Shown in pieces: positions 1 through 64,000 of a stretch of DNA of 64,000 nt. The DNA lies in assembly GCF_046119375.1 (NCBI RefSeq), contig NW_027362764.1:394878001-394942000 (forward strand), written 5' to 3'. Source of the stretch: Phyllobates terribilis (taxonomy: Eukaryota). The notes beneath the pieces were generated by a model. That model worked only from the letters and a program-made list of their open reading frames with translations. It had not been told where the DNA came from and did no database searches. The translations under genes were made by a program, and so were the position numbers. Every line of letters begins with the position of its first letter. Position 1 is the first letter of the stretch.

Positions 1-1
1 G

Positions 2-2395
2 GTCTTCTCTCCGGATCTCCAGACTCACCGGAGGGACGTTCGTCAGGTCCTGCTCAGGCTAAGGCAGAATCATCTCTACGCTAAATTTGAGAAGTGCCTC
101 TTTGAGCAGACCTCGCTTCCGTTTCTGGGCTACATTATCTCTCAGACCGGCCTACAAATGGATCCTGAGAAACTGTCTGCCATCGAGAAATGGCCCCGAC
201 CGGAGGGGTTGAAGGCCATTCAGCGATTCCTGGGCTTCGCCAACTACTACCGCCTCTTCATACCACACTTCTCTTCCCGTACGGCCCCAATTTCTGCGCT
301 CACCCGTAAAGGTACTAATCCCAAAGAGTGGCCACCCGAAGCAGAGGAGGCCTTTCTTTCCCTTAAACAGGCCTTCTCTTCCGCCTCGGTGCTGCATCGC
401 CCAGATGGCAACAAACAGTTCTTCCTGGAAGTTGACGCCTCCTCCTCTGGAGCCGGAGCGGTACTTACTCAAAAATCATCTTCCGGGAGGATGGTAACTT
501 GTGGCTTCTTCTCTAAACTCTTCTCCTCCTCTGAGCGCAACTATTCCATAGGAGACCGAGAGTTATTGGCCATCAAACTGGCATTGGAGGAGTGGCGTTA
601 CCTGCTCGAGGGGGCTCTTCACCCGGTAATAATTTACACTGACCACAAGAACTTGGCTTACCTTCAGCATGCCCAGAGACTTAACCCGCGCCAAGCCCGG
701 TGGTCCTTGTTTTTTGCTCGTTTTAATTTTGTCCTTCATTTTCGCCCGGCTGACAAAAACGTCAAGGCGGACGCCTTGTCTCGGTCCTTTCTGGTGTCTG
801 ATCTCGAGGAGGATCCGAAACATATCATCGATCCCGCCAGAGTAATGCAGGTGGCTCCCGTGAGTCTAAATCGTCTTCCTCCTGGTAAGACGTTCGTACC
901 AGTACCTGATCGGGAGAAGATCCTACACTGGGGTCATTCGTCTAAACTAGCTGGCCACGCCGGTCAGAAAAAGACCCTCCAGCTTATTACCCGGCACTAC
1001 TGGTGGCCTAACTTGCACAAGGATGTAATAGACTTTGTTTCTGCCTGTGTGTCCTGCGCCCGCAACAAAGTTCCGAGACACCTGCCGGCCGGCCGCCTCC
1101 TACCTCTGCCAGTACCTGCTGCCCCCTGGCAGCATATAGCGATGGACTTCATTACTGATCTACCCGTCTCTGCCGGTTGTACGGTCATTTGGGTGGTCGC
1201 TGACCGCTTCTCCAAGATGGCTCACTTCATTCCACTGCCAGGTCTTCCGTCTGCACCCGAGCTGGCTAAAGACTTTATCCGCCACATCTTCCGTCTTCAT
1301 GGCCTGCCCCGTCACATCGTGTCGGATCGTGGGGTACAGTTCACTTCCCGTTTCTGGAGAGCCACTTGTAAATTGCTGGACGTCACCCTGGACTTCTCCT
1401 CCGCTTACCACCCACAGTCTAATGGTCAAGTGGAGCGGATCAATCAGAACCTGACCAGTTATCTTCGGCACTTCGTTAATGCCCACCATTCTGACTGGGT
1501 GGATCTCCTGCCATGGGCCGAATTCTCGTACAACAATCACGAGAGCGAGTCTTCCTCCAAATCCCCGTTTTTTGTAGTCTACGGTCAGCATCCTCGGATC
1601 CCGTTTCCCGTCTCCACCTCGGCGGACAATCCGGCTGCGGAATCTCTTGTTAACAAATTTTCCTCCATATGGGAGAGTACCCGGTCCGCACTCCTTCTGT
1701 CATCCGAGCGTATGAAAAGACACGCTGACAAAAAACGTCTGGACCCTCCTCAATTCCGCCCTGGGGATAAAGTCTGGCTCTCGTCCAAATATGTCCGGCT
1801 CAAGATCCCTTCCTATAAGTTAGGGCCTCGGTTCATCGGCCCACTGGAGGTCATCAGTCAGATCAACCCGGTGGCCTATAAATTGAAACTCCCGGCCAAC
1901 TTACGGATCCCTAACTCCTTCCATGTGTCTCTCCTCAAACCTGTGGTGCTTAACTCTTTTTCCAAGTCTACAGGTACGCCTCCTGCTCCGGTTTCTGCTG
2001 AGGACGAGTTTGAGGTAGAGAACATTCTTGCCACCAAAAGGGTAAGAGGAAAGACCTTTTTTCTGGTAGATTGGAAGGGGTTTGGTCCTGAGGAGAGAAC
2101 GTGGGAGCCCCGGGAGAATATCCATGCCCCTCTCATCCTAGCTAAATTTCTGTCTGGCCTAAAAAAGGGGGGGCCTAAAGGGGGGGGTACTGTAGCGCTG
2201 GCGTCCCTGCCCTCTGCTAGGCAGGGACGCTGCTCCCCTCACCGCTCTGCTGTCAGCGCGCGCTCCGTCCCGGCGTCCTCTCCCCGCTCTGCTGTCAGCG
2301 CGCGCTCCGTCCCGGCGTCCTCCTCCTGCTCTGCTCTCAGCGCGCGCTCCTTCCCGGCCCCTGTGCTTAGGGTGCGCGCGCTCCCCTCCTCTTAA
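2..2395 (+). CDS. pol: Gypsy pol polyprotein (RT C-terminus, RNase H, integrase, chromodomain), 5'-partial, uninterrupted
   Basis: Frame open from nt 2 (VFSPDLQTH...FLGYII). RNase H motifs EVDAS, DRELLAI, YTDHKNL; HHCC finger (HSSKLAGH...CVSC); integrase MDFIT, SDRGVQF, VERIN; GPRFIGP; chromodomain FEVENIL...FLVDWKGFGPEERTWEP. Confidence 0.95.
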   Translation, partial: VFSPDLQTHRRDVRQVLLRLRQNHLYAKFEKCLFEQTSLPFLGYIISQTGLQMDPEKLSAIEKWPRPEGLKAIQRFLGFANYYRLFIPHFSSRTAPISALTRKGTNPKEWPPEAEEAFLSLKQAFSSASVLHRPDGNKQFFLEVDASSSGAGAVLTQKSSSGRMVTCGFFSKLFSSSERNYSIGDRELLAIKLALEEWRYLLEGALHPVIIYTDHKNLAYLQHAQRLNPRQARWSLFFARFNFVLHFRPADKNVKADALSRSFLVSDLEEDPKHIIDPARVMQVAPVSLNRLPPGKTFVPVPDREKILHWGHSSKLAGHAGQKKTLQLITRHYWWPNLHKDVIDFVSACVSCARNKVPRHLPAGRLLPLPVPAAPWQHIAMDFITDLPVSAGCTVIWVVADRFSKMAHFIPLPGLPSAPELAKDFIRHIFRLHGLPRHIVSDRGVQFTSRFWRATCKLLDVTLDFSSAYHPQSNGQVERINQNLTSYLRHFVNAHHSDWVDLLPWAEFSYNNHESESSSKSPFFVVYGQHPRIPFPVSTSADNPAAESLVNKFSSIWESTRSALLLSSERMKRHADKKRLDPPQFRPGDKVWLSSKYVRLKIPSYKLGPRFIGPLEVISQINPVAYKLKLPANLRIPNSFHVSLLKPVVLNSFSKSTGTPPAPVSAEDEFEVENILATKRVRGKTFFLVDWKGFGPEERTWEPRENIHAPLILAKFLSGLKKGGPKGGGTVALASLPSARQGRCSPHRSAVSARSVPASSPRSAVSARSVPASSSCSALSARSFPAPVLRVRALPSS
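2161..2187 (+). promoter_or_regulatory. Polypurine tract
   Basis: AAAAAAGGGGGGGCCTAAAGGGGGGGG ends 3 nt before the LTR TG. Confidence 0.85.
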
Positions 2396-3100
2396 AGGGG
2401 CCGCGCGCGCCGCCCTAAAGAGTCCCCGGCCAATGGCCGGAGGACTTCATCATATATAAGGCACCTCCTCCAAAATGGAGGTGCCCGAGCAATGTTGTTT
2501 GCACCTGTGTCTCACCTGTGCTTCAGCCCTCAGGTCCCGTTGCCAGTTACCTGCCAGTTTCCTGCCAGTTTCCTGCTAGTTTCCTGCCAGTTACCTGCCT
2601 GAGTCCTGCCTGAATACTTGTTACCTGCCTGCTTGCCTGAGGTCCGACGGTCTGCCTTACTACTCCGGTCAGTCTGTCTATGGACCAGCTTGCCCGCTCA
2701 CCTGGGAGCGCTTCTCCGTTATCTGCCTGCTTGCCAGCCCGGAGGTCCCGTTGTCACGTGCGGTGACCACCAGCTATTCCAGAGACTATTGCCCGCTCAC
2801 CTGGGAGCGCTTCTCCGTTACCTACCTGCCTGCCAGCCCGGAGGTTCCGCCGTCACGTGCCGTGACCACCTGCTATTCCAGAGACTCTCGCTTGCTCACC
2901 TGGAGCACACGTCTACCATCTGCCTGCTAGCCTACCCGGAGGTTCTGCCATCACAGGTCGTACCTACCCCTTACCCAGAGACTGCCCTGATCACTTGCCG
3001 TAACTCCCTGTCCGTTCACCCAGAGACTGCCACCCGCTTCCATACAAGGGCCGCTCCCTTGTATAGTAGCTCAGAGGTTCCGCCTTCCGGACCCGTTACA
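2191..3100 (+). repeat. 3' LTR (910 bp)
   Basis: Starts TGTAGCG, ends CGTTACA (imperfect inverted termini). TATA-like TATATAAG at ~2453; internal 42-bp repeats at ~2242-2360. Confidence 0.9.
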
Positions 3101-3776
3101 CTCATTACTTGAGATTTACAAGCATGCTCGGGTGTTTTCCGAGTATCTTCAGCGTGCTCGGGTGTTATGTTTGAGCCACACCGTGTGCATGATTTGCGAC
3201 TGTTTGACAGCTTTAGTACACGTGAGGAATGCCTGTTTTTTTTACCACTGTATAATACATTGGGGTTATATGAATTTGGACTATTATGATTATTATTATT
3301 GTAATTATTATTACTATTAATAACATTTAAGATGTAAGGTATGGTTGTGCATAGCACAATTACAGATATATAGCTGTAGGATTTAGCTAAACTTTTAACA
3401 ACGTGTTTTGAACTGCATAATACTGCATAATACAGTCGCCTTGAGAGTTATTACAACAAGAGCAGAAGATCTGTGTCATTTAAACTTGACAATAATGACA
3501 GTAATGATAGATAATAAAAAGTCAAATAGTGAACTTTGAAGATCTAAATAATTACAAATGTTAACACTGATCATTTCTTTCCAGTGTGATATATACCTGT
3601 TTCAGGTACATTGCAGCAACTTTGTATTTGCTTCTAAATGGGTATGAAATTTTATCTAAGGGTGAAGTTTTACATTCTGCAACAAAACTCTGTTAAGTAA
3701 ACCAAGCCAATAATACTGTATTACTACCTACAATTACTAACTTTTAATTTCATCCATACTCTTAGAATGAAGTACC

Positions 3777-4348
3777 TGTAAGGTAGCGGTATTGATCGTG
3801 TTGGGGGGGCACTCACTTCACCGGGTTAATTAAAGCACACATGCCAGGTTTTCCAGTAAACTAAAGTCCAGCAGTTTATTACACGTCATAGACTGCTTAT
3901 AACATAGTCCATCTCAGTGGCTCGCAAGAATGTTACACATGTAATGTCCTAGAGCCTTTCAGTGGCAGCTATACCCGCTTGGCTTCAGATACAAACTTCA
4001 GCAAGGTACAGCATCAATGTCCATATAAAGAACCATTTTTACCTTTGCCGGGTCTTAGCTGCTTCTCTCAGCTCTGTTCTGCCACAGCTGTGGCTTTAAG
4101 GCTCCCCAGCTGTGGTCTCCAAGCCACGTGCCTTCCAGGACTACTGGCGTCCCAAACACAGGGATCAGGCCTCTTGCCTCACCAGGCCTCTCTCTGTTTC
4201 CAAACCACCCGGATTTATATATCTTTCTGTGCACACAGGACCTGTGATGATGTCACAGTCATGTGATCAGTCACCTGAGGGGAGGTACATGGTCAGCCAG
4301 AACACACCCCCTGGACATTTTAGCAATGCAGCAAGCCGCTGCATTACA
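3777..4348 (-). mobile_element. Solo LTR (572 bp)
   Basis: Termini TGTAAGGTAGCGG / CCGCTGCATTACA are imperfect inverted repeats; 4-bp TSD TACC on both sides; TATA-like (~4215) and AATAAA (~3876) on the minus strand. Confidence 0.85.
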
Positions 4349-4954
4349 TACCATACACCCAGATATGAAGATCTTTCTCAGGGCATCTAAGAAAGGACAA
4401 AGACGGCAACAGAAAGGTGGAAAACAGTGCTGGGTACATTATGACAAAGCTTCTGTAAACAACTTTAAAATGTTTCTTTCACTATTCTTATTGTCATGTT
4501 TAGAGGTTTGCAAATGTATTCGAGTGGAATTAAATTCTACTAAAATTTTACAAAAATTGGCTTTATAATACTGATATTTTGTAATTCACTCTGTGCCAAA
4601 TTCAGAAAGATGGTGACCAGCCCCTTCTGACACTTTTGTGAACCATAGAGGGTGAGGCAAATAGTTAAAAAAATAATACCTCATCGCTCACCTGTCTCAC
4701 CACACCCACTGCCCACAATTCGATCTTCCTCACCTCTTGTATTCTTCTTCCCTAGCTGTGCACATACTCTTTGGCCTCTTTACTCTAGGCCAGGACCTTA
4801 GGCATGACTAACACTCTAACATCCTAGTAAGTAGTGAAGAAGCTGATAAGCATGTGCACTATGGTGAAAGAGGAAAGGAAAAGCTGTGGAGAAACTAGCA
4901 GTGGGCTGTGGGACCATGGGACAGGTGAGCGGTGAAGTATTTTTTTACATTTTT

Positions 4955-5760
4955 TGTTGACATCCTACTTTTACCATGCTCTGGGTTTTGGAAATACCCC
5001 AGAGAATAATAAGGAACACTGAATTCACGTAACACCAGCATCCTTGCATGCCTCTGCTCCTCCCACCTGGCCGGGACGTCGACTTACACACTGCCCAGGC
5101 TGCATCTCCTACTTCGCCTTCCATATCCCAGGGTCTCTTAAAGAGACAGTGCACACTCCTAATGTGTCCCCAGTCAATAGCTAGGATGCATTTAATACTT
5201 AAGGCACCTCCACCTGTTGAGAGGTGCCTGAGCAACAATTGTAGTTAATCAGTCTGCAGGCTGCTAGCCAGTGATCAGGTCCCTGCACCAATCCAGTTTA
5301 ATCTATACAAGTACCAGTTCTGCTTTCCTGTTCCCATCTTGTCTGTGTGATACCTGAATCTGAAACTACTCTGGCGGCACTAAACCTGAAACCACTCCGG
5401 CAGTACCTGAATTCGAAACTGTTCTGGCTGTACCGGAATCTGAAACCACTCCGATGGTGTCTAACACTGGAACCGCTCCGGCAGCACCATAGTCTGAATC
5501 CCACACTACCAGTACCAGCTCTGGTATACGTCCAATCTGAACAAGCAGCTACATCTATATCCTCTGTATCCGGTCCTGCGTTGGACTACTTGTCCATTCT
5601 ACTGTCCTGACGGGCGGTATCGGGATCTATCCTGGAGTAGCAACTGGCATCTATGTGGGCCCATCAACAGGGGCTCTAGTGAAAACTCAGGCTTAGTTAG
5701 GCCCACCCTAGGCTTTCCCTGGCCTGTAGCGCAGGGGATCCATAATCCACAAGCTTGACA
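4955..5760 (+). mobile_element. Degenerate Gypsy-type solo LTR related to 2191-3100
   Basis: Shares CTCTTAAAG, CAAT, TATA-GGCACCTC...GAGGTGCC-GAGCAA layout; ends ...CTTGACA. No TSD found, so the left boundary is uncertain. Confidence 0.6.
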
Positions 5761-8000
5761 ATTCACAAGAATAACTGCTGTAAATTGAATTTCCCTGTAA
5801 AATCAATGGGATTTGCTGAGTTTTAAAATCAGCAAATCTACTAATCTCTGATCATGTTCCTTTTGTAGCATTTCTAGTCTTTGCTGTGTTCCTTATTTGA
5901 AATACATTAGATAAACTAACTAAACTTGATAAACTTGTGTTTGACCGGCATGGTATCCATTTCTTTAAAAAAAAATAAACTTCTCTCGTACTTACCTGTC
6001 CAGCATAGCCACTGCCCACTGTCCTGTCCTCTGCACCTCTTCTTTCCCTCTTACCTAGACGCCTGCATCCTCTTCAACCTCTTCACTCCAAGTCAGAACT
6101 TCCGGCATGACTAGCCCTCTGACATTCCTGCATGCTGGAAAGAAATAACTTTTGCTGCAAATTATATTTCACTGTAAAATCAGTCTGATTTCCAAATCTG
6201 AATCCTGGCAGATACGCTTATGTTTCTTGTTTCTTATTTCATGTTTCTTTTATAGCATGCTAAAACTGACCTGCAAATATGATTCTCCAGATCAGTACGA
6301 GTACGCAGATACCAAAAGTTCTTTTTTATTTAAATGGTGAAAAACAAATCCAAAGTTTGTAGGAAAAAAAAATGTTGCCATTTTCCGAGACCCGTAGAGT
6401 CTCCATTTTTTGTGATCTGGGGCTGGTTGAGGGCTTATTTTTTGCCTGCCGAGCTGACGTTTTTATTAGTACCATTTTAGGTAGATACAATGTTTTAATC
6501 GCCTGTTATTGCATTGTATTGCAATGTTACTGCAACCAAAAAAACGTAATTTTGCCGTTTTGATTTTTTTTCTCGTTACGCCATTTACCGATTGGATTCA
6601 TTTACTTTATATTTTGATAGATCGGACATTTCTGAACGGAGCGATACCAAATCTGAGTATTTTTTTTAATTGTTTTATCTTGAATGGGGCAAATGGGGGG
6701 TGATTTGAACTTTTTATTTTTTAACCCCTTAACAACATTTGACGTACTAATACGCGTCTGTGCCCTGGGACTTAAGAGCCAGACCCGTATTAGTACGTCA
6801 TGGCGATCGCGCGCGCACACAGGCTGTGCGGGCGCGATCGCCGCCGGGTGTCAGCTGATTGTCACAGCTGACACCCGATACTATGTGCAGGGAGCGGCCC
6901 TGCACCGCTCCCAGCACATTAACCCCCGCGATGCTGCGATCGAAGTCGATTGCAGCATTGCGGGGGCAAGGGGAGGTGATCGCAGATACTCACCTCCTCT
7001 TCCGGCTTCCAGCGCTGTCTGCAAAGGCTTCTCGGGTGTCGCCATGCAGGCGATCAGAGAAAAAAAAATGAAAGTCCCAGAGTGGGACAGAGTAAAAAAG
7101 TGTAAAAACACCCAGAAAGTGAAAAAAAATAAATAAATAAATAAATAAAAAAATAATCCACCAAAAATAAAAATATAATGTACCCATCAATAAATATTAT
7201 TATAAAAAAAAATTAAAAAAAAACAATAAAAGTACACATATTTGGTATCGCTGCGTCCGGAACAACCTGACCTATAAAACTGTTCCACTAGTTAACCCCT
7301 TCAGTGAACACGGTAAAAAAAAAAAAAAAAAAAACGAAGCAAAAAACAATGCTTTATCACCATACCGCCAAACAAAAAATGGAATAACACGCAATCAAAA
7401 AGACAAGTATAAATAAAAATGGTACCGCTGAAAACGTCATCTCGTCCCGCAAAAAACAAGCCAACATACAGCTCCATCAGCCGAAAATTAAAAAAGTTAT
7501 AGCTCTCAGAATAAAGCTATGCTAAAAAATATTTTTTTCTATAAAATTGCTTTTATTATGTAAAAGTGCAAAAGATAGAAAACCGATATAAATGTGGTAC
7601 CGCTGTAAATGGACTGACCCGAAGAATAAAGCTACCTTATCAATTTTCCCACACGTGGAACAGAATAAAAAAAAAAAAAAAACACAATTCCTGAATTGTT
7701 GGGTTTTGTTTATTCTGCCTCCCAAAAATCGGAATAGAAAGCGATCAAAAAATGTCACGTGCCTGAAAATGGCACCAATAACAACGTCAACTCATCCCGC
7801 AAAAAACAAGCCGTCACATGACTGTCTGCCAAAATCTGGAAAAATTATAGCTCTCAAAATATGGCGATGCAAAAACTAGATTTTACAAAAAATGCATATG
7901 ATTCTGGTACTGCTGTAATCACATCGACCCTAAGAATAAAGTCGTCTAATCACTTATACCACATGAGGAATGGCGTCAAAAATAAACTCTTGGGTGAGGA

Positions 8001-8150
8001 TTGGGCTAGGGTTAGGGCTGGGTTTGGGGTTAGGGTTGTGCTATGGTTAGGGTTGTGCTAGGGTTAGGGTTGTGCTAGGGTTAGGGTTGTGCTACGGTTA
8101 GGGCTGGGGCTGGGGTTAGGGTTGGGGTTAGGTTTGTGATGGGGTTGGGA
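8001..8150 (+). repeat. Degenerate telomere-like (TTAGGG-containing) G-rich tract
   Basis: GTTAGGGTTGTGCTAGG-type units and TTAGGG/TTGGGG variants. Confidence 0.8.
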
Positions 8151-8187
8151 TTTTTTTCAAAAGAAAAAAAGATGACGATATGGCGAC

Positions 8188-8360
8188 TAGTGTTGAGCAC
8201 AAGTGCTCGCTACTTGAGTTTGCATCGGGGGCTCTGGTATACATTGAGTATCGTGGGTATTTGAGTGACATGCTCGAGTCTCTGCCCCATAGGCTTCGCG
8301 GCCAAAAAAACTTTACAGGGATTGCCTGCCATGCACAATCGATCCCCGCAAGTTTTTTTT
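8188..8360. mobile_element. hAT MITE terminal fragment
   Basis: TAGTGTTGAGC terminus as in elements A and D; no partner end. Confidence 0.55.
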
Positions 8361-8379
8361 TGGGTGTCTAATAATAAAA

Positions 8380-9140
8380 ATGAAAAATTGTTTTTTTTTT
8401 CACTTTTTCATTTTTACGAATCAATTTGTGAAGCACCTGGGGGTTCCAAGTGCTCACTATGCATCTAGATAGGTGCCTTGGGGGGTCTAGTTTCCAAAAT
8501 GGGGTCACTTGTGGGGGAGCTCCAATGTTTGGAACCTCTAGGTGCTTCACAAATTGATTCGTAAATATGAAAAAGTGAAAAAAAAAACACATTTTCATTT
8601 TTACGAACCAATTTGTGAAGCACCTGGGGGTTCCAAGTGCTCACTATGCATCTAGATAGGTGCCTTGGGGGGTCTAGTTTCCAAAATGGGGTCACTTGTG
8701 GGGGAGCTCCAATGTTTGGGCACACAGGGGCTCTCCAAACGCAACATGGTGTCCGCTAACAATTTGAGCCGATTTTCTATTCAATTTGTTAGCGGACACC
8801 ATGTTGCATTTGGAGAGTCCCTGTGTGCCCAAACATTGGAGCTCCCCCACAAGTGACCCCAGTTTGGAAACTAGAACCCCCAAGGCACCTATCTAGATGC
8901 ATAGTGAGCACTTGGAACCCCTAGGTGCTTCACAAATTGATTCGTAAAAATGAAAAAGTGAAAAAAAAAACACTTTTTCATTTTTACGAATCAATTTGTG
9001 AAGCACCTGGGGGTTCCAAGTGCTCACTATGCTTCTATATAGGTGCCTTGGGGGGTCTAGTTTCCAAAATGGGGTCACTTGTGGGGGAGCTCCAATGTTT
9101 GGGCACACAGGGGCTCTCCAAACACAACATGGCGTTCGCT
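8380..9140. repeat. Serial inverted duplications (fold-back block)
   Basis: A ~130-190 bp segment appears forward, reverse-partial, forward, reverse, forward; main palindrome centre ~8775. Confidence 0.85.
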
Positions 9141-10369
9141 AATTATTCAAGCAAATTTTACAATCAAAAAGTTAAATGGCGCTCCTTCCCATCCGAGCCC
9201 TGCCGTACGCCCAAACAGTGTTTTTTCCCCACATGTTGGGTATCTACGTGCCCAGGGGAAATTGCACAACAAATTTTGGGGTCCATTTTTTCTTGTTACC
9301 CCTGTGAAAATAAAAAAAATTGGGTCTAAAGTAACATTTTTGTGAAAAAAGTTAAATGTTCATTTTTTTCTTCCACATTCAAAAAATTCCTGTGAAGCAC
9401 CTGAAGAGTTAATAAAGTTCTTGAATGTGGTTTTGAGCACCTTGAGGGGTGCAGTTTTTAGAATGGTGTCACTTTTGGGTATTTTCTGTCATAAAGACCT
9501 CTCAAAGTGACTTCAAATGTGATGTGGTCCCTAAAAAAATGGTTTGTAAATTTTGTTGGAAAAATGAGAAATCGCTGGTCAACTTTTAACCCTTATAGCT
9601 CCCTAACAAAAAAAAAATTTGGTTCCAAAATTGTGCTGATGTAAAGTAGACATGTGGGAAATGTTATTTATTAACTCTTTTGTGTGACATATCTCTCAGA
9701 TTTAAAGGCATTAAAAATTAAAATTTTGAAAATTGAAAATTTTCGCCAAATTTCCGTTTTTTTCACAAATAAACGCAAGTGATATCGAAGAAATTTTACC
9801 ACAATCATGAAGTACAATATGTCACGAAAAAAACAATCTCAGAATCAGGGGGATCCATTGAAACGTTCCAGAGTGATTACCTCATAAAGTGACAGTGGTC
9901 AGAGTTGTAAAAATTGGCCCGGTCATTAACGTGCAAACCACCCTTGGGGCTTAAGGGGTTAATTATTTTTTTTTACATTTTTTTTATTTTATTTTTATAA
10001 TATATATTGTTTTGTTTTACTTTCTACTTGCTTCAATAGTCCCCTTGGGAGACTTAAAGCTGTGATCATTCAATCGCCTGTGCTACACATAGCAGGGTTT
10101 CAGGCTTATGTGTAGTATAAATCATGATCATGATTTACGACAGGCACGGTGGTCTTATGCAGACCCCCAGCTGTCATGACAACCCCCGCGATCACATGAC
10201 AGGGGTGCCAATGGGCGAGTCCTGTGACACGCTACCATTGACTCTTTAAGCAATTTGAATCGCTAGTCTTTGATTCCCATGCTCACAAAAAGCCTTGGGA
10301 GCCCATGACCCAGTCATCAATTCAAACCTTACCTTTCACTTGACTACTTTTGGTAAGTACAAGTCCCTG

Positions 10370-10625
10370 CAAACTATGAAGACTCCATAAGAAGTGAAAA
10401 TCTAGAATTGTTCTGAACCATCTTCTAGTCGTGATATTTCAGCCCTTGTCAAAGTCGCCAAGATCCTTCCACTTACTAATTTTTCCTGTTTCCAACACAT
10501 CAACCTTCATAACACTAATAATACTCGCTGCCTAATGGTACCCTTGACAGGTGACATTTTAACAAGGTAATCAATGTTGTTCACTTCGCCTGTCAGTGGT
10601 TTTAATGATATGGCTGATTTGTGTA
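10370..10625 (-). mobile_element. Tc1/mariner 5' fragment
   Basis: Minus strand reads DLGDFDKG (Tc1 N-terminal motif), next to a Tc1-type terminal sequence. Confidence 0.6.
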
Positions 10626-10904
10626 TTACAGTGAGGTATTTATTACATTTGCTCCATATGTGCTTTGCAACATCAAGAAAGTTAGATGTTAACCAGTTGT
10701 GAAAATACCTGTCAAGTGTGCTTGATAAGAAAGGAATTCCACATAAATTTAAGTTGGTATTAGGCATATGGAAATAATAGAAAGTCATGCGAATGTTTGA
10801 GAAAATATTTCTTCATATCCATAATACATATAGACATAAAGCTATAATTTGACATCCTACTTGAACCTATTTAATAGTGCATCTCTATCTAAGGCAAAGT
10901 GTTA

Positions 10905-11354
10905 GGGTATGTTCACACAAAATTTTTAACATGGATTTTTCTGACTGAAAAATCCATATCTAAAAACTTCTTTTAAACAACATGGTCTCGTGGGAATGCG
11001 TAATTTTTGGAGCTCATTTGATGTGGTATTTGATAGTTTTTTAGCATGGTTTTAGATAAATTTTAAGTATAATATAGGGTGCGTCAATATGATGTTACTT
11101 TTGGTGCTCTTCCACTGCAAAAACCTCACCAAAACCCCCCTCAAAATCAGTGTATTTGTATCTGAGTGTATTTTTCCAATTCATATGTGAAATATGATTT
11201 ATATGAAAATGCTTCAATGAATTGACATGATGCTTTGTTTAACACTAGCTAAAAAGGGAATGGAAAGCTTGTAAGCAGATTAGATGTGTTTTTTTTAAGT
11301 GATGATTTTAAGGCGGAATTCATGTCAAAAGCCATGTCAAGAGTGAAAATACCC
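10905..11354. mobile_element. PIF/Harbinger MITE (450 bp)
   Basis: TIR GGGTATGTTCAC / GTGAAAATACCC; 3-bp TSD TTA on both sides. Confidence 0.75.
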
Positions 11355-12230
11355 TTACAATAATCATATAAATGTTTTCATACAAATAAATTGGCAGATA
11401 AATGCTATCCATTCAACCAAATTCAGATTTTACACAGGGTACTTGCAGTTGTTAAAGGAGTGGTCCAAAACTAAAGTTGATATTAATCATTAATGTATAT
11501 TTATTGTAACAATCTAATTGCTTTTCTAATACTCTTTGATTAAAAAATTTCTACCGCTCCGTCTCTTCTCTCCTTTACTTCCTTTTTTTTAAATTCTGAT
11601 TTGATGATGTCTCGTTTGAGAATCTTCAGTGGATACTAGGATATTTTAAAGGGACATAATTTGAGAGCCAATGCTGTGGTCATTGCCAGAGCTGCTTTCC
11701 CCACCATGAAATAAAGCATCATCAGTGACATTTGTTTGGGCTAGTTCCTGCTCTACTGAGCATGCATTGCTTGTCAATTCTGATACATGCTCAGTATGAG
11801 CTCACTTTGTGATATTCCTTTTCAATGCACAGTGACTAGTGTTGAGCATTCCGATACTGAAATATCGGGTATCGGCCGATATTCGCGGTATCGGAATTCC
11901 GATACTTAATTCCGATACTTTTGCAATATCGTATACCGGAATCGGAAGTTCCCATAATGCAATGAGCCATTTTCATTTTATTCAGCCAATGAGGATCCTA
12001 AGAAGTGTGGGCACATCCTGTTAGGCATGTAGGCATCTTAACTAATGGCATGGCTGTGATTGGCTGCTGAAATGATGTCATGATGCACTATAAAAGCCGC
12101 CGCCGCCATTTTGAGCTCACTCTGCTGTGAATTCAGTTAGGGATAGGACGCTGTTGTTCTGAGGGACAGTTTTAGCTACCTATTTGGTCTATTCTGCTTT
12201 ACCCAAGCTACTTTATAAACCGCTGTGCCT

Positions 12231-13020
12231 TGCAGCGCTAGTGCACAGTTCTCTGTGCTGTTCACCGCTGTCTGCAAGGTCTGGTGTGTGAGTGCAGCTC
12301 ACCCTGTAGTGTGTACTTCAGCCACGTCTGGTTGTAGCGCACTTAGTGTGTGTCACTGCCTCATACATTGTCCTTTTTTGCCAATTCATAATTTTTCCTG
12401 ATATCTCCTATTAGTGTGGTGGTTTCATCCGTATTCAGCTAAATTGGTTCCAAACACACTATATAGGAGTAGATAGAGAAATTTTTTTGGTCTTGCAGCG
12501 CTAGTGCACAGTGCTCTGCATCTGTACTGTTCACCGCTGTCTGCAAGGTCTGTGTGTGTGAGTGCAGCTCACACTGCAGTGTGTACTTCAGCCACGTCTT
12601 GTTGTAGTGCACTCAGTGTGTGTCACTGCCTCATGCATTGTCCTTTTTTGCCAATTCATAATTTTTCCTGATATCTCCTATTAGTGTGGTGGTTCCATCC
12701 ATATTCAGCTAAATTGGTTCCAAACACACTATATAGGAGTAGATAGAGAAATTTTTTTGGTCTTGCAGCGCTAGTGCACAGTGCTCTGCATCTGCACTGT
12801 TCACGCCTGTCTGCAAGGTCTGTGTGTGTGAGTGCAGCTCGCCCTGTAGTGTGTGCTTCAGCCACGTCTGGTTGTAGTGCACTCAGTGTGTGTCACTGCC
12901 TCATACATTGTCCTTTTTTGCCAATTCATAATTTTTCCTGATTTCTCCTATTAGTGTGGTGGTTCCATCCGTATTCAGCTACATTGGTTCCAAACACACT
13001 ATATAGGGGTAGTTAGAGGA
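12231..13020. repeat. Tandem repeat, ~265-270 bp x3, upstream of the A transposase gene
   Basis: GCAGCGCTAGTGCACAG recurs at ~12232, ~12496 and ~12766. Confidence 0.85.
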
Positions 13021-13373
13021 GCCTTTCTGCAGCATTGTGCCCTGCAGCCACAGCCAGATTAGTATTAGCCTATTTTTTGTAGCCTCATCTATTGCATTGT
13101 AGGTTACCTTCCTACATTGTAATAGCTACAAAAAGTTTGTGATACTATCGGTATTACATCTTTAGGCACATCCAGTGTCTTTTTGTGACAAAAAAAACCT
13201 AAATAAAGTTCACCAAACACTCCACTTTACAGTTGTGTAGGCCACATTAGCTCATATTAAAGTCTAGTCCACACTTTATAAAATTAGTGCTTCTTATACC
13301 TGTTAGCAGCTGTTCAGGAATAAGCACACTAAGCACTTAGTACTTTTCTGCCTATCTTTATCAGTCTACCAAG

Positions 13374-15598
13374 ATGAAGAAGGCAGGGAGTAAGGCATGT
13401 GGTCGTCGGCGTGGGCGTGGAGTTTCTGCAGGGAGAGGACGTGAGGATTCTGTGCCTGCAGGGAGAGGACGTGGGGATTCTGTGCCTGCTGCGGGCACCA
13501 GTGACTCAGCATCCCCCAGTTTTACCAGGGAACAGTCCTTTATGCGCAGCTTTGTAGGAGCTAGCCGTACCCCACTGCTGCAGGAGGACCAAATTGAAGC
13601 CGTTGTCAGATGGATGGCAGCTAATACATCGACTTCAATTAGTTCCAGATCCTCTCAGGTCCTGAGCACTGAAGAGCACCCATCCGTCTCTTCACCACCT
13701 GCCATATTGCCCAGGCAGTCAGAGAGCCCTGGACAGGAGCCATCTCTACTTCTGTTCTCTGAATCTCTTGGCTTGGAAAGAGGGGCCCAGCCAAGCAGAA
13801 TTCGAGAATTTGAAGAAGAGGTAGTATGCAGTGATGCGCAACCGTTTTGTCTCTCTGAATCTGAAGAGGCGGGTGGGCCAGTGCCTATGGTGAGCAGCAC
13901 ACCTCAGTACGCATCTGATGATGAGAATCAGGTGCCACTTTCTGGTGCGTACTGTGCTGTCGAGACTACCCAGGAGAAGCAGTTGTTTGAAGAAGGTGAT
14001 GTAGATGATGAGGTCCTTGACCCATCATGGCGTGAGGGACAGGAAGGTAGTGGGAGCAGCTCTGAGGAAGAGATTCCCCGAACAGCCCAAAAAGGAGGGA
14101 GAGGGAGGGGGCAGACTTGGTTGCCTGTAGCCTCCACTTCGGCACCCATTAGGAGCATGGCTCTTCCAAAATCCAAAGCGGGCGCTCCCAAGACTTGCAG
14201 TGCCTGGTCCTTTTTTGACACAGTTGCAGATGACATTTGCTTTGTCAAGTGCAAGCTGTGTAATCAGAAGGTGAAAAGAGGGAAAAGTGTTCGCAACCTC
14301 AATACCACAAATATGTGGAAACATGTGCGGACCAAGCACGTGGTGGAGTTACAAAAACACACTGAAGACCTAGGCCAACCTACAGCACCACCTACCAACT
14401 CTTCAGCTCGTGTTGTAGCCTCTTCCTCCAGCTCACACACAGCTGGCTCGGCTTCCTCACAGGATCGCCATGGAAGAATCTCTGGCACTGTTGTACAGAG
14501 ACACAGTGTAATTCCACCCACAGCACCACTTTCCCAGGTCATCCTCACACTCCCAGGCCAGTCTACAGCCATCGTTAGCACAGGCATGGGAGAAAAGGCG
14601 CCCATACTCGGCAAACCACCCCCGAGCACAGGCTCTGAATGCTGGCATTGCTAAACTACTGGCCCTTGAAATGCTATCATTCAGGCTGGTGGAGACTGAC
14701 ACCTACCGTAACTTTATGGCATTGGCAGTCCCACAATACAATATGCCCAGCCGCTTTTATTTCAGCAGGCAAGCCGTCCCTGCCCTGCAACATCATGTGG
14801 AGGGAAAAATTAAACATGCGCTACAAAACGCCGTCAGTAGCAAGGTCCACCTGACCACCGATGCGTGGACCAGTAAGCATGGACAGGGACGATACCTTTC
14901 CCTCACTGCCCATTTGGTAAATGTTGTGGAGCCAGGTACAGATCTTGAGAGTGGCGCTGTACGTGTTCTGCCAACTCCAAGGATTGCAGGAATCCAGTCT
15001 GTACACATTGACTCCTCCTCCTACTGCTGTTCCTCTGAATCAGCGCTGCAGGAGCCGTCACGGTCTACCTCCACATCGACCCGTGAACGTTTACCTGTTA
15101 TGATGACCGATTATAATTAATTTATTTGGGGAATCGAAGCCACACAGCTCAGGAGCTCTGGAATGCCATCAAGCAGCAGAGCGACGTGTGGTTTGTGCCA
15201 GCGAATCTCCAGCCAGGCAAGGTAGTGTGTGACAATGGCCGAAATCTGGTGGCAGCTCTGGGCCTAGGCAACCTCACTCACATCCCATGTCTGGCACATG
15301 TGCTCAACTTGGTCATGCAGAGTCTTTTGAGGGACTATCCGGACCTTGATGCACTGCTTCACAAAGTCCGCATAGAGTGTGCTCACTTGTGGCGTTCCAG
15401 CAACGCAAGATCACGCATTGCAGCTCTGCAGCGCCGATTACGTCTTCCGGAACATCGCATCATATGTGACCTACCCACCAGGTGGAATTCAACGTTACAT
15501 ATGTTGGAGAGGTTGTGTGAGCAGCAGGCAGCAGTAATGGAGTACCAGCTGCAGCAGGCGCAAACAAGTCGCAGTGCGCGCCGTTCACACTTCACCAC
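13374..15598 (+). pseudogene. hAT-A transposase, 5' part (frameshifted)
   Basis: BED finger (AWSFF...CKLC...WKHVRTKH), VHLTTDAWTS, VCDNGRN, CLAH and PTRWNS spread over three ORFs; interrupted by B1. Confidence 0.92.
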
Positions 15599-16104
15599 TA
15601 GTGTTGAGCCACCCCCGTAGTGTTCGAGTTCGGTTCGGTTCGTCGAACACCCGTGTGTTCGCCGAACTGTTCGTCGAACTGTTCGTCGAACACCTTCGAA
15701 CACCGTTAAAACCAATGGCAGGCAAACAAAAACACATAGAAACACATAGAAAACACCTTCAAAGGTGTCCAAAAGCTGACAAACTGCTCAGAAGACATAA
15801 CTAACACATGGAAAAGTGACAAGTACATATAGTCATGCGAAAATAAAAGAGGTGGAGGAGTAAAAGGAGGGGGAGACACAGATATAGGCATGTCATGCCC
15901 TTCTAAAATCCAAAAAGTGAGAAGCCGACACGGCCATTCCGCTCCTGCCCGTGCCACCTCCGTGTCGCCGGGTTTGTGCCAGAGCCGCGGTGAACCCTGA
16001 CGGCCAGCCCCCCTCTCCCAATACTGGTGCCTGTCAGCTGGTGGGTCGAGCGAGCCCCCCTGTGGTGGAGGCAGCTCTAAGCTTTTTAATTTAAATTGTC
16101 TCTC

Positions 16105-16371
16105 TAATTTGAATGAATACACTTTAAATCCATTTACAAGGATCTATTGGAGGGCAAGTCTCATGCCAGCAGCCGCGGTAATTCCAGCTCCAGTAGCGTC
16201 CACTAAAGCTGCTGCAGTTAAAAAGCTTTTATAAGGATCGAGCTCGGCTGTCCACCGCAAGGCATCCTACTGCCAGTCCCAGCCCCTATGCCTTGGGGTG
16301 CCTCCTGATGCTCTTCACTAAGTATCCCATGGTCCCGAATCATTTCCTTTGAAAAAATTAAGTGTCTAAAC
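16105..16371 (+). pseudogene. Degenerate 18S rRNA fragment (helix 18 / 530-loop region into V4)
   Basis: ATTGGAGGGCAAGTCTCATGCCAGCAGCCGCGGTAATTCCAGCTCC...GCTGCAGTTAAAAAGCT...CTTTGAAAAAATT is collinear with vertebrate 18S as I recall it; no flanking rDNA. Confidence 0.9.
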
Positions 16372-16484
16372 TACAGGTGGTGTAGCTTGCTTAACAGCCG
16401 GGATAATCCGCTGACTAGCAGACACTGCTACTAGGCACAAAGTATTTCCTGGGCTAGATGCAGTTAAAAATTTGTAATTAGATA

Positions 16485-18305
16485 CTCTCGTTGGATGCTG
16501 AGAAAGCATTCCATAGAGTCTCCTGGCACGCCATATATGATTCTCTTAAAAAGCTTGGGGTAGGGGTCTAGGGGACCCTTTTATAGCCAAAATCACGGCC
16601 CTGTATCGCAATACGTCACCTAGGCTGAAGATGAATGGAACTGTAGCACCCTGAGGGCTCGGTTGCTACAGACGTATTGCACCTCACCCAGAGGTGTGAT
16701 ATCTCACTCTCAGGTAAGGATGGAGTGTGGATCAGGACCCGACACCTGCATGCATTACACCACATTGCCGTGGGGCAGGGCGACCAATATGCCCCTGAGA
16801 TGGGCACGACAGTCCCTGTCCCTGGCTGGAGTGGGGGGAGGGAACACTGAGGAAGGGGAACCCTGTAGTGCAGGAGCAGGGAGGAAGCAGTTCCTGGGTG
16901 CATTGAGAAGGGAGTATAAAAGGTGGGCACCATCTTAGTTCAGTGCAGAGAAGTCTGAGCAGAAGTGGCAGGGAGCAGGGGCTCTGCATGAGCTCTGCTC
17001 TGGAGGCGGGCCTAGTAACAGAGGCCCAGGCCTGGAAGAGGGAGAAGGAAGGAAGAGGAGCGGAGAAGGCTCCAGGAACGAGGAATGAAGGGATCCCAGG
17101 GGTGCGGACAGGCGAGTCGCCACCGCACGCCCGAATCCACCTGCGTGGAGGGGTCAGGCCAAAGGGGGAGACCGGTCCCCGAACTAGTGGAGGCAGGAAA
17201 CGACCCTCAGCTAGAAACCGGAGGCTCTGACATTTTATGTGGCGCAGCCCCTCGCTACACCCGCTAGGAAGGCACCACATAGGGTCAGGGAAACTGGCGC
17301 CAAGTTTACCAAGAGGAGGCCCGAGGCAGCCGGACAGAAGTGTTGGTAAGAAAGGCCAGACAAAGGACACACAAAGGGGGTCCTGTGAAGTGCTCCAAAG
17401 TTATCTGGGAGTTGTCTGAGCCCCTCACCTGGTGAGCACAGTACGACGTGGGCAGCCGTTACCTGCAGACGTGGTCTGGATAATAAGAACTGTGAGTAAA
17501 GGCCCTGGACTGCATCACTGACTCCGTGTCGTTACTGCTGCTGCCCTGCACCATCACCCCCATCCTCCGCATACACTGCCCTGAGGCTATACTCCTCCCG
17601 TGGGGAGTTATGCTACGCTCTGCTGCACCCACAACACCAGCCTCAGCGGTCTGCCCTGGAGCGGCGGTTCACTCTGACCGCAATCCACGGGTGGCGTAGT
17701 CGGACATTTAAACATCAAAACGACATAAATAGTTCCGCCACTGGTTTGACCGCCCTGAGCCACGGAACCGGGTTGCCGCCACGGAGACTACAACCACCAG
17801 CATCCACCAAAAAGGGTCCGGCTCCGGGTGTCCCAAGGCCCAGGGGGCGCGTCAGAACATTTTCATCACCTTTCACAATCACCAATGGGACAAGGCAGGG
17901 ATGTTCTCTGTCCCCTCTCTTATACATCCTAGTGACGGAGCACCTGCTCTCATCAATTCGCCATAACCCCAATATTAGGTGGATTGAGGTGGGAGGCACC
18001 GAGTACAAGTGCTCTCTATTTGCTGATGATGTCCTAGTATATATCACTCAATCACATATATCCATCCCTGCTGTTATGGCTGAAATAGATCACTTTGTTA
18101 CATGGTCAAATTTTAAAATCAATGCAGCGAAGTCTGAGGCCCTCGATGTCTCCCTCCCCAAATCCATATAGGATTCCATCAAGTCCAACTTTCCCTTTGC
18201 CTGTCCCTCACAGGGTATCAAATACTTAGGAATTCCTATTCATAGAGACCTCTCCCATCTATGTTATCTTAATTTTGGGCCCTTTATTGAACAACTCCAT
18301 ACAGA
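16485..18305 (+). mobile_element. L1/Tx1-type LINE RT fragment split by a solo LTR
   Basis: LSLDAEKAFHRVSW ... NGT|FSSPFTITNGTRQGCSLSPLLY ... SLFADDVLVY ... IKYLGI. Confidence 0.88.
16642..17854. mobile_element. Solo LTR (1213 bp)
   Basis: TGTAGCACCC ... GGGGCGCGTCA; 4-bp TSD GAAC; the L1 frame resumes after it; same family as 56955-57975. Confidence 0.85.
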
Positions 18306-19870
18306 CCACGGTTGGCAAGTTAGAACTGTAAGATTCACTACGTGAACCGCTGGTGTTTTGTGGAAAAGCACATGTACACTGCGTTCCAAATTATTATGCA
18401 AAAAGTGTTTAGGAGTGATAAGGGAAGAATTTGTTTGTTTGTCAGTTAAACTCATTGATGGTGATGTGTGTCAGGGCTCTTTATATCACTGTAAGCAATT
18501 GCAGACACCTGTGCTAATTAGTTTGGCAGGTGTGTCCAATGAAAGGCAAGACTACTTAAGAAGGCTCTCTCACATTATTAAGCAGCCTACATTTTCTGCC
18601 AAAATGGGAAAGAAAAAGGATGTGTCGGCTGCTGAGAAGCAACAAATTGTGGAGTGTTTAGGTCAAGGCATGACTACAATCAACATTGTGCGATGATCAG
18701 GATGAAGTGTCTTGGCAATCAAGAAGTATGTAGCTGATTCACAGTACACACGTGTGCGTGCTGATAAGGGCAAATTGAGGACTCTTTTCTACAGGCAATT
18801 ACGTCAGGTTGAAAGAGCAGCGGCCAAAAAGCCTTGTCATAGCAGCAGTCAAGTTTTTGAAGCTGCTTGTGCCTCCAACGTCCCCCGAACAACAAGATGC
18901 AGGGTCCTTCAGAGGTTTGCAGCTGTGCATACGCCATCCTGTCGACCTCCTCTATACACTTCACACAAGCAGAAATGGCTCCAGTGGGCCAAACATTACA
19001 TGAAGACTGATTTCAAAACAGTTTTGTTCACGGATGAGTGCCGTGCAGCGCTCGATGGTCCAGATGGATGGAGTGGAGGATGGCTGGTTGATGGACACCC
19101 CACGCAAACACGGCTACAGAGCCAACAAGGAGGAGGTGGAGTAATGTTTTGGGCTGGAATCATGGGGACAGAGATTGTCGGCCCCTTTAGGATCCCTGAA
19201 GGCGCTAAAGATGAACTCCATAATGTATGTGGATTTTCTCAAACAGCACTTCCTGCCATGGTTCAAGAAGAAGAACCGTGTATTTCACAGCAAGATCATT
19301 TTTCTGCATGATAATGCACCATCTCATGCTGCACATAAAACATCTGCATCTCTGGCTGATATGGGCATAAAAGGGGACAAACTTATGGTGTGACCCCCAT
19401 GCTCCCCTGACCTCTACCCCATTCAGAACCTTTGGAGCATCATTAAAAGGAGTGTCTATGATGGCGGGAGGCAGTTCACATCTAAGCAACAGCTCTGGGA
19501 GGGTATTCTGTCCTCATGCAAAACAATTGAAGCAGAAACCATCCAAAACCTGACAAATTCAATGGACGAGAGAGTTCAGAAGCTCCTTTCGAACAAGGGG
19601 TCCTATGTGAAAATGTAACATCACCTAGAATAAAGTTTTGAGTTGAAAACTGTTTGATTTCAGTTTCTAACAACCTGCTAATGCTTATAATTTCAAAAAT
19701 GACCATTTTTTTGGTCTTTATTAAGATGAAAAGGTTGATCGAAAAGTTTGGGGGATCTAAGAGTGTGGCAACCCAGTAGTCATGATTACTTCGAATTCTG
19801 ACAATATGAGGGTCATGCTGCAGGTAGTGCAGCAAGAAGGCACTTATGTGTCTTGCGCATCTCGGAGCCC
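18306..19870 (-). pseudogene. Diverged relic of a B-type hAT transposase 3' segment, interrupted by Tc1
   Basis: 18306-18376 matches 20530-20598 and ~19752-19870 matches ~20691-20808 (LHYLQHDP...YWVATLLDP), same order and strand. Confidence 0.75.
18377..19735 (+). mobile_element. Tc1/mariner element with DD37E spacing; transposase pseudogene 18604-19618; right TIR missing
   Basis: TA|CACTGCGTTCCAAATTATTATGC left end; FTDE and HDNA motifs, then 37 codons to the E position (now CAG); frameshifts and an in-frame TGA. Confidence 0.85.
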
Positions 19871-20076
19871 CAAAATTATTTTCCGGGCTAGATGCAGCTA
19901 AAAATTATTTTTAATTTTAAATCTGGTGAAGCTTTAGTATAGATGGCCTAATAGGATCAGTGCTGCACACTGCTACAAAGCCCAAATTATTTTCCAGTCA
20001 AGATACAGATAAACATGATTAGTAATTTGAAAGCTTAAAACGGTTGGTAGGGTGATTTTAACCAATCATCAAGCTT

Positions 20077-23000
20077 TTACTCTCCCCAGGATGACACAGG
20101 GGTAGAAAAGTCGTTTCGGATCCATGATTTGTTCATCTTTATGAACGTGAGTCTGTCTACATTATCAGTGGAGAGCCGCGTGCGCTTATCTGTCAGCACA
20201 CCACCAGCAGCGCTGAACACACGTTCAGACAGAACGCTGGCTGCGGGGCATGACAAGATCTCCAAGGCGTAAGTGGCTAGCTCCGGCCATTTATCCAGAT
20301 TGGAAGCCCAAAAAGAGCAAGGGTCCAGTGACACAGTCGTGGCTTCAATGTTTACTTGGAGATACTCCTGTACCATCGTCTCTAGGCGTTGACTATGTGT
20401 CAGACTTCTTGTCTCCTGTGGCCTTGCAAAGGATGGGCTAAAAAAGTGGTGAAATGATTCCGCAAAATTGATGTTACCAGCAGATACTGTGGTTCTGTTA
20501 CGGTTTGAGTGCTGAACACTTGACGGTCCCACGGTTGGCAAGTTGGAACTGTGAGATTCACTACGTGCACCACTGGTATTTTGTGGAAAAGCACATGTAA
20601 GATTCTGCAACAGTCTCTGCTGATACTCCTGCATGCGTGCATCCCTTTCTATGGCAGGAATAATTTCTGCAAATTTACTTTTGTACCGCGGATCTAACAG
20701 TGTGGCAACCCAGTAGTCAGGATTATTTCTAATTCTCACAATTCGAGGGTCATGTTGCAGGTAGTGCAGCAAGAAGGCACTCATGTGTGTTGCGCATCCA
20801 GGAGCACCAAGTCCCTGTTGTGTTGGTGGCGAGGTAACAATCATGCTTCCTTCCTCTGTCCTCTCCCCCCAACCTCGCACAACAGAAATGTGATCAAGGT
20901 CTCCCTCATCTGATGAGTCTTCCATCAGTTCGTCCTCCACTTCTTCCTGGGCTCCTGCACCTTCCTCACTAGTTTGGCTGCTACCATGCGCCCTGGTAAA
21001 ACCATCTCCCCCACCCTCACATGCCTGCCGCCTTGGTGCTGCCGACCGTCTGGACCTTGCAGATGTTAGCCCTTCCGCATACAACTCCTCCTCCTCTACT
21101 TCCTCCACCTCCTCTTGTGCCACCACCTGACTCCGAATTCTGTTTAACATGTGCTCCAGCATGTAAATCACCGGAATAGTCATGCTGATAATGGCATCGT
21201 CAGCACTAAACATCTTCGTCGCCATTTCAAAACTGTGCAGAAGGGTGCATAGGTCCCTGATCTGAGACCACTCCTCCAGCGTGATTTGCCCCACCTCTGA
21301 ATCTCGTTGGCCCAGGTTATACGTCAGAACGTATTGCACCAGGGCTTGTCGGTGCTGCCACAGTCGCTGCAACATGTGCAGAGTTGAATTCCACCGGGTA
21401 GGCACATCGCATTTTAGCCGGTGAAGTGGCAGGCCCAACGACTTCTGTAGAGATGTAAGTCGCTGAGCTGCGGGATGCGAATGGCGGAAGTGAGCACACA
21501 GCGACCGTGCCCTCTGCAGAAGGCCATCTAGTCTGGGATAGTGGGCTAAAAATTGCTGGACAACCAGGTTCAACACGTGAGCCATACAAGGCACGTGTGT
21601 GACATTGCCCCGGCGAAGGGCCGCACCCAGGTTTGCAGCATGGTCGCACACGGCCTTCCCTGGTTTCAGGTCCAGTGGAGACAACCATTCATGAAATTGG
21701 TTCTCCAGAGCTGACCACAACTCCTCAGCTGTGTGACTCACATTTCCCAGACATTTCAATGTAAAAACCGCCTGATGACGTTGAGCCCTACTGCCAACAT
21801 AGTAAGGAGGTGTGCAGGATCCCTTCTGCGCAGTTAGAAAGCTTGTGGCATGACCAGACAGGCTTTGGGTGCAGGTGGAAGACCGAGAGGAGGTTGAGGA
21901 GGCAGAAGCAGTGGAGGAACTTTGACATAAAGAGGATTGACGCACAACTCGTGGGGACGGCAAGACTTGGACAGCAGCCCCTTGTCCTGCTGTCACCATA
22001 GTTACCCAGTGCCCAGTCAGCGACATGTAACGCCCCTGTCCATGCCTACTCGTCCAAGTGTCTGTGGTGAAATGCACCCTGTCACACACAGAGTTTCTCA
22101 AAGAAGCGGTGATGTTGTGTGCGACATGCTGGTGGAGCGCAGGCACACCTTTCTTTGAGAAGTAGTGCCGACTGGGCATCTGGTACTGGGGCACTGCGAC
22201 GGACATAAGGTCTCGAAAATCCTCTGTGTCCACCAGGCGGAAAGGCAGCATTTCTGTAGCCAAGAGCTTGCAGATGGTGAAATTCAACCTCTTAGCTTTC
22301 TCATGGCTAGGAGGAAATGGTCTTTTACTTGTCCACATCTGAGGGACCGAGGGCTGGCTATTGTGCTTAGACGGGGTTGATAAGGGTGTCCCCGGCAAAC
22401 TGCCGGTCTGTGAGGAAGATGCAGGCGGACATGTTAGGTTGCCTTGATCCAAAGGTGGTGCTATCGATGTCGGACAGCGCTCAACACCAGCTGGTGTTCC
22501 CACCTCCAAAGAAAATGATGACCTGCCAATCACGCTGGCTGTTGCGGGTAAAGAGGTGGCAGGTCTGCGCCCCAAAGCAGGTGTGACTGCTGTCCCCCCA
22601 GTCACAGAGGATGAAGAGGCCGCGGATGCACAAGATATGGCAGACGGTGGTTGGCCCGGCCGGCTAGGCCGCATTGTAGCACACTGAGCTTCCCACTGCA
22701 ACTTATGCTTCATGTCCATGTGCCGGTTCATGCATGAAGTACTCAAACTATGTATTTTTTGGCCTCTACTTAGCTTTTGCTGACAAATGTTACAGATAAC
22801 ACGAGTTGGGTCATCTTTATCGATCTGAAAAAATGCCCAGGCTATGCAAGGCTTAGCACCCATGCGACCTGAAGAGCCACCACGACTTGTGGTGAGAGGC
22901 AGAGTTGTGTTTGAGGATGCAGTTGTTGACGTGCTTCCAGTACTACGTCTCTGTCCAGGAAGGCGCAACCTGACCTCGTCGTCACTAGCATCTTTCTCCA

Positions 23001-23778
23001 CCTCCTCTGCTGACCTCATCTCTTGGCTGACTGTGGGTTGACAGTAAGTGGGATCTCCAACCTCATCATCATCACCCTGTGTGTTATCACACCCGTCGTC
23101 CTCAGAGCCAACCTGTTCCTGCCCTGACAAAAAACTAAAGTTGTCGCTCCAATCAGGTATTTGAGTCTTATCATCGTCTTCCTCATTGTCTCCACCAACA
23201 GGAGTTACAGTTTGGGAATGAGGGTCTACATTATGGTCAGAACCTTCTGCTTCTGGTCCTGGATCCGACTCATAAAGATTCTGGGCATCAGTGCAGATCA
23301 TTTCCTCGTCTGGATTCACAGAAGCGCTGGAGTCGACCTCTGATTCCCAGGCTATAGTATGAGTAAACAGCTCTGCAGACTCAACCATCTGTTCTACCTC
23401 ATACTCAGACGGGCAGCTGGAGATTTGGGAGCTGTGAGGAAGCAAGTGCGATTTGGGTGACACCTTTGAGGACTGGAGTATTTGTGATGTTGAAGTTGAT
23501 GTGGAGGAGAGCCCACTTAAAGGAGCACTTGATATCCGTTGAAGCACCTGCTGTTTTTGTGCCTCATCTGGAATTTGTAGCGATTGGCGTGGCCGTAAGA
23601 AAGGGATCTTATCACATTGTCCGCTAAAAGAAGTAGACATTTTAGTTTGGCTGGAAGATGGTCTTTCTTCTGCAGATGTTACTGTTGCTTTAACACCTAC
23701 CCCACGGACACAACCTTTTTTCCCCTTCCCAACACGCCTATTCCCCTTTCCACCAGCAGCAGGCCTTTTTCCACTCAT
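20077..23778 (-). CDS. Intact hAT (Ac/ZBED-like) transposase, 1233 aa
   Basis: Basic N-terminus, BED finger (AWAFF...CNIC...MNRHMDMKH), TTDTWTS, VCDHAAN, CMAH, TRWNS, LDPRYK, and C-terminal dimerisation domain with SERVFS. Confidence 0.95.
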   Translation of the reverse strand: MSGKRPAAGGKGNRRVGKGKKGCVRGVGVKATVTSAEERPSSSQTKMSTSFSGQCDKIPFLRPRQSLQIPDEAQKQQVLQRISSAPLSGLSSTSTSTSQILQSSKVSPKSHLLPHSSQISSCPSEYEVEQMVESAELFTHTIAWESEVDSSASVNPDEEMICTDAQNLYESDPGPEAEGSDHNVDPHSQTVTPVGGDNEEDDDKTQIPDWSDNFSFLSGQEQVGSEDDGCDNTQGDDDEVGDPTYCQPTVSQEMRSAEEVEKDASDDEVRLRLPGQRRSTGSTSTTASSNTTLPLTTSRGGSSGRMGAKPCIAWAFFQIDKDDPTRVICNICQQKLSRGQKIHSLSTSCMNRHMDMKHKLQWEAQCATMRPSRPGQPPSAISCASAASSSSVTGGTAVTPALGRRPATSLPATASVIGRSSFSLEVGTPAGVERCPTSIAPPLDQGNLTCPPASSSQTGSLPGTPLSTPSKHNSQPSVPQMWTSKRPFPPSHEKAKRLNFTICKLLATEMLPFRLVDTEDFRDLMSVAVPQYQMPSRHYFSKKGVPALHQHVAHNITASLRNSVCDRVHFTTDTWTSRHGQGRYMSLTGHWVTMVTAGQGAAVQVLPSPRVVRQSSLCQSSSTASASSTSSRSSTCTQSLSGHATSFLTAQKGSCTPPYYVGSRAQRHQAVFTLKCLGNVSHTAEELWSALENQFHEWLSPLDLKPGKAVCDHAANLGAALRRGNVTHVPCMAHVLNLVVQQFLAHYPRLDGLLQRARSLCAHFRHSHPAAQRLTSLQKSLGLPLHRLKCDVPTRWNSTLHMLQRLWQHRQALVQYVLTYNLGQRDSEVGQITLEEWSQIRDLCTLLHSFEMATKMFSADDAIISMTIPVIYMLEHMLNRIRSQVVAQEEVEEVEEEELYAEGLTSARSRRSAAPRRQACEGGGDGFTRAHGSSQTSEEGAGAQEEVEDELMEDSSDEGDLDHISVVRGWGERTEEGSMIVTSPPTQQGLGAPGCATHMSAFLLHYLQHDPRIVRIRNNPDYWVATLLDPRYKSKFAEIIPAIERDARMQEYQQRLLQNLTCAFPQNTSGARSESHSSNLPTVGPSSVQHSNRNRTTVSAGNINFAESFHHFFSPSFARPQETRSLTHSQRLETMVQEYLQVNIEATTVSLDPCSFWASNLDKWPELATYALEILSCPAASVLSERVFSAAGGVLTDKRTRLSTDNVDRLTFIKMNKSWIRNDFSTPVSSWGE

Positions 23779-23889
23779 TTTGGTGGTTAACTAATTCACA
23801 ACTCTGGAGTTGTTTGCACAAAAAAACAATGGATGGTAACCGAGCAGAGCTGAGTGGCCAAACTGTGGTATTAGGCCAAAACTATTGGC

Positions 23890-25930
23890 TGGGTTAGATG
23901 CAGAAAAAAATTATATTCAATTTGCAACCTGATGGAGGTCAGTATAGATGGACTAATACAACAAGTCCCACACACAGCTAGAAGCCCAATATTTTTTCAG
24001 AGGTAGATGCAGAAAAAAATATATTCAGTTTGCAACCTGATGGAGGTCAGTATAGGTGGACTAATAGAACAAGTCCCACACACTGCTAGAAGGCCAAATA
24101 TTTTTTCAGAGCTACATGCAGAAAAAAATTAAATTCAGTTTGCAACCTGATGGAGGTCAGTATAGATGGATTAATAGAACAAGACCCACACACAGCTAGA
24201 AGCCCAATATTTTTTCAGAGGTAGATGCAGAAAAAAATATATTCAGTTTGCAACCTGATGGAGGTCAGTATAGATGGACTAATACAACAAGTCCCACACA
24301 CAGCTAGAAGCCCAAATATTTTTTCAGAGGTACTGTAGATGCAGATAAAAATTATTTTTAATTTGCAACCTGATGGAGGTCAGTATAGATGGACTAATAG
24401 AGAAAGTCCGACACACTACTAGAAGGCCAAATATTTTTTCAGAGCTAGATGCAGAAAAAAATTATATTCAGTTTGCAACCTGATGGAGGTCAGTATAGAT
24501 GGACTAATACAACAAGTCCCACACACAGCTAGAAGCCCAATATTTTTTCAGACGTAGATGCAGAAAAAAATATATTCAGTTTGCAACCTGATGGAGGTCA
24601 GTATAGGTGGACTAATAGAACAAGTCCCACACACTGCTAGAAGGCCAAATATTTTTTCAGAGCTACATGCAGAAAAAAATTATATTCAGTTTGCAACCTG
24701 ATGGAGGTCAGTATAGATGGATTAATAGAACAAGACCCACACACAGCTAGAAGCCCAATATTTTTCCAGAGGTAGATGCAGAAAAAAATTATATTCAGTT
24801 TGCAACCTGATGGAGGTCAGTATAGATGGATTAATAGAACAAGACCCACACACAGCTAGAAGCCCAATATTTTTTCAGAGCTAGATGCAGAAAAAAATTA
24901 TATTCAGTTTGCAACCTGATGGAGGTCAGTATAGATGGATTAATAGAACAAGACCCACACACAGCTAGAAGCCCAATATTTTTTCAGAGGTAGATGCAGA
25001 AAAAAATATATTCAGTTTGCAACCTGATGGAGGTCAGTATAGATGGACCAATACAACAAGTCCCACACACAGCTAGAAGCCCAATATTTTTTCAGAGGTA
25101 GATGCAGAAAAAAATATATTCAGTTTGCAACCTGATGGAGGTCAGTATAGATGGACTAATACAACAAGTCCCACACACAGCTAGAAGCCCAATATTTTTT
25201 CAGAGGTAGATGCAGAAAAAAATATATTCAGTTTGCAACCTGATGGAGGTCAGTATAGATGGACTAATACAACAAGTCCCACACACAGCTAGAAGCCCAA
25301 ATATTTTTTCAGAGGTACTGTAGATGCAGATAAAAATTATTTTTAATTTGCAACCTGATGGAGGTCAGTATAGATGGACTAATAGAGAAAGTCCGACACA
25401 CTACTAGAAGGCCAAATATTTTTTCAGAGCTAGATGCAGAAAAAAATTATATTCAGTTTGCAACCTGATGGAGGTCAGTATAGATGGATTAATAGAACAA
25501 GACCCACACACAGCTAGAAGCCCAATATTTTTTCAGAGGTAGATGCAGAAAAAAATATATTCAGTTTGCAACCTGATGGAGGTCAGTATAGATGGACTAA
25601 TACAACAAGTCCCACACACAGCTAGAAGCCCAATATTTTTTCAGAGGTAGATGCAGAAAAAAATATATTCAGTTTGCAACCTGATGGAGGTCAGTATAGA
25701 TGGATTAATAGAACAAGACCCACACACAGCTAGAAGCCCAATATTTTTTCAGAGCTAGATGCAGAAAAAAATTATATTCAGTTTGCAACCTGATGGAGAT
25801 CAGTATAGATGGATTAATAGAACAAGACCCACACACAGCTAGAAGCCCAATATTTTTTCAGAGCTAGATGCAGAAAAAAATTAGATTCAGTTTGCAACCT
25901 GATGGAGGTCAGTATAGATGGACTAATAGA
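23890..25930. repeat. Tandem array, ~108-110 bp x ~19, between the B1 5' end and its ATG
   Basis: 19 occurrences of GCAACCTGATGGAG counted. Confidence 0.92.
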
Positions 25931-26856
25931 ATGATGCTATGCCCAAAATATTTTACTTCACTAGGTGCAGTAAAAAAATTGGTATTCTATACACAGGTGG
26001 TATATCTTGCAACACAGATAGGCTACTCCACTGACTAACAGACTCTGCAATAGGCCAAAAAGGATTAGCTTTGCTAGATTCAGCCAAATGCTGTGAAAAA
26101 AAACTTGCACAGCACTGGCACAGACCTGCCTGGCAAAAACTGATAGGAACTGATGTAACCTAGTCCTGAAAAGGACTCCAATTACAATTAGTCTTTACTC
26201 CCACAACCTATCTATTTAAGAGCACAGACCTGCCTGATAAAAGTCGTAGGAAATGCTGTAACCTAGTCCTTAAAAGGACTGCAATCACAACTATTCCCTA
26301 CTCCCAAGCTATCTGTATATTTGTGCGAAAATTGGCTTGAAATTAACAAGGTATAGCGCACACAGCAACAGCGGTGCCGTCTAACACGCAGCTGCAGCAG
26401 TGAGAAAATGGTGGCGACGGGGAAAATGGCTTGGTCTTATAGGGCAAGGACATGTGACATACACTGCCAATGACACATGCCCTTGCTTGTGTGAAAAAAA
26501 GCACTTCGCTCCGTGTGTGCGCTGCTGATAGGCTGACAGATTGCACCTCCCCACTGTAAATGCGGGAAAGAGAAAAAAAAATGGAGATCTTCATTGTTCC
26601 TGCAGAGATCCATCCCCTGCCCCTCCCCCCACCCCGCTGTACACTCAAACTGCGTATTAACATTAATTTTCATCATTACTGAGAAAAAATCCAGTTATGA
26701 TTTTCGTGCACGAACAGTTATCGAACATAACCTCGAACAGCCGAATTTTTCTCAAATTGTTCGTGTTCGCCGAACGGCTCGAACACCGCCCAAAACAGCT
26801 CGAATTTGAGATTGGCGAACAGTTCGAGTAGAACAACGCTCATCTCTATTCACCAC

Positions 26857-27971
26857 CACTGATTGGGCCTCTATGAAGGACATTTGCACGTTTTGCGTGC
26901 CTTCGATTATTCCACGCGAATGGCGAGTGCAGATGATGCACTAGTCAGCATGACTATCCCCCTTATCTGCTTGCTTGAAAAAACACTACAAGCACTAAGG
27001 GACGAGGTTTTGGAAGAGGTGGAGGATGAGGAGTCACAAATGCCATCTGCTTCTCTACAGTCTGCGCAACGTGGTTCCTCATAAAGGCCTAGGCAGGGGA
27101 CACTTTGTGAGGAGGATGAGGAGGAGTCAATGGATGAGGAAGACATCTGTCCAGAGGAGGGAGGTACACAATGCTCTAGTAGTCAGTATCTAGAGCGAGG
27201 GTGGGGTGATGCAGATCAGGCAGAGATCACGCCTCAAGCAGGGGACAGCGTTTCTTGGCCAGTTGGCAGTCTGCAGCACATGGTTGATTTCATGCTGAAG
27301 TGCCTGAGAAACGACCGCCGCATCGCCCACATTCTCAACACGGCTGATTATTGGGTGTCCACCCTCCTAGATCCTCACTACCGGGACAACTTACAAAGCC
27401 TCATAACACCGTTGAACCAGGAGCGTAAAATGCGGGAGTACCAAGACGCACTGGTGCATTCCATCATGTTCTCCATTCCAGTGCTGCTAGTGCTTTACAA
27501 AGCAGCACAGTGCGTCGAGGCAGTGGAGGAAGCTCTGCACAAAGAGGGAGCAGAAGCAGCGCCTCAGCACAAGGCAAGACCAGTATGGCCGAAATGTGGC
27601 AAAGTTTTGTGTCCCCGCCGCCACAAATGTCTACACCATCACAGACGGCTCCAGTCAGCAGGAGGCAACGTTTCCGTCAGATGGTGACAGACTACATGTC
27701 TTGCCCTCTCAGTGTACTCCCAGACGGCTCTTCTCCCTTCAAGTTTTGGGTCTGTAAGCTGGATACATGGCCAGAGCTTAGTCAGAATGCATTGGAGGTG
27801 CTAGCTTGCCCTGCTGCTAGTGTATAATCGGAACGCGTCTTTAGTGCCGCAGGTGGTGTACTAACAGACCGTCGCATGCGACTATCCTCCGATAACGTTG
27901 ACCGGCTTACTTTTCTCAAAATGAACAAGGCCTGGATGTCTCATGAATTTGCCAGTCCTCTTCCAGAATAA
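26857..27971 (+). pseudogene. hAT-A transposase, 3' part
   Basis: TDWASMKDI..., YWVSTLLDP, WVCKLDTWPELSQNALEVLACPAASV, FLKMNKAW...PLPE*; frameshifts and stops. Confidence 0.92.
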
Positions 27972-28021
27972 ATAATTGGTTGGCAACAGTATCCAGGTCT
28001 CCTGTTGTGTTCATATTTTTA

Positions 28022-31000
28022 CCACCTGAACTGTAATCCCTGAGCTCCAACACCGCCAGTTGGCGCTCGGAAGTGCCGGCTGCACAGTCAAAACTTGCTG
28101 CTGTGTTATTGGGGTTCAGTAACGTCAGCTGTTCCCCTGCTGTGCGGACAGCAATTTCTCCTGCTCTGTCCACCTTCTCACTACTACAGATTTTAAAGTT
28201 GCTCCAATTACACCTCTGGCTCCTCTGTTTTCAGAATTATCCCTGAGCTCCAACACCGCCAGTTGGCGCTCGGAAGTGCCGTCTGCACAGTCAACACTTG
28301 CTGCCGTGTTATTGGGGTTCAGTAACGTCAGCTGTTCCCCTGCTGTGCGGACGGCAATTTTTCCTGCTCTGTCCACCTTCTCACTACTACAGATTTTAAA
28401 GTTGCTCCAATTACACCTCTGGCTCCTCTGTTTTCAGTATTATCCCTGAGCTCCAACACCGCCAGTTGGCGCTCGGAAGTGCCGTCTGCACAGTCAACGC
28501 TTGCTCCAGTGTTATTGGGGTTCAGTAACGTCAGCTGATCCCCAGCTGTGTGTCCGGCAAATTCTCCTGCTTTGTCCACATCCACTGTACTACTGATTTA
28601 AAACCTCCTCCAAATACACCTCTGGCTCCTCTGTTTTTAGAATTTACCCTGGGCTCCAATACCGCTAGTTGCTGCTCAGAAGTGCCGTCTGCACAGTCAA
28701 TGCTTGGTCCAGTGTTATTGGGGTTCAGTAACGTCAGCTGATCCCCAGCTGTGTGTCCGGCAATTTCTCCTGCTCTGTCCACATTCACACTACTACAGAT
28801 TTTAAAGTTGCTCCAATTACACCTCTGGCTCCTCTGTTTTCAGTATTATCCCTGAGCTCCAACACCGCCAGTTGGCGCTCGGAAGTGCCGTCTGCACAGT
28901 CAACGCTTGCTCCAGTGTTATTGGGGTTCAGTAACGTCAGCTGATCCCCAGCTGTGTGTCCGGCAAATTCTCCTGCTTTGTCCACATCCACTGTACTACT
29001 GATTTAAAACCTCCTCCAAATACACCTCTGGCTCCTCTGTTTTTAGTATTTACCCTGGGCTCCAATACCGCTAGTTGCTGCTCAGAAGTGCCGTCTGCAC
29101 ATTCAACGCTTGCTCCAGTGTTATTGGGGTTCAGTAACGTCAGCTGATCCCCAGCTCTGTGTCCGGCAATTTCTCCTGCTCTGTCCACATTCACACTACT
29201 ACAGATTTTAAAGTTGCTCCAATTACACCTCTGGCTCCTCTGTTTTCAGTATTATCCCTGAGCTCCAACACCGCCAGTTGGCGATCGGAAGTGCCGTCTG
29301 CACAGTCAACACTTGCTGCCGTGTTATTGGGGTTCAGTAACGTCAGATGTTCCCCTGCTGTGCGGACGGCAATTTCTCCTGCTCTGTCCACCTACTCACT
29401 ACTACAGATTTTAAAGTTGCTCCAATTACACCTCTGGCTCCTCTGTATTCAGTATTATCCCTGAGCTCCAACACCGCCAGTTGGCGATCGGAAGTGCCGT
29501 CTGCACAGTCAACGCTTGCTGCCGTGTTATTGGGGTTCAGTAACGTCAGTTGTTCCCCTGCTGTGCGGACGGCAATTTCTCCTGCTCTGTCCACCTTCTC
29601 ACTACTACAGATTTTAAAGTTGCTCCAATTACACCTATGGCTCCTAAGTTTTCAGTATTATCCCTGAGCTTCAACACCGCCAGTTGGCGCTCGGAAGTGC
29701 CGTCTGCACAGTCAACGCTTGCTCCAGTGTTATTGGGGTTCAGTAACGTCAGCTGATCCCCAGCTGTGTGTCCGGCAAATTCTCCTGCTTTGTCCACATC
29801 CACTGTACTACTGATTTAAAACCTCCTCCAAATACACCTTTGGCTCCTCTGTTTTTAGTATTTACCCTGGGCTCCAATACCGCTAGTTGCTGCTCAGAAG
29901 TGCCGTCTGCACAGTCAATGCTTGCTCCAGTGTTATTGGGGTTCAGTAACGTCAGCTGATCCCCAGCTGTGTGTCCAGCAATTTCTCCTGCTCTGTCCAC
30001 ATTCACACTACTACAGATTTTAAAGTTGCTCCAATTACACCTCTGGCTCCTCTGTTTTCAGTATTATCCCTGAGCTCCAACACCGCCAGTTGGCGCTCGG
30101 AAGTGCCGTCTGCACAGTCAACACTTGCTGCTGTGTTATTGGGGTTCAGTAACGTCAGCTGTTCCTCTGCTGTGCGGACGGCAATTTCTCCTGCTCTGTC
30201 CACCTTCTCACTACTACAGATTTTAAAGTTGCTCCAATTACATCTCTGGCTCCTAAGTTTTCAGTATTATCCCTGAGCTCCAACACCGCCAGTTGGCGCT
30301 CGGAAGTGCCGTCTGCTCAGTCAAAGCTTGCTCCAGTGTTATTGGGGTTCAGTAACGTAAGCTGATCCCCAGCTGTGTGTCCGGCAAATTCTCCTGCTTT
30401 GTCCACATCCACTGTACTACTGATTTAAAACCTCCTCCAAATACACCTCTGGCTCCTCTGTTTTTAGTATTTACCCTGGGCTCCAATACCGCTAGTTGCT
30501 GCTCAGAAGTGCCGTCTGCACAGTCAATGCTTGCTCCAGTGTTATTGGGGTTCAGTAACGTCAGCTGATCCCCAGCTCTGTGTCCGGCAATTTCTCCTTC
30601 TCTGTCCACATTCACACTACTACAGATTTTAAAGTTGCTCCAATTACACCTCTGGCTCTTCTGTTTTCAGTATTATCCCTGAGCTCCAACACCGCCAGTT
30701 GGCGCTCGGAAGTGCCGTCTGCACAGTCAACACTTGCTGCCGTGTTATTGGGGTTCAGTAACGTCAGCTGTTCCCCTGCTGTGCGGACGGCAATTTCTCC
30801 TGCTCTGTCCACCTTCTCACTACTACAGATTTCAAAGTTGCTCCAATTACACCTCTGGCTCCTCTGTTTTCAGTATTATCCCTGAGCTCCAACACCGCCA
30901 GTTGGCGCTCGGAAGTGCCGTCTGCACAGTCAACGCTTGCTGCCGTGTTATTGGGGTTCAGTAACGTCAGTTGTTCCCCTTCTGTGCGGACGGCAATTTC

Positions 31001-33930
31001 TCCTGCTCTGTTCACCTTCTCACTACTACAGATTTTAAAGTTGCTCCAATTACACCTCTGGTTCCTAAGTTTTCAGTATTATCCCTGAGCTTCAACACCG
31101 CCAGTTGGCGCTCGGAAGTGCCGTCTGCACAGTCAACACTTGCTGCCGTGTTATTGGGGTTCAGTAACGTCAGCTGTTCCCCTGCTGTGCGGAAGGAAAT
31201 TTCTCCTGCTCTGTCCACCTTCTCACTACTACAGATTTTAAAGTTGCTCCAATTACATCTCTGGCTCCTCTGTTTTCAGTATTATCCCTGAGCTCCAACA
31301 CCACCAGTTGGCGCTCGGAAGTGCCGTCTGCACAGTTAACACTTGCTGCTGTGTTATTGGGGTTCAGTAACGTCAGCTGTTCCTCTGCTGTGCGGACAGC
31401 AATTTCTCCTGCTCTGTCCACCTTCTCACTACTACAGATTTTAAAGTTGCTCCAATTACACCTCTGGCTCCTCTGTTTTCAGTATTATCCCTGAGCTCCA
31501 ACACCGCCAGTTGGCGCTCGGAAGTGCCGTCTGCACAGTCAACGCTTGCTCCAGTGTTATTGGGGTTCAGTAACGTCAGCTGATCCCCAGCTGTGTGTCC
31601 GGCAAATTCTCCTACTTTGTCCACATCCACTGTACTACTGATTTAAAACCTCCTCCAAATATACCTCTGGCTCCTCTGTTTTTAGTATTTACCCTGGGCT
31701 CCAATACCGCTAGTTGCTGCTCAGAAGTGCCGTCTGCACAGTCAATGCTTGCTCCAGTGTTATTGGGGTTCAGTAACGTCAGCTGATCCCCAGCTGTGTG
31801 TCCGGCAAATTCTCCTGCTTTGTCCACATCCACTGTACTACTGATTTAAAACCTCCTCCAAATACACCTCTGGCTCCTCTGTTTTTAGTATTTACCCTGG
31901 GCTCCAATACCGCTAGTTGCTGCTCAGAAGTGCCGTCTGCACAGTCAACGCTTGCTCCAGTGTTATTGGGGTTCAGTAACGTCAGCTGATCCCCAGCTGT
32001 GTGTCCAACAATTTCTCCTGCTCTGTCCACATTCACACTACTACAGATTTTAAAGCTGCTCCAATTACACCTCTGGCTCCTCTGTTTTCAGTATTATCCC
32101 TAAGCTCCAACACCGCCTGTTGGCGCTCGGAAGTGCCATCTGCACAGTCAACGCTTGCTCCAGTGTTATTGGGGCTCAGTAACGTCAGCTGATCCCCAGC
32201 TGTGTGTCCGGCAAATTCTCCTGCTTTATCCACATCCACTGTACTACTGATTTAAAACCTCCTCCAAATAAACCTCTGGCTCCTCTGTTTTTAGTATTTA
32301 CCCTGGGCTCCAATACCACTAGTTGCTGCTCAGAAGTGCCGTCTGCACAGTCAACGCTTGCTCCAGTGTTATTGGGGTTCAGTAACGTCAGCTGATCCCC
32401 AGCTCTGTGTCCGGCAAATTCTCCTGCTTTATCCACATCCACTGTACTACTGATTTAAAACCTCCTCCAAATACACCTCTGGCTCCTCTGTTTTTAGTAT
32501 TTACCCTGGGCTCCAATACCGCTAATTGCTGCTCAGAAGTGCCGTCTGCACAGTCAACGCTTGCTCCAGTGTTATTGGGGTTCAGTAACGTCAGCTGATC
32601 CCCAGCTGTGTGTCCAGCAATTTCTCCTGCTCTGTTCACATTCACACTACTACAGATTTTAAAGTTGCTCCAATTACACCTCTAGCTCCTCTGTTTTCAG
32701 TATTATCCCTGAGCTCCAACACCGCCAGTTGGCACTCGGAAGTGCCGTCTGCACAGTCAACACTTGCTGCCGTGTTATTGGGGTTCAGTAACGTCAGCTG
32801 TTCCCCTGCTGTGCGGACGGCAATTTCTCCTGCTCTGTCCACCTTCTCACTACTACAGATTTTAAAGTTGCTCCAATTACACCTCTGGCTCCTCTGTTTT
32901 CAGTATTATCCCTGAGCTCCAACACCGCCAGTTGGCGCTCGGAAGTGCCGTCTGCACAGTCAACACTTGCTGCCGTGTTATTGGGGTTCAGTAACGTCAG
33001 CTGATCCCCAGCTGTGTGTCCGGCAAATTCTCCTGCTTTGTCCACATCCACTGTACTACTGATTTAAAACCTCCTCCAAATACACCTCTGGCTCCTCTGT
33101 TTTTAGTATTTACCCTGGGCTCCAATACCGCTAGTTGCTGCTCAGAAGTGCCGTCTGCACAGTCAATGCTTGCTCCCGTGTTATTGGGGTTCAGTTACGT
33201 CAGCTGATCCCCAGTTGTGTGTCCGGCAATTTCTCCTGCTCTGTCCTCATTCACACTACTACAGATTTTAAAGTTGCTCCAATTACACCTCTGGCTCCTC
33301 TGTTTTCAGTATTATCCCTGAGCTCCAACACCGCTAGTAGGCACTCGAAAGTGCCGTCTGCACAGTCAACGTTTGCTCCAGTGTTATTGGGGTTCAGTAA
33401 CGTCAGCTGATCCCCAGCTGTGTGTCCGGCAAATTCTCCTGCTTTGTCCACATCCACTGTACTACAGATTTAAAACCTCCTCCAAATACACCTCTGGCTC
33501 CTCTGTTTTTAGTATTTACCCTGGGCTCCAATACCGCTAGTTGCTGCTCAGAAGTGCCGTCTGCACAGTCAACGTTTGCTCCAGTGTTATTGGGGTTCAG
33601 TAACGTCAGCTGATCCCCAGCTGTGTGTCCGGCAAATTCTCCTGCTTTGTCCACATCCACTGTACTACTGATTTAAAACCTCCTCCAAATACACCTCTGG
33701 CTCCTCTGTTTTTAGTATTTACCCTGGGCTCCAATACCGCTAGTTGCTGCTCAGAAGTGCCGTCTGCACAGTCAACGCTTGCTCCAGTGTTATTGGGGTT
33801 CAGTACCGTCAGCTGATCCCCAGCTGTGTGTCCGGCAAGTTCTCCTGCTCTGTCCACATTCACACTACTATAGATTTTAAAGTTGCTACAATTACGCCTC
33901 TGGCTCCACTCTGTTTTTAGTATTTACCCT
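28022..33930. repeat. 203-bp tandem array, ~29 units, two interspersed variant types
   Basis: The same unit position recurs at 28184 and 33868 (exactly 28 x 203); ORF-track hits repeat every 203 bp. Confidence 0.95.
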
Positions 33931-36715
33931 GGGTTCCAGCACCGCCAGCTGGTTCCCAGCAGTGTCTTTGGCACGGGTACTCCCTCCTGCCCAGCCTGGT
34001 TCCAGCACGCCAGCTGTTTCCGGGTAGTGTCAACGTCACTTTGCCTCCAATGCGTTGTCCTGTCGTGTTGCGGTCGGTTTAGCCGACTCTATGGTGCCTG
34101 CAGTTTAGGTGACTCCTATGTGGGCTGCGGGATCTGGCAATGAAGGCTGGTTCCATAGTGCCAACAGGACAAGCCCCTGTAGGACTGTGGGTTTTGGTAA
34201 CTGCGGCCGGCTTGCGGCCTTGAAACTTTTTTTTACATGGGTACCTTCTGCTACCCATATGGGTTCCAGTACCGTCAGCTGGTTCTCAGCAGTGCCTTTG
34301 GATTAGGTGCCTCCTTCTCGGTATCCAAGTTCCACCAACGTCTGCTGGTCCTTGGTAGTGCTTTCTGGCACAGGTACCTCCTGCTTAGTAACGAGTTCCA
34401 GTACTGTCAGCAGGTCCTCGGTAGTTCCATTGGCTCTTGTACCTTCTGCTACCCATCCGGGTTCCAGTACCGTCAGCTGGTTCTCGGCAGTTCCTTTGGA
34501 TTAGGTGCCTCCTTCTCAGGTATCCAAGTTCCACCAACGTCTGCTGGTCCTTGGTAGAACTTTCTGGCACAGGTACCTCCTGCTTAGTAACCTAGTTCCA
34601 GTACCGTCAGCTGGTCCTCGGTAGTTCCATTGGCTCTTGTACCTTCTGCTACCCATCCGGGTTCCAGTACCGTCAGCTGGTTCTCGGCAGTGCCTTTGGA
34701 TTAGGTGCCTCCTTCTCGGTATCCAAGTTCCACCAATGTCTGCTGGTCCTTGGTTGTGCTTTCTGGCACAGGTACCTCCTGCTTAGTAACCGAGTTCCAG
34801 TACCGTCAGCTGGTCCTCGGTAGTTCCATTGGCTCTTGTACCTTCTGCTACCCATCCAGTTCCAGTACCGTCAGCTGGTTCTCGGCAGTGCCTTTGGATT
34901 AGGTGCCTCCTGCTCGGTATCCAAGTTCCACCAACGTCTGCTGGTCCTTGGTAGTGCTTTCTGACACAGGTACCTCCTGCTTAGTAACCGAGTTCCAGTA
35001 CCGTCAGCTGGTCCTCGGTAGTTCCATTGGCTCTTGTACCTTCTGCTACCCATTCATGTTTCAGTACCGTCAGCTGGTCCTTGGTAGCTCCATTTGCTCT
35101 TGTACCTTCTACTACCCATCCGGGTTCCAGTACCGTCAGCTGGTTCTCGGCAGTGTCTTTGGCACGGGTACGCCCTCCTGCCCAGCCTGGTTCCAGCACG
35201 CCAGCTGTTTCCGGGTAGTGTCAACGTCACTTTTCCTCCAATGCGTTGTCCAGTCGTGTTGCGGTTGGGTTAGCCGACTCTATGGTGCCTGCAGTTTAGG
35301 TGACTCCTATGTGGGCTGCGGGATCTGGCAATGAAGGCTGGTTCCATAGTGCCAATAGGACTAGCACCCCCTGTAGGACTGTGGGTTTTGGTAACTGCGG
35401 CCGGCTCGCGGCCTTGAAGCTTTTTTTTACATTGGTACCTTCTGCTACCCATCCGGGTTCCAGTACCGTCAGCTGGTTCTCGGCAGTGCCTTTGGATTAG
35501 GTGACTCCTTCTCGGTATCCAAGTTCCACCAACGTCTGCTGGTCCTTGGTAGTGCTTTCTGACACAGGTACCTCCTGCTTAGTAACCGAGTTCCAGTACC
35601 GTCAGCTGGTCCTTGGTAGTTCTATTGGCTCTTGTATCTTCTGCTACCCATCCGGGTTCCAGTGCCGTCAGCTGGTCCTCGGTAGTTCCATTTGCTCTTG
35701 TACCTTCTACTACCCATCCGGGTTCCAGTACCGTCAGCTGGTTCTCGGCAGTGTCTTTTGCACGGGTACTCCCTCCTGCCCGCCTGGTTCCAGCACGCCA
35801 GCTGTTTCCGGGTAGTGTCAACATCACTTTGCCTCCAATGCGTTGTCCTGTCGTGTTGCGGTCGGGTTAGCCGACTCTATGGTGCCTGCAGTTTAGGTGA
35901 CTCATATATGGGCTGCGGTATCTGGCAATGAAGGCTGGTTCCATAGTGCCAATAGGACAAGCACCCCCTGTAGGACTGTGGGTTTTGGTAACTGCGGCCG
36001 GCTCGCGGCCTTGAAACTTTTTTTTACATCGGTACCTTCTGCTACCCATCCGGGTTCCAGTACCGTCAGCTGGTTCTCGGCAGTGCCTTTGGATCAGGTG
36101 CCTCCTTCTCGGTATCCAAGTTCCACCAACGTCTGCTGGTCCTTGGTAGTGCTTACTGGCACAGGTACCTCCTGCTTAGTAACCGAGTTCCAGTACCGTC
36201 AGCTGGTCCTCGGTAGTTCCTTTGGCTCTTGTACCTTCTGCTACCCATCCGGGTTCCAGTACCGTCAGCTGGTTCTCGGCAGTGCCTTTGGATTATGTGC
36301 CTCCTTCTCGGTCTCCAAGTTCCACCAACGTCTGCTGGTCCTTGGTAGTGCTTTCTGACACAGGTACCTCCTGCTTAGTAACCGAGTTCCAGTACCGTCA
36401 GCTGGTCCTCTGTAGTTTCATTGGCTCTTGTACCTTCTGCTACCCATCTGGGTTCCAGTACCGTCAGCTGGTTCTCAGCAGTGCCTTTGGATTAGGTGCC
36501 TCCTTCTCGGTATCCAAGTTCCACCAACGTCTGCTGGTCCTTGGTAGTGCTTTCTGGCACAGGTACCTCCTGCTTAGTAACCGAGTTCCAGTACCATCAG
36601 CTGGTCCTCGGTAGTTCCATTGGCTCTTGTACCTTCTGCTACCCATCCGGGTTCCAGTACCGTCAGCTGGTCCTCGGTAGTTCCTCAGCCTTCTTGTACC
36701 TTCTGCTACATTTCC
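33930..36715. repeat. Composite array of ~198-199 bp units plus a ~300-bp block x3
   Basis: GTACCTTCTGCTACCCATCCGGGTTCCAGTACCGTCAGCTGG units; longer block at ~33930, ~35150 and ~35745. Confidence 0.9.
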
Positions 36716-36754
36716 AAGTTCAAGCTTTTTGAAATGGTTCTTGTTAATCACTCT

Positions 36755-37450
36755 GGATCTCCCTGACGAGGACCCTGAAGACGAGGACCCTGAAGACCAA
36801 CCCGAAGAAGACGAGGACCCCGAAGAAGACGAGGACCCCGAAGACGAGGACCCCCGAAGACGACGACCCTGAAGACCACCCCGAAGAAGACCAAGAAGAT
36901 GACCCTGAAGAAGTTGACCAAGAGGACAAAGAAGAGAAGACAACCACCAAGATACAGAAGAACAAGAGACAGAAAACCAAGAAGCAGAAGTACAAGAAGC
37001 TGCAGAACAAAAAGCGGAAGAACATTAAGCATAAGACTAAAAATCAGAGCAAAAGATAATATCTAAATTATAAGCAGAAGATGACTAAGCAGTGTATGGG
37101 GGTGAGTCCGTTCCTCCTCGTGGTGCCCCTGGAAAAGACCTGCTGCTGCAGGCCAAACTGAACGCGGACAAATCCTGTTGTAAATCTTTTGTGACGGGCA
37201 GAACGAAAGGTGTAATGTCCAAACTTTTAAAGATAACAACTACAGGAATGCCTGTCACAAATAAGAATATGATGAAGAAAAAGAAGATGAAGAAGTAGAA
37301 TATGAAGAATGTAAAAAAAAAAAATAATACGAAGATGGTGAAGAAGATGAAGAAGGTGAAGAAGAAGTGGATGAAAAAGATGCTGATGCTGAGGATGATG
37401 AAGGAGAAAGTGTGGGAGAAGTAAAAAAGAAGGTGAAGAGCATGGAAGTA
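36755..37450 (+). repeat. GA-rich triplet-periodic low-complexity tract
   Basis: (GACGAGGACCCYGAA)n and (GAAGAW)n runs. Confidence 0.8.
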
Positions 37451-38069
37451 GTGAAACATAAATATCTGACAAAATATAAAAATACTTAACATAGTCAATA
37501 TTTCCGTAACTCAGAACGTCTTAAAAAAAAATATTAATTCCTGCTATTCCATTTGATTGGGCTAAACCTCTATGCCTTTATTGTCTCCCCCACCTCCCCC
37601 AATACATTCTACATTATTCTTAGTTGTTTTCCTTCATGTAGAATTAACCTGCAAGGAAAGAAAGGGTTTATTTTCATTCCGATATTTCTGTCCCATTGAC
37701 TTGCATTGGTTTCTGGTATCGGAATCGGCGATTTCCGATACTTTTTTGGTATCGGTCCGATCCAATCCGATCCGATATTTCCCGATATCGGAAGGTATCG
37801 CTCAACACTAACAGTGACAATGCGCTTTCTCACCCCTACTCTAATGAGAAGTGTTGAGTCAGCAAGAGAGCGCACTGTCAGTGAGCATTGTAAACGAGAG
37901 AACATGACAAGCAGGGACAGCAAAAAACAGCCCATACCGAAACTACATCAGGCTAGAAAAGGTTCAAAACCATATTTAAAGAGTTAAACTCCACAAAAAC
38001 AGTCACACCGATTTTGTAAAAATTGTGATAAATCAAGAACATTATTACCTTTCCCAGTAATTGTGAACT

Positions 38070-39147
38070 AATGGAGATCACTCCAAGAGCATGACGCATA
38101 ATATTTCACAATATCACAAGGGAACCCAAGAAAATCTATAAGCAAATAAAGGCCTTTCTCACATTAGCTAATGTCAATGTTCATGAGTCCACCATCAGGA
38201 GACCAGTGTACAACTGTGGAATGTATGGCAGGACTGCAAGGAGAATGTCACTGCTCTCCAAAAATAATATTGCTGACCATCTGCAGTTTGCTAAATATCA
38301 CATGGACAAGTCAGAAGGCTATTGGAACAATGCTTCATTAAACCAAAAAAAATAGATTTTTGGCTTACATGAGATGCATTATGGCTGGGGAAAGAAAAAC
38401 ACTGCATAAAAACTTCATACCATCTGTAAAACACGATGGTTAGAGATGAGTGGATCTTTTGAAATTCAAATTCGCCAGCTTTAGCTGAATTTCCCCAGAA
38501 AATGTTATTTACAGTAGATAAATTTGAGTAAATCACATAATTAAAAGTCTCTAATTGCTTGAAAATATGTATTCAGACAGTTCTCTTCTCCTCTTTGTGT
38601 TCTCCATGCTTAGTGTGGCAAACACAAACACACAATGCAAATATTGAGTCAACTTCTCCCCTTTTTATCTGGTTTCAGGTGTGATTTTCATATTACCCAC
38701 AGCTGTTACTTGCCACAGGTGAGTTTGAACGAGCATTACATGCGTGAAATAAAGTTGTTTATTTATTTATTTATTTTACTCACTTATATAGCGCTATTAA
38801 TTCCAAAGCGCTTTAGAGACATTATGGGCACTGTTCCCATTGGGGCTCACAATCTAAATTCTCTTTCAGTATGTCTTTTGGAGTGTGGGAGGAAACCGGA
38901 GAGCCCGGAGGAAACCCACGCAAACACGTGGAGAACATACAAACTTCTTGCAGATGTTGTACTTGGTGGGATCCACAAATTATGTCCAATTTGCCTTTAT
39001 TTCTCAGTTTTTTTGTGTTGTTCCAATACACTATAAGAAAATAAAAATGTGTATAACAAAACATGTGCGATTTCAATAATTTTCTGGGAGAAATACTTAA
39101 TTTTCTGGAATTTCAAAGATGCCAACACTTTCAGCCATGACTTTATA
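38070..39147. mobile_element. Fragmented Tc1 element, with a hAT-MITE piece at ~38441
   Basis: NVHESTIRR...LLSKNNIA..LQFAK..MDKSEGYWNN transposase remnant; Tc1-type end ...ACTTTCAGCCATGACT. Confidence 0.7.
38760..38972 (-). mobile_element. 5'-truncated V-SINE-like element
   Basis: GGGAGGAAACCGGAGAGCCCGGAGGAAACCCAC is the reverse complement of the V-SINE central domain; (ATTT)n tail on the left. Confidence 0.75.
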
Positions 39148-42100
39148 GATTCATTTTTAGTGTTGAATAAATGTAGAAGTGCACAAATATGCTATATGGC
39201 CAATATACTAACATATACATACATGCTGCGATAAATACATGAACTCCCCTATTGCTGTAAATGTTAAAAGCATAAGGTACTTAGCGTTTTTTTTTATCAA
39301 AGAGCATAATTAGACAACAAAATCTAGTGAAATTAACTAGGTAAGTTAATGAGAATACAGAAAATCACAAACAAAATGTCACTAAAATTGCTAGGATTGT
39401 ATCAAGAACCCTAATTTTTTTATTATTTCCAGTGTTGAGACTATGTAATTGCTGAACAAAAACATACAAGTGTGTGGCAGTAATTTTCACTATTGTGTAT
39501 CCTTGTATACATTAGAGAGCATGACGATGGAGAAAACTGGGGAATGGCTCAAATTTTCAATCTTGACCTATGAACTATCCCACTGATGTTAAGATAGGTT
39601 TAATAGCCATTTCTCTAATTGGATTTCAAATGGACTGAATACATTTCCTACAAGAATAACTAATAATTAACATAATTCTAGTAACTAATCCAGGGAATCA
39701 ATTCCACTGTCATCTCTAGGGTCAGAAGGGATTTTCTTCTCCTGAGAGGTTAACTTGGCAGCTGCTTCGCTGGGAATTTTGTTTACCATTCCCTAAGAGG
39801 TTTGAATCTAAGGTTCATGCAAATGCTGCTGCCTAATGAGTTTTGGATCCAATTTATGAAATCTACAGCTAGGAAGTGGAAGTGTTTATAGCAACCAATG
39901 AAATTATGGTGTTATATCCAAGTGCAGTGTCAGCATTAGTGTTTATGTGGGACGCATCCAGTTTTATTTTTACTTTGTTACACTAGTCACATTCACAATT
40001 GACTGCCCATAAAAAATAGTAATGTGTGTAAGATAAATTAATCTCCATGTGTAAGTCTCAAATTTGAGAAATATAAAAAGTTAGGAAAAGTAAAAAAATG
40101 AATTGTAAGTAGGGATGAGCGGACCCGTGGATGTTTGGGTTTGTTGGGTTTGGCCAAACTAGAGTTAAAAGTTTGGTTCGCTATACGAACTTGACCCCAA
40201 ACCCAATAGAAATCAATGGCGACCAGAACTTTGGTGCTTTAAAATGGCAGTAAAATGGTCATAGTAAGGGCTAAGGGGCTGCAAAAGGAAGCTAAATGGG
40301 GTGTAAGCAGTACAAGTGCCCTGTACATAAGTTTGGATAGGTAAATGACTTAAAATAACATAGAATCCCTCAAAAAAAGGACAAATTTTGTGACAAATCT
40401 AAAAAGTTTGTGAAGTGGATTAGATTAAAAAAAAATTGAAGATGAGACCCTGCATCACAATGGCCGCATGCACATGGATGCTACAGTGAAATTGCGAATG
40501 GTCATTAATTCAGTCAATTTGGATTACATTTTTTACATTTTTGGCTACAGATCATTGTAAAATTATGAACTGGTAAAGTAATGCATGGAAAGCCTGACAG
40601 AGGCGCCGCATAGGCCCTCATGCTCTTGCCCCTCTCCCAAGCGACCCTGTGCAATGCCTTGGTGCATTGGTTGATGAGGCAGAGAATTTGTGGTGTCCTC
40701 TGGAGGCCATTCACCTTATTGGAGGAGTAATCCAACGCTGGCTGTTATTTTTATATTTTTTTTCTTTTTTTTTAATGTTTTTTTTAATTTTTTTTTGTTT
40801 TGTTTTTAATAAAATACAACACTTTTGTTTTTTGTTTTATTTTTCTTTATTTTTTTTATTTTTTTTTTTAAGGAACTGACTTTAAACAACCTAAAGATAA
40901 CAAAACTAAAACGAGCAATCTAAAACCAGGAGGCATAGACCCCAGTGGAAGAAGAGGTGGATGTGGCAGTATAGGTGGAAGAGGCAAAGAAGGAGCAATC
41001 CAACACTGTTTTTGGAGGGGATTTTGTATTTTTTTTGTGTATGCTTTTTAGGGAACTTACTTAAAAGAACCTAGAATGAACCTAAAAGAATCTAGAATGA
41101 ACCCAAAATAAACTAACAAGATACAACCAGGAGGCAGAGGTCCAACTGGAGGAGGAAGTGGAGGAGGTGGACTTGGAAGTTTAGGTGGAAGAGGTAGAGG
41201 AGTAGGTAGTCAACACAGCTTTTTGGGTTTTCTTTTCTGGAGGAAGCACCCAAATGAAAAGAATGGCAAATAGAGTTAAAGGCTGGCTGTGTGCGGCTGG
41301 TATAGTTGTTTAGTCATCTAAAGGTATGGACAAGTCCTGTGGGATCCACACCTGGTTAATTTTAAGAAATGTTATACAGTATACTTGCGGCAGGGAAGGC
41401 CAGCACCTCCAAGGCATAAATGGCAAGCTCAGGCCATGTGTCCAATTTAGACACCCAGAAGTTAAATGGGACAGACCCATCAGTTAGTATGTGGATACGA
41501 GTGGACAGGTACTTTTCCACCATGTTGTTGTAACGCTCCTCCTGCTAAGACGGACAGTATCAGATTGTGGTGCCGGATGTTGTTGCGTGCTCATAAAGTT
41601 TTGCCACATTTTGGCCATGCTAACCCTGCCTTCCAAGGAGGTGGCAGTGCCCTAGTTGCATTGTCAACTTCCTCCTCCACCCTTGCCTTGCTCATCCACT
41701 GAGCCCCTGCTGTCAGGTGGGAAAGCCATCAGTTGTTTCTCTACCAGCGTGTGCTTGTATTCATGCATTTTGCGATCCCACTCCAGTGATGGAAGTAATG
41801 ATGGCATGTTGTCCTTGTAGTGGGGATCCAGCTGTGTGGCCACCCAGAAATCTGCACTGGAAACAATACGTGCAACTCGGAGCTCATTGCGCAGGCATAG
41901 CAGCATGTATTGTCTCATTTGTGCCAGGCTGCCCAGATGCAACGGCAAGCTATCCTCGGTGGCAGATGTATCATATGGGCACTCTGTATCCCCCCAGCCA
42001 TGTTCCAGTTATGCCTTTGACCTGCTCTAAATACCATCCTGCTGTGAACACGGTTGTTCCTCCTCCCTGTCCTCCTCCTCGTCCTCCCAAACTGTCCCCT

Positions 42101-42640
42101 GGCTGTACAGTTGGGTACTTGGCCACTGCAGTGACAGTAACCCACCCTCTGAGCCATGTGGGGATGACAGGCCTGATAATAGTGTGAATTGGCCCTGCTC
42201 TTCCTGCTGCTCTTCCTCTTTTGCCACCACCTCATCCATCATCACCTGAAGTGTTTCTTCCAGCAGGCTTATAAGTGGTATAGTAACGCTGATGATGGCA
42301 TCATCAACGCTGGCCATATTGGTGGAGTATTCAAAGGAGAGCAACATGGTACACACGTCCTGCATGGAGGCCCAATCATTGGTGGTGAAGTGATGTTGTT
42401 CTGCAGAGTGACTCAGCCGTGTGTGCTGCAGCTGAAACACCACTATTGCCTGCTGCTGCTCGCACAGTCTCTTTAGCATATGCAAGGTGGAGTTCTACCT
42501 TGTTGGTATGCAAATTGCCTCCTCAGTGGCCTTGACCTCTATAGCACCACCTGTTGGCAGAAGCAATCCTACAAGTCACTATCGACCATTTACCGAGTCT
42601 TGCAATTTGACTTAGGATGAAAGCCAAATCAGAATCTCAA

Positions 42641-42685
42641 TTTGCAGACATGGTGTTTCAGGCTATTGGCCCTCATCAGTGCAAA
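42641..42685 (-). ncRNA. Minimal type I hammerhead ribozyme motif (near-intact)
   Basis: UUUGCA-CUGAUGA-GGGC CAAUA GCCU-GAAA-CA CCA UG-UC^UGCAAA: full core, 6-bp stem I, 4-bp stem II, short stem III, GUC site. Confidence 0.82.
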
Positions 42686-42977
42686 GTATGAGAACTAATT
42701 TGGCTAGGTGAGAGGCTCTGGACTGAGGTCTAAGGGGCAATGTTTCTCCTAATGGAGAGTTACATACCGGCTCTGGCATGCCAAGGTAAGGAGGCTTATT
42801 TGCCGTGCAATACTCCTGTGGGAAATTTAATATGCAAATTGCTTCTTCAGAGAGGAAGAAGACTTGAATTATATAGTATAGCATCACCTGTTGGAAGCAG
42901 CAATCCTACAAGTCACTATCGACCCTTTACCGACTCTTGCAATAGGACTTATGATAAATGGCAAATCAGAATCTCAA

Positions 42978-43022
42978 TTTGCAGACACAATGTTTCGGGA
43001 TATTGGCCCTCGGCAATGCTAA
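42978..43022 (-). ncRNA. Second hammerhead motif with mutated core (probably inactive)
   Basis: UUAGCA-UUGCCGA-GGGC CAAUA UCCC-GAAA-CAUUGUG-UC^UGCAAA. Confidence 0.7.
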
Positions 43023-43725
43023 GTCTGAAAACTGATATGGCTACGTGAGAGGCTCTGGACTGTACCTTGTTGGTACATTGGATATGAGGCTGTAAATGGG
43101 AAGGCAGAAGTGATGCTGCAGCGGAGACAGGTTAGCAGAAGCAGGGTGAGAATGCCAAAAGCGAACACACTGCCCGCACTTTCAGCAGCAGCTCTGACAT
43201 GTGTGGGCTTTTCAGGAAGCTCTGCACCACCAAGTTCAGCACATGCGCCAGGCAAGGGATGTGCATCAAACCAGCTAGGCCCAGAGCTGCTGCGAGATTT
43301 TACCCATTATCACACACCACCAGGTTGGGCTTGAGGTTCACTGGCACCAACCACTCATCTGTCTGCTGTTTGATCCCCGTCCACAGCTCCTGCGCATTGT
43401 GAGATTTGTCCCCCAAACAGAGGAGTTTAAGAACAGCCTGCTGTCTTTTCCCCCGGCTGTGCTGAAGTTGGTGGTTCAGGTCTTACTGTGACCAGATGAG
43501 GAGGCAGTGGAGGAAGAGGAGTAGGAGGAGGAGGCAACCTGGACAGAGAAACATCCAGAAATCCTCGGTGGTGGTAGGACATGGGCTAGAACGCCTTCTG
43601 CCTCTTTACCAGCCACCACTACAGTGGGTAATTAAGGAGATGTAACTTCCCTGGTCGTGCTTACTGGTCTACATATTAGTGGTTATGTGGTCCTTGCCAC
43701 TTATGGCATTGCACAGTGCACTGTA

Positions 43726-46325
43726 TCGAAGCAGATGTTCAGTTCGACTGCCCCCTGGGTGTCTGAGCAGCCCTTTTTAGGATCACTCTGCTCACCTCCT
43801 TTGAGGAAGGTGCTAGAAAAGGTGCCTCAAACATAGTTGCTTCACTTTACCCTGGTCAGCCTACCGCAGCTCACAGGTATCCCTCATAACGGTTGAAACA
43901 CAAAGAAGAAAATTATGGTACTCGACCTTGGCACATGGAGTGTAAGAACTCTCCTAGACAATATCAAGGCAGACCAACCAGAGAGAAGAACATCACTGAT
44001 TGCTAAAGAGCTAACTCACTACAATGTGGACATAGCAGCTCTCAGCCAAAATGCGCTTAGCAAGTAAGGGCCAACTGACAGAGGGTAGTGGTGGATACAC
44101 ACTTTTCTGGAGTGGTTGAGACAGCAGTGAACGATGAGAAGCAGGTTTGGGATTTGCTACAAATCTCACCTTGTCCGTTAACTTGCCCAGCTTCTGAAGG
44201 GCATCAACGAATCTGAGGACAATTCAACTCCCACTTTCAAACAAGAAGTGTGCTACGCTGATTAGTGCCTATGCTCCCACCATGACCAATCCAAATGACA
44301 TTAAAGATAAGTTCTATGATGAACTTGACTTTATCTCTGCAATTCCACAGTCAGACAAGCTCATTATACTTGGAGACTTTAATGCCAGAGTGAGAACAGA
44401 TTATCAAAACTGGGAAGGAGTTATAGGGAGTCATAGCATTGGCAAGTGTAACAGTAATGCCCTTCTGCTCCTCAAGATGTGTGCCACACATGACTTTGTC
44501 ATCCCCAACACCCTGTTCCATCTATCTACTCGCAAGAAGACATCGTGGATGCACCCACGCTCGAAGCACTGGCATCTCATTGACTACGTCATCACCAGGA
44601 AAAGGGATAGGATGGACTTTAGAGTATCAAGAGACATGTGTGGTGCTGACTGCTGGACCACCTACCGTCTCAATGTGTCTAAGTTCATGCTTCACATTCT
44701 GCCGTTAAGGAGACCCCAAGGGCAGAAGACTGCAAAGAGGCTGAATTTCTCGAATCTGCAAGGCAGAAGGGTTGCAAGGGAATTTGCCAATGACCTTGAC
44801 AGAAGACTGTCAGACACACCACAGGCAGACGAAACCAGCGTCGATGAATAGTGGATGATTGTTAAAGATGCTATTTGCAATTCTGCCCTGGAACATCTCA
44901 GACCAGCAGCCTGAAGTAATCTAGATTGGTTAGATGAAAATGACAAATAAATAAAGGCACTTCTAGAAGAGAAACATCAGCATTACAAAGCGTATCAAAA
45001 TGACCCCACATCGCTAGCCAAGAAGGATGCCTTCATCAACACAAAAAGGAAAGTACGGATAAAGTTAAGTGAGATGCAGGACAACTGGTTCAGCAAGAAG
45101 GATAATGAAATTCAGGGCCATGTAGACAGCCACGACCTGAAGCGCTTCTATGATGTGTTATGGGCTGTATATGGACCCCAATCATCCATCTCCTTAGTTC
45201 TACTTAATGTGGACGTAACTAAGCTGCTGACAGAAAAGAAACAAATTCTGGAATGGTGGGCTGAGCACTTTAACAGCATCCTTAATCACCCTGCCATTAT
45301 CAACAACGAGGCCATTGCCTGCCTAGCCCATGTAGAAATCAACAAAGACCTCGATGTTCTTCCCACTGAAAATGAAGTCAGGAAGACAGTAAAACAACTC
45401 TCCTGTGGCAAAGCACCATAAAGCGATGCTATTACTGTAGAGGTATACAAAGCAGGAGGCCCTGTCTTGATGCAAATGATGACTAAACTATTCCAGTCTT
45501 GGGGAAAAAGGAAAAGGTTCCACAACAGCTGAAAGATTCCAGCATAATCCATATATACAAGAGAAAAGGCAACTGCCAATCTTGCAACAAACATCAAGGC
45601 ATCTCTCTTTTGTGCACTGCTGGGAAGATCCTGGCTCACCTTTTGCTCAACCACCTCCTTCAGCACCTTGAGCAAGGTCTATTGCTCAAAAGACAATGCT
45701 GCTTCCATGCTGAAAGTGGGACAGCATATATGGTCTTCGCGTCGTGTCAAGTCCAGGAAAAGCACCAGGAGCAATGCATGGACCTTTTTGTGACCTTTGT
45801 TGACTTGACCAAGGCTTTTGACACAGTGAGACGGCCTGTTGGAAAATCATGGGAGAGTTTGGCTGCCTGAAAAAGTTCATTACAATCATCCGGAAGCTCC
45901 ATGATGGTATGATGGTGAAGGTCCTGAATGAGGAATCGGAGGCCTTCCCAGTTACATATGGCATAAAACAAGGCTGCGTACTCGCCCCGACCCTGTTCAG
46001 TATGATATTTTCTGCCATTTTGACAGACAGCCTTTAGCAACTATGAAGACAGAATCCATGTCAGGTACAGGACTATCTACAAGATATTCAACCCCAGGAC
46101 AGTCATTCGTAACTTTTTGTTTGCTGATGACTGTGCACTCAATGCCAGCACAGAGCAGCAAATGCTGCGTGAAATGGACTGTTTTTCACAAGCTTACGAC
46201 AACTTTGGTATTGTTATCCATACTAGAAAGACCAAAGTTATGTACCACCAGGAAAACAATACCACGAGACACACTTACATTAAGGTGAAGAAACACAGCC
46301 TCAAAGCAATCAACAATTTCAGCTA
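43726..46325 (+). mobile_element. RTE-clade LINE, degenerate, 3'-truncated
   Basis: LGTWSVRTLLD...PERRT, LIILGDFNARV, SWMHPRSKHWHLIDYVI, TFVDLTKAFDTV, GIKQGCVLAPTLF and FADDCAL motifs, with many stops and frameshifts. Confidence 0.9.
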
Positions 46326-46649
46326 CTGCTACTTGCATCTCCCATACTTTTATTCTCACTTGCCATGTTTTTTTTTCTTTTACATTACACCATACATTGA
46401 CACTTTTTCTCTTAGCACACATTTCTTACTACTGTAAAATTATGTTTTTGTATCCAAAACGCCAGCACATTGTCTTATAAAATCGCATTGGCCTTTCTAT
46501 CTTCTTATCACCACATATAGATAAAATGCATTATTACCATCTTTTCATACTCAGTAAGGAAAAATTGCCTCTAAGCTAAATACAGTAGAGGCCTTTTTAC
46601 CTTACCGACTCTGACAAGATGTTTATTCATTTCCGATTATATATGATGT

Positions 46650-46910
46650 ACTAATACATCATATGTCAGTTCCTCGTCTTTGTTGCAGGCTCAGAAGCTG
46701 AGCCTACATCATTCCCGGCAGATGATGACTGTGTTATATGGCCAACATTTGCCTCTAACAGCAGCGAGCAGAGCTGAGCAATCCTGGTGTGCCAGTGGGT
46801 TGCCATGGAAGCTGTAGGTCTGCTAAAGGTGCCTGTTCCTGCCAAGATGGTGCTACTATGAAGATTAGTCTGTGCCAGGTTTGAGTCCACTAAGGACACT
46901 GAAAAATAAA
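46650..46910. other. Candidate host exon-like island (strand unresolved)
   Basis: Unique, GC-richer sequence with an acceptor-like site and AATAAA on each strand; product not recognised. Confidence 0.3.
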
Positions 46911-47714
46911 GTTAAAAAATGGTTTTAAAAAATGCAGAAAAAAAGTAAAGAATTAAAAAATTTTAATCACCCAGCTAGGAAAGGAGTATGATGCACTGTA
47001 TGATCAAAGCTTTAAAAATTTGAAATCGCCAGCTTTGACAAATTTTTCCCCAAAATTTTATTTGAGGTAAATTTTTTTGCAGATACTCCAATTGACTTGA
47101 AAATACATGTATAACATTCTGAGGTTTCCTATGACTGTATTCAAAATAGATTCAATACAATCACAGCTTTATTAATGTCCAAATTAATTTGGAGACAGAT
47201 GCCTGCCTTTGCTGATTTTTATACAAAGGCGGAACAAATGGAAGAAGCTCTGGATTTTTCACAAGGAGTGAAGCACAAATGGTCCCTGTTTGGGGAGTAT
47301 CAAGAGCTTTTGATTTTTCCTAAATGAAGAAGCAATTGCTTTTTCATAAGTCAACCAAACATTATCCCTTTAATTAGGGAGCAGAAATTGTTCTGTCTGT
47401 GAGCAATGGCTTCTCAATTATTAGTGAGAAAAGTATCCCTTTTTTGAGATCTGCAACAGATTTGCTATTCTCAAAATCACATCAACTACAATGACTTTTT
47501 ATCAAGCAGTCCAAAAAGTATCCCTTTATTTACAGAATAGGAACTGGTTAGCTGTTCAAAGTGAAGCAGCAAGAACTTTTCAACAAAAGATAAAAAAAAT
47601 CCTCATTTTGTGAGCGTTTTCATGTTTGTGTCTCCAATGATCTAATAATAGCGAAATGTAATGGTAACTACTGCCTAGTGATTCTTTTGGCTCACTCTGC
47701 TGCATAAAACAATG

Positions 47715-50224
47715 TGGCTCAACAGACCCTCACTATCTTCAACTCTTTTTACCTCAAAGGAACTGCTTTCTGTTTGTTAACCTCCTATCTGTCAGACCAC
47801 TCCTTCAGTTTATCATTCGCCAGCTATTTTTCCTCTTCTCTTCCACTTACTGCCCGGGTCCCTCAAAGTTTAGTCCTAGGCACCATCATTTTTTTCTATA
47901 CACTGCCCCTATTGAACAAACCATTAGCAAATTTGGTTTCCAGAGCCATCTATATGCTGATGACACCCAATTAAACACCTCTTTTCCTGACATCACGCTC
48001 AACATAATATAACATGCAAGGGATTATCTGTCTGCTGTCTCTAACACAGGGGCGGAACTACCGCCCGTGCAGCCGGTTCATTGAACGGGGGCCCCGAGGG
48101 AGAGGGGGCCCCTCCAGCCTCCAGCAGGGCCGCCATCAGGGCATGACTGCCCTGACTCCAGTATGGGGCCCAGCCGGTAGGGGCCCTCTTGGGGGCCCCC
48201 CTCTTGTGCGTCTCTCTCCTCATGGGGCCCCCGGCCCCATGCTAAGCGCCGGGTCCGGGACATCTCAGCGCTGCGCTGCTGTGGCAGCGCTTTCATGATT
48301 CCCCTGACTTCCGGTCATGTGACGGCGCCGTCACATGACCGGAAGTCAGGAGAACCTGGTGTCAGCGATTTGGACGAGCGCCAGGATTCTGCAGGGATCG
48401 CATGGGGGTAAGTATAACAAGTTTTTTTTTTTTTTTTAAATACAATTTACTAGGAGTGGGGGGAATGGGAGATGCACATGTGGTGGAGGAGGATGAGAGA
48501 GGTGCACATGTGGGGGAGGGGGATGAGAGAGGTGCACATGTGGGGGAGGGGAATGAGAGAGGTGCACATGTGGGGGAGAGGAATGAGAGAGGTGCACATG
48601 TGGGGGAGGGGAATGAGAGAGGTGCACATGTGGGGGAGGGGGATGAGAGATGTGCACATGGAGGGATGAGAGCTGCACATGGGGGAATTGGGAGAAAATG
48701 AGCTGCACATGGGGGAATTGGGAGTAGGGGGATAATGAGCTGCACATAATGAATGTGGGGTGGGGGACAGTAAATGATAAATGATGATGGGGTGGATGGG
48801 GTGGGGAGAGCACGGACATGATATAATGAATTGGGGCAGGGGGTGCATGTAAATAATGAATGCGGGGAGCAGGAAGTATAGAGTAGGGGCGTTGCGGATG
48901 CAGGAGTGTAACTGGTAACAAATTGGCGGAAAGAGTAGAGGTTCTAATTAAATTATATATTAAGTGCCTATTTACAGTTAATGGGGGCACCGTGGTGGAT
49001 TATAATTTATATTTGGAATGGTAGGCTGCATAATAACTAACCATATATTGATGGTGGATGCACGTCTGTATTCAGCTGCGTAATGTAGAAGTTGGGGAAT
49101 GTGCTCTAGATAACTGTGTTATTTTATGCAGAGACGAGTCCTGGCTGGAAGACGTGATGGCGGTCTGTGCTGGATGAAGGAGAAAAGCGTAGCTGAAGGA
49201 CTTCACCTAGAGATGTCACCAGTGAGTCAGTGCATTACATGTACACTTACACTATATACTATGTACCAGGCTCCTGTGTATAATGACACTGGTGATCACT
49301 GTATTACCTGTACACTGACACTATATACAGAGCTCCTGTGTATAATGTCACTGGTGATCACTAGATTACCTGGACACTTACATTATACATACCATGTATA
49401 GAGCTCCCGTGTATAATGACACTTATGGTAATATTAGTAATGTGGTGGTAATATGTGGTCTGGTCATGGTGTGGCAGTTTTTCCCCCTTCTGTGTGGTAT
49501 TATTCGGTCACTATGTTGTGGTAATATGTGGTCTGGTCATGGTGTGGCGATATTCCCTGTATGTGGTATTATTGGTCATTTAAAAAAAAAATGTATATGA
49601 CACATTCCCTTAAAGAAAACTAAATAAAAATATATCTAAAAAGAGTATTGTATATTTTAAGAAAATTTTAATAGGTTAGAGTAGGGCCCGGCCAGAAGAG
49701 TCTACCTTATCGTGGTGGCGGCTTTAAAAATCTTTTGGCCAAAACAAAAGCTGATGGCTATGCATGTGGCACCGTCACATGGCCGAACGTCAGGAGAGCC
49801 TGGTGGCAGCGACGTGGACGAGCGCCAGGATTCTGCAGGGATCGCATGGGGGTAAGTATAACAAGTTTTATTTGTTTTAAATACAATTAATTAACTAGGA
49901 GTGGGGGGGGTGAGAGATGCACATGGGGGGGGTGAGAGATGCACATGGGGGGGATGAGAGATGCACATGGGGGGATGAGAGCTGCACATGGGGGGGATGA
50001 GAGCTGCACATGGGGGGGGCGAGAGATGCACATGGGGGGGTTATGTTTACATAACTTTGTTGCCTTATGAAGCGCAAGGGGGGGGCCCCCAAAAATTTCT
50101 TGCACAGGGGCCCACTACAGTCTGTGTCCGCCCCTGCTCTAACAGTATGTCAATCCTCTATCTGAAATTGAATCTCTCCAAAAACTTAACTTCTTGTCTT
50201 TCCTCCCTCTACTAACATACTTAT
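47715..50224 (+). mobile_element. L2/CR1-type LINE RT fragment, split by a hAT MITE
   Basis: LKGTA..SYLSD.SF..., VPQ.LVLG, HLYADDTQL, continuing MS.LYLKLNLSK after 50144. Confidence 0.8.
48047..50136. mobile_element. Non-autonomous hAT (Buster/Charlie-type target site), 2090 bp
   Basis: TIR CAGGGGCGGA / TCCGCCCCTG; TSD CTCTAACA (nnnTAnnn); ~30-bp G-rich minisatellite at 48470-48720; internal duplication 48365-48470 vs 49815-49920. Confidence 0.9.
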
Positions 50225-50572
50225 TAGTGTTGAGCGAGCACTAAAATGCTCGGGTGCTCGAAGCTCGGGCCGAGCTCACTGTGATACTCAGGTGCTCAAC
50301 CCGAGCAACGAGCCCAATGTTAGTCTATGGGAGACCCAAACATTTTTGCGGTGGCTCCCCCGGAAGTCTGTAGAAAGCCTAAAAAGTGCCCAAAACGATA
50401 GTAACAGTGCTCAAATGACATGGGGACAGCATAGGGATCGCCCCTGGAAGCATTTCTGACCCCCAGGTCACTGCTGTCAACAACGTGGTCAGAGGTATTA
50501 AGCCACTTTTACAGGCTCACAATAAAACGCTCAAAAACGAAAGTGAAAGTGCTTTCCTGTGAAATATGTTAA

Positions 50573-51814
50573 CCCCTTAACGACCATGGGTCTTTTTGTT
50601 TTTGTGTTTTCCTTTTTTGCTCCCCTTCTTCCCAGAGCCAGAACTTTTTTAATTTTTGTTCAATATGGCCATGTGAGGGCTTATTTTTTGCGGGACGAGT
50701 TGTACTTTTAAACAACATCACTGGTTTTACCATATCGTGTGCTGGAAAATGGGAAAAAAATTCCAAGTGCAGTGAAACTGCAAAAAAAATGCAATTCCAC
50801 AGTTGTTTTTTGGGTCCTTTTTTTACCACGTTCACAGATTGCTAAAACTGACCTGCCATCATTATTTTCCAGGTCGTTACGAGTTCATAGACACCAAACA
50901 TGTATAGGTTCTTTTTTATTTAAGTGGTGAAAAAAAAATCCAAAGCTTGCTAAAAAAGCAAAAAAAAATGATGCCATTTTCCGAGACCCTTAGCTTCTCC
51001 ATTTTTTGGGATCTGGGGCCAGGTGAGGGCTTATTTTTTGCGTGCCGGGCTGACGTTTTTATTGATACCATTTTGGGGTAGATCCGATGTTTTGAACGCC
51101 CGTTATTGCACTTTATTGCAAAGTTGTAGCGACCAAAAAAACGTAATTCTTGCGTTTAAAATTTTTTTCTCGTTACGCCGTTTACTGATTGTATTAATTC
51201 TTCTTTTATATTGATAGATCGGGTGATTCTGAATGCGGCGATACCAAATATGTGTATGTGGGTTTTTTTTTATATATATATATATATTTTATTTTGAATG
51301 GGGCGAAGGGGGGGTGACTTAAACCTTTATATATTTTTTATTTTTTTTATTTTTTTAAAAACTTTTTTTTTACACTTTCTGCTTGCTTCTATAGTCTCCA
51401 GAGGAGACTAGAAGCAGCAGTTGTCTGATTGCTTCTACTGCATACAAGCGATGAGCAGATCGCTTGTATGCAGGAGAAATGCTCACGTGCTATGAGCGCT
51501 GACCACTAGGTGGCGCTCATAGCAATTGAGACATGACAACCAGGGGCGTCTGCTGCAGACCCTGAGCTGTCATGCCCACCCATTGGTGACCCGCGATCAC
51601 GTGACGGGGTCACTGATGGGCGGGGCTTAGGACTCCCGGAAGCGCGAGTTAAATGCCACTGTCAGAGATTTAACATGTTAACAGCCGCGGGTGGATTGCG
51701 ATTCCAATAATCAGCTAACATGTGCTCGCTTCAGTGCGGCCTCACCGCCGGAGCCCCCGCTGAACCGGCCTTCCCAACCTGGTGCGTACTATTACTGACC
51801 AGGTCGGAAAGGGG
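50573..51814. mobile_element. Non-autonomous piggyBac-like element (1242 bp)
   Basis: TTAA|CCCCTT ... AAGGGG|TTAA; the empty site ATATGTTAAGGAA is present in paralog D2 at ~55625. Confidence 0.92.
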
Positions 51815-53539
51815 TTAAGGAACATCCTTTCCAGGGTAAAGACTTGTGTATAAGGTAAAATAAATAACCAAAAACAAAAAATACTCCTCCACACCTTGGG
51901 CTATGTTCACAAGTAGCATTTTTTATGCGTTTTTGCACGTTTGTATTGCTTTCAACCGTGACAAATGCATTCACCGGGAAATGTCATTTTAACATTTTAC
52001 AACCTTATCTGGCCATGTGCTGTGTGACACATGCATACAGAGGTAAAAAGACATGGGAACAGCATGGGGAAGACCCCTGGAAGCATCTCTGACACCCAGG
52101 TCACTGCCTAAAAGTGTGCCCATCAGAAGTGATCCTTGCCGCATCAGAAGATGCAGACTTGCAACTATCCCCGTGCAAGTCCTTGTCCCAGGGCAGTGTT
52201 CAATTGTACCTCCCCCATAACTTGCAATACAAGCGCAAGTATGCAGCCTGCCACCCACCCACCCCCAGGCTGCAATACCATACTGCTAGCTTGCTTGCAC
52301 TTGAAATTGGGCCTTTTAGGCATGTGGAGGTGGAATCTGGCCACCACGTCATGGCTGCGTCGGTAGCCTGGTATTCATACTCAGTCCCCAGCCGCCCGGC
52401 GGCCGGATGTCCACGCTTGGTCCCCAGCCGCCAGGGGGCGGCCGGGTGTCCATACTCAGTCCCCAGCCGCCTCGCGGCCGGGTGCCCACACACAGTCCCC
52501 AGCCGCGTGGGGGTGGCCGGGTGTCCATAAACGGTCCCCATCCGCCCCTATTTGTCCCGGTGCGCCTTATACACAAGCGCGCATACCAAAACATTACCTG
52601 TGCCCTCCCCAGTGCATTTAGTGGGAAGGACAGCCTAACCACAAACACGTGGACAAGTGAATGTGGCCAGGAATGGTCCATCTCACTGACGCCTTCACTA
52701 TTGTGGAAGCCGGGACACAGTTGGACACTGGGATGCAACACGTCCTCCAGACATAGAGGATTGCGGGTCCTGGGTCAATCAGGCTTCAACACAAAGTTCA
52801 GAAGATAGACAGCAGCAGTGGTCGGCCTCCTACACAACGAGTAAATTATTCATGATCATGAGGCCATCCACCTCCTTAGCTTTCTGTTCCTTGGAATGCA
52901 AGCGCATGTATGTAGTAGTTGCTAGGCCTGAGGTGGTCAGCATTTTGGCGCATATTCTACCTCCTTCGAGGATTGCTGGATGTTCTCCTGCTACTATTCC
53001 AGTTCTATGACTCCCGTTAAAACAAAGCTTCAGGTGATGAATGATGGATGAGGTGGTGGCAAAGGAGAAAGAGCAGGAGGAACAGGGACCATTCACATCA
53101 ATATCAGGCCAGCCAACCACACATGTCTTGTAGGATATGTTTCTGTACCAAAAGGAGCAGTTCAGCTACACAGTTATAAGGCATACAGTGAATGCAATGC
53201 CTACCAAAAATTTCGAGGCACTCCAACAATGCCCCTTGGAAGTGACATGGAGGTCAGAGGGCCTTAACTAAACCGTTTTGTCCATTTATAGCAACTGGGT
53301 CCCCTGTACACTGTTGGCCTAAGCAGGGAATGGAAGGCTTTCCAAAAATTATTAGGCACTGCAATGCCCCTTGAAACAGACGTGGATTACAGCGTATTAA
53401 AAACCTTCTACTCATTATTGGGGAGTGGGTCTCCCTTAGTGTTCGCCTATGCATTGAAAAGCAAAAGCTGACAAAAATTAGGAGGAAATGCAATGCCCGT
53501 TGCAAGAGTCGTGGAGGTTAGAGGTAATTAAAAACAACA

Positions 53540-54370
53540 TGTCAATGCCCCTTGGAAGAGCTGTGGAGTTCAGAGTGGTTTAACAAGACGGTTTTAATGC
53601 CCCTTAGAAGAGACGTGGAGTTCAGAGTGGTTTAACAAGACAGTTTTAATGCCCCTTGGAAGAGAATTGGAGGTCACAGTAACTTAACAAGATGGTTTTA
53701 ATGCCCCTTGGAAGAGACGTGGAGTTCAGAGTGGTTTAACAAGACAGTTTTAATGCCCCTTGGAAGAGTGGTGGAGGTTACAGTGGAATAAAAAGACAAT
53801 ATCAATGCCCCGTGGAAGAGACATGGAGGTCACAGTAGCTTAACAAGACGCTTTTAATGCCCCTTGGAAGAGTGGTGGAGGTCGCAGTGGAATAAAAAGA
53901 CAATATCAATGCCCCTTGGAAGAGTGGTGGAGGGTTACAGTGGAATAAAAAGACAATATCAACGCCCTGTGGAAGAGACGTGGAGGTCACAGTAGCTTAA
54001 CAAGACGCTTTTAATGCCCCTTGGAAGAGTGGTGGAGGTCGCAGTGGAATAAAAAGACAATATTAACGACCCTTGGAATAGACTTGGAGGTCACAGTAGC
54101 TTAACAAGATGATTTTAATGCCCCTTACAAGAGCCATGCAGCACAGCATATTAAAAACATTATTCCCATTATTGGGGAGTGGGTCTCCCATAGTCTTTGC
54201 CTATGCCTTCCAAGCAAAAGCTGCCAAAAATTAGGAAGGGGGAACTTGCAATGTCCCTTACAAGAGCCATGCAGTACAGCATATTAAAAACATTATTCCC
54301 ATTATTGGGGAGTGGGTCTCCCATAGTCTTTGCCTATGCCTTCCAAGCAAAAGCTGCCAAAAATTAGGAC
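53540..54370. repeat. Tandem repeats in D1 (~56-bp units, then ~115-bp units)
   Basis: AATGCCCCTTGGAAGAG recurring; CCCTTACAAGAGCCATGCAG block x2. Confidence 0.8.
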
Positions 54371-54572
54371 AGAGGAACTTGCAATGCTGGCAACATGGAC
54401 CACGGTCACCCTGGTGGTATAGTGGTCGTGGAGGCTGAGGATAAGGAGAAGAGCAAAAAACAGCCGAAATGAGGAAGCGTATACCCATGTGTGGGTGTGA
54501 AGCGATGCATGGGAATACACCTCCCGTAATAACACAGTGGATTTGACTTTATGTTACTCTGCTGTCATTTGG

Positions 54573-55283
54573 TCATGATGAGAAGTCTGGCCCAATCCAG
54601 CCCTTGTTCATTTTGATAATGGTCAGCTTGTCAGCATTGTCAGTTGACAGGCGAGTGCGCTTATCAGTTATAATTCCCCCAGCGGCACTAAAAACACGCT
54701 CCGATAACACGCTAGCGGCAGGGCAGGCCAGGACCTCCAAGGCATACAGAGTGAGTTCATTCCAAGTGTCCAGCTTGGATACCCAATAATTAAAAGGCAC
54801 AGAGGAATCACGGAGGACGCTGGTACTCCCTCACCATCTTTTGAAACTTTCCACTCCTTGTGAGAGTACCCTGCGCCTCAGGGCCTGTAAGCTGGGTAGG
54901 TCTCAGAAAACTGTCCTAGAACATTGACAGTGTTCCCCTGCCTCTGCTGGATTGGAGTTGCGTCTCTCTCGCCTGTATGCCTTAGTTGGGCAGCGAACTG
55001 TGACCTCTGCCACTACCGTGTTCAGATGGGAATTTTTTTAATAGTTCTGCAGCAAGGGCCTTCTGGTACTGCCCCATTTTTGTAGACCTCTCCAACTCAG
55101 GAATAAGAGAGTGAAAGTTCTCCTTGTAGAGGGGGTCTAAAAGTGTCATCAACCAGTGATGACTGTCACCCAACATTTTGACAATGCGAGGGTCACGGTT
55201 AAGGCAGCGTAACATAAAGTCAGCCATGGGTGCCAGACTGGTAGCGGGCAAGACTTCCGTGTCCTCACCAAGATGACGACTGA
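54573..55283 (-). pseudogene. hAT-D1 transposase, C-terminal part
   Basis: ADFMLRCLNRDPRIV..WLMTLLDP; PFNYWVSKLDTW...CPAASVLSERVFSAAGG...IKMNKGW. Confidence 0.9.
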
Positions 55284-58200
55284 TAGTGTTGAGCGATCAC
55301 TAAAATGCTCGGGTGCTCGAAGCTCGGGCCGAGCTTACCGTGATACTCGGGTGCTCGACCCGGGCAACGAGCCCAATGTTAGTCTATTAAAGACCCGAGC
55401 ATTTTTGCGGCAGCACCCCCGGCAGTCTGTAGAAAGCCTAAAAAGTGCCCAAAACGATAGTGACAGTGCTCAAAAGACATGGGGGCAGCATGGGGATCGC
55501 CCCTGGAAGCATTTCTGACCCCCAGGTCACTGCTGTCAACAACGTGGTCAGAGGTATTAAGCCACTTTTGCGGGCTCACAATAAAACGTTCAAAAATGAA
55601 ACTGAAACGGTTTTCCTGTGAAATATGTTAAGGAATTTCCTTTCCAGGGTAAAAACTTGTGTATAAGGTAAAATAAATAACCAAAAACAAAAATACTCCT
55701 CCACACCTTGGGCTATGTTCGCAAGTAGCATTTTTCATGTGTTTTTGCACATTTGTATTGCTTTCAACCGTGACTAATGCGTTCACCGGGAAATGTCATT
55801 TTAACATTTTACAACCTTATCTGGCTATGTGCTGTGTGACACATGCATACAGTGCTGAAAAGACAAGGGATCAGCATGGGGAAGACCCCTGGAAGCATCT
55901 CTGACCCCCAGGTCACTGCCTAAAAGTGTGCCCATCAGAAGTGATCCTTGCCGCATCAGAAGATGCAGACTTGCAACTATCCCCGTGCAAGTCCTTGTCC
56001 CAGGGCAGTGTTCAATTGTACCTCCCCCATTCCTTGCAATGCAAGCGAAAATATGCAGCCAACCACCCACCCACCCGCAGGCTGCAATACCATACTGCTA
56101 GCTTTCACTTGAAATGCGGCCTTTTAGTTTGGAGGAGGCCGAAGCTGGCCACTACCTCATAGACGCTTCGGCAGTGAGGTATCCATACTCTGTCCCCAGC
56201 CGCCCGGCGGCCGGGTGTCCACGCTCGGTCCCCAGCCGCCAGGTGGCGGCCAGGTGTCCATACTCGGTCCCCAGCCGCCCTGATTTCTCCTGTCACCTTC
56301 CCCCTCACTTTTCTTAGCCTGGCCTGCTTTATGGCAGCATTGGACGAGCCCACCAGAGAACCAGACTCCTCCGGTGGGCCCTGGCTTCTCCATCAGGGGA
56401 GTTGAGAGTGCCTAGGTGAGGAGCATGATGATGATGATAGAAGTTAGCATCTGCTTTGTTTTCTTGGAATGCAAGCGCATGTATGTAGTAGCGGCTAGGC
56501 CTGAGGTGGTCCGCGCTTTGGCACATATCCTACCTCCTCCGAGGATTGCTGGATGTTTTCCTGCTACTATCCCAGTTCTATGACTCCCGTTAAAACAAAG
56601 CTTCAGGTGATAAATGATGGATGAGGTGGTGGCAAAGGAGAAAGAGCAGGAGGAACAGAGACCATTCACATCAATATCAGGCCAGTCAACCAGATATGTC
56701 TTGTAGGATATGTTTCTGTAACAAAAGGAGCGGTTCGGCTACACAGTTATAGGGAATACAGTGAGTGCAATGCCTACCAAAAATTTCGAGCCACTCCAAT
56801 GCCCCTTGGAAATGACATGGAGGTCAGAGGGCGTTAACTAAACCTTTTTTTCAATTTATAGCAACTGGGTCTCCCGTGCACTGTTGGCCTAAGCAGTGAA
56901 TGGAAGGCTTTCCAAAAATTATGAGGAACTGCAATGCCCCTTACAAGAGCCATGTGTGGCACCCCAGGGGTCTGGTCACCACAGTAATAGAGATATTACG
57001 TCGGAGAGCAAGTGGGAGGTTTCCTGGTCAGGATCCCTTAAACATGCAACATCCTCCTGCCCCAGTCCTGGGAGGGGAGAATTCTGTCCTTATAAACTGG
57101 ATCTGGGGCGGGGTTGAGTGAGTCAGAGAACAGTCAGAGTCAGAGTGAGAGCAAGGGAAAGTAACAGCAAGGAGCTCTGTAGGAGCTAGGAGCTAAAGAC
57201 CAGGGGCTGGAAGCTGAGCAGAGCTCGCCCTGGCAGAAGACAATAGGAACCGGACAAAGGAGTCCGAAGCTGTGAGGACTTATATATCCAGCAGCAGAAA
57301 CCAGCCGGCAGGGGATTTCAGGTCCTCTGGCCATAGAAGCCCGGAGGCTCAGTCACAAGCAAGGGACCAGCACCGCCGTTGTGGAGCGGAGGCTAACAGA
57401 AGGCCCCAAGTCACCAGCCATACAGGTGAGCACTACACGGTACACTCAGGGACGTGGGCTACTTCTACCCGCTTACAGCAAGGTAGCCAGGAAGAGTGCA
57501 GACAGACGGGGAGGCCTACAACTCCACCTGGCCAGGGGAACTCCTGCTTGCTCACAGACTGACCAGGCCTCTTATGCTAGCCAGTACTCCCGGGAGGGTC
57601 TACCTTATAATCATCAGTAAAGACCCTGAACTGCACTGCAAAGACTCTCAGTCATTCTTGCTGCACTTGTGCACCATCATCCCCATCATCCACACTCACT
57701 GCCTTGAGGCTATACTCCTCCCGAGGGGAGTTATCCCATTCTATGCTGTGCACACAACACCAGCCTCAGCGGTCTGCCTCGCAGCGGTGGTACTCCCTGA
57801 CCGCAATCCACGGGTGGCGCAGTCGGACAATTAACCTCAAAACCTAAGAAAGACTGCCACTGGTTTGACCAGCCTGAGCCACGGGACTGAGTCACCGCCA
57901 CGGAGACTACAGACCCCAGAGACCCGGCACCGGGTATCCCACACACGTGTACACACGGCCCAGGGGGGCGCATCACATGCAGTACAGCATATTACAAACA
58001 TAAGTCTCATTATTGGGGAGTGGGTGTCCCATAGTATTTGCTTATGCCTTGCAAGCAAAAGCTGCCAAAAATTAGGATGGAGCAACTTGCAGTGCCCCTT
58101 ACAAGAGCCATGCAGTACAGCATATTACAAACATAAGTCCCATTATTGGGGAGTGGGTGTCCCATGGTATTTGCTTATGCTTTCCCAGCAAAAGCTGTCA

Positions 58201-58492
58201 AAAATTTGGACGGAGGAACTTGCAATGCTGGCACCCTGGTGGTATAGTGGTGGTGGAGGCTGAGGATAAGGAGAGGAAGATTAAATAACCGAAACGAGGA
58301 AGCGTATACCCATGTGTGGGTGTGAAGCGGTGCATGTGAATACACCTCCCGAAATAACACAGTGGATTTGACTTTATGTTACTCTGCTGTCATTTGGTGG
58401 TGATGAGAAGTCTGGCCCAATCCAGCCCTTGTTCATTTTGATAAGGGTCAGCTTGTCAGCATTGTCAGTTGACAGGCGAGTGCGCTTATCAG
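55284..58492 (-). mobile_element. hAT element D2, 3' part; same family and orientation as D1, inserted in the D1 transposase gene
   Basis: 55284-56900 parallels 50225-53400; transposase tail at ~58410-58492 is cut by B2. Confidence 0.88.
56955..57975. mobile_element. Solo LTR (1021 bp)
   Basis: TGTGGCACCCC ... GGGGCGCATCA; 4-bp TSD CATG; shares 3' blocks with 16642-17854. Confidence 0.87.
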
Positions 58493-59409
58493 TAGAGATG
58501 AGCGTTGTTCGACTCGAACTGTTCGCCAATCTCAAATTTGAGCTGTTTTGGGCATTGTTAGAGCCGTTCGGCGAACACGAACGATTTGAGAAAAATTCGG
58601 CTGTTCGAGGTTATGTTCGATAACTGTTCGTGCACCAAAATCATAACTGGATTTTTTCTCAGTAATGATGAAAATTAATGTTAATACGCAGTTTGAGTGT
58701 ACAGCGGGGTGGGGGGAGGGGCAGGGGATGGATCTCTGCAGGAATAATGAAGATCTCCATTTTTTTTTCTCTTTCCCGCATTTACAGTGGGGAGGTGCAA
58801 TCTGTCAGCCTATCAGCAGCGCACACACGGAGCGAAGTGCTTTTTTTCACACAAGCAAGGGCATGTGTCATTGGCAGTATATGTCACATGTCCTTGCCCT
58901 ATAAGACCAAGCCATTTTCCCCGTCGCCACCATTTTCTCACTGCTGCAGCTGCGTGTTAGATGGCACCGCTGTTGCTGTGTGCGCTATACCTTGTTAATT
59001 TCAAGCCAATTTTCGCACAAATCTACAGATAGCTTGGGAGTAGGGAATAGTTGTGATTGCAGTCCTTTTAAGGACTAGGTTACAGCATTTCCTACGACTT
59101 TTATCAGGTAGGTCTGTGCTCTTAAATAGATAGATTGTGGGAGTAAAGACTAATTGTAATTGCAGTCCTTTTCAGGACTAGGTTACATCAGTTCCTATCA
59201 GTTTTTGCCAGGCAGGTCTGTGCCAGTGCTGTGCAAGTTTTTTTCACAGCATTTGGCTGAATCTAGCAAAGCTAATCCTTTTTGGCCTATTGCAGAGTGT
59301 GTTAGTCAGTGGAGTAGCCTATCTGTGTTGCAAGATATACCACCTGTGTATAGAATACCAATTTTTTTACTGCACCTAGTGAAGTAAAATCTTTTGGGCA
59401 TAGCATCAT

Positions 59410-61570
59410 TCTATTAGTCAATCTATACTGACCTCCATCAGGTTGCAAATTGAATATAATTTTTTTCTGCATCTAGCTCTGAAAAAATATTTGGGCTTCT
59501 AGCAGTGTGTGGGACTTGTTCTATTAGTCCATCTATACTGACCTCCATCAGGTTGCAAACTGAATATAATTTTTTTCTGCATCTAGCTCTGAAAAAATAT
59601 TTGGCCTTCTAGCAGTGTGTGGGACTTGTTCTATTAGTCCATCTATACTGACCTCCATCACGCTGCAAATTCAAAATAATTTTTTGTCTGCATCTAGCTC
59701 TGAAAAAATATTTGGCCTTCTAGCAGTGTGTGGGACTTTCTCTATTAGTCCATCTATACTGACCTTCATCAGGTTGCAAATTAAAAATAATTTTTATCTG
59801 CATCTACCTCTGAAAAAATATTTGGGCTTCTAGCTGTGTGTGGGACTTGTTCTATTAGTCCATCTATACTGACCTCCATCAGGTTGCAAACTGAATATAA
59901 TTTTTTTCTGTATCTAGCTCTGAAAAAATATTTGGCCTTCTAGCAGTGTGTGGGACTTTCTCTATTAGTCCATCTATACTGACCTCCATCAGGTTGCAAA
60001 TTAAAAATAATTTTTATCTGCATCTAGCTCTGAAAAAATATTTGGCCTTCTAGCAGTGTGTGGGACTTTCTCTATTGGTCCATCTATACTGACCTCCATC
60101 AGGTTGCAAATTAAAAATAATTTTTTGTCTGCATCTAGCTCTGAAAAAATATTTGGCCTTCTAGCAGTGTGTGGGACTTTCTCTATTAGTCCATCTATAC
60201 TGACCTCCATCAGGCTGCAAATTAAAAATAATTTTTATCTGCATCTACCTCTGAAAAAATATTTGGCCTTCTAGCTGTGTGTGGGACTTGTTCTATTAGT
60301 CGATCTATACTGACCTCCATCAGGTTGCAAACTGAATATAATTTTTTTCAGCATCTAGCTCTGAAAAAATATTTGGTCTTCTAGCAGTGTGTGGGACTTT
60401 CTCTATTAGTCCATCTATACTGACCTCCATCAGGTTGCAAATTAAAAATAATTTATATCTGCATCTAGCTCTGAAAAAATATTTGGCCTTCTAACAGTGT
60501 GTGGGACTTTCTCTATTAGTCCATCTATACTGACCTCCATCAGGTTGCAAATTAAAAATAATTTTTTGTCTGCATCTAGCTCTGAAAAAATATTTGGCCT
60601 TCTAGCAGTGTGTGGGACTTTCTCTATTAGTCCATCTATACTGACCTCCATCAGGTTGCAAACTGAATATATTTTTTTTCTGTATCTACCTCTGAAAAAA
60701 TATTGGGCTTCTAGCTGTGTGTGGGACTTGTTCTATTAGTCCATCTATACTGACCTCCATCAGGTTGCAAACTGAATATAATTTTTTTCTGCATCTAGCT
60801 CTGAAAAAATATTTGGCCTTCTAGCAGTGTGTGGGACTTTCTCTATTAGTCCATCTATACTGACCTCCATCAGATTGCAAATTAAAAATAATTTATATCT
60901 GCATCTAGCTCTGAAAAAATATTTGGCCTTCTAGCAGTGTGTGGGACTTTCTCTATTAGTCCATCTATACTGACCTCCATCAGGTTGCAAATTAAAAATA
61001 ATTTTTATCTGCATCTAGCTCTGAAAAAATATTTGGCCTTCTAGCTGTGTGTGGGACTTGTTCTATTAGTCCATCTATACTGACCTCCATCAGGTTGCAA
61101 ACTGAATATAATTTTTTTCTGCATCTAGCTCTGAAAAAATATTTGGCCTTCTAGCAGTGTGTGGGACTTTCTCTATTAGTCCATCTATACTGACCTCCAT
61201 CAGGTTGCAAATTAAAAATAATTTTTTGTCTGCATCTAGCTCTGAAAAAATATTTGGCCTTCTAGCAGTGTGTGGGACTTTCTCTATTAGTCCATCTATA
61301 CTGACCTCCATCAGGTTGCAAACTGAATATATTTTTTTTCTGCATCTACCTCTGAAAAATTATTTGGGCTTCTAGCTGTGTGTAGGACTTGTTCTATTAG
61401 TCCATCTATACTGACCTCCATCAGGTTGCAAACTGAATACAATTTTTTTCTGCATCTACCTCTGAAAAAATATTTGGGCTTCTAGCTGTGTGAGGGACTT
61501 GTTCTTTTAGTCCATCTATACTGACCTCCATCAGGTTGCAAATTGAATATAATTTTTTTCTGCATCTAAC
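59410..61570. repeat. ~109-bp tandem array x ~20 in B2
   Basis: Reverse complement of the B1 array unit; ~20 CTCCATCAGGTTGCAAA-type cores counted. Confidence 0.92.
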
Positions 61571-61684
61571 CCAGCCAATAGTTTTGGCCTAATACCACAG
61601 TTTGGCCACTCAGCTCTGCTCGGTTCCCATCCATTGTTTTTTTGTGCAAACAACTCCAGAGTTGTGAATTAGTTAACCACCAAA

Positions 61685-64000
61685 ATGAGTGGAAAAAGGC
61701 CTGCTGCTGGTGGAAAGGGGATTAGGCGTTTTGGGAAGGGGAAAAAAGGTTGTGTCCGTGGGGTAGGTGTTAAAGCAACAGTAACATCTGCAGAAGAAAG
61801 ACCATCTTCCATCCAAACTAAAATGTCTACTTCTTTTAGCGGACAATGTGATAAGATCCCTTTCTTACGGCCACGCCAATCGCTACAAATTCCAGATGAG
61901 GCACAAAAACAGCAGGTGCTTCAACGGATATCAAGTGCTCCTTTAAGTGGGCTCTCCTCCACATCAACTTCAACATCACAAATACTTCAGTCCTCAAAGG
62001 TGTCACCCCAATCGCACTTGCTTCCTCACAGCTCCCAAATCTCCAGCTGCCCGTCTGAGTATGAGGTAGAACAGATGGTTGAGTCTGCAGAGCTGTTTAC
62101 TCATACTATAGCCTGGGAATCAGAGGTCGACTCCAGCGCTTCTGTGAATCCAGACGAGGAAATGATCTGCACTGATGCCCAGAATCTTTATGAGTCGGAT
62201 CCAGGACCAGACGTAGAAGGTTCTGACCATAATGTAGACCCTCATTCCCAAACTGTAACTCCTTTTGGTGGAGACAATGAGGAAGACGATGATGAGACTC
62301 AAATACCTGATTGGAGTGACAACTTTAGTTTTTTGTCAGGGCAGGAACAGGTTGGCTCTGAGGACGACGGGTGTGATAACGCACAGGGTGATGATGATGA
62401 GGTTGGAGATCCCACTTACTGTCAACCCACAGTCAGCCAAGAGATGAGGTCAGCAGAGGAGGTGGAGGAAGATGCTAGTGACGACGAGGTCAGGTTGCGC
62501 CTTCCTGGACAGAGACGTAGTACTGGAAGCACGTCAACAACTGCATCCTCAAACACAACTCTGCCTCTCACCACAAGTCGTGGTGGCTCTTCAGGTCGCA
62601 TGGGTGCTAAGCCTTGCATAGCCTGGGCATTTTTTCAGATCGATAAAGATGACCCAACTCGTGTTATCTGTAACATTTGTCAGCAAAAGCTATGTAGAGG
62701 CCAAAAAATACATAGTTTGAGTACTTCATGCATGAACCGGCACATGGACATGAAGCATAAGTTGCAGTGGGAAGCTCAGTGTGCTACAATGCGGCCTAGC
62801 CGGCCGGGCCAACCACCGTCTGCCATATCTTGTGCATCCGCGGCCTCTTCATCCTCTGTGACTGGGGGGACAGCAGTCACACCTGTTTTGGGGCGCAGAC
62901 CTGCCACCTCTTTACCCGCAACAGCCAGCGTGATTGGCAGGTCATCATTTTCTTTGGAGGTGGTAACACCAGCTGGTGTTGAGCGCTGTCCGACATCGAT
63001 AGCACCACCTTTGGATCAAGGCAACCTAACATGTCCGCCTGCATCTTCCTCACAGACCGGCAGTTTGCCGGGGACACCCTTATCAACCCCGTCTAAGCAC
63101 AATAGCCAGCCCTCGGTCCCTCAGATGTGGACAAGTATAAGACCATTTCCTCCTAGCCATGAGAAAGCTAAGAGGTTGAATTTCACCATCTGCAAGCTCA
63201 TGGCTACAGAAATGCTGCCTTTCCGCCTGGTGTACACAGAGGATTTTCGAGACCTTATGTCCGTCGCAGTGCCCCAGTACCAGATGCCCAGTCGGCACTA
63301 CTTCTCAAAGAAACATCACCGCTTCTTTGAGAAACTCTGTGTGTGACAGGGTGCATTTCACCACAGACACTTGGACGAGTAGGCATGGACAGGGGCGTTA
63401 CATGTCGCTGACTGGGCACTGGGTAACTATGGTGACAGCAGGACAAGGGGCTGCTGTCCAAGTCTTGCCGTCCCCACGAGTTGTGCGTCAATCCTCTTTA
63501 TGTCAAAGTTCCTCCACTGCTTCTGCCTCCTCAACCTCCTCTCGGTCTTCCACCTGCACCCAAAGCCTGTCTGGTCATGCCACAAGCTTTCTAACTGCGC
63601 AGAAGGGATCCTGCACACCTCCTTACTATGCTGGCAGTAGGGCTCAACGTCATCAGGCGGTTTTTACTTTGAAATGTCTGGGAAATGTGAGTCACACAGC
63701 TGAGGAGTTGTGGTCAGCTCTGGAGAACCAATTTCATGAATGGTTGTCTCCACTGGACCTGAAACCAGGGAAGGCCGTGTGCGACAATGCTGCAAACCTG
63801 GGTGCGGCCCTTCGCCGGGGCAATGTCACACACGTGCCTTGTATGGCTCACGTGTTGAACCTGGTTGTCCAGCAATTTTTAGCCCACTATCCCAGACTAT
63901 ATGGCCTTCTGCAGAGGGCACGGTCGCTGTGTGCTCACTTCCGCCATTCGCATCCCGCAGCTCAGCGACTTACATCTCTACAGAAGTCGTTGGGCCTGCC
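61685..64000 (+). pseudogene. B2 transposase, frameshifted by a 35-bp deletion at ~63312
   Basis: ORF matches B1 closely to ...HYFSKK, then stops at 63346; downstream motifs (CDNAANL, CMAH) continue in another frame. Confidence 0.92.

Follow-up and report, generated by a model that had tools for sequence, protein, structure and literature searches.

A short non-coding insertion interrupts a hAT transposase gene on the minus strand of the window, that is, the whole stretch of 64,000 nucleotides (64 kb) that was analysed. It is bounded by a target-site duplication (TSD) and consists of two head-to-tail units, organized as follows:

41313 to 42495, minus strand: 3' part of the broken hAT transposase gene that hosts the insertion
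42496 to 42508, no strand: left copy of the TSD, 13 bp
42509 to 43062, minus strand: inserted element, non-coding, with neither poly(A) nor simple-repeat tail
42509 to 42830, minus strand: downstream unit of full length, lacking 13 bases near its 3' end
42647 to 42983, minus strand: cut-to-cut monomer of 337 nt, G+C content 43%, containing the intact ribozyme core
42831 to 43062, minus strand: upstream unit of 232 nt, truncated at its 5' end, which lies 79 nt ahead of its own GUC site
43063 to 43075, no strand: right copy of the TSD, identical to the left one
43076 to 43719, minus strand: 5'-side part of the broken hAT transposase gene

The element proper (42509-43062) was 554 bp in length, equivalent to 1.64 units of 337 bp. 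In the sequence self-comparison, 42540-42725 and 42877-43062 aligned at an offset of 337 with 161 of 186 positions identical (87%), and the unit-to-unit alignment reached 42507/42831, with 13 bases absent from the terminal unit. The TSD was exact at 13 of 13 positions (42496-42508 and 43063-43075). All three sense frames after the core were closed by stops common to both copies, which also ruled out an anole-like frame starting inside the ribozyme, and the two longest reading frames of the insert had no Pfam match. The original prediction of a non-coding 1.6-mer with a 13-bp TSD was thus borne out in each of its parts. The last two bases of the left TSD copy (TA) also matched the continuation of the unit, giving a 2-nt microhomology at the sense 3' end. 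The 13-bp target (42496-42508) has self-complementary 4-base ends and overlaps codons of the hAT catalytic-region motif, probably by chance.

The two units differed at 25 of the 186 aligned sites, comprising 10 transitions and two clear CpG changes. This composition suggests more transversions than plain decay from identical copies would leave and, given the low share of transitions (10/25), the units may already have differed before insertion. The probability of an identical 13-bp TSD beside a unit divergence of 13% was approximately 0.15, and it is therefore compatible with decay after insertion.

When the insert and one TSD copy were removed, the reading frame was restored through the hAT D..TRW motif, and a full-length frog hAT protein of 848 aa aligned on either side of the insert, in agreement with the predicted insertion into a hAT transposase gene. 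The site was present once, with the W intact, in two hAT paralogs of the window. In the host gene a stop replaces the W codon, and both TSD copies contain the changed base; therefore, the hAT gene was likely dead before the insertion. Five of the eight relatives of the hAT piece were named, all of them frogs (dendrobatoids and Engystomops; best identity 72%), from which we infer a frog host. In addition, 11 of the 15 joints listed (of 447) linked the left hAT flank straight to the right one, without the insert, and these empty sites confirm the insertion event. The host copy seems to carry a second insertion, a broken LINE at about 43720-46440 (+), presumably of RTE type by its motifs, with endonuclease and reverse transcriptase (RT) fragments below Pfam cut-offs; it starts where hAT homology ends (43719). 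Elsewhere in the window, 20077-23790 (minus strand) holds an uninterrupted frame of 1,237 aa that combines a BED zinc finger, a hAT dimerisation domain and an undamaged D..TRW motif. Several paralogs in the window are broken, but this one is a candidate for an intact, autonomous hAT transposase.

Neither the insert nor the long frames of the 64-kb window contained an RT/GIY-YIG frame. The RT frames of the window were considered as Penelope-like and rejected, being what we take to be LINE-like types. One of them, an RT fragment (RVT_1, E 2.4e-14) that we presume to be L1-like from its motifs, lies beside a transposase fragment presumably of Tc1-like type (17500-18171 and 18706-19311, plus strand). 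An isolated 18S rRNA fragment (Rfam RF01960, 77 bits) was located between transposon remnants at 16046-16410 (+). Tandem arrays and a degenerate telomere-like hexamer tract were found at 23895-25931, 28036-33952, 34241-36721, 59410-61568 and 7992-8149 (periods 108, 203, 66/199 and 110), and strict and relaxed descriptor scans revealed no hammerhead in them. The unit itself contains a CTCF-like 16-mer (42542-42557, minus strand, and about 42879-42894) with two mismatches to what we take to be the consensus, to which the loose ends of the family look closer than the window unit. This 16-mer was not used as evidence, with three matches in the window against 0.9 expected and as many in 5 of 100 shuffles.

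Hammerhead motifs of the two units

Both units carry a hammerhead on the minus strand, complete in the downstream unit and mutated in the upstream one:

42641 to 42685, minus strand: complete type I hammerhead of canonical form with C3 at 42679 and a G10.1-U11.1 pair; cut predicted between 42647 and 42646
42612 to 42705, minus strand: extended helix I around the hammerhead, 4-5 bp plus 11 bp beyond an internal loop
42978 to 43022, minus strand: second hammerhead with C3>U and A6>C, GUC site kept (between 42984 and 42983)

In the downstream unit, a helix I of 6 bp is followed by CUGAUGA, a helix II formed by a G-U and three Watson-Crick pairs with the loop CAAUA, GAAA, a helix III of 3 bp including A15.1-U16.1, and C17 at 42647, so that the cut position coincides with the one predicted earlier. 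This motif was the sole match in the window to the strict descriptor (0 in 300 shuffled windows) and to the relaxed one alike. The Rfam search that had been proposed was favourable in part: Hammerhead_HH9 aligned over its full model to 42625-42697 (minus strand) with 26.1 bits and an E-value of 7.2e-5, a score that did not reach the gathering score of 52 and came from a narrow scan of 141 bases only, while wider Rfam scans, over 2.7 kb with E-values up to 10 and over the entire window at gathering scores, detected none. The UAC bulge, the following U and the A-rich loop 2 aligned to the HH9 model.

The motif had been described as a complete minimal type I hammerhead. It is complete and of type I, but its geometry is not minimal. 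According to the definitions in PMC4209133, minimal hammerheads have a long helix II, an extra base before 10.1 and no helix III; the downstream motif, with a helix I of 6 bp, a helix II of 4 bp, no extra base before 10.1 and a helix III, is by its sequence canonical and not of the Penelope minimal type. The G10.1-U11.1 pair fits the CpG decay suggested for it, as U11.1 (42660) is a C in the other copy, in CpG context. At the offset of 337 nt, as anticipated, that other copy has the core changes C3>U and A6>C, and it still has G10.1-C11.1. In this regard, the axolotl hammerhead HHR_Amex2 has a U-U at the base of helix II and still cleaves (PMC7229834); therefore, a non-canonical pair at this place need not be fatal.

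Stem I, for which an extension by CUCA/UGAG had been proposed, does extend, and a further 11-bp helix was found beyond it. The 108-nt segment with this extended helix I had a z-score of -3.17, none of 200 shuffles being equally stable, while the equivalent segment of the upstream copy (z -0.62) was not unusually stable. The predicted monomer fold with the intact ribozyme lay 2.6 kcal/mol above the minimum. Between the two copies, 8 of 9 Watson-Crick pairs could form in helix III, against 6 of 9 for either copy with itself. A rescue by dimerization, in which the intact core would cut the upstream GUC, was judged unlikely at this locus, as forcing the dimer fold had a predicted cost of 14.7 kcal/mol relative to the minimum, compared with the 2.6 kcal/mol of the monomer fold. 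The locus copy is accordingly predicted by these folds to cut once at most and so would not release a monomer. The monomer circle of this decayed copy was unremarkable (z -0.56, 57 of 200 shuffles equally stable), in contrast to the "highly self-paired" retrozyme circles of PMC7229834, although helix I closed across the circle junction in its lowest-energy fold.

The family in public sequencing runs and its preferred 3' end

Among the 24 public sequencing runs listed, 20 contained part of the insert, under five organism labels, and contigs were aligned from four of the 24 (X2, X6, X15 and X17; three organism labels, A, B and E). The family is very abundant, with 15,488, 12,216, 373 and 885 contigs aligned to it in X2, X6, X15 and X17, respectively, and a summed depth per unit 38-45 times that of the multi-copy hAT flank, a ratio that does not represent a copy number. 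This ratio was 38-39 in two runs guessed to be RNA and 41-45 in the DNA runs, values that are neutral on expression, the contigs giving no strand, ends or level. None of the listed runs containing the insert is recorded as RNA. The middle of the unit (42726-42830) was as abundant in the family contigs as the remainder and hence belongs to the unit. Pattern scans of viral contigs (0 and 7 matches) and metagenomes (0 and 1) found no family member; the eight loci were chance matches, with no similarity beyond 15-24 bases.

All three junctions of the 337-bp cycle were recovered. Behind 42868, loose ends ran on into further unit sequence (148, 136 and 20 contigs); the stretches 42664-42847 and 42599-42794 were spanned by single pieces; and loose ends before 42813 (5 and 7 contigs) continued leftwards as a family variant that matched 21 of 30 window bases, whereas only 2 of 18,276 control stretches scored as high. 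Judged from their start position, the contigs from 42813 would cross the boundary between 42830 and 42831. The recurrence of the head-to-tail junction, including in a variant about 70% alike, favours a truly tandem or circular unit over a one-off truncation. Together with the family contigs and the frog relatives of the hAT gene, this upholds the predicted frog family with a tandem unit of about 337 nt.

These junctions bear on the possibility that the insert is a truncated partial tandem of a coding Penelope-like pseudo-LTR together with its tail, whose 337-bp period would be an accident of truncation. A 3' end fixed past the hammerhead, a 5'-truncated unit before a longer one and a TSD are Penelope traits (PMC8557442; PMC11167929), 24 of 57 retrozyme families of Xenopus match Repbase entries, nearly all of them Penelope-like (bioRxiv 10.64898/2026.07.22.740005), and with 24 of 2,329 loose ends listed, some copies may have a coding body. 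However, random truncation would not be expected to repeat the same junction across runs and in the divergent variant; the hammerhead is canonical, whereas metazoan pseudo-LTRs typically have the minimal form (PMC4209133); and stops close each of the three sense frames after the core in either copy, while the frame of the anole element starts in the ribozyme. We therefore consider this explanation unlikely. The recurring junction likewise makes improbable the outcome named beforehand as a refutation, in which every longer copy would be the end of a coding Penelope element.

The catalytic A6 at 43013 was present in all the aligned depth of X2, X6 and X17, from which it follows that the upstream A6>C is private to the locus copy. 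The stem I bin was the deepest in both DNA runs. At 42593/42930 both units of the locus have a C where 92-99% of the aligned depth has A; therefore, the two units likely derive from one template or one uniform source array. Some variants of the ribozyme region were also seen: in X6, 11 contigs have a C at the free core position 7 and an altered helix II strand (near 42650/42690); in X2, one contig has a perfect 8-base palindrome in helix III joined to the 3' end region of the unit; and in X17, eight contigs diverge after 42650, where another hammerhead family may follow.

The family contigs revealed, in addition, a boundary shared with the locus:

42829 to 42833, minus strand: family-preferred sense 3' end, in the register of the locus end (42507-42509), putative start of reverse transcription

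In X6, 72 contigs had loose ends before 42829 (median 255 letters, agreement 0.38, AT-rich), and in X15 six contigs had them before 42831 (agreement 0.48), so that the preferred end was seen in two of the four runs, among the 24 of 2,329 loose ends listed. They represent many unrelated flanks at one place, in register with the left end of the locus insert. In an undeleted unit this sense 3' end lies 151 nt after the cut; neither end of the insert falls at the predicted cut site, and there is no poly(A). In X2, 112 contigs break behind 42716-42717 (agreement 0.57), nine bases from the register of the locus 5' end; their consensus resembles the continuing unit, and this may be a second preferred boundary.

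The Penelope-like enzyme of the anole nicks AT-rich DNA and reverse-transcribes from internal sites 3' of the hammerhead, with uncleaved RNA as its template (Frangieh et al., 2024; PMC11167929), and Penelope-like elements show 5' truncation and partial tandems (Craig et al.; PMC8557442). The locus has a fixed internal 3' end past the hammerhead, a 5' truncation, a partial tandem and an AT-rich junction, and a fixed end with unrelated AT-rich flanks is as would be expected for internal priming of the Penelope type. The mobilisation by a Penelope-like RT put forward in the original prediction is thus backed by the common 3' end, although we still infer it rather than observe it. A hairpin at 42834-42864 (minus strand), just upstream of the preferred 3' end, had a z-score of -2.33 (4 of 200 shuffles), and its counterpart in the terminal unit is damaged by the deletion. 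The anole element begins reverse transcription within a stem-loop (PMC11167929).

Two other routes of insertion were weighed against these ends. The insert might be a tandem SINE-like hammerhead repeat whose mobilising enzyme came from a LINE (L1- or RTE-type) instead of a Penelope-like element. Target-primed insertion by LINEs is also compatible with a 13-bp duplication, AT-rich junctions and 5' truncation, and LINE RT fragments are present in the window. However, the insert has no poly(A) or simple-repeat tail, it is unlike the LINE fragments of the window (best other match E 0.37), and its 3' end inside a tandem unit requires internal priming, which makes a LINE enzyme very unlikely in our judgement. 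Alternatively, the family could be satellite DNA spread at the DNA level, through excised circles or repair capture, the hammerhead being an inert relic. Its very high abundance and tandem structure would suit such a satellite, and no RNA product has been seen, but an exact 13-bp TSD and a family-fixed end are unexpected from DNA capture, and the family has kept the ribozyme core and helix I (A6 at 43013; greatest depth in the stem I bin). Spread as DNA is consequently given hardly any credence here.

Relationship to amphibian retrozymes and proposed mobilisation

The anatomy of the insert, its 13-bp TSD, the empty site, the abundance of the family, the head-to-tail junctions and the common 3' end were all directly seen. 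In attention to them, we consider it likely that the locus holds a decayed, dispersed copy of an abundant 337-bp tandem family with a canonical hammerhead, probably a frog non-LTR retrozyme, reverse-transcribed into a dead hAT gene, likely by a Penelope-like enzyme. What counts against this reading is that no coding Penelope partner was seen in the window and that the common 3' end appeared in two of the four runs, together with the Rfam score below gathering, the unremarkable stability of the circle, the many transversions and the fact that only one of nine Xenopus retrozyme dimers was cleaved in vitro (bioRxiv 10.64898/2026.07.22.740005).

Several marks of retrozymes, as given in PMC7229834, are present: a type I hammerhead in the unit, a head-to-tail unit within 150-450 bp in many copies, with a high summed depth in all four aligned runs, no coding frame, a G+C content of 43% and a TSD longer than 4 bp. 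The closest description is that of the axolotl, in which tandem type I hammerhead repeats of 330-350 bp yield linear and circular RNAs (PMC7229834). With Rtz_331 and Rtz_353 of this species (Cervera and de la Pena, 2020; PMC7229834) the frog family shares a tandem unit of 330-350 bp that codes for no protein, a type I hammerhead of canonical geometry whose helix III is weak, a G+C content below 50%, a TSD longer than 4 bp and a very high abundance. Unlike them, the frog locus is a dispersed 1.64-mer with one dead core, and expression, cleavage and circles, demonstrated for the axolotl retrozymes, are putative in the frog family.

Non-LTR retrozymes have been reported in 7 of 7 amphibians sampled, with a mean of 316 bp, and retrozyme families of Xenopus have been tied to Penelope pseudo-LTRs (Li, Clavereau and Pollet, 2026; bioRxiv 10.64898/2026.07.22.740005). 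The family resembles the Xenopus elements in its frog host, a unit near the 316-bp mean, dispersed monomers and dimers and the proposed Penelope mobilisation. An active non-LTR retrozyme is defined in the same preprint (bioRxiv 10.64898/2026.07.22.740005) by two consecutive complete hammerheads; at the locus, the upstream core has C3>U and A6>C and falls outside this definition. The main text of the preprint (10.64898/2026.07.22.740005) contains no analysis of insertion ends or TSDs for non-LTR retrozymes, the term TSD appearing once, for plant elements.

Regarding the Penelope-like elements, the insert resembles Poseidon_Ac of the green anole (PMC11167929; PMC4209133) in having a fixed internal 3' end that follows the hammerhead, junctions rich in AT and a partial tandem with 5' truncation; the template in the anole is uncleaved RNA (PMC11167929). 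It differs in having no RT/GIY-YIG frame, in its canonical rather than minimal hammerhead and in the distance from cut to end, which is about 150 nt in the frog insert and about 85-92 nt in Poseidon_Ac, as computed from the text of PMC11167929. Neither an ORF with RT and GIY-YIG nor a minimal hammerhead, by which an autonomous Penelope-like element is recognized, was found at the locus.

According to reviews (PMC7761336), animal retrozymes have no conserved motif that reveals the mobilising retrotransposon, and the 2026 preprint (10.64898/2026.07.22.740005) argues the Penelope link from co-occurrence and trees. Non-LTR retrozymes of some 330 bp in amphibians, as well as their connection to Penelope, are already published (PMC7229834; bioRxiv 10.64898/2026.07.22.740005). 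In the literature searched on amphibian and frog retrozymes, hammerheads and satellites no description of the 337-bp family was found, and the family is probably undescribed, although supplements or Repbase may hold a description.

The origin of the locus would then be the following. Intact tandem arrays elsewhere would be transcribed on the hammerhead strand, and their ribozymes would cleave behind each GUC, at intervals of 337 nt; the weak helix III suggests that dimers would probably do so best. By analogy with the axolotl (PMC7229834), a host ligase would then circularise the monomers. A Penelope-type RT/GIY-YIG protein would nick the target, prime at an internal position about 150 nt downstream of the cut and copy 554 nt by reverse transcription across two uncut ribozyme sites. 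The template may equally have been a circle, passed 1.64 times by the enzyme, or a tandem RNA left uncleaved, and the inserted copy would subsequently have decayed.

The preferred 3' end coincides with a further motif of the unit:

42832 to 42839, plus strand: octamer ATGCAAAT at the preferred end, candidate distal promoter element; second copy at 42508-42515

The octamer is perfect in both units and lies 185 nt before the next cut; its occurrence by chance has a probability of about 2% per unit, and it was spotted after the fact. The internal RNA polymerase II promoter of newt satellite 2 is composed of an octamer and a proximal element. This promoter is of the snRNA type (PMC2220036), and satellite 2 is, like the frog family, an amphibian repeat of about 330 bp (Epstein and Gall, 1987; Coats et al., 1994; via PMC7229834, PMC6155905 and PMC2220036) with an extended hammerhead, an internally looped helix I and a weak helix III. 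The octamer upstream of the ribozyme in the frog unit may be set beside the snRNA-type promoter of satellite 2. It must be noted that satellite 2 is a salamander repeat, whereas the host of the 337-bp family is apparently an anuran, and that the two are likened by description. An insertion longer than the unit keeps the promoter upstream, a logic that has been applied to Penelope tandems and to Schistosoma repeats (PMC6765202); if the octamer is a promoter element, only longer-than-unit insertions would keep it upstream of a ribozyme. It is conceivable, although we hold it doubtful, that newt satellite 2 has its frog counterpart in the 337-bp family, which would be a circular-RNA element carrying its own promoter, with the octamer placed at the start of Penelope-like reverse transcription. 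If this were true, an insertion of a single unit would separate promoter and body, and only those running through the ribozyme more than once could still be transcribed. The fixed end and the 13-bp TSD would then be a genomic footprint naming the mobilising enzyme of animal retrozymes.

The locus itself is minor, being an old copy lodged in a defunct transposon. Its fixed end and its octamer deserve further attention: the internal 3' end fixed in the family, the measured TSD and the longer-than-unit copy from one source define a specific RNA and a start site that are testable with a purified Penelope enzyme. The family, in turn, extends the amphibian retrozymes to what is likely a non-Xenopus frog lineage.
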